Shown: positions 1 to 46,399 of the stretch, piece by piece
How positions within the stretch are numbered: the stretch's first letter is position 1
Layout: each line of letters begins with the position of its first letter
Source: Geosiphon pyriformis uo1
Taxonomy: Eukaryota > Fungi > Glomeromycota
Length of the DNA: 46,399 nt
Direction of reading: 5' to 3'
Assembly (NCBI GenBank): GCA_016748015.1
Contig: JAAOMT010000450.1
Coordinates: forward strand, 1 to 46,399
Program-made: the position numbers and the translations under genes
Notes under the pieces: generated by a model
Told to the model about the DNA's origin: nothing
Seen by the model: only the letters and a program-made list of their open reading frames with translations
The model's database searches: none

Positions 1-2679
1 CTAAATATCTATGAAATTTGAAGCCAAGGATATGATAATCGAAAAACAATATGATTTCGAAAGAGAAGGAATAAAGAATATTGATATTGAAATATTTATA
101 TATAACCCATACAACACGGTAGAAAATGGAATAAAAAATTTAGAAAATCCAAAAAAGATTTCTTATTACTGTAGCTTAAATATTTAAATGCATGAACATA
201 GCATGCATAGAATTGCAAACTTCAAAATATATGGATGATGTGATTATCGAAAAGTATTATATTATTAAAATTTATTTCTAAATTTAGTAAAAGAAAAAAG
301 AAGAGTTTTTATGATTATTTGTGATATTTTTTACACATGGACATCATTTTCAATTCTAAAAATCTAAGTAATAATAAGTAAGAAATTAAAGATTTTCAAA
401 AATAACTATTATTATAATTTCCAACTAATTGATATTAATTAGAAAAATTGTTTGTTACCATTTTTGCAATTTTATTTATTTTAACCGCGATTTCAACTTT
501 CCACATTTTTTTATTTTTTGATATTATAACTGATAACAAAGTAATTTTTTTTGATTACAAATTTCACTTTAATATTAAAGTTTTAATGTCTCAACATTAT
601 ATCAACATTTTTTTCTCTTTATTATATTATACGAATACTGGACTTTTTTAAAATTAAAACCTGACTGAAATTATAAAGAAATAATAAGTTAAAACAAACA
701 TTTTACTCCAAATGTATTATTATTATTATTATTATCAAGAAAGCTTAACAGACTCTCAATTATGATATAATAATTTTATATTTGTTTTTATATATTTAAT
801 TGTATTTATCTCAATTTTCAAAATGAAAACAATCTGAAATTTCTTTTAAACCTGGTGAAGATTTAAATTCATGTTCCTTGCTTAAAATTGAAGTAAGTTG
901 AAATAATTTAATGATTAAAATACTTTTGCTTGTATGAAATTTTCTTTTATTGTAAGTATTAATTTGTTGAATCTCTGGTGCTAAATCATACAAATTATGG
1001 TTAAAACCATTCACATAGAGTTTTAATTTTTTTTAAAAATTCACTTCCTTCAATTGTTTTTAAAAATAATTATCAAATTAATAAGTTAATGTTTCTTAAT
1101 ATCCAAACATTATAGCAGTCTGTTTGTAATAATTATGCATTACATGCTGTATATTTTTACAAAAAACAGTAAAAATGTTACAACTTTTTCTACTTGATAA
1201 ATAAAAAAAGTCAAGCTGTTAAAAATTTTAAGGACTTATATTACATATAATACAAATTTTATATAAACTGAATCACAGTATGATTCTTATGTGTATTCTT
1301 ATTATTCTCTGTATTAATTTATCTTAATATTTTCTACTTTAATTTTAATGTTAAATTGGCTTAATATATTATAACTTTATTAGAAAACTGCAAAAAGCTA
1401 AATTAAAAAGCTTAAAGGTTTTTTATATTCATATAAAAAAATATACTGTATTATAAATAAAGCTTAATATAATTATTAATAAGTTCTTGATAATTATAAC
1501 TAAATATTTTTACTGTTAAATTTATTTTTTTTATTGTTTAAGGAGAAATTCTAAACTTTAAATCTTTTAAGTAATTTATTAAGGTGCTATAAATAGAAAA
1601 GTCTTGTTTTTTATTTAAAAAATATATTTTATTAATTTTTATTGAATTACGTTTAATTTTATATATTTAAAACAGTTAATAATCAACTAATCCAAACTTT
1701 TTTGTCTTGAAAAAAAAATTATCTTCAAATATAAGAAAATAAAAACATAATCTTTGTAATTATATTAATTACAAATAAAAAATAATACTTAAAAAACAAA
1801 ATATTCTAAAATTATACTTGGATTAAATAAAAAAAAGTTAAAAAATATTATACTTTTAATTTTATGTAAATTATTAACTTGTTTTTTTTTCAAAAGTGCT
1901 TTGCATAAAGGAATATTTTTGTTAATTGTTTATTAATTTAATTTTATTTTTTGTTTATTTTAAAATTTATTTTAGATTTTAATATTTACATCTATAAGTA
2001 TTCAAACAGCCGAAATTAATTATATTAAAAAAGTTATCTTTAAAGATAAAAAACAAAAGAATAGTATTTAAAATTATATACTATAAACAAAACATACCAA
2101 ATATAATTTTTATTAAATTAATACAGTTTTTATCAGGATTATTTCTTTTTAAAAAAGAATTAATATAAACAAAACATACTATAAAAGCAAGTGGTAATAA
2201 TTAATTTTAAATAACTTTTTTTATTAAAGTTTTATTTTGCTTTTTTTCTGTTTATTTTTTTAAAATAATTTATTAAAAATTTATAATAATGAAATAAAAT
2301 AAAATAAATATGTTAAAAAAACATGTTTAAATATAGTAATTTGCCACAGAAAAAAGTTTTGATTGTCCAATTCTAAATTAAAAGTAAAATATAAAAAAGA
2401 GAATTTAATTATAGATAATAAATTTAGAATAGTTAATATATAGGGTTTGTTTTTTGTATATTTTAGGATAACTATATAAAAAAGCAGTTTTGTTAAAAGT
2501 GTTTTGATAAATTTTATCATTAATATTTTTTGTTATTGTTATCAGCTGAAATTTAAGCCATAATTACTGTTAATAATAATAAAAATTTAAGCCAGACTTA
2601 TAGTTATTACAAACCAGACTATTAAACCAAAATTACAATTATCACTAATCAGCACGTTAGAGAAGGCAAATTATATAAT

Positions 2680-4878
2680 AGGTGGTATGGATATAATATT
2701 CGTATTGAAAAAACTTAAACGAGTCCCAGAAGATGATAAAACAGAAATAGAAGAATTCATAAAAGAGGTCTGAATGAAATTTTTTTACATGATTAGTAAA
2801 GTAAGAATTGCTATATTATTTATGCTAAAAAATTTCTAAAAACTTTTAGCTGAGATTCCTGCAAGATATTAATTTTTTCCCTAAATTCAAAAATTTTATG
2901 GTCTTAACAAAATTATAGAAGGTATTTATTCTCAAGGCTCTGATAAAATTTATTTTACAAATCCTAATCTTACTTTATGAAAATGCTTTAGATAATAATA
3001 CAAAACATATTTTAGTTTTTGAATACGGCTAATGGAGGTTCTTTGCGTGATTATCTAGCATTAGAGTTTCAAAATATGAATGGAAAAGAAAAGCTTCGGA
3101 TGGCACAGGAATTAGCAAGGGGATTCAATGTCTTCATAAACAAACCAAATGATTCATCGAAATCTTGTAGGTTTTACACTTTGAGATTTCAAAAGCTATT
3201 AAAAGATTAGACTCTACCACTAAATTGTTTATTTTTAGAATTCATCAAATATTTTAGTGCATAACAAAACGGCAAAATATCCGATATTGGTCTTCCGAAA
3301 AATCTAAGTGAAATGGCTAGGCTTAGCCAATGAGCTTAAAGGCCAACCTGCTTGCATAGACCCTCAATGTTTTAAAGATGAACAATTCATTCGAAATAAG
3401 AAATCAGACATCTATGCTCTGGGCGTCCTCCTATGGGAATTAACAAGTGGTCGCTCACCATTCAAAAATACTAAAAAGTGGACACTTATGTGTAAGGAAA
3501 TTTTAATTTAGCACATTTCTTTAAAAGTTCTACTTATATGTAAAAACTTCCAAATATTATTAGTTCAAATTGCTTATGGTATACGAGAAACTCCTATCGA
3601 AAAGACACTAACTGAATATATTGCATTGTATAAAAGGTGTTGGATTGAATTACTCGATAAACGGCCTAGCATTAACGAAGTGAACGAAAAACTCAAGGGA
3701 ATTCAATGGAATTTAATGGAATTTGGAACATGCTTTGAGTTTTCAAACGGGCTACATTGAATTAACACCGCAGTTAACAAGTGAAACCACCTTAGTAAGC
3801 TCTATGGGTTTGGCTAATACAAGCATCATGGCTCTTTTACAAGATATTTTCACTATAATCAACGAAGGTTTAAACATCTATACATATGAAGATATCTCAA
3901 AAATAATTCCTCGGGTAGAAAAACACCTTACAAATACTGGGCAAAGTTCCACAGATCTTTTCGAATCTATAAAAGTAACTCAAATCTCATCTAATTCAGT
4001 TTTTGTGCTTGGTTTTTTTTACCAATTTGGAATTGAGATTAATATCAACTTGGGAGCAGGCGTTTTTAAAATATCAGAAAAGCGCTTCTCAAAAAAACCC
4101 CTTGGGATAATTTTTCCTCGGAAAATGTTATATGGAGGGTACCGGCACTGAAAGAAATAATGAAAAAGCAGTTGAATGGTATACCAAATCAGCGGAAAAT
4201 GGACATTCAAATGCACAATATAATCTTGGGGTTTGCTATGAAAATGGGAAAGAAGTAACCAAAGATCTTGCAAAAGCAGTTGAATGGTATACTAAAGCTG
4301 CGTAAAATGGACATTTAGATGTGCAAAATATTCTTGGAGTTTGCTGTGAAAATGGGAAAGGAGTAACCAAAGATCTTGCAAAAGCAGTTGAATGGTATAC
4401 TAAAGCTGCGTAAAATGGACATTTAGATGTGCAAAATATTCTTGGAGTTTGCTGTGAAAATGGGAAAGGAGTAACCAAAGATCTTGCAAAAGCAGTTGAA
4501 TGGTATACTAAAGCTGCGTAAAATGGACATTTAGATGTGCAAAATATTCTTGGAGTTTGCTGTGAAAATGGGAAAGGAGTAACCAAAGATCTTGCAAAAG
4601 CAGTTGAATGGTATACTAAAGCTGCGTAAAATGGACATTTAGATGTGCAAAATATTCTTGGAGTTTGCTGTGAAAATGGGAAAGATTTTGCAAGAGCAGT
4701 TAAATGTTATAAAAAAACAGCGGAAAAAGAACATTTAAGGGCAGATTTTAGCCTTGCTTCTTGTTATGAAAATGGGAAAGGAGTAACCAAAGATCTTTCA
4801 AAGGCAGATGAATGTCGTACAAAAGCTTGGCAACTAAATACAAAAGTAACGAACGATTTGATGTTTAAACTTTTATAA
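2680..4878 (+). pseudogene. Tyrosine-kinase-like (TKL) protein kinase with C-terminal Sel1-like repeats, pseudogene
   Basis: Hand-translated exons separated by GT..AG introns give FVLKKLK..EEFIKE (subdomains II/III), LVFEY-ANGGSLRDYL (V), MIHRNL/NSSNILV (VIb, D>N), SDIGL (DFG-like), IDPQCF..KSDIYALGVLLWELTSGRSPF (VIII-IX) and GIRETP..YKRCW..KRPS (X-XI), followed by Sel1 repeats (AQYNLGVCYENGK..KAVEWY). Multiple frameshifts and stops. The 5' end is not identifiable. Confidence 0.9.
4255..4684 (+). repeat. Four identical 108-bp tandem repeats encoding Sel1-like units, each with an in-frame TAA
   Basis: Unit VTKDLAKAVEWYTKAA*NGHLDVQNILGVCCENGKG; TAA at 4303, 4411, 4519 and 4627, exactly 108 apart. 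Confidence 0.95.
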
Positions 4879-6509
4879 ACTCTTAATTTCTTAGCAATAA
4901 AACAGAACTAGAACTATTAATCTTCACTATGGAATTATAATCTTGCGATATACTAGTTTGAAAATTGGTCGAAAAATAATATTCAGATAATCTTTGCATC
5001 ACAATCAGCTTTAAAGTTATTGAAAAAAGTCTCAATGGAGAACTTTTCTGAGACTTGCTACAACTTTGATTTATTGAATTTTTTTTAAACGACTTTGGTT
5101 TGCAAGAACTGTCATTGTTGTTATCAATTTTTAAAAGTATATTTTACATATTAAATTATTTGCCTAGCATAATATATTAATCTAAACGAGAAAAAAGAAT
5201 ATTTTCTTTAATTTTATTTATTTTGTTAAAACAATAATTTGGAACATAAGAAAATATAAATAATTTATTAAATTTCAGTTATCTTTTAAATTTATGACCA
5301 AGCTCTTTCACTCAATGACAAACAGGTTTACTTTTTCTAAACGGCTATCAACAATTATAGACATAATATGGGTATTTAATTTAATAGGTAATAAATAAAA
5401 ATGCTATAATAGCAAGCTAGAAAAATAATTTCAGCAACAGTATTACTAAATTCTGCCTATTTACCTTGCAAATTTTTAGATTATTATCATCATCATTATT
5501 ATTATTATTTCGATTAAAATTAAATTGGCATGTGGGATATGGAAAAATCATTATGAAATTTAAGCATAAAAAATTCTGATAATCTATATAGTTATTTTAG
5601 AAATCTCAAAATTTAAAGGGCATAAAGAAACCTGTAATGAAATAATGACATTAAAAAAATAGTCTAAAACTCTGTAATTTATAGAATTAAATAAATATTC
5701 TCAATACAAAACCGTTCTAATTGGAAGTTTTTTGGTAACTCCAAAGAATAAAGTATTGAAAATTTCTCATGTTTTTATCAAGCTTAAAAGAAAGCTTGAT
5801 AATATTTACATCAAATTGCCAAAGGTCTCGGAATCAGTCAAAATAAAAGCAAAAAGTTGAGAGAAAAAGCATCCTTAAATGCTCTTCTAAATATTTGAAA
5901 ACAACGCGTATTTTCTTTGAATATTTAAAAAATAGATGCCTAACATTAATTTTTGTATAGCATGAAAAATTTGTTTTATAGTCAAAAATAGACTGAAATA
6001 TAATCAAAAGGTAAGGAATAAGCAAAAAAATAAAAGTTTCCATTTGTGAAAAACAGAAATGAATTATTTCCAATAGTAGAACTACCGAGAAAAAAAATTT
6101 ACTTTTCGCGCAGCCAAATATATCCTTCGTGAAAAGTCTAATGTTAAGAAAACGATTTAATGATAAATCTGAAATAAATTCAAAAAAAATTCAAATTAAA
6201 GTTAAGCTTAAATCAATTTTTATATATTCCTAAAGAACCTATAATAGCTGCTCTCAGCTTTTGATGTACAAAAACCGAAAAAAAAATTTTTTTTTCTTAA
6301 TAAATTTATATTTTTATTAAACTAACTATTTTTGTTTTTGCTTTCAGAATTTTAAATTAAAATTACTTTTTTGTCATATATTAATTTATTGGAAAAATAA
6401 GATTATTAGCATTTGCAAAAAAATATCCATTCTCAATCGAAAATAAGTGTGCTATTTTGTGGTGATTACTTACCTGTGGTTTTTTCTTTCTGCATCCATT
6501 TATATCTGT

Positions 6510-7139
6510 CTCCTTTCCATTGAGAGAGATTTCGGGTGTGCTTATGGCACAAATTATCAAATAATTTAGACCCAAGTTCTCTTTCCTATTTAACATAGCT
6601 AATCATAATACGTATCTTTTTGCAGCTACTAGAAAGAAGAGGTCTTTTGATACGGGTTTTATATCCTCAATATATGAAAATTTAAAACAATTTTCTAATC
6701 AAGTCAAGTTTGTGTTGCTTTTTACATTACATGTTGTCTCAATTTCTCAATTGATATTTGAGTTTATTAAAAATGGCTTTAACTAAAAATTGTAATCATT
6801 AATAATTTTACTTTNNNNNNNNNNNNNNNNNNNNCTCCTTTCCATTGAGAGAGATTTCGGGTGTGCTTATGGCACAAATTATCAAATAATTTAGACCCAA
6901 GTTCTCTTTCCTATTTAACATAGCTAATCATAATACGTATCTTTTTGCAGCTACTAGAAAGAAGAGGTCTTTTGATACGGGTTTTATATCCTCAATATAT
7001 GAAAATTTAAAACAATTTTCTAATCAAGTCAAGTTTGTGTTGCTTTTTACATTACATGTTGTCTCAATTTCTCAATTGATATTTGAGTTTATTAAAAATG
7101 GCTTTAACTAAAAATTGTAATCATTAATAATTTTACTTT
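6510..7139. repeat. About 305-bp exact duplication across an N gap (6510-6814 = 6835-7139); probable scaffolding artefact
   Basis: Identical sequence directly abutting both sides of the 20-N gap. Confidence 0.85.
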
Positions 7140-8746
7140 GTAAACTAGAAGCATCTTAAAAATTTCATTTTCAAAATAATTATTGTAAAACAGTAATAAA
7201 ATATTTGTAGTTGCAACTGAATTATGCATTTTAAATTTCTGATTATACTTTGATAAAAAATTGAAACGTATATTTAGTGTTTTGGTATTTTGTTCCAAGT
7301 ATAATAGCTAATAAAAAATATATTTCTTCATGAATAAAATATTTAAATTCAATAAATATATATGCAGCCCTTCATAATTTATTAAGTATAATTAAAAATA
7401 TTTATTTTTAGAAATTTTAAATACTTATTTTATTTTTTTATAATTAAAATTATCTATAATAAAAATTTTTATCATGACAAAAATTAATAAACCCAAAATT
7501 TTATAAAATATGCATAAAGTTTGCAGAGGCAAAATTTATTAATTCATATAATTGTATTGATTATTTGATATTCCAATATATAAATTCCATTGTAAAGAAA
7601 TTGCTTTATAGTTCATAACTTTTATACTTAAAAATCTTGTTTAAAAAAGATATAAAAATAAAACTATTTATAATAGCTAATGATTATATTTTTAACATCA
7701 ATAAAAAATCATTCTTTGCTCAAATTTTTATCTGTTTTATTTAGATAAATAAAAGTGTTTTATAAAATTGCAAGTTAGAATATCTCTTAAAAAAACAAAA
7801 AGAATGATTAAAACAGAATTTGCAAGAAATGAATTATTTTTTATAATAACCAATATAGAATTCAGAATGTTATATTATTACTTATAAAAAACCAAAACAA
7901 AATTAAATTAATTATTTAAACAAAACTACTTGGCTATTTAGTTCGAATATTTCATTAATGCTAGATTAAAAATTGAATAAGAAAAGCCACATAAAATTGT
8001 TGTAAGATTTGATCTTCAATTTCAGAACAACAACTTTTTTGTTTTATCATTAAAATTATTAAATATGAATTAATTTTCAATACTTAATTTCTATATAACC
8101 ATATATTATATGGTATTTTTTTTAATAAATAGTTTTATTTAGCAAATTTTAGAAGAATTAATATATTATTCAATTGAAATTTGTTATTAATACAATAATA
8201 TTATTTTATAAAGAAAAGTAAAAATTTCAAGATATTTATTTTTTAAACATAATTATTATTTTAAGTTTTAAAATGAATTAAATATTTAATAACTTTTATT
8301 TATATAAGATAATAGTTTTGCAATTTTTTTGTCAATTGTCAATACTTTTCAAATTCTTTGTTATTTGTTGCCCATTGCCAAATTCCTATTTTTTTTTAGT
8401 ATCTAATGTTAAAACTAGACTGAAAATATAATCTTGACTGAGATATAATAATGATGAACACTAAACTTGTTTTGAAATCTTTTGAATGTTTAGAGGCTGT
8501 GTTTTAAGTAAACAGTCATGTTTCCAGATCCCGTGTTACAACAGGGAGTATGCATATTGGCTATGCCCAGTGGTTTTTCATTTTTTTTACATTATTCAGT
8601 CTAGTATATTAATTTTTTTTTCGGATATGAGATATGGATGTCATGTTCTTAATAACTAATCCATCTGTAACTATTTATATTGTTTTTTTAGACAAAAAAA
8701 AGAGTTAAATTAAATGTTATAATAAATCTTATGGTTTTAAGGGGGA

Positions 8747-8970
8747 TGTGAATTTGATTTTCATACTGATTGTATTTAGCTATTTTAGGATAACAGAGTC
8801 AAAAAAAATAAGTCATAAAGATCTGCTTTAATATTACATTAGTCATGAGGATCCACATAATAAAATAAAAAATTTCCAGAAAGTACCAAGGTTTCAAAAA
8901 GTGACGCTTTGTTTTTAATCACTACATATTAGTTAACCTCACCCTTGTATTCTTGTATTCTTGTTTCACA
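8747..8970 (+). mobile_element. Possible short LTR remnant
   Basis: Starts TGTGAA and ends TTCACA (terminal inverted repeat), directly preceded by the purine tract AAGGGGGA (PPT-like). No partner LTR or TSD found. Confidence 0.3.
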
Positions 8971-9442
8971 TGAAAAACAAACGTGTAATTTTTAATCTTA
9001 AAATCAACAACTTAAAGGCAGTAACATATATAAAAAGGTGTTCTCTGCCTTTAAGCAAAATTTTATTCTATATGGAATTACTCTTATCTTTATCAGTGAC
9101 AAATTACCAGTGTCTACCAACTTACGAACCTAACAGTTATAACCAGTACGATTAACAACTCACCACTCATGACTCATGAATCCAAAGAACACTAAAAAAA
9201 TTTAAAAGATTCATTATCGTCCCCAGTTGTACCAATAACCACAGCAGGTATCGAAGGTTAAAAGCCTCTAGTTGATGAAACAATCCAGGTAAAGGTGTTA
9301 ACATATCTCTTCTAGCTCTAAGTATTGGGTGAGGGAGGGGGGCATCCTTTACTAGAAAAAACCCCAATTTTAACCAAAGAAACTCAACCAAGCACGGGGT
9401 TTCCAACTCCTTTATATCACCAAATGTGGTGTTCTCTAACCA

Positions 9443-9710
9443 CTGTGCATGCACCCATTCTGCCGAATGTCTGTTTTCACTTATAGTCTATAACATGAAT
9501 TGTTATACCTCTGTGCATGTACCTATTCTGCTGAATGTCTGCTTCTACTAATGGTTAATAACATGAATTGTTATATCTTTGTACATGTATCTATTCTGCC
9601 GAATGTCTGCTTCCACTTATGGTCAATGACATAAATTGTTATTTAACCTCTGTGCTTGCCGCATTCCAGCTAAATATCTGTTTCCACTTATGATTATTGA
9701 TGTGCATTAT
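9443..9710. repeat. Minisatellite, about 4 diverged copies of a 68-71 bp unit
   Basis: Units start at 9443, 9511, 9579 and 9650 (ctgtgcatgcacccattctgccgaatgtctg..cacttat..aacatgaattgttata). Confidence 0.9.
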
Positions 9711-9832
9711 GGGTTAAACTATTCCTATCTACGATCTAGTGAAACCACAGCCAACAGAACAGACTTGGCAAAATCAGCAGAAAAAGAATACCCTATTGAG
9801 CTTGACTCTAATTTGATACCAACAATTGACGG

Positions 9833-10200
9833 ATAACCACTGACCACCAATAATTTCCAAATTCAAAATTTGAATAACCACCACCCACCAATAATTCACA
9901 ACTCAACATTTGAATAACTATTACCCACCAAAAATGCCCGAATTCAATATTCGAATAACTATCACCCACCAATAATTTGCGATTCAAAATTTTAATATAA
10001 CCACTCAACAATATTTCGCAACTCAACATTCGAATAACCACTGGCCATCAAAAATGCGCGAATTCAACATTCAAATATAATCACTACCTACCAATAATTC
10101 AACTCAACATTTGAATAACCATCACCCACCAATAATTTGCATCTCAACATTCAAATTACCATGCTCACCAGTAATTCGCAATTCCACATTCAAATAACCA
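9833..10200. repeat. Minisatellite, about 9 diverged copies of a roughly 41-bp unit
   Basis: Recurrent ataaccaycacccaccaataattygcaactcaacattyga with no unique spacers. Confidence 0.85.
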
Positions 10201-10309
10201 ATGAATATGAAATAGAAATTCATGAACAATTGATCATTAAATAACTGAATTAAATTTTAGGATTAGGTGGTGAGGAATTAATAATTGTTAGTCTGTTATT
10301 TATGCCTTG

Positions 10310-10422
10310 CAAGAATAAAGAGTGGGAGAAGGGTAGTTTAAGATTTCTTACAAGAGTGAAAAGCGGGAGGGGGTAGTTTTAGTTTAAGATTTTTTACAAG
10401 AGTGAAGAGCAGGAGGAGGTAG
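10310..10422. repeat. About 2.5 copies of a roughly 40-bp purine-rich unit
   Basis: caagagtgaa(a/g)agc(g/a)ggagg(g/a)ggtag..tttaagattt(c/t)tta repeated. Confidence 0.7.
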
Positions 10423-10802
10423 CCACATTTGTCAATTATCTTTTCTATATCCATCTAGTCTATAAAAAAATTGTTCACCCATTGCCAATTTTGATAAACT
10501 CTTCTTATTTACTGTTTATTGTTTAAGCCTATTGAAATTTAATTCAGAAATTTGAAATGATCAATATAAAATATTTAAGAAACCTAATGTATAATAAACT
10601 ATTGTAATTAATATAAGTATTTTTAAATGATAATAGTTCGGTAATAACTTTAAGAATTGCTAATATTGGCTTAAGTCCAAGCAATAATAACTTTATTTTT
10701 AAACCACTGATTAAATATCCTTGAAACCTTTTTTACACAAGTTTGGATTTAAATATTAAAATTTAGACAATATTGAGCATACTTAATATACTTTTTCACC
10801 GT

Positions 10803-11075
10803 GTAAAACGAAAACCCTCTGCCCTATTAATTTGACCAACTACGAATGAAAAATTTAGCGTTTTCGAAAAAAAACGATGAGTAAATTTACTTGCTAAAAA
10901 TCATGTTCAGTCTGGTCATTCAATACATTCTTATCGTAAATATGTGAAAATCTTGATTTATTACTTGGGAGTTATCGATGCTCAAGTGACTTTGATATAT
11001 CTTAGGATATTATTGTCAAAACCGATCACACACAATAATTATTGGGTCAAATAGACGAGAGTTTTATTGTTATAT
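10803..11075. mobile_element. Degenerate MITE-like element with imperfect terminal inverted repeats (Tc1/mariner-pogo-like)
   Basis: Left end aaaaccctctgccctattaatttgaccaa versus reverse complement of right end aaaactctcgtctatttgacccaa; about 270 bp, non-coding. Confidence 0.35.
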
Positions 11076-12075
11076 AAAATCTAATATCTAAATCTTTTAA
11101 ATTAAGTTTCGTTTCAATTAATTATGGATTTTTATTTATTTATGCAAAAGTGATTTTTTTANNNNNNNNNNNNNNNNNNNNNNNNNNNNNNNNNNNNNNN
11201 NNNNNNNNNNNNNNNNNNNNNNNNNNNNNNNNNNNNNNNNNNNNNNNNNNNNNNNNNNNNNNNNNNNNNNNNNNNNNNNNNNNNNNNNNNNNNNNNNNNN
11301 NNNNNNNNNNNNNNNNNNNNNNNNNNNNNNNNNNNNNNNNNNNNNNNNNNNNNNNNNNNNNNNNNNNNNNNNNNNNNNNNNNNNNNNNNNNNNNNNNNNN
11401 NNNNNNNNNNNNNNNNNNNNNNNNNNNNNNNNNNNNNNNNNNNNNNNNNNNNNNNNNNNNNNNNNNNNNNNNNNNNNNNNNNNNNNNNNNNNNNNNNNNN
11501 NNNNNNNNNNNNNNNNNNNNNNNNNNNNNNNNNNNNNNNNNNNNNNNNNNNNNNNNNNNNNNNNNNNNNNNNNNNNNNNNNNNNNNNNNNNNNNNNNNNN
11601 NNNNNNNNNNNNNNNNNNNNNNNNNNNNNNNNNNNNNNNNNNNNNNNNNNNNNNNNNNNNNNNNNNNNNNNNNNNNNNNNNNNNNNNNNNNNNNNNNNNN
11701 NNNNNNNNNNNNNNNNNNNNNNNNNNNNNNNNNNNNNNNNNNNNNNNNNNNNNNNNNNNNNNNNNNNNNNNNNNNNNNNNNNNNNNNNNNNNNNNNNNNN
11801 NNNNNNNNNNNNNNNNNNNNNNNNNNNNNNNNNNNNNNNNNNNNNNNNNNNNNNNNNNNNNNNNNNNNNNNNNNNNNNNNNNNNNNNNNNNNNNNNNNNN
11901 NNNNNNNNNNNNNNNNNNNNNNNNNNNNNNNNNNNNNNNNNNNNNNNNNNNNNNNNNNNNNNNNNNNNNNNNNNNNNNNNNNNNNNNNNNNNNNNNNNNN
12001 NNNNNNNNNNNNNNNNNNNNNNNNNNNNNNNNNNNNNNNNNNNNNNNNNNNNNNNNNNNNNNNNNNNNNNNNNNN

Positions 12076-12830
12076 TTGCGCGTATGTATAAACCTCGATA
12101 TCTAGCCTCCATTGTTTGCCCCATATAAATCGAGATTGAAAATATAATTCAGCAAAAACTGCATAGACTTTATAAAAAATTCTAATGAGTTTTTTCAGAA
12201 AACTCAAACGTTCCATCATGCAAAATGTTAATGTCAATTCCATTATCCCCACCAAAACTCCATGCCTAGTAAATACAAGCCTCTTATATTTTCAATGTTT
12301 GAGAACCTCATCAATCCTTTTTTCCAATTCCGAACGTCCAGCAGAGAACTCTCGGTAAAATTCTTCATCAACCATTGAACCTTTAATCTTTTCGTTATAT
12401 GAAATTTGTGATCTTTCATTTTGAGCAACTCAATTGTTAAAAATCTTCCTTTAAAGGAAACTTGAAATTCTTTGTCTAGCCTAACTTTTTCGATTTTCAC
12501 TGATATTCAAAAATTGTTTCAATTTAAGTTTGATTAGGATGCTTTAGAAACTTACCATATATGTTTGGGGTTAATTTGTAATTTTCTTCAAAGCAAGAAG
12601 CTCTTTGTGAAACATAAGCATATAATTCAAATTTGTATTACGAGAATCAGTTTTGGGTAACCGTATTTTGTCATGAATGAACAATATTTGTTGATGATGA
12701 TAAGGAATATCAATGCTCATTGTCTTAAATTTAAAAATCCCTAAAAAATTAATAAACATCCAGACCCATTTTGGAATAAAAATTTTTTCTTTCTAACCAC
12801 TCTTCAAATGTTCTCTGCTCCCACCTTTAG
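12076..12830 (-). pseudogene. Class-3 lipase-like (alpha/beta hydrolase) pseudogene, 3' part lost in the N gap
   Basis: Across frames: ELYAYVSQRASC, intron (GTAAG near 12554, AG near 12501), EFQVSFKG, GSMVDEEFYREF, RLVFTRHGV(fs)GG (nucleophile-elbow position), YAVFAELYF, IEVYTYAQ (cf. YTYGQPR). Frameshifted. Confidence 0.65.
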
Positions 12831-15800
12831 CATAGAAATCTATGTTTTAAATTATTAGATTTTTACTCTTATATTAGCTGTAATGAAAGTTAAAGATTAA
12901 TAATGACATCTTTTGTCGTAGCACATTTCTATCCAGTCTTTCGTTTTGAACGTAGAGTAATTTATTAAATTTACATACCTTTTTTGATGTTTTTGTCTGG
13001 TTGTAAATAAAATAAAGGTAGTTTTGTATCATATTTGTATTAATTTAAATTATTAATTTTCTTTTTATTTGTTGATTTTTTTTGTTCTATGACAATTCAT
13101 TCCGTGCTCTATCTCACAATCATTTGTGATGGCAAATGGTAAAATTTGTATTTTACTTCCCATTGTAAAATTTTGCATTATATTCTAAAATAGTCTAAAT
13201 CCTAACTTGCTCTAGAACATATATTTCTAACTGGGCAAATGAAAATTTGATCCCATTGAAATTTACAAGATCAAGAAAAATAGTTAAAACCATAAATTTA
13301 TTGCAACTCTGCATTACCCTCAAAAAGTAACTCTTAATTCGAAATTAAACACAAAATTCAGTATATTTCCGATTTACTTTCTTTTAACCAAATAAAGTCT
13401 CATATAAAAATATCTAATTGCAACACAAACTAAATAATCTGTGATTAGAAGAGAGCAAAGTCTTAAGAAATACAGATAAAACATAATAACAAAATATTAT
13501 TATAATATTTTAAATTCATGGCTTAATTCTAAAAGAAATTAGAACTTAAAAATATATAAATATTCTAATTCCTTTTAGTGAAAATGTACTATAATATCTA
13601 AAAAATACTTTGTCTTACCCAACAACTTTTCACACTTCTTGTTTTCTTAACAAACATGGTCTTGGTTTTTTTACCCGTTTTTTGATTCCAATTCCCATAA
13701 TAAGTAGGGAATTCGCAAAAAAAACTTGTGCTATTTGCTTCCTAAATTTTAGACCGTGCAAAAGGATTAAAAATTTCTAAACTTTTAAATGGTTTCAATT
13801 AATAGCATTTAAGAAAGAGAAGTTAACAATATTCCTCAAGATATGGATGGTTCTCAAACTGGTAATAATTTGTCTGCAAAGATTTTTCACTTCTACCTCA
13901 ACCTCAATCTTCAACTCGAAACAATGGAGATTCCATTATAAAAATTAATAGTTCACATTTAATTTCTAATAGCATTACACGTGTAAATGATTATAGTGCA
14001 AATTTACGCTAAAGAAACGGTATTTAAAATCATTTAAATAAAACTTATATCTTTTATTACAATTAAAAACATTTCTTATATTATATTTTCTAATAATTTT
14101 TGTAATTAAGTGTGCCTTTTATATGATGTTAACTCATTTTCATTTATTGCTAAATATAATGTTGTCTTTGACAATTAACAACTTAATTATCAGAACCATT
14201 AAGTTTTTTAAATTATAAAAGAATAGCCAAAATTGGTTGCAACTCTTCAAAATATGGCTTTAATACGAAAATCAAAAATATATTTTTTTATTGTAAAGAA
14301 ATACAGTATAGCCTATATATATATATACATACAAAAATAATTTATAAACAAAAGATTTTTGTAAAAAGTTTAAAGGTGTTATATTTTATAAATTATACAA
14401 AAATATTTTTTACAGTAGAAATTAGTAACCACTTATTCAAATGAGTTAATATCAATATTATATGTAATTAAAATTTGTTTAATATAAAGTAAATAATACT
14501 TTATTTTTACATGTGTATTTCTGGAATTTATGTGTTAAAACACTAAGCTCTGCTTATTTTGGTGTATTAACTATACTAGTGCTGATACAAATACAAAACT
14601 CCTTGAAAAAAAAATTTAACATATTATTTAATAAAGCTTTAAAAAACTCTCTTTAATAACAATTAATTCATATTTTATCTCTTATCCTTTATCTTTTATC
14701 CAAATTATGGAAAACAAAAAAATTAATAAAAAACATCTATATACTCATAATCACAACCTGTGTGAATTTTGTCAAAAAAATACTCAATAAATATAATGCA
14801 ATATTTTTTGAAAAACTTTTCAAGTAGTTGATAAAATTAATAAATAATAATTATTGAAATATTTTTATAAAGTATATATTTATATAAACCCTATATATGA
14901 TAAAACTTTAACCATATTAATTATAATATTTATACATATATTTTTCAATATAATAAAATATACTTTTATTTATTTATTTATTACAAAAGAATATTTTTTC
15001 ACATACAACTGAGAAAATACGTTTTTATTTATCTTTAAATTAGTGTGTTTAAACATATTTACTACATTAAAAGTTGCAATTTAATACAAAACCAAATTAA
15101 AATATAATAAAGTTGGAAAAAATAAATATCTTAAAGTTTTTTCTATAAGTATAAAACTATTAATATTAATACAATAATAGCAATTGCAATTAGAGAAAAT
15201 TATATTTTTAAAATATTTTATTTTGAAAATATCATTTTAAAAATAGTCTCTAAAATTTCGAAATTTTGGAATAGATTTTTCTTTAAGTTTAAACTAAATT
15301 TTTTTGGCTAGTTAATTATTTCTACTTTTATTACATGTAATTGGTTCAAAATAATCTTGAATATATTTTTACAGTTAAAAACAATAGTTTTATTAATTAT
15401 TACACGTATTAGCCAATGATATCATATAGTTAGCCACCCTATTTTTAGATAATAATTATTGCAATGATCAATAACCTAATCATTGACTTAGTTACTGACC
15501 TAATTGTTGACCACTTTGAATACTATATAAGTGATGAGTTTTTCAACTATAGAAAGACATGTTGAATCAAAGTAATAAAATAACAACTATTATCTAATAC
15601 TTCTTTTATATTGCTTATTTCCCTTTTCCAATTCTTTATCTTCAAATATCTGAAAATCTGTAGATAAAGAATTATTTGTTGGCATTCACATATCTGATCT
15701 TTTTTTCTTCTTGATTTGTATTGTTAATTAGCCTAAAAAGTGATTGCTTGCTCTTGTAATTCATTGAATAAAAAAATGATTAAAAAGCACAACAATACCT

Positions 15801-16499
15801 GTTATTGATTCTAAGAATTGTTAAATGAGACATAAAATAATAACAGCAGTGTTATTTTGTTAACAATTATTAAATATTTTTTTACCTTCAGATTTTTCAG
15901 AAAAGATTAAACGACTGTAATTTTGAGACTGATCATGCACATTGAATTCTTACAACTTTAATTTGTTCTTTTGATTGAATTTTTTTTTTGATCATTTCTA
16001 TCACTTTTAATAGTCTTTTTATTTGCTATTCATTAGCTTGTTACTCCAACCCGTAACAATATTATCAAAATAAATACATTTTTTCAAGAATATTCAATCT
16101 ATTAATGCAAGAATATTGATTGTTTAAATAGTCAATTAATATTATATAAAAGATTTTATATCTTTCTATTTACTTTTTTGAATATTTAGCTTTTTTAATA
16201 ATATTTTTAATCGATTGAATAGAGAATCAACTTTTTAATTGATTAGGAAAATAACAATCCAATTTCCTATTTCAGATTAGGTTTAATTACTGTGCTTTTA
16301 AATATCTAACAATAAAAAACTTTTTACTCCAAAAAATGATTTGATTACAAAAACATTACTTAGAAATATAAAATTTATTTAACTATTCAAGATTATTTTA
16401 AATAGGTCAAAATTTAAGTATTATAAAAAATAGAAATCAATTTGAAATAAATTTTAAAATTAAAAAGAGAAAATTTTGGTAGCTAATTGAATTACAAAT

Positions 16500-17010
16500 C
16501 TTTTTTTGACATTTAATAAGATATTATTTTAGATTTATTAAGCTAGCTTGATTGCTTATGTTAATAAATTAAGGGCTTCTGTTTATCATATTTCTAAAAG
16601 TTAAAAATTTAATGGTAAATACATGTAACGAGGATAGTATAATTGATTTTGTTGAAAAAAATAATATTCCATTTTTTTATTAATTAAAAAATAATAGTAA
16701 TAGTGATAGATTTCTTTTAGCTAAAAATAAGATAATTTCTTTGACACTTTAAACATTATTTCTACAGTTCATGAAAATAAAGATTGAAATTTAGAGAAAA
16801 CAGAAATAATAAGCTTTTATTTATAAAATCATTAAAACTGAGGCAAAATATCTTTGCAAAGAATTCTTATGTAAAGCTAAATAATAGAACTATTAAAGTA
16901 GATGTTTAATCAAAAATATAAAAATTATTTTGTTTTTATCGATAATTATTTTGTGAAAGACCTACAATATAATGAAGTCATTAAAAAAATTCGTAGAAAT
17001 TTAAAACAGG
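16500..17010 (+). pseudogene. Decayed paralogue of the membrane-protein gene at 32.3-34.1 kb
   Basis: 16920-17010 (tttgtgaaagacctacaatataatgaagtcattaaa..atttaaaacag|gta) aligns with 32350-32453, including the splice donor. The upstream boundary is approximate. Confidence 0.6.
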
Positions 17011-18691
17011 TAGATTTTTCATTTATTTAATTAAAAAATGCTAAATTAATAAGTAATTTTAGTTTTAGCAAGTCAGTAATTCAAAACATAAAAGTTAAAA
17101 TGCTAGAAATATTTTGCAAAACATAATTTTTAATATTATAAGTTTTGTTTTAAATCTTATTAAAGAACAATGTAGAAAAAAAATGTCCAAATATTTGAAT
17201 AATTCATATAATTTATGAAAAAAGAATGACAAAGTATCTTAATGAAAAGATAGTGCAAATTTGTGATTAAAATTAATCTAAAGAAAATATCTTATTAAAA
17301 ATATTCAAATAAAAACTTTAATTTTCATATAATTTATGTTTACACTATTAAAATATAAATTAATTGTTTATGTATTATAATTTTTGTACTAATTAATAAT
17401 GCTAAAGTAAAACTCTTAACTTTATAGATGTTAATTAAAATTGGAATAACAATTTTTAAATAAAGAATATATTTTTATCAACAGATTTAATATTCCCAAT
17501 TTTTTGGTTAAAATAGTCGTATTTGAGAAATTGTTTCAATTTAATTTTGGTTTTAGTCTTAATTTTTTATGATCCACAAAACAAAAAAAAGACTTCAAAT
17601 AATTTTTTATTTATAAAATGCTTTTAAATAGATATTATATGTTTTTTTAATTATAGAATATTTATTAAACAAACAGTTTAAGATGTTATAATATGTTTAC
17701 CGTATAAAGAATTTAAAAATTTTAAAGCTGAATCTGGATTTAAAATGACAATTCAGAATGTTTTTATCGGATTTTCTTAGCACAAGTTTTTATGATCAAC
17801 ATCCTATATAAGAGTAACTTGCAAATATTATAGCACTATTTGATTTTATTTAAATTTTTTGGAAATGCAATATTTGTAAACAAATAAATCAATTCAAAAA
17901 GCATTTTCTTGGTTTTAAGAATATTATTGCTTTCATTATAATTTATAGTTTAGAAAAAAACATGAAAATTGCAAAAGTTCATAAACAAATAATATTTTGG
18001 AAAAAAAGTCAAGCCAAAATTTGCTCAAAAACTCTTAAAATAATTTAAACATATGATTAGACAAAACTTTGCTTCAGAAAATATTTTTTCTTAAGGCATT
18101 TTTAAATTTTTAAATTTAAACTTAAAATAAAAATATTAATAAATTATTTTAGTGATTAATTTTTTTTTAATATTGATATACTTTTTTATTAAATTAAATA
18201 CAAAACTTTTTAGATTAAAATATAATATAATATGATATACTTTTTATAAATTATCAAAAGTGGGTTTTTTTTAAATTACAAGTTTATATATCTAAAAAAT
18301 AAAAATTTTAGCTAATCAAAAAAAATTTTTCAATAAATATTTAATAAAAAACTCTTACAATTAAAGAAATTTGTTTATCAAATTTGACTTTGAAAAAGTA
18401 GTTGCATGCAAAATTGTTTATTTAGAAATAGATTTGTGAAAAAAATAATTATTAGAAAACCAAATATTTTTATATTACATTAACCATATTTTCTGCTTAA
18501 AAAGCATTTTGTACACCAATTTTTAAAACTCATTAATTATATGTTTTATGTGATTTTTTTTTTTTTTTATTCAGTTTAACGAGTGTGGTCCAATCACTAT
18601 CTAGGAACATACAACATATACACATCATAAACTAAACATAACTCACACACTAATGACATATGACCAGCCACTCGGGCCAATGAAGACAATA

Positions 18692-21600
18692 CTACAAATC
18701 CTCTACCACTAATACCATACCACCTAAGCCTGTAAAAAGCAAACAACCAGGACATGTGCCAGAATAAAGACTTTTAATCTTATCCAAACTAAGTAATCTA
18801 ACAACCCCACTACTCATCATATTTACTATAGCCCTATTCAAGTGTACCAAACTACTGTCGGTAGCTATAAGCCCCATCTTTTCCACACACGCATGATGCT
18901 CAGATCTCTTATACCACACCACAGACCTGTAGATTGAGACAAAGTCCCTCACAAAATTAACTACCAACGAACTGGCATGTTCAGGGCCAGAAAAAGCACC
19001 CAACACTTCATAAAATCAACCAGCAAGAACAAAACCTTTTGCCAGCATGAAGTAAAAGCCATCATCACACGCACACAAAGTGAGATTCTGGACAACAGTC
19101 GAAAAAAAAGCAGCAATGCCAGTCAGCGATGACCACAATGCATAAAACTTGGACAAAATTTTGACATGGGTCATCAAATCAAAGGAACACATAAAAGAAT
19201 AATCAGATGTATCAACCAAATTACAAAATAAACACTTATCATTTGGGTAAGATTTGTAGTAAACATACTTGCGGGTAGCCACAGACAAATGGCCATACAA
19301 TAACTTTATGAAATATGTCCTCAATGCCGCCGAATAAAGGCTTGTAGAGCCAGAGACCATGTGTTTATTTGGGTGCCAAACTGCAAAAATTTTTTCCAAT
19401 TCACTACATTGACATTACAAATGTTGCGAATTACATAATTCAGTTCGTTTTCATAATGCACCCAGTACAACATCCAAAAGAAGTCTCTGACGAAGTGTCA
19501 AATGTTACATGACAGCGCCAAACTATCAGCCACAAGAAAATATTCCTTAACAAAAGTATGAAAAGAAGCACCACTATGGCAGGCATCAGAAGTGATAATA
19601 TCAGCATGGTCATTCTCCAGAACACCAGAATGGCCTTTGACTTTGTTTCAGAACACCACAAATAATTTACTGGAGATTATATTGGCGATGTGACATTACT
19701 CCATCCACAAATTGTTCCTGAAATCAGGCCGCATCAGAAGTGACTTACCAATACAAGCAGAAATAGCAGCCTGGCTATCAGAATAAATAATGACAGTGCA
19801 ACCTGAAGGGACACAAGTGAAAGTGAGAGCAATAGTCTTGAGCTTAGACATAGTAAAAACCATGATACCAGAGACACTAGCCCCAACACCATAACCAACG
19901 TCAGAAAAAAATGCAGCAGCACCAGTAACAACAGAGCCAGAACCAAAATGTTTTACCAATCCATTTGTGTACATATTGAAAGAAACCAAACCAGATTTAT
20001 GAAAAAAAACTGCAGCCTCACCGACAACATTAGCAATTGTATGGTCGACAGAGCTGGCACAAGAAGCAGGAAGCACAAAGCTGGTTTTAGGAGAATAGTT
20101 GTTCAAAAACTGAGCAGCTAGACTGAACCAAATTGGAACAGGGCTATGAGAATCAAGACATTTCCAATGCTTAAAACACTTCTAATCAAAGCAAACACCA
20201 CTTTTGTTCAAAAGCTGCTTGACAAAAGCAATTCTATAATGCTTAAGAGAACAAAACACACCAAAAAAACCACCAGCGCCAAGGATATTAGACATAGGCA
20301 TTCCCACAGTACGGCGAAAAGCACTTGGCAAAACAGAGAATGACAGTCCACAAAATGAAAAAATTTTTACCAATCTGGTCAAAAAATTGTTTTTAAGATC
20401 AACTTGTAACTTGATAGAACAACACAGCAGATGGACAAGTGACCAGCTTGCGACTTGTAAATTCAAACAATAATGAATAAAAAGCCAGCTCATAATACTA
20501 AGAGCATTTGCAAAATTAACAATGAATAATGACTTACCCTCAGCCTGAACTTGGCCAAATAGTTTAATGCCATACAAAGCAGGATGTAATAATGCAGCAG
20601 TAGGAAAGTTATGGGAAAGGTGTGCCTTAATTTTTAAGCTTTTTCTAACAACAGCATCCCACTTAGAGCACACATTGTTAGAAATGAAACTGAATTGAGT
20701 CCTGTAGCTGATAATAGGCTGCAGGACAGACAAAACTAAATAACAAAACTACTTATCAGAGATAGCCTTGTGCAGAATTGTGTTTGAAAAAAACCAAACA
20801 TCTGAATGTGCCTTAAGTAGACTAGGTTTTGAAAAGCCCTCTGTAGACAAAAATATGTCCAGATAATGATGAGATTTACCCTTTTTAGCTATAGCTATTG
20901 GTAAGCCACAAATAGACAAAAAAACATTCTTCACTCTCTGATTAATAGGAATGACAACAGTTTTGTCTGTGTTAATTGAGATATTATTAAGAGTAAAAAA
21001 CTTGCTAGCAATGTTCAAGATAGACTGAGTGGTGGCATGACTGCTGCTTATCCAAATTGTGTCATTCATGAAAGCACTAGCAGCAAAGAATGAGATCATC
21101 CCAGCCTGTGATTTCACTTGACCAGACCTAGCAACAAAATGAGAACCAATTCTGTAACCAAAAAACTTCTCATATCTCTTGACCTTACACAGAAGAGGGT
21201 TGTAAAAGATCTTCCATAGAAGCGGGGAAAACACTTCATCCTGATCCAGTCTATTCAACAACCTGTAACTATCAGAAAGGCCAAAGTCCGTCATAATCCT
21301 GTTAGTCCTGCCCAAATAAATATTTCCGAAAAAACCAATAAATCTTTTACACATCTTGATATGTCTTAGTCTAGCTTTCAAGTGAAACCACCTTACTGAG
21401 TCATAAGCCTTATACATGTCTTGCAAAACCAGTGAAAGCTTCCTCTCTTTTTCCAGAGTGTTTTCTATAATAAACCTAACAACAAACACAGAGGATTAAG
21501 TAGAAGTATCTTTTAAAACCAAGAAATTGTCACCTCTAAGAACATTGAAATTATTACAAGCCGAGGAAATTTGGTCAGACAAAATTTTTGACAAAATTTT

Positions 21601-23376
21601 CTGTGCAGTCTCAATTAAAGCAATTAGACATGTATTTGTAAAAAAACCCTCTCAGTCATAGGGCTTGGGGATCATAGAAACTCAGGTGCACTTCCAAAAG
21701 GTTGGAATATTACCAGAAACCAAGCAAGTATTCAACAAGGTCAAAAGACAACTCAAAACAATCTTATCGCAATGCTTTCAAAGTTCATTTGAAATGCCCA
21801 AGAGACCTAAAGCCTTGCTATCTGGCAGAGTCTTTACTACCTTAACCAATTCATTCAAAGTAATCGCATTCATAATACCAAAGAAGACATTATCTGCAAC
21901 ATAATCTAATAAAGCATACTGATAGGACTATGCACTAGGCACAGAATCAGAGATCCTGCATGTTCTTGTCCAATTAATTATAATATTATCCACTTTGGCC
22001 TTCATATCAAATGGATCCAAGATCAACTCCTTACCTACAACCAAGTGATCAAAGACCACTTTGTTGAAAGGATGGTCAAAAATACTACTAATTATTCTTT
22101 CTTTTCCAGAAACAAAATTGTCAATGTGCTTTTCAATAGCCTTATTAATAGAAAAACTCTTAGCCAATTCAGATTCATGATACTTAGCCTTATGATACAA
22201 CTTCTTGGATAATGACAAATGTTTTAAAACCAAAGCAGAATCAGCACCCTCATCAAGCAGACTGAAAATCTTAGAAGATTCTGCATCATCCAAAACCAAC
22301 CAAACCTTAACAAGATAAAAAAAATGAGCAGAGTCACCTTTGCCGAGAGCCTTAACCAACTTGATAACCAACAATTCAAGCCTGTAAAACCTTGAAGAAT
22401 GTTTGTTTCTGGAGCAATCAAAAACACTATACCAACATTTGGAGAAAACAAAGTCAGCTAAATCTATTGTCGCTGTACATAAGAGCATCTACATAAAGTC
22501 CAAATCTTCAAGAATCTTTGCTGCAGAAATACCATCCATAGAAGACAACAAAACAGTAGAAGCACGATCACTAAAACATTTCTACTTGGCAGCATCTGAG
22601 TCTTTAAACCTAAAAGTCCAATAGTCTTTATTAGCAAGCTTGCACAAAGAATTTAAACACTTGTTCAAAAGGCCACCCAAGTTAACAGAAACAGAAATGG
22701 ACACATGATTGGTATCAAAGTGATCAAAAACATCATCAACACATCCACTAAACATGGCATTTAAGAGATGTTCACTCACAAAAACAAAGTCAATGGTTTT
22801 CTTAACACCCCTTGAATTGTACTACGTAGGCAACTTAGAAACATGGCTGTTCAAAAGAGCATTGCATAAACCTAATCCCATACACATCTTAAAATTTGTA
22901 CTGCATCCAGTCCTATCTTCATTAAAGTCACCATTAAGTAGGACGTGAGAGCTAGAATTCACTGCTAATGCTATTATTGAGTTGATAGCAGAGACCTGTT
23001 CAAACCTCAAACCATGCAAAACACCAGTATAAAGACCCAAAATTGTGACAAAAATCTTGTTGGCAAAGAGGAAACGAACAGAGATAAGACGTCTAGGGAT
23101 GTCCAAAACACTATACACATGATGAGCAATAAAATCATTTAAGATAATTGCGACTTCAGAATCAAAGTGCCCAAAATCCACCCCAAAACAAAAAACTTTT
23201 AATCCAGGAAACCTATTTTTGAGCCAAGATCCATTGGCACTCCTAAGCTTTGTTTTAGTAATAACAGAGACTAAATTACATGAATCCCTATGTCACCTAA
23301 TAACATCTTTCTGTTTAGCTAAATTGTTAATGCCCTTAACATTGCATGTAGCAAATTTCCACACATGACTGTTCAT
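18692..23376 (-). pseudogene. LINE ORF2: AP endonuclease - reverse transcriptase - RNase H - C-terminal Zn finger (disrupted)
   Basis: MNSHVWKFATCNVKGIN and VLLNGDFNE (APE); LVLQDMYKAYDSV, LDQDEVFSPLLW and AFMNDT (RT, degenerate xxDD); MYTNGL, IYSDSQAAI and KVKGHSGVLENDHAD (RNase H); CLFCNLVDTSDYSFMC (Zn finger). Many stops and frameshifts. Confidence 0.93.
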
Positions 23377-24135
23377 AAAGAGGAATAAGAATTGTAAGAA
23401 TTTGGACTGACACAAAGAAGATCCAACTTTGTCAACACAGCACCAATAGAAGCTTCTAAAGCCACCAGCTTAGTTTTCAGACAGCCAACCTTAGACATCA
23501 AGACTCTAGAACTACTGGAACCTAAAGCCAAAACACTACCAAAAGGTAAAGATAATATCACAAAAACTTCCAAAATCATATCTAAGTCTAAGTCTACAAC
23601 AGCAGCCATTGGGGAAGCGGCATTACTGAGAGAGGGAGAGGAAACCAAAGGCACCAAATCCATACTACTGAGTTTGTACACTATGCCAGAGACCCAATCC
23701 GCCAGTAGTTCTAAGGCCTATTCCAAAGAGGCCAAGTGATTGTCCAAAGAAGATCTATCAGATGAAGCAAAAAAGAAATCACCACACAAATCTGAAACAC
23801 TGGAAGAGAAGGTACCAAAACCAGAACCAGCACCAAAGAAATAACTATTAGAAGAGTGTGCAAGAGAGACAACTTGGGCCCAAAATTTGCCGCCAAAAGC
23901 AGCAGAGCAAGAGACAGGAACATTTTTCTTAGCATACAGCCTGGCCAACTAAAGACAGTTCATATTGGAGACAAAACTTCTAAAGGACTTAGGAGGTGTA
24001 GAAGCAGGAGCAACAAAAACAATGGACACATCACATTCCAGAGCCAAGTGGTCAAATCTTCCACACTTATCACACTGAACCAGATCCAATCTAGCCCACA
24101 AAAGCTTAGTGCCACCAAAGATTGGCTCAGTGCGA
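23373..24135 (-). pseudogene. LINE ORF1, 3' part, with CCHC zinc knuckle
   Basis: TEPIFGGTKLLWARLDLVQCDKCGRFDHLALEC (CX2CX4HX4C); coiled-coil-like KVGCLKTKLVALEASI; stop TGA at 23375-23373. Confidence 0.85.
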
Positions 24136-24902
24136 TGTTACGGGATGGTTTTCTTGTTATATTTAATTGCTGATATCCCGCTTTAATTGCAATCAGTCTT
24201 TCGTGAGTTCCTCAGTTCTATTTGTGTGATAATGTCACTGTTACACTGAAGGCTTTCTTTTTACTGTTGTGATGTAAGTTATTCTTTAATTCTTGATTAT
24301 TGTGTGTGTTTATGTACTCCTTCTCAGAGGCTGAACTGAAATCTACCCACTGTCTGGGGTCTTCTCTGAGGCTATCTTTGCAATTGCCTGATGTGTTTCT
24401 CTAATCTAGAAACACAGAATGTTAATGGTCTTTAGCGCTTTTCTAATTCTCACAATAAAGCTTTTATCAATTAGTAACAACGTGAATAATCTTGATCAAG
24501 GATTATTCTTNNNNNNNNNNNNNNNNNNNNNNNNNNNNNNNNNNNNNNNNNNNNNNNNAGTATGATTTAAAGTGGAGTTTGTGGGATAAAATTGGATCTA
24601 TTGCTTGATAAGTTATGATTTTTATTACTTGATTGATTCTTTCCCAATATTAAAACTACTGTATATATACATGTTTGTAGTTCTACGAGAAACTACTTTC
24701 TTTTTGATATTTCAACCTGGTGCTTGCTGCTATCACCAGTTGGTGTTGGCTGCTATTGTGAACTGGTGCTTGCCACTATCGCGAGATGGTGTTTGCTACT
24801 ATGTTAATCATTACCTTTCTAAGATTATTACTGTGCTATATTATGATTGAATAGTTTGTATTATTTTTATGATTCTTTTTGCTAAATTCTTAAACCGTAA
24901 CA
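24136..24902 (-). repeat. 3' LTR (contains an N gap)
   Basis: TGTTACGG...CCGTAACA inverted termini; near-identical to 29334-30214. Confidence 0.95.
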
Positions 24903-24905
24903 TTA

Positions 24906-24917
24906 TCCCCTCCTTTC
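24906..24917 (-). promoter_or_regulatory. Polypurine tract (PPT)
   Basis: GAAAGGAGGGGA, 3 nt upstream of the 3' LTR on the minus strand. Confidence 0.9.
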
Positions 24918-24994
24918 AAGATTGAGCTCCGTCGAAATCGAAGTTAATTTCTTCATTAAATTCTAAGTTACTATAGTGGTTCAATACTGTGTTA

Positions 24995-27900
24995 TTAATT
25001 TGTTAAAGTGAGTTCACAGTAGAGGGCGATTTCTGGGAAATTTAGAATTTCTTGTGGTGTTGACGCGTTTTCTAGCTCCGTTCCGAGGTATCCAATGATG
25101 GTATCTTCCGGAATGTAAACGGGTTCTTCTGTGGTGTTTGCGATAGGAATTTTTATCCATTGAGCTTTATTAGCTGGAATAAAAAGGTTAGTAAGTCCTA
25201 TGAAAAACTGTTGGCAAGTTTCTGGGTAGGGCTCAAATATTAGGTCTTTTTCTTTAATTGTCCTTTTTATTCTTATTTCTGATTTTCTATATGGTAGGAG
25301 CATGATAGACCACTCATTTTTAATTACTTCACCTTTTTCTTCTATTGTTTCAGCAAAATTCGCTTCAATTCCTTTTCCTGTCGATCCAAAACCAAAAGTT
25401 CCTCTCGTTGTTTGTGACAATTCCTCACGATTTTCTACTGGCACAAATTTCCCAATTTTTACCAATGGTAGGAAAATTGCTTGTGCAATCTTTTTCTTAG
25501 ATTCAATGGTATAAGGCTTTTCTGAATTGTTCTGTAGCAAAACCATCAAATTTCCAGTGTATCCAGAGTCAATTACTCCTCCTTGAACACTTATTCCTTT
25601 TTTTGCAAGGCTTGATCGTGACGCCATTTGAACCATTATTCCTGGCAGAATTTCAACCGCTATTTTTAGGTCGATTTTGGTGATACTCCTGGATGGTAAC
25701 ATTGTGGATTGGTCTTCCGGATAACGTAGATTGAATCTGGCATCAGTTGGATGGGCTCTTTTGGGTATTATTCCTAAGTGCCCATTGTCGAAGTATTGGA
25801 TGTCGGTCACCTGTTCTAAGTCGGTATAGGCTACAAATTTTTCTGACTTGGGACCGTCAGGTGAGTCTTGTTGATTTATTGATTGATTTTGAGACTGCTG
25901 ATTCTCAATTTCCATTTTTCTTTCTAAGTCCCTTTCATCTTGACACTCTTCACAGCACTGACTTTGGCACGGGATGAGACAGTTTTTGCAGAGGTAAGTG
26001 TTGATTTGGGCGAGATATTGTTCTTACTCTTGTCGAGTGGGGCATAGTTGTTGGTAGTAGTCCTGGAATTCGTCCACTGGGTCGAACATGTTGTAGCTGG
26101 CGACTTCGTCGGCTACTTCGGCTGACTCTTTCCAACGTCATATTTCTTCGGTGGTTCCTCCTCTTACTTTGGCTTGTGCGGTGTTGTACAACTCGTTCTC
26201 GTCGTGTGGGTAGTGCTGTAGTCTTTTTAACGCTCTGTTGAACGCTGCTTTGAATGGTGTTCCTCCTCTTACCCAGTCACAGATGAGGATCATGTATTGG
26301 CAAGTTGCGTCACACGTTCTTCCTCTGCCTGGTAAGTTGTTCCAATCGCACCCTCTTGGTAACGGTTCTCCACAAGTGAGGCACGGTTTCTCGTCCCATT
26401 TTCCGTGTCTTTCTGGGTAACCGTATTTTTCTTTGTTACAACGGTTACAATAGTAGTGGGTGGGGTTTCTTGGGTCTTCGTCTGGTGCGCTGCATGCAGT
26501 CATAGACAAGAGTTTCTTCTTGCAAACTGAGCATTCTAGCTTTGGTTTGCGTCGCTGGTGGTTTCTTCGTGAACTTACCTGGTTCCATTCGGATCTTTCT
26601 TCGCTGGTCCACGTTGGTACGGCTGGTAGTCCTGTTCTTTGGTCATCAGCCCAAGAGAGCTGATAGGTTTCGATGGCTGGTAGTGCTGGATTTTCCTCAA
26701 ATTCGAAGGTAGGTCTTTGGTTGGCACTGGGTTTTTGGAAGTGGTCACAGGTGGCTGGAATTTTGGCCTGGTGGCCATTATAATTGATCAGAAGCTCTTG
26801 GGTGGTCCAGTCTATGGTGGCATTGGCTTTTGTTAGCCAGTCATTCCCTACTAACACTTGATATTGTGTAGCATTCATTACTAATACTTTTGTAGGTATT
26901 ACTATGCCGTTAATTTCGAAAGAGAATGAGTCGATTTCGCCATAAGGCAGCTTTGTACTTCCATCGGCTGTTATGATTTGGGACGTCGCGGCACGATCAA
27001 CTTTGAAACCCAGTTGGTTTACTAGTTGAAGCATTACGATGCTTCCAGCGGATCCACTGTCTAAGATAAGTTTGATTGGGGTATTGTTTATAGTGGCTTC
27101 TGTATACATATCAGTGATTGGGCGTTTTTCGTCCAATGCTGCTCCACTGAACATAGCCTCGTTTTCCTCTAATTTAAAAGAAAAAATAGCTGCGAGGCTG
27201 CTATCTTCAGTGGCAACTGCTGGTGGTATTGTCTGGCTCAATTTGGAGAAATTCTTGGTTCTGTTTATGTTTCTACCGTCATTGTTTCTGATGATCAGGT
27301 TTTCCGGTATATTAAGGTAAGTTTGTTGATAATTTTGGTAGTTTGGATTGGTTTGCTGATTGGTTCCGGCGTGGTTTGGATTCCTCTGGACCAACGCGTT
27401 CTGGTTCCACATGGGCTGATTTCGGGCCTCGGGACGCCAATTCGGGTTGGCTATCATGGGCTGTTGCTGGTAAGCTCCTTAATTTTGATATGTGGTGAGA
27501 TATTGGCGTGGTATTGGCGTATACTGGTTTCTGGGCATTTGGGGTGGCGCGTAGTAATTATTTTCGCGTGCTTTCTGCATCATTCGCATTCGACATTGAC
27601 TAATCAAATGTCCTACGCATTTGCAAAAATGGCAGGCGCGTGTTTCTGTTCTGAATTCCTGGCACGACGGGTGATTATTTCGACTGTTGCTGACTTCCTG
27701 GCTGCGTCTTTGGGGTGGTTGGTATGTTTTTTTTCTCGGATCCGGGATGAGGTAACTTTTTATTTTCTTAGAGAGTTCCTCCCCTAATCACGTTACTCTT
27801 TTCTCTAATGTTTCTGTCTTATTTTCCTCCATTATCATATTAACCATTTGACTATGGTTAGCTTTTTTCTCAGCCAATTCAAGGGCTCTGGCGAGCGTAA

Positions 27901-29251
27901 CAGCTTCTGGTAAGGAATTAGGGTGGGCAGGGCATACTCTTCCTAAAATGCTGCTTTTTAATCCTCTAATAAACTGATTTAAAACCTGAGGATCAGTGTA
28001 GTATCCTTGTTCAATCGCTTCAATCTGACGGCGAATTCGATTGAATCGAGCAAGGTATTGGGTGACAGTTTCACCGGTATTTTGCTTGATAGTATTGAAT
28101 TCATTCTGTAGTTGGATTACAGCGTTTGGGTTGCTAAAATACTCCAGGAGTGCATTTTTAAATTCGGCGAAGCTCATGGGTTTTGTTTCCAGGCTTTGAT
28201 ACCACGAGTCGGCTGTGCCTTTCAGGAAGAAAGGTAATGTTTGAATTGCTCTTTGGTTGTTCCAGTTATTTGCCTGGATGGCTTTTTGTGCTTCTCTGAG
28301 CCATGTGTGCACGTCCGTTTCTTCTTCCTCTCCTGAGAAATCTGTTAGTCTTGCAATATATGGTGTGGTTATTTCATTGCCGTTTTCTGCTGGTGAGTTT
28401 ATTGGTCTAAGAGGAGGTGGGATGATATTTCCTTGAGCATTCCTAAAGGTGGCTTCCCTTATATCCGGTTCTTCCTCTTGATCATGAGTTTTTTGGTTTT
28501 TAGACTGGCTGCTTGTTCCAGTGACTGGTCTTGTGATTGTTTTTTCGCTGGTCTCTTTTTCGGATTCTGATTCAGACTTCTCTTCACGGTTTTCAAACCC
28601 CGTTCTAAATTTTGGCTGAAAAAAAGGGTTTTGGAATAGTGATGAATATCCTTCTGTAATTGGTATGTCTCTCCAGTTACGTTGTTTAATTTTATCAATA
28701 TAACTAGGAGTTCTTGGCGTTTGTGGAGTTGATGTTGATGATGATGCAGCTCCTAATGGAATTTGTATCTTATTTTCTGGTGAAAAATGATATAATTTAT
28801 CTTCTGGTGAATAAATACGTTGTTTCTTTATTGATTAAGTGACAGTTTTTTTTGGCGTTTAAGCTGGTGTTTCTAGTTTTTGCTGGTTACTTTCCTGATT
28901 AGTTTCTAAATTTTCTTTGGTTTTGTTGGCACGTTCCCTAGTGTTTCCTGTGGATATTGGAAAATTTTCGTTGGTGTATTGCTCAATTTCTCGATGGATT
29001 TTGACAATAGTTGCGGCTATTACTGCTACTTCTTTTGTAGTGTATTGTGATAATTCTCTATACAATCCAAGTTTTGCGTTGTGTGGTTCTTCTTCCTTTC
29101 CTATATGATAATTTATTCTGGCGTTAATATAATAAGTGAGGGCAGATTCTGCTGGACAACACCCTTCTGGTAATCAAAGATCACTTTGATTTTGTGTGTA
29201 AATAGCACGGCAGAATTCAAGAACAGTAAGATTAGGGGTATTTGTCGCCAC
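24995..29251 (-). pseudogene. Single-frame polyprotein, about 1419 codons: Gag capsid - CCHC - aspartic protease - Cys-rich domain - dUTPase, interrupted by about 7 nonsense codons
   Basis: Track ORFs 28859-29065, 27788-28312, 26138-27457 and 24995-25915 are all in one frame. Motifs: FLKGTADSWY, QNTGETVTQY, QFIRGL (Retrotrans_gag); CHFCKCVGHLISQC; LILDSGS..VLVGNDWL (A2 protease); dUTPase motifs. The start is taken at GTG 29251. Confidence 0.9.
25375..25775 (-). CDS. dut: Trimeric dUTPase domain within the retroelement polyprotein
   Basis: Motif I DARFNL (cf. AGFDL, degenerate), II SRSSLA, III GVIDSGYTG, IV KIAQAI, V RGTFGFGSTG. Confidence 0.93.
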
Positions 29252-29313
29252 TTTTGTTTTTTCCTTTTTAGCAATGAATTATTGCTAATTATTATTTCCT
29301 TTTTGATTTTCTT

Positions 29314-29331
29314 TCCTTGTAGGGTTCACCA
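29314..29331 (-). promoter_or_regulatory. Primer binding site (PBS)
   Basis: TGGTGAACCCTACAAG, 2 nt downstream of the 5' LTR; begins TGG, complementary to tRNA CCA. tRNA identity not established (tRNA-Trp-like 3' end GGGUUCACCA is a guess). Confidence 0.8.
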
Positions 29332-29333
29332 AA

Positions 29334-30214
29334 TGTTATGGGATGGTTTTCTTGTTATATTTAATTGCTGATATCCCGCTTTAATTGCAATCAGTCTTTC
29401 GTGAGTTCCTCAGTTCTATTTGTGTGATAATGTCACTGTTACACTGAAGGCTTTCTTTTTACTGTTGCGATGTAAGTTATTCTTTAATTCTTGATTGTTG
29501 TGTGTGTTTATGTACTCCTTCTTAGAGGCTGAACTGAAATCTACCCACTGTTTGGGGTCCTCTCTGAGGCTATCCTTGCAATTGCCTGATGTGTTTCTCT
29601 AATCTAGAAACACAGAATGTTAATGGTCTTTAGCGCTTTTCTAATTCTCACAATAAAGCTTTTATCAATTAGTAACAATGTGAATAATCTTGATCAAGGA
29701 TTATTCTTCCAAGGGATTTAGTTGATGAATGATAGTTTCATTCAATAAATAATACAAGTAAGTTTCTTAATACTTTGGGTTGTGATAGTTCAGTTTTAAA
29801 TATTCTTTTTCATTTCTTTTTGATTTTAAAGGTTTCTTGGGATATTTAATTTGAAAGTATGATTTGATAAGTTATGATTTTTATTACTTGATTGATTCTT
29901 TCCCAATATTAAAACTACTGTATATNNNNNNNNNNNNNNNNNNNNTGATTCTTTCCCAATATTAAAACTACTGTATATATACATGTTTGTAGTTCTACGA
30001 GAAAATACTTTCTTTTTGATATTTCAACCTGGTGCTTGCTGCTATCACCAGTTGGTGTTGGCTGCTATTGTGAACTGGTGCTTGCCACTATCGTGAGATG
30101 GTGTTTGCTACTATGTTAATCATTACCTTTCTAAGATTATTACTGTGCTATATTATGATTGAATAGTTTGTATTATTTTTATGATTCTTTTTGCTAAATT
30201 CTTAAACTGTAACA
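29334..30214 (-). repeat. 5' LTR (contains an N gap)
   Basis: TGTTATGG...CTGTAACA; about 11 substitutions and one 38-bp indel versus the other LTR over the alignable part. Confidence 0.95.
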
Positions 30215-31245
30215 GCGAAAAGCAACATTAAGCAATTCCTCCAATTCAAAACCAATGACGGCACAGCAAAAATGGTTGCTAGTGTCTAATGAATGATTGA
30301 TTATACAAGTTTTCCCACCAGCCTTCTCTAAAAGAACACCAAAATCATGTGCAGTTGTTCCCACTGGTAAAGTAAACAAAAACATTCTGAATTGATCTCT
30401 AGAAGCCCAAGTATCATAATCTTCTACAGCTTTGGCCACACGCACAGAATTTTTCTAAATTAAGAATGACCACTTAGACACCAACTGATCAGCTTGACTC
30501 AATTTGGCAAATTCCACCACAGTCTTTTGCCACATTCCAATAAGTTGAATTTTAATTGATTTAATTTGACCAAATTCAGAAACTGCAGTGATGATCTTAT
30601 TCTCTTTAGCCAAAGACACAGCCTTAATCATGCTTTCTTCAGAGGTAAAAGTAGATTGGATAATCTCTTCAAATTTTGAGGAGGTAGTGACCCCCCAAAA
30701 CCATTGATTTTTGAAAAAAGTTTTCTGATAAGTTGAGTCTTTATAGTTGCCAATACACCTTCCACAACTGAAAGATTAATATTTAGCACAAAAGACTTCT
30801 TTACAGCCACTTCTACAGAGGTCTTCACAATAATTGAATTAACCTATTTACTTTCTGAAGATACTTTCTTGAGAGAAGGTGGAAGAGGTTTCACATTCTC
30901 ATCCATTTCATAGTTGGAAAAGCCAAAAAGAGAGCCAAAAACTGCACCAGTAATTACTCTTTTTGTTTTAAGAGTATTAGCTGCTGAATCTAACAGAGAC
31001 CCATTGTACACATCTTCCATGATAGCAGTGTTTTTTCCACTGCTGGACTCACTTTCAAAATTAGAGTAAGTACTATGAGAATCAGCTTTGGCCAAAGATA
31101 TGTCCTTTTCATTACCCAAATGCTTTATGTTGCCAATAACTACCTTCTTTTTCTGGGAAAAAAAACCACCAGCAGGACCATAGAAGGTATCTTTGGGTGC
31201 TTTCTTCTTAGACATGCTGCTACCAGAAGCAGCTCCCAAATCCAT
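30215..31245 (-). pseudogene. LINE ORF1, 5' part
   Basis: MDLGAASGSSMSKKKAPK start; RRM-like segments (EFGQIKSIKIQL..VVEF; FTLPVGTTAHDFG..GGKTC); ..LLNVAFR joins in frame to TEPIFGG once the LTR element is removed. Confidence 0.85.
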
Positions 31246-32319
31246 GATGAAAGGGTTATTAGTTAAAGAAATGTTGATATAATACTAGCAGAAAAACCAA
31301 AAAAAAAAAAAAAAAACTTCTTTTTCAGAAAAGTGCTTGTTGAGGATTTTTGGGGATAAGAGAGAAAGAAGTTTTTTACTTTCTTTTACTAATATGTGAT
31401 TTTAGAAATGTTAAAGTTTAAAGCAATAAATATTATTTTAATTGAAATTCTGAAAAGAGAAAAAATCCAATAATTCTATAATGTTGAAAAAGAAATAATT
31501 TTGAATACTATAATTGCCTTAGTGCTTGACAATAAATTTGATTACATAATAATCAGTTTAAAAAAGTTATTGGGATATTGTATCTAAAATTGAAATTTAT
31601 TTCTAAACTATTTTATTGTTATTTAGAAAAACTTAAACCTTATTTTTGAAAAAATTAGTATCATTTAATAGAACAAAAAAGCCAAAAAAAATTTGTTTTA
31701 TAAAAGTTTTGCAGAGTCTTTATGTGATTATATGATTTCAAATGTTGATTTATTTTATTATACACTAAGGTTAAATTAAAATGAGGTACTTTCTTAAATT
31801 CTTAATTTCGAAAACAGTATTTTTAAAAAATATACTTTTTTTATTGATGTTTTTTGAAAATTTCTAATAGAATTTTTATACAAGAAATACTTTTCATATA
31901 GGCAGCATGCTATAAATTAATAAAAATTTATCTAATGAGTAACATTTGAGTTTTAAAATTATTTAATATTAAGTTAAGCAAAAAAGATTTGCTAAATAGA
32001 AAGCTTAAAAAAAAAGAGCTAATTAATAAGTATAGTTTGAAATATTATTATTTAATAGAAAAACTTGTATTTTATATTATTAATTTAAGTTGTTTTATCA
32101 AAAAAATTACTTTTATGTATAATATTTTTTTAAATAATAGATTGGAATCTAGATTTTTGTTGATTTTAAGTTTTGATTGAAAAGTTATCACAATGTTAAA
32201 AAAGGTCTATAGAAAAAAAAACATTTAAAATTTTTTTTAAAAATTTTCATTTAGGTTTCATGCACACATAATCGATAATACTTTTGACACTAATATTAGA
32301 ATATAAGTATTTATCAAGT

Positions 32320-34105
32320 TCGTAATATATGTACATTTAATCAACCAGATAAAAATTATTTTATTTTTGTCAATAATAATTTTGTGAAAGATGTACAATA
32401 TAATGAAGCCATTAAAGGAATTAATAGAAATATATGGCAATTTAAAACAGGTAAACGTACATATTTTTTAATTTTTTCTTTTCTGAGAAATTTGTTTTTA
32501 AAGATTAATAATTCATTGATTCATTCCTTTGTTTGTTTGTTTGTTTGTTTGTTTTTTATTTCATTTGAATGCTTTAGATAGAAAAGAAAGCAAACATGCA
32601 GGTAAGAAGGTTTATTGTTTATTTTTTATTTTTTATTAGAAAATTTTTAAAGTCGCTATCTAACTAAAATACATAATAATTATTGATTTTAAGCTACCCT
32701 GATTGGATTCTTACGTCTGAATACAAATTTCTCGGATTTCAACAAAATTAACAAGGAACGAGAAGTTTTCAAAACACTTGAAGATCAATTATCTTTTACA
32801 ATTCCTGTTGAAAGAAGTCGTATCAAAATTATTGGTCATAAGACTGATAAATCTAAATCAGAATCAGTAGGCCGAGAAATAATAGTACTTCAAATTTCTT
32901 CAAAAAGCGGTTCTAGGAATCCAATGGAAATTGCACATGACCTCAATGCATTAATCGAGAATAAATGGTTCACTCCCATTAGCACTTATTCATACACGGG
33001 CTTTTTAGATGAGACTTTTGGGTTCCAAGTTCAACGTGAGCGAGCATTAATTAATCTTCATTATTTGATTTCTATTAAACTGTATATCATTTAATAATTT
33101 TTTATTTTTAGCAAATTTTTGGAAAGAATATAAATTTCATCTAATTGCAATTCCTTTTATTGCAATAATATTAATGGCTCTATATTTTATAGGAAAAAAG
33201 AAAAATCCAAAGGTATTTGATTTATTTTTTTTGCTGTTATATTGGGACTTAATTATTGTGGTTTAAAGTTTAAAATTAAATAAATATTTTAATGACTTTT
33301 ACTAATTTTAGGGTAATAGCTTTGCAGTTGTTTCTATTACATTAATTCTAGTCGATATCATAGTTGACATCACATTCACTATAAAAAACGGAAAAGACGT
33401 GGGATTTTTATATTTTCCAAGGTAATTAATTTGTAAATTGTAAATGCATTAAAAATTTAAAAACAGCAAAGATAATTAATTCGTATATGTTTCTTTAAAC
33501 AGTATTATTTTCCTAGCAATACCTTTTCTTTTCAACACAGGACTAGCAGGATATATCATAATCAATGAGATTAGCATTAATAGTGAATATGTTGTATGGT
33601 TTCGGCAATTTGGCAAGCCCGCTGCCTTATTTACTATACTATCTGCCGCTGATATAGATGCTCTGAATCTTTTGCATTCAAAGTATGCAAACTTAGGGAT
33701 TTTCAGTGCACCGATTTCCAAAAGACTTGAAGATTTGATCTTTTGGGGTAGTACCATCAATATTTTTATTGAAGATATTCCACAATTTGTGATTCAGGTT
33801 TGATTTCAAAGATTTAGCCTAATTTTGACGCTTCACCAAATTAAATATCTTATAATAATAATAATAATTATTATTATTACTATTATTATCACTATTATTT
33901 AAAATAGGTCATTTACCAGCAAAACACCATTGCATACGATATTATTCCTATGATGAGTCTCATTATGAGCTCAGTTATCTTAACAATTAATATTATTACT
34001 CGGTTTGTTAGCGCTTTGATTTGGTTCCGTGATAAAACTACTTTTTCACGAGTTGAACGTGAGGAAACGAATGAATTAGACTTGATAAATACTGATTTAA
34101 ATTAA
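32320..34105 (+). CDS. 3' part of a multi-exon Glomeromycotina-type membrane protein (Ig-like ectodomain fragment plus multi-TM C-terminus with EDIPQFVIQ motif); 5' end missing or decayed
   Basis: Seven exons with GT..AG introns (approx. to 32450, 32578-32601, 32694-33035, 33112-33211, 33311-33421, 33503-33797, 33908-34105) translate without stops: TFNQPDKNYFIFVNNNFVK..IWQFKT / GFLRLN..FLDETFGFQVQ / NFWKEYKFHLI.. / GNSFAVV.. / LSAADIEALNLLHSK..FIEDIPQFVIQ / VIYQQ..DLN*. Upstream sequence contains stops and no start. Confidence 0.75.
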
Positions 34106-35599
34106 ACTTTTTGAAATTGATATTATGAGTGCAGTGATTTTATTTGTTTAATAATTTTAGCTTTGAATTTAACAATATTTATACTGAAAAGAAAACAGAA
34201 AATTTAAAAAAAAACACATAGTTTATTTTCTATATAATTTAGATTATATTTGTTAAAATTGTTTAGTATTGATATATTTTTAGGTGTGTGTTATCCATTT
34301 TCTTTTTTAGGATCTGATTGCGATTATCACTTTCGAGCTCCCAGAAAATGGGGCTATTGGTTTTCATTATAAATTGAAACATAATTAACTTTTTTGGGCC
34401 TTAGCATTCACTCAAAAATGGCAACTGATAATTAATTTGCCGCATAATAAAAATAATTTTAAAGTTAGATTGATTTCATATTAGGATACATTTTTCTTTG
34501 TCAAAACTTTTCAAGTTATAGCTTCTTTTGATAAAAAAAATCTAATTCGAGATATTGGCGATTATCTCCTTAAATCTACTTCTAAATTAGTTTTATTGTA
34601 ATTCCAAAAAACAATCATCATGAGAAAAGCAACTTTTGAATTATAGCTGGGAAAACATAGTCAGATTTTCTTTTCATGACAATTAACGCTCCTTCAAGTC
34701 AGTCGAAAAATGAAATTGCTTTTTAATTATTGAAGCTGAAGAAATTATTTTCTGGCAAAAAAAATTAAATTATCAATATTTTATTGATAAAGAGAGATTT
34801 TTAAGGAGTTTATTTTGCTAATAAATAAGAATTTCAAATGAAAGGCTTATGATTTATAGAAAATTCAGTTTTTGAGATCAATCGGCCTCAATATCTTGCC
34901 ATATCTTGGATAGCATCTTATGTCTCTTCCAAAATTAAGGCTTGTTGATTTTAAGTTACAATTATTGTGAGTAGCAATAACTCTTTGTTGAGATTCTTCT
35001 ACAGTGTCATGAAAAGCCGGTGTATGTTTTTTGATCATAGGATGCTTTCCATTAATCACATCAAATTGCATGTGAATAGGATCTGTATTATTCAAAAGTT
35101 CTTTCTCCCCAAAATAATTTTTGTCAGTGGTTTTTCCTTCAACAAATACATCTTCATATATTGGCAACTAAAATAACAATAACAGCAATTGGAACAAAGG
35201 TAACAAAAATGGTGTCAATAAAGGAAATGCCAACAGAATTAATAATAAAAAAAACAAAATAAGCCGGTATTCTTAATGGAAAAATCAAAAAAATCCTTCC
35301 ACTAATATTAGAAAATATTATTTCCTGAATAAAATATTTTCTCTCTTTGAATTAATCTTGGGAAGTTGTCCTTTTAGATTACAAAATTTTACTGATTAAT
35401 CCACTAGTTCTTGATAGCAACCAAATGAATAACAAAGTAAATTTTCAGTCTTTAAAAAAATTTATCGCTTGTAATCTTTACAGTAATCATATACTCGGTA
35501 AAATAAATTTTGACATAAATTAAAATAAAAAGGTTTTTGAAATCCTCACTAGAAAATACTCTAAAAAAATTATCTGCATATAATTACTCATTTTTTCTT

Positions 35600-37250
35600 T
35601 CAATTCTAGCTGAGTTCAAATTCTAATGTTGATGATTTCATTACTTAAATCCTTGAGAGGCGAAATAATCATGATTTCGATGTTGTTAGGTTAATTTACT
35701 TTCATTACTAAGAGTCTATCATCACCAAAAATATATAAAATGATATACTCAATTGATTTAAAAGAAGTTGATAGATTTTTATAAAATATCCATGGTGAAT
35801 AATTATACTTGAAATGTTATATTAATGAAAATTTTTATCACGTTTACACCTAAAGATAAAGTTTCTTTAAATAAATATAAAAATTATGGAAATAACTCCT
35901 GTTTATCCTCTTAACTCTAGTTATCTTTTGGTAAAATATTATTAAAAACAAGTCTCTAAATGATGTTATTGAATAGTTTTAATGATTTTTAAGTTAGTAT
36001 ACGGGTTTCAATAATCATATACATGTATATTCAATTTGCATTTAGAACCTACTTTAATAAGTTAAAAGGAAACATGAAAATCAGTTTTTTTGCACCTTTT
36101 GCTACAACTGATGGAGGCTTTGGGTCTTACCAACTGGGTTACTACATTAGAAAATGACAAAGTTATAGTATATATTATGAATTTACCATATTTTATTAAA
36201 AAAAGTAAGATTGAATGGGAACACGTGCTTGCCTTTCGTGAATTTCATCAATTTTTTTATTCAAACACTGGGTATCATAACTTGTTGATTAAAACTACTC
36301 TAAATTTAATCGGAGTTAAAACAAATAAATTTTAAGTTAATTTTAANNNNNNNNNNNNNNNNNNNNNNNNNNNNNNNNNNNNNNNNNNNNNNNNNNNNNN
36401 NNNNNNNNNNNNNNNNNNNNNNNNNNNNNNNNNNNNNNNNNNNNNNNNNNNNNNNNNNNNNNNNNNNNNNNNNNNNNNNNNNNNNNNNNNNNNNNNNNNN
36501 NNNNNNNNNNNNNNNNNNNNNNNNNNNNNNNNNNNNNNNNNNNNNNNNNNNNNNNNNNNNNNNNNNNNNAGTTAAAAGGAAACATGAAAATCAGTTTTTT
36601 TGCACCTTTTGCTACAACTGATGGAGGCTTTGGGTCTTACCAACTGGGTTACTACATTAGAAAATGACAAAGTTATAGTATATATTATGAATTTACCATA
36701 TTTTATTAAAAAAAGTAAGATTGAATGGGAACACGTGCTTGCCTTTCGTGAATTTCATCAATTTTTTTATTCAAACACTGGGTATCATAACTTGTTGATT
36801 AAAACTACTCTAAATTTAATCGGAGTTAAAACAAATAAATTTTAAGTTAATTTTAAGTTAATTTTAATTGCTATTATTTTACTAATATTAACAGTTTTAA
36901 GTGGCTCTATTGTAGTAGTTAGTTTAAATTTTAAGAATAAATAAATAATTGATGACTTTTTTTAATTTAGAAAATTAGTTTTGCAGTTGTTCTTATCATA
37001 TCAATTCTAGTCAATGTAATAGTCAACACTAAATTTACTCTAAAAAATGGAAAAGATATAGAATTTTTACATCCATATACCAAAATAATTAAATTTTAAT
37101 TTTGAAAGTACAAACATAATTAATTATTATATTCAGTATTATTTTTCTAGTTATACCAATTCTTTAATAGTGAACTGACAGGGTTCATTATTATATTAAC
37201 AGAGATTATCACCAATTCGAATTTCATATAATTTAATGAAATCATTAATC
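35600..37250 (+). pseudogene. Decayed third paralogue of the same membrane-protein family
   Basis: 36970-37080 aligns with exon 33311-33421 and 37136-37225 with exon 33503 onward; FATTDGGFG at about 36099 resembles the family's N-terminal region. The 5' boundary is approximate. Confidence 0.65.
36060..36856. repeat. 287-bp exact duplication across an N gap (36060-36346 = 36570-36856); probable assembly artefact
   Basis: Identical copies abut the gap and give the duplicated 81-aa ORFs in the track. Confidence 0.85.
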
Positions 37251-37408
37251 TCTTGGTCGTAACCAGTACTTTGGTNNNNNNNNNNNNNNNNNNNNGCGTT
37301 ATTTCAAAATATTTTACCAGAAAAGTTAAAGGAAAACAAAAGTTTATTATACAAGAAAAATTGTTTGGTTAAATTCTATTCATTTTTGTAATAATTTTGA
37401 GTCATTTT

Positions 37409-37456
<48 letters not shown>
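37409..37456. repeat. (TAT)n microsatellite; others at about 714-733 and 45990-46025
   Basis: About 16 perfect trinucleotide units. Confidence 0.95.
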
Positions 37457-37457
<1 letters not shown>

Positions 37458-37479
37458 GATATGATTCTTTATAACGTCT

Positions 37480-37880
37480 TTTCATATTCTTCCAATCAAA
37501 GTTCTGGATATACAATAATGTGAAAAAACTTCTTCGATTGATATCCTGAAAAATATTATACCAGATGACTAGCTTTTGAGGTATTTTTTTTCAATAAACA
37601 ATAGGAAAACTCAAGAAATACTTCATGTTCATGTAAAGTACCCGGTATGTACAAAGCCATCAATTGGAAAATTAGGTGTCCAATCATAACCATAGTAATC
37701 TGCCAAAGCTTTATGAAACATAATTTCTCTGCAGTAAACAAGTATGTCATTTCCAATTTGTGGCTCACCGAAAGTGATAAGACTTATTGATATTCCATTT
37801 TATGAGCTCTTATCATCATTTATAAGTTAAAGTAAACTTGCTTACCAGCTCCATAACCGAACTCTGTGAATGTATAGAGA
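37480..37880 (-). pseudogene. Class-3 lipase-like pseudogene fragment
   Basis: LYTFTEFGYGA|GTAAGC intron, ISLITFGEPQIGND (cf. TFGxPRVGN), IT-YGYDWTPNFPIDGFVH (cf. RVTxxxDxVPxxP...YxH). Frameshifted. Confidence 0.7.
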
Positions 37881-39555
37881 TTTAATTTATATATATATGT
37901 TAATTTATTTTTCAATTCAAAATTTCCCAATTTTCCAAAAAGAAAGTCATCATATGTTCTCAACAACTATAAAACGTTATAATTTTAAATTAAGAATTTT
38001 CAAATTTGAATATTTTTATTTTATCACATTATTTAATTGTTAATTGACATGAAAAATATAAATTATGAAACAATGTTTAATATTATTATTTATATATTAA
38101 TAATTAAAAATCAAAATTAAAAATCATAATTGTTTTAAACAAAAATAAAGATTTATAAAAAAAATATAGATTTATTTGAAAATTAATTATATAATTTTTG
38201 ATAACTTAAAAATCGTTTCAACTTTTTATTTTTAAAATTAAATTTATGTAAACAAATATTGATGTTATATTGTTGATTTTTTTTATTTTGCCAAACATAT
38301 ATAAACAAACTTGATATACATATCGTGCAACAATTATGAATCTGTTAAGTATTAATTACAAAATATTAAAAAATTTGAATATAAATTTGAAAATTTATGA
38401 ACTGCTAAAATAATTACAAACTTTTTAGTTTAATTTCAATAAAAAGTTATTGTAAAAAATAATTAATAAAATTAAATACTTTACAAAAAAATTTGTAAAA
38501 TAATAAAAAAGATTTTTTTTCAATAAAAATTTTTAATAACTAAAATAAAATTTAAAACAATGTTAAGTTAATGTATAATCATAAAATTATTTATTAATAA
38601 TATAAGAGAGTTTGTTTTTATTAAAATATAAAATTTGCATGCTTTAAATAAAAAACTTTATTATATAAACAAAAAAATAATATTTTTAATAAATATAAAA
38701 TTTAACCAATATAGTGAAATCACTTTGTGAAATAAAATATTAAAAAACCAAATTATATTATTTTAAAGTTTTAAGTTATTTTAATTATTGATTCAAAAAA
38801 TAAACAAGAAAAATTTAAGGTTAATATTAAATTAAAATTTATTTACTTAATCAATTTTAATTTTAAAATATAATACAAAAACACATAAATTTAAAAAAGT
38901 TTTAATATAAATTGAGATTTTTAAAGACTAATTTAAATTTTACACATAAAATATTATCTGAATTATATGGTCAATAATAATAAAAACATACTATTTATTT
39001 ATTTTATGTAATTATTGTGTTTTTAAAATTAAATAATAAATAAATTAATAAATAGGGTTAAATAAAAATTTAAATAAATTACATACTCAAATTATAAAAG
39101 AATTTTAATCTTGAATTTAAGTTAAAAAAGTGGTTTTAATTATTATAATAACTAATAAATAGTTATTTAATATACAGTATAATGCAAAAAACTTTGCTTT
39201 TAAAATTTTAATCAAATATAAAAATATATTTCTTTATTATATTTTAATAATTTTCGATTATGTAATTAATTTAAAAATAACAATATGGAAAAAACATCAA
39301 AATTTTATAATAATTATAATTAATTACTTATTAATTATTACTTTTATTTATATAATCAAAAAAATACATATGTAAAAATAAATATATTTGTAATAAGTTA
39401 ATTATAAATTTTTCTTTAGATTAAAAAATATTTTCAAATTTTTAAATAAATTTTAGCTAAAATAAAAATATTATAACAATTATTTTGATTTATATAAAAA
39501 TATAAATTTTTATATTAAAATTTTATTTAAATAAAATATTTATTTTTAAACTTAA

Positions 39556-40272
39556 TGTAAGAAAGAAATTGTATAATCCTAAGTATCCTAGCATAGCATG
39601 CATTAGGTGTAGAATAGTTGAGGATTCTGATCACATGTTTTTATGTGTGCATAATATCAATACCAAAAAAGATTTATTATTGGCCACTAGTATAGAATAG
39701 TGTAAGCTCATTAATGATCCTGTTGTAAGAAGTGTAGTGGTCCAGTCTTTGCATAAGGCTGAAGTGTCTGATAATTTGTACATGTTGTTGGCCAAGAGAT
39801 TTGTTCAGAAAAGCTGGATGGCTGACGCTATTTGTTGTTTTAGCTCTGTATTTGGTGGCGATTTGGTCATCAGATTGGTTTGCAGTGTTGCCAAAAGTTA
39901 CAGATCTAATGTTTGGTTGCCTGGTGCCAAATTGAGATTTTTTTATAAGAAACACAATCTTTTATCACATAATAGATCTGCTGTATCATCAGTTGCCAGT
40001 TTGTCATTCTTTTGGTCTATTGAAGTTATTCGCAGTTTTAGTGTCAAGTTGGGTATTCATGTATGCTTTGGTTTGGGCCTTTGTTTAACTAGTTTGGATT
40101 TTGGTTTTTTGAGTTGTGTTCCTTTAGTGGATCCTTTAAGTGTGTAGTGCTATCTTGACTGGCCTGTTACGTGTAAAAAAAGCATGAGCCACATTTAATT
40201 TAAAATTTTGTTTGATTTTATGTATTTAGATAGTGGTTGAGCTGTACTTGTAAAACTTTGATAAAAAAAAAA
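39556..40272 (+). mobile_element. 5'-truncated LINE (ORF2 C-terminus, 3' UTR, poly(A)) related to the large LINE
   Basis: VRKKLYNPKYPSIACIRCRIVEDSDHMFLC..DNLYMLLAKRFV matches RKYVYYKSYPNDKCLFC..DGFYFMLAKGFV; poly(A) at 40263-40275; TSD AAACTTAA at 39548-39555 and 40273-40280. Confidence 0.88.
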
Positions 40273-40849
40273 AAACTTAAATAGCTATAATAAAATTCAA
40301 AAATAAAAGCTTTTACTTTATTTATATATTATATAATTTTTGTTACCAATTATTAGTTTCAATTATTTTTTTATTTTGTTATAATTAATAATATTATATG
40401 ACTAATTTTTTTATTCATTATTAGTTAATTATTTTTTTTAATTCAATTAATTAATAATATTTTTCACTTATTGTTTTTTAATAAAATTTTTTTTATCAAT
40501 TAATATTAATTCTTTATTCAATTATTTTTCAGTTAATTTTATAATTATTTATTTTTGCCATTATTTTTTAATGATTTTTTCATTACTTACTATTTTAGTT
40601 AATTACTTAATAATTTTAGGTTTTTAATATTATTGTTTCAATTCATTTTTTAATCTATTTTTTTTTAAATATTTGTGAAAATTGACAAAATCTAAAATTT
40701 GAATTTTTTAATAAATTATAATTTAAAATAAACATTGTGAATTTTAATAAAAAATATATTTATAATTAAATACAATTAATTATGATGTTAATTTAACCTA
40801 AAAATTTTAAATTTTAAATTATTTTCATATTTTGGATATATTATGTTTT

Positions 40850-40960
40850 AGTGGCCAGTCAGACACTGTTAATAGCACGATCCGCATTTTTTGTATGATA
40901 TTTGAATTGTGTAAAAATAGTTGGTGGCTGGACTGCACTTGTAGTGACATGAAAATAAAT
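40850..40960 (+). mobile_element. Very short LINE 3'-UTR fragment
   Basis: GC-richer island ending tagttggtggctggactgcacttgtagtgac then A-rich sequence, similar to the 3' termini of the two LINEs. Confidence 0.45.
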
Positions 40961-43151
40961 GTTTACAAATTGTCTATGGTTTTGAGTTTTTTGTAAAAAC
41001 GTATTAAGTTTTTATAAATACTTTATTTTCATTGAATTTTACAATTAAAATAAATTAATTTAAAAAATTTAATAATACAAATAAGTTTATGTTAATTATC
41101 AAAAAATATATTAAATTAATTTTTTTTGACAATTAAAACAATTTATAAAAAAATGAAATAGATATTGTAAAAATTAATATTCAATAATATTTTCTAAAAA
41201 AATTTTAAAATTCTATTATATTTCTGATACTTTAATAATAATAGAATTTGTTGACAGATTAAAAATAACATTTTAAAATAACTAAATATTATATTTATAA
41301 GCTATTGTTTTTACAAAAAAACATTTATATAATATGTTAATTTTGCTTTTAAGAAATTATTTAAGCAAAAAGTAAAAATATGCCAAATTAATAATAAATG
41401 TTTTAAACAGCAAATTATATTATAAAAAACGGTTTAATACAAAATCAAACACTGACAATTTTTTATTTTACTTGATTAATTTTTCTAATTTAATCTTAGA
41501 ACTTTATTTTCTGCATTAATTTTCCATTTATTTATTTATTTAAACAGTAGAATTTCATAATAATCTTAAAATATGTAAAAAAATTAAAAAATAAATTTAC
41601 AATATATAATCCAAATAATATTACTTTTTAATTTAATTTTAATATTAACTTCGTAACTATTTAATTTATGATTGGGTTTCTGTTTTAAAAAAATTGTTTT
41701 TCTATTTTTTTTTGTTAATTTAAACACTTATTCTGTTTTCTAGTTTTTGAACTTTCTAAAAAAAGTTTAATAATGTAAAAAATTATAATTACAGATTAGT
41801 AAATTAATACTAATCTTATTATAATTAAAACTTTTACTTTTTAGATTTACTTATTTATTTAATTAGCCATTCTATTTTTAGAAATAGTTATTAATATAAA
41901 TATTGGCTAGAAACTGTTTAAAAGAAAGATATTAAGTATAGGTATCAACTATATGATATTTCATTCGAAGTCTATGACAACTCATCCAAAACTTACCATA
42001 AAAAAATCCTGCAAATATCAAGGCAAATTCTTTACTATATTTGAATCATCAGAAATAACTTGACTCCCCAATGGATCTCTTTATGTTAATTTGGATATAG
42101 GTGTATTACTTACAGCAGAAAACAAATGTTGATATAGCATATTAGTATTCTTTTTTAACTTTGATTTATATTTATTAATATTGCTTCTGGTCTGGTCCGA
42201 ACTGAGAGGTTCTTCATCATTTACTTTCACAACTCTGATGGCACATAAACTATTAACTATTTTATAGGAAACGTCAAACTAATGCAGATATAAAATAGAT
42301 TAGTTTCAATTCATATATAATATATTATTTTCAAGAAAATGCATGTGCTGTCAGATTATAAACAAAATCTTATCTTTGTGTGGTTAACTACTTCAAAACG
42401 CAGATAAAAATCTTTGTGTAATGCTAAGATAGCAACATAAAATTAAGCATATATCTATAACCTAATGAACTTTCCCACTGTCAGGGAAAAATCTTGTTGG
42501 CGGGCTATTGGGAGCTTAAGCTATTATGCTCTCTTTCTCAGTAGCACCACTATCAACGTACTCATTATTCAATATCAACTTATATTCTACATATATAATT
42601 AAGCTACCTCTGAAAGAAGTGTCATATATTAGGAGGAACCACGAGAATTTTGTTCTTCAATGGTTGATAAAAAATTTTAAAGTTTAGTGTGAGAATTGTT
42701 AGACATTTTGTGAAATTATAGAAAATTCAAATAACCATAACGTAGATATACTGACCTTTTAAAACGTTTTCGCCTCTCTATTTCTGGCCTCATTTAAGTA
42801 TGGAGAATGTGGAGGTGACAAAAAAATTTAACAAAGAATATGCATATGCCACAAGTTTAAAACAATCACGATTAAATCAAGCATGCAAAAGTTTGATGAC
42901 CTTTTAATTATGATCATGAAGTAATGATAAACATCGATAAGGACTTTCCTCATTTATTGTCTATAGGCCCTTTAAAACCCAATCTTAGAGGGAAAATATA
43001 AAATTCAGGCTTTAAGACCTCTGACAATGAATTTAAGGGACCAAATACTCTGAATTAATTGATTAATTGATAATATGCAGATTGACATCTCTAATAGCAT
43101 AAATACTGACACATAAGAAAAGATCTTATTCAAATTTCTTATACTTTATCA

Positions 43152-44590
43152 ATGTCACTTTAACAACAATTTCACATTTATCCAATGATTTTGGGAATTT
43201 ACTAGATAGTTAGAAATTTTATGATGTCAGAATTGTTGTTGGAGAAGCACCCAATCTCAGAACTTTTCATGTTTATTTACAAATTTTAGCAGCAAGATTA
43301 TCATATTTTGCCCTAGTACTCTCTAATAATTGGTTTAAAAGGGAAAACAATGCCATTATCTTTGCTAAACCTAATATTTTACCTGAAATTTTTGAAATAA
43401 TTCTTAGGTAAGGGTTTTTATTTGCTTCAAAGTATTTTGGCCAATATTAATTCATATCTTTTATTTTCATGTACAGATATATTTATAATGGTGAGATCTC
43501 TCTTGATAAACATGGAGTCTCTACCATTTTAGAATTGCTTGCTACTGTTGATGAACTTATTCTAAAGAATTTTATTGATCTCCTTGAAGACTATTTGATT
43601 CAACACCATGCAAAAGAGCTAGAAAAAAATTTCATCACTTTGCAGAATATCTCATTTATGCATGATTCTTTCAAAAAGTTACAAGAATTCTGCACCAAAA
43701 TAGCTGCTAACAATTCAGCTATAGTCTTCAATTCCCAAGATTTCACCTCCCTCAGTGAAAATGCTCTTTCCTCAATTTTAAAGAATCTGAAATCTGGGAA
43801 AAAATTGTGGAATGAGGAGTTGCTAAATTGGATAACAATATTCAGATCAAAAAAGTTCTTTACTGGACAGATGAAAACTTTAGCACTTTTAAGAGATCCA
43901 TTGAAAGACTTTTACCTTTAATCCCGCTTCTTTAACATATCTTCAATTGAATTCTATCACAAAGTAAAACCATTTGCGAGAATCTTACCTGGAACTTTAT
44001 ATGAAAGATTTTTTACATCATTATTTTATACCGGGTAGTGATCAAAAGCCTGTATACAGTCAGTCAATAAAATTAAATATCAATTCAATGCTGTTTCAAT
44101 TGCATAATATAAAAGAGCTAGATCATTGGATTCAAGGCAAAGACGAAAACACACCTTTTGGAAATCAACTTGGAAATGAAATGAAATTATTACTTCGAGG
44201 CAGTCAAGACAGATTCACTATAGCCAACTTTCATCGACTATGTGATAATAATGGAACAACAGTAAGCATAATTAAAGTAGAAGGAACTGGTCAGCTGATT
44301 GGCGGCTATAATTCACAATTGTGGCATTCTGGGAATGCTTGGTTGGAGGGAAAAGGAAGTTTTATTTTTTCCCTTGGAAATGGCAAAGTTGGAAATACTA
44401 AACTTAGCAAATTTGTTGGCAGACATGAACCTTATGGTGGGCCAAATGACGGACCCCAATTTGGAGGTGGCAATCTTTGTGTGTATAGCAATGTAAAAAG
44501 ACAAGAGATTATGAGCATGCTCTACTGCTTGGATCAGAAGAGCAACAGGTGAATTTTTTTTTAGAGAAGTATGAAGTTTTTCAATTATAA
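43152..44590 (+). pseudogene. BTB/POZ - BACK - TLDc domain protein pseudogene
   Basis: LSNDFGNLLDS*KFYDVRIVVGEAPN..ILAARLSYF..KPNILPEIFEIILR|YIYNG (BTB, intron about 43408-43476); SFKKLQEFC..FTSLSE (BACK); KLLLRGSQDRF..FHRLCDNNGTT..LIGGYN..SFIFSL..GPQFG..YEVFQL* (TLDc). Stops in exon 1 and several frameshifts. Confidence 0.92.
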
Positions 44591-45988
44591 AAAAATAAAT
44601 TTGCTTTTATTTATTTGGTTATACATATTCTGAAGACTGTACTATTCAAGAAATTCTCATTAGCAGAATATGCTATAGGCTATTATTTTGAGCCTCACAA
44701 TAAAGTTAAAAGAAAATAATATAATTTACTTTAAGCATCAAAAAAACTTAAGAACTTAAAAGTCATTTTTAATAAAAAGTAATCTCTCTGAATTTTAGGT
44801 TCTTGTCACAGGCTATAACCATAAAACACTTTTAGCTGAATAGCTTTAGAAATATAACATTTAAATACATAGTTACTTCTCCCGCTAATTAAGATTATAA
44901 AATTTTAGATGGTGTTTTAGTTTTTACTGTGCATCGAAATAAAACAAGATAGTTTAATAAATATTCAATAAGAAAATTTTGAAAGATTCGAAAAGTTTCA
45001 ATCGAAATATAACCTTATTTTTGAGACGAGTAAGTAGATTTCTTCTAAATACTATTTTTCAAGATTTGATAATTCAAAATACCTAATTTTGCTTCCTTTT
45101 TCTTTTTCTTTTTTTTTACTTTGAATGAAAAACTTTCTTCTTGTTTTTGAAATAAAATTGAAATTGAAACTCTTATATTCAAGTGCAACTGAAAGTACTT
45201 TTAATTCTGCTCCCACAAAATTTTGAAAAATAAATAAAAAAATTTGTTCAATCAAATTTAATTAATAAAAGTTCTCAAAAACTCGGAGGTTATCTAAAAA
45301 TTGGTTTAAAACAATCAATATTATATATATATATTTATTATAATATTGCACTTGAAAAGAAATTTTATTTTTATGAATAAAAGTAAAATATTGATAATAA
45401 ATGATTTTTAAGATGGTTTTAAAATAAATTAATTAATTTTAATTAGATATTTTATTATTAACTTTTATTTTTAAGAATAATTTATATATTTTTACTTGAA
45501 TTATTAATATATGTGATTTACTTAATTATTAATATATTATTTTTATTTGAATTATTAATAAATACATTTTTTTATTTGAATTATTTAATATATTTTGTAA
45601 ATTAAAACTATTGATATTTTTTAAAAAAACAAAAATAAAGAATTCAAAACTGATGTTTTACTTTTTTTTTTTTGAACACAAAAAAAATGATTAGAAAATT
45701 TGTAGTTAAAAAAAATAATTTTTTTTTAAAAATTTTCTTGGAAACAAAAAATTAACCAGTATTAATATTCATTAATTTTTTTCTTTATTTTGTTCTATTT
45801 CTTAGAATGTTTTTAATTATGTGGAAATATTTCATTTAAAACTGTAAAATGATAAAAATGATTTTTGTTAACGATACTAGTTTTTTTAGAACATGAATTT
45901 TTGATAATTTGATTTTTTATTATAATACTTCAATTAAACATTTTTAAAGAAATTATTGAATCTATTTAATTTTTGTTAATTCTTTATA

Positions 45989-46027
<39 letters not shown>

Positions 46028-46399
46028 TAAATTATTTTTGGCTAATAAAGAATTAAAAACAGGCAATTAAATATTTTAGTTATAAATTGAGCAATGAAAA
46101 TTCTCTAGTTTTAAATCTTTTACATTTTATTCGTAATAATTATTATTTTAGAAATTTTATTGAAATACCACATTAAAATACATATGGTATCACAACATTA
46201 TTTATTGTAAGACAAGATAGCAAAAACGTTATCCGAAGGAGGGTCTAACGGGGATCATTTTTTTATTCTTCTAGCAGCTAATTGAATAATCGTAATTTAT
46301 TGATCGATTAATTTTTATCTCAGCAAGATTGGGAAGTTCTTTTGAAAGATATAAAATGAAAAAGTTATATAAGATTATATTAAATGATAAATTAAATAG

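What the first reader, a model, noticed from the sequence alone, without database searches (positions are those of the whole stretch)
24136..30214. Non-autonomous LTR element encoding Gag-protease-Cys-rich domain-dUTPase with no RT, RNase H or integrase
Seen: complete cis elements (LTR pair, PBS, PPT, TSD) and one indel-free frame of about 1419 codons ending about 90 bp before the PPT, with no YxDD, RNase H or DDE motif. Known: dUTPases occur in betaretroviruses, non-primate lentiviruses and ERV-L to limit uracil in cDNA, and are uncommon in fungal Ty3/Gypsy elements. Inference: either a one-off internal deletion, or a family that supplies its own capsid, protease and anti-uracil enzyme and borrows RT/IN in trans. 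The latter would be an unusual helper-dependent system.
Basis: partly seen in the sequence, partly recalled or inferred. Interest (0 to 1): 0.8.

Follow-up and report, generated by a model that had tools for sequence, protein, structure and literature searches.

The report
Pol-deleted copy of dUTPase retrotransposon
This is a dead copy of a fungal jumping gene that lacks its copying and integrating enzymes; it is most likely a shortened offshoot of an abundant full-length family in the same fungus, which probably copied it to a few sites, a familiar kind of genomic hitch-hiker.

Summary
The anatomy is real: LTR pair, 4-bp TSD, PBS-like site, PPT, and one frame with Gag, protease, a Cys-rich region and dUTPase, but no RT, RNase H or integrase. 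Close relatives are Geosiphon pyriformis gene models (79 of 83 hits). Of 29 covering the 3' end, 17 continue past 25003-25005 towards RT, so this copy is an internal deletion (about 3 kb, estimated) of a full-length family, joined at a 3-bp microhomology. dUTPase and the Cys-rich region come from that parent. One other gene model and contigs from two RNA-like runs show the same junction on different mutation backgrounds, so the short form probably spread in trans, as a minority. Nothing shows it is a selected helper system. Precedents: dUTPase between PR and RT in Postia, Gag-protease-only Sabrina/WHAM, IAP 1-delta-1. Side findings: a second, predicted dUTPase-fold domain follows the enzyme, and a multi-intron antisense RNA covers the family. 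Interest is low to moderate.

The parts
24132..24135 (.). target-site duplication GCGA, left copy
   Evidence: host LINE frame continuous with one copy
24136..24902 (-). 3' LTR (48-N gap at 24511-24558)
24906..24917 (-). polypurine tract
24916..25002 (-). 28 codons plus stop in another frame; inferred leftover C-terminal tail of the parent's Pol
   Evidence: full-length contigs continue this side into other sequence at 25004
25003..25005 (-). deletion junction: 3-bp microhomology inside an imperfect 8-9 bp repeat; not a GT..AG splice site on either strand
   Evidence: loose ends on both sides, family proteins; junction read by eye from these
25061..25357 (-). second domain with a predicted dUTPase fold and no dUTPase sequence motifs
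   Evidence: AF2 model; top 22 structural hits are all dUTPase/dCTP-deaminase fold, best Z 10.8, rmsd 2.1, 86 aligned; Foldseek agrees
25376..25771 (-). trimeric-type dUTPase domain; motifs 2-5 present, motif 1 altered in this copy
   Evidence: Pfam PF00692 E 1e-23; 72 PDB sequences hit
25950..26560 (-). Cys-rich region between protease and dUTPase; nine Cys conserved; likely zinc-binding; no family or fold assigned
   Evidence: fold searches inconclusive
26789..27115 (-). retropepsin-type aspartic protease (DSG motif)
   Evidence: Pfam
27575..27634 (-). CCHC zinc knuckle
   Evidence: weak Pfam hit, E 0.038; visible in translation
27881..28357 (-). Gag capsid (Ty3_capsid / Retrotrans_gag)
   Evidence: Pfam E 2e-15 and 6e-14
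24995..29251 (-). single gag-pol frame, 1419 codons, 7 internal stops
29315..29331 (-). PBS-like site, 2 nt from the LTR; tRNA not identified
29334..30214 (-). 5' LTR (20-N gap at 29926-29945; lacks about 38 bp present in the other LTR)
30215..30218 (.). target-site duplication GCGA, right copy
25187..29831 (+). introns of an antisense, multi-exon RNA made from copies of this family (not shown to come from this locus)
   Evidence: table 5
18700..31300 (-). degenerate LINE-like element (ORF1 knuckle, RT; endonuclease- and RNase H-like parts read by eye) into whose ORF1 the LTR element inserted; bounds approximate
   Evidence: RVT_1 E 1e-6 at 20752-21495

Best explanation
This is a decayed Ty3/Gypsy copy that lacks RT, RNase H and integrase; it most likely arose by one microhomology-guided deletion from an abundant full-length family (Gag-PR-Cys-rich-dUTPase-dUTPase-like-RT, with RNase H and integrase inferred) in a Geosiphon-type fungus, and was probably copied to a few sites by that family's enzymes. 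Shown: the anatomy, the family's continuation past the junction into RT-upstream sequence, and decay by C-to-T change mostly at CpG. Inferred: a template switch during reverse transcription, or a DNA repair event, joined the end of the dUTPase-like domain to the last 28 codons of pol. This left a new stop and kept PBS, PPT and LTRs. RNA of the short form would be packaged with Pol from full-length copies, reverse transcribed and integrated (4-bp TSD inside a LINE), then mutated by methyl-C deamination. The dUTPase would have served the parent by lowering dUTP during cDNA synthesis (established role of viral dUTPases; untested here). It is kept here only because the breakpoint fell downstream of it.
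For: Parent exists: 17 of 29 family gene models continue past the junction. P0088's continuation aligns to the RT-upstream part of P0011 (E 9e-51), which has PR, dUTPase and RVT_1 in one ORF. In DNA run X1, 5 contigs leave the window at 25004 and 3 at 24996-24997, one of them encoding the family's WQQPLECY-type continuation; 6 of the 8 longest of 48 pieces start at 24996-24997 and 2 end at 25004-25005. Shared junction: P0002 ends ELTSTN-stop, as the junction predicts, and is a different copy, with 27 window-only, 20 P0002-only and 3 shared derived residues in 645 columns, one of the three being the junction residue. Contigs in X2 and X3 (two studies) run 24978-25184 and 24976-25184 with 4 and 3 differences. 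X2 differs from the window overall by 80 A>G/T>C against 6 C>T/G>A, so its template is a less mutated copy. Decay after insertion fits: CpG loss 5 of 20 in LTRs against about 55 of 151 (estimate) in the interior, p 0.46; 26 of 37 listed C-to-T sites are CpG.
Against: No flanks or TSDs of a second junction-bearing copy were seen, so retrotransposition of the short form is not shown. P0002 is known only as protein; the call rests on three residues and a stop. The RNA-like contigs have 27 and 29 letters on the short side, below the tool's 31-letter rule for bridging (though well above the 8 letters that the imperfect repeat could give). None of the 8 listed X1 pieces bridges the junction, not even for the window's own copy, and 40 pieces were not shown. 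RNase H and integrase of the parent were not seen whole; integrase rests on a 9-residue loose end in X3. Both LTRs contain scaffold gaps.
Confidence: 0.65

Rival explanations
1. The deletion happened in chromosomal DNA after insertion. Any second copy of the junction comes from recurrent deletion at the same short repeat, gene conversion or segmental duplication, with no transposition of the short form.
For: The junction sits in an imperfect 8-9 bp repeat that could break more than once. The junction is rare: 1 clear case and 2 ambiguous ones among 20 informative gene models, and no bridging contig among those listed for X1. A second, different departure point at 24953 in X3 suggests the family suffers other deletions.
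Against: An exact repeat of the same breakpoint in up to three backgrounds is unlikely by chance. Window and P0002 share almost no derived residues, which argues against a late duplication or conversion.
Confidence: 0.25
2. The short form is a maintained semi-autonomous family. An intact master makes Gag, protease and dUTPase and trades them for RT and integrase, like wheat Sabrina_SA and WHAM.
For: The junction creates a stop right after a complete domain. Among the three least-diverged informative gene models, one is deletion type (P0002), one full (P0010) and one ambiguous (P0085). The RNA-like contigs with the junction are near the family majority and deeper in X2 than the full-length 3' contig (51 against 23).
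Against: No divergence from the parent family (about 3-4% derived residues). This copy has 7 stops and an altered dUTPase motif 1. The RNA seen is spliced on the antisense strand, so it is not a gag mRNA. The junction is a minority in gene models and DNA contigs.
Confidence: 0.06
3. The missing pol is an assembly artefact: a short-read assembler joined two parts of a multi-copy element.
For: Both LTRs have N gaps, the family is very high-copy, and no listed X1 contig bridges the junction.
Against: The interior 24559-29925 is gap-free. The shared sequence at the junction is 3-9 bp, too short for a word-graph misjoin (inference). Independent contigs from two RNA-like runs and a public gene model show the same join.
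Confidence: 0.04

Closest known systems
dUTPase-bearing fungal Ty3/Gypsy elements, especially PosPlaTy3-5 of Postia placenta; also Phanerochaete and Tuber Tmt1 (PMC2864245, passages); rotifer Juno/Vesta/TelKA (PMC5408684, passages)
   Same: dUTPase in the polyprotein between protease and RT, as in this element's parent.
   Different: Here the host is a Glomeromycotina fungus; a Cys-rich region precedes the enzyme and a second predicted dUTPase fold follows it. The 28-codon tail gives no room for a chromodomain. This copy has lost RT-RH-IN.
Mouse IAP 1-delta-1 subtype (PMC6466679, passages)
   Same: One fixed internal deletion of an active LTR family, mobilised in trans by full-length relatives.
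   Different: 1-delta-1 makes an in-frame gag-pol fusion that helps in cis and causes most new insertions. Here the join is out of frame, removes all of RT-RH-IN, and appears to be a minority.
Wheat RLG_Sabrina_SA and RLG_WHAM, 'semi-autonomous' Gag-protease-only gypsy families (PMC9744471, passages)
   Same: Gag and protease kept, RT and integrase absent, cis signals intact.
   Different: Those are large, old families with thousands of copies that co-evolve with RLG_Wilma. This one is barely diverged from its parent and is seen in at most a few copies.
Spliced TE-antisense lncRNAs of Blumeria hordei (PMC10648671, passages)
   Same: Spliced RNA antisense to Ty3 elements, without apparent coding potential.
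   Different: Here it is seen only in assembled contigs of runs whose library type is not on record; no expression or function data.

Membership tests
Ty3/Gypsy (Metaviridae-type) LTR retrotransposon | TG..CA LTR pair with short TSD | tested here: met
Ty3/Gypsy (Metaviridae-type) LTR retrotransposon | PBS complementary to a host tRNA, and PPT | tested here: inconclusive
   PPT and a TGG-starting site are present; no tRNA set was available to match
Ty3/Gypsy (Metaviridae-type) LTR retrotransposon | Ty3-type Gag and aspartic protease | tested here: met
   Pfam Ty3_capsid, Retrotrans_gag, gag-asp_proteas
Ty3/Gypsy (Metaviridae-type) LTR retrotransposon | pol order PR-RT-RH-IN in the family | tested here: inconclusive
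   PR then RT shown through P0088/P0011; PR-dUTPase-RT-RH in P0083 and others; the parent's own RH and IN not seen whole
Autonomous LTR retrotransposon (this copy) | intact RT, RNase H, integrase and an open frame | tested here: not met
   no Pfam hit or motif; 7 stops
Trans-mobilised deletion derivative (IAP 1-delta-1 type) | full-length parent with the same LTR, gag and protease in the same genome | tested here: met
Trans-mobilised deletion derivative (IAP 1-delta-1 type) | same junction in independent insertions with different TSDs | tested here: inconclusive
   same junction in P0002 and X2/X3 contigs; their flanks could not be read
Semi-autonomous Gag-protease family (Sabrina_SA/WHAM type) | whole family lacks RT/IN and is distinct from its helper | tested here: not met
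   17 of 20 informative gene models continue towards RT; window about 4% from the family majority
Semi-autonomous Gag-protease family (Sabrina_SA/WHAM type) | retained ORF under purifying selection | not testable with these tools
   no DNA of other junction copies available
Trimeric dUTPase (first domain) | five conserved motifs | tested here: inconclusive
   motifs 2-5 present; motif 1 altered in this copy, AGFDL in P0003; motif definitions recalled; activity untested

The most novel reading that the evidence does not exclude
The junction marks a young helper-dependent subfamily with an intact master that makes Gag-protease-zinc domain-dUTPase-pseudo-dUTPase and makes up a real share of the most recent burst. 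The pseudo-dUTPase is the same domain that sits unrecognised between protease and RT in many Ty3/Gypsy Pols, so a dUTPase fold would be an old, widespread part of these polyproteins and not a rare capture.
Probability: 0.15. Interest if true: 0.6.

Novelty: new member of a known kind. Interest (0 to 1): 0.3.

Why it matters
As read here it is ordinary TE biology in an LTR-rich fungus (41.2% LTR in G. pyriformis, PMC11952901): a deleted passenger of a large family. Its use is as a pointer to a very high-copy dUTPase-carrying Ty3 family in a Glomeromycotina fungus, with an unassigned Cys-rich domain and a tandem dUTPase plus dUTPase-like pair. If the dUTPase-like domain proves general in Ty3 Pols, the history of dUTPase capture by retroelements would need revising. 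The spliced antisense RNA could be a source of silencing RNA.

Tried and rejected
No genome was held, so copies and TSDs could not be counted. The search for related loci in metagenomes gave 1 distant locus, L001 (34% identity). An exact 23-base pattern found 0 matches in prokaryote genomes and 0 in viral contigs. No run was listed as RNA on record. The absence of PF00078 in all 79 Geosiphon hits was rejected as evidence for an RT-less family: the models stop at the start of RT, which looks like repeat masking (inference). Depth steps across the junction in X1 could not separate bridging from non-bridging contigs; no contig starts in 24975-24983, where a bridging path would be expected, but such contigs drop rare variants. 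The junction as a splice site was rejected: no GT..AG on either strand. Cys-rich region: no Pfam family, Atlas scores only 0.77, best structural Z 5.9 on a helical part only, one weak viral hit with rmsd 18.5; no fold assigned, which does not show the fold is new. A dUTPase phylogeny was not built: only 8 usable domains were stored and no host, viral or endobacterial set was fetched. The link between the second domain and the PR-RT spacer of other Pols is mixed. HH probability was 95% on 33 of 87 motif-selected segments, 7% once the selecting motif was removed and 70% on 30 held-out segments; true dUTPase against the held-out set gave 1%. Literature searches for Geosiphon plus dUTPase (0 papers), AMF plus dUTPase plus retrotransposon, dUTPase-like plus Ty3 and Geosiphon plus retrotransposon plus Pfam listed nothing that describes this family by title or abstract start. 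The library lacks most subscription papers, and no supplements were read (those of PMC2864245 and PMC11952901 may bear on this). Scan look-ups by place and by sequence were empty.
Full report
Observation. The element lies on the minus strand of an AT-rich eukaryotic window. Its LTRs (24136-24902, 29334-30214) start TGT and end ACA and differ at 11 of 644 comparable bases; 10 of the 11 are transitions. Each LTR holds an N gap, so insertion age from LTR identity is less safe than usual. The TSD is GCGA. Removing the element and one TSD copy restores a continuous frame in the ORF1 of a degenerate LINE, which shows a clean insertion. The frame 29251-24995 is 1419 codons without indels but has 7 internal stops. 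Family proteins have sense codons at these places (read by eye). Pfam finds Gag, protease and dUTPase and nothing of RT, RNase H or integrase; a six-frame motif scan agrees.

Host and family. A search with residues 570-1278 gave 83 proteins, 79 of them Geosiphon pyriformis gene models, up to 93% identical locally. The host is therefore G. pyriformis or a very close relative (inference). G. pyriformis is reported as 41.2% LTR sequence (PMC11952901, passages). In DNA run X1, whose contigs match the flanks exactly (3269-bp contig, 0 differences), summed contig depth is about 85 on single-copy flank, median about 91,000 on the interior and about 250,000 on the LTRs. The tool warns that this is no copy number, and overlapping contigs inflate it; I read it only as hundreds of copies or more.

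The missing pol is a deletion. A search with the last 151 residues gave 29 proteins, all Geosiphon. Of these, 17 continue past the window's end into a WQQPLECY-type sequence, 1 ends as the window does (P0002), 2 are ambiguous (P0085, P0090 end ELTSIN-stop, which either type could give with one mutation) and 9 end too early. The continuation aligns with the RT-upstream region of P0011, an unnamed metagenomic protein with protease, the Cys-rich region, dUTPase and RVT_1 in one ORF. Ten of the 120 listed hits carry both dUTPase and RT Pfam domains. X1 contigs leave the window on both sides of 25003-25005. From those loose ends the two parent sides share 3 bp exactly, within an imperfect 8-9 bp repeat (read by eye). 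What stays before the PPT is 28 codons plus a stop in another frame, the inferred tail of Pol. From distant Pols (137 residues to the RT motif, median 898 from there to the end, 33 proteins) the loss is about 1,000 codons, and the parent about 9 kb. A loose end in X3 at 24953 encodes KMSSDIIQY on the minus strand, which resembles the integrase zinc-finger helix (pattern). That is only a hint of the parent's integrase.

Was the short form copied? P0002 ends ELTSTN-stop. It is not this locus: against the family majority the window has 27 private changes, P0002 20, and they share 3, one being the junction residue. Contigs in X2 and X3, from two studies, run from 24978 and 24976 to 25184 across the junction with 4 and 3 differences. 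They have 27 and 29 letters on the short side, under the tool's 31-letter rule. Their template is less mutated than the window (X2: 80 A>G/T>C, 6 C>T/G>A) and has too few differences to be P0002's locus (compared by eye). So up to three backgrounds share one breakpoint. Against this, no flank of a second copy was seen, P0002's DNA was not seen, and none of the 8 listed of 48 X1 pieces bridges the junction. The simplest reading is a minor deleted lineage that moved at least once with the parent's enzymes (0.65). Recurrent deletion, conversion or duplication remain open (0.25).

Decay. Of the 40 best-supported differences from other copies, 37 are C-to-T in the window, 26 of them at CpG. CpG methylation of TEs is reported in Rhizophagus (bioRxiv 10.1101/2021.03.30.436303, passages). 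CpG loss in the LTRs (5 of 20) and the interior (about 55 of 151, extrapolated) do not differ significantly (p 0.46). The stops may thus all postdate insertion, but the numbers are small.

The extra domains. The dUTPase matches 72 solved sequences, best E 8e-17. Motif 1 is altered in this copy. The region after it folds with mean pLDDT 75.6 in the best model, while the other four models score 50-54. Its top 22 structural hits are all dUTPase or dCTP-deaminase folds (best Z 10.8, rmsd 2.1, 86 aligned; next unrelated 5.4), and Foldseek agrees. It lacks dUTPase motifs, so it is a predicted pseudo-dUTPase. It also resembles the PR-RT spacer of Pols without dUTPase, but that link weakens under controls (95% selected, 7% with the motif removed, 70% held-out). 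The Cys-rich region has 187 relatives at E 0.001 or better and nine conserved Cys. No family or fold could be assigned; zinc binding is an inference.

Antisense RNA. X2 and X3 contigs skip 14 listed segments (15 of 45 rows shown). Eleven read GT..AG on the plus strand, with donors such as GTAAGT, GTGAGT and GTATGT; none does on the minus strand; chance is about 1% per skip. Twelve occur in both runs and none in X1. The exon chain has no stop-free stretch over 111 codons. The library type of these runs is not on record, so RNA is inferred from the splice pattern. Spliced TE-antisense lncRNAs are known in Blumeria (PMC10648671, passages).

Comparison. Gag-protease-only families are known in wheat (PMC9744471, passages). 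Fixed deletion derivatives moved in trans are known as IAP 1-delta-1 (PMC6466679, passages). Non-autonomous partners and incomplete pol genes are noted as common in fungi (PMC3248453, passages). Four searches listed no description of this Geosiphon family; most subscription papers and all supplements were unseen.

Verdict. A real, dead, pol-deleted member of a dUTPase-bearing Ty3/Gypsy family, probably mobilised in trans as a minor lineage. It works like IAP 1-delta-1 or Sabrina in needing a helper, but fails the test for a separate semi-autonomous family. New member of a known kind; interest 0.3.

Noticed in passing
window 25187-29831, + strand: Contigs from two RNA-like runs show at least 11 GT..AG introns antisense to gag-pol, with consensus-like donors; no long ORF in the exon chain.
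   Followed up: partly
window 25061-25357, - strand: Predicted second dUTPase-fold domain without catalytic motifs; may be the same domain as the PR-RT spacer of many Ty3 Pols that lack a dUTPase (mixed profile evidence).
   Followed up: partly
window 25950-26560, - strand: Cys-rich domain with nine conserved Cys, no Pfam family and no clear fold match.
   Followed up: partly
window 24953: An X3 contig leaves the window here into sequence resembling the integrase zinc-finger region: a second deletion form or a splice from a full-length copy.
   Followed up: no
window 18700-24131 and 30219-31300, - strand: Degenerate LINE-like element with many stops, hosting the insertion; CpG strongly depleted (o/e 0.21 and 0.08 against 0.74 in the LTR element), so it is likely much older. 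Its right part is also multi-copy in X1.
   Followed up: partly
window 29865 region against 24559-24610: The 5' LTR lacks about 38 bp present in the 3' LTR and in X1/X2 contigs.
   Followed up: partly
window 4053-4904: Array of 108-bp units, 89-94% alike, with an open frame on the minus strand giving weak Cys-pattern Pfam hits.
   Followed up: no
window 9439-9713 and 9840-10201: Two diverged tandem arrays of 68-bp and about 40-bp units.
   Followed up: no
window 43968-44552, + strand: TLDc-domain reading frame (Pfam E 4e-10).
   Followed up: no
window 6510-7134 and 36060-36856: Perfect 300-bp and 287-bp duplications on either side of N gaps: likely scaffolding artefacts.
   Followed up: no
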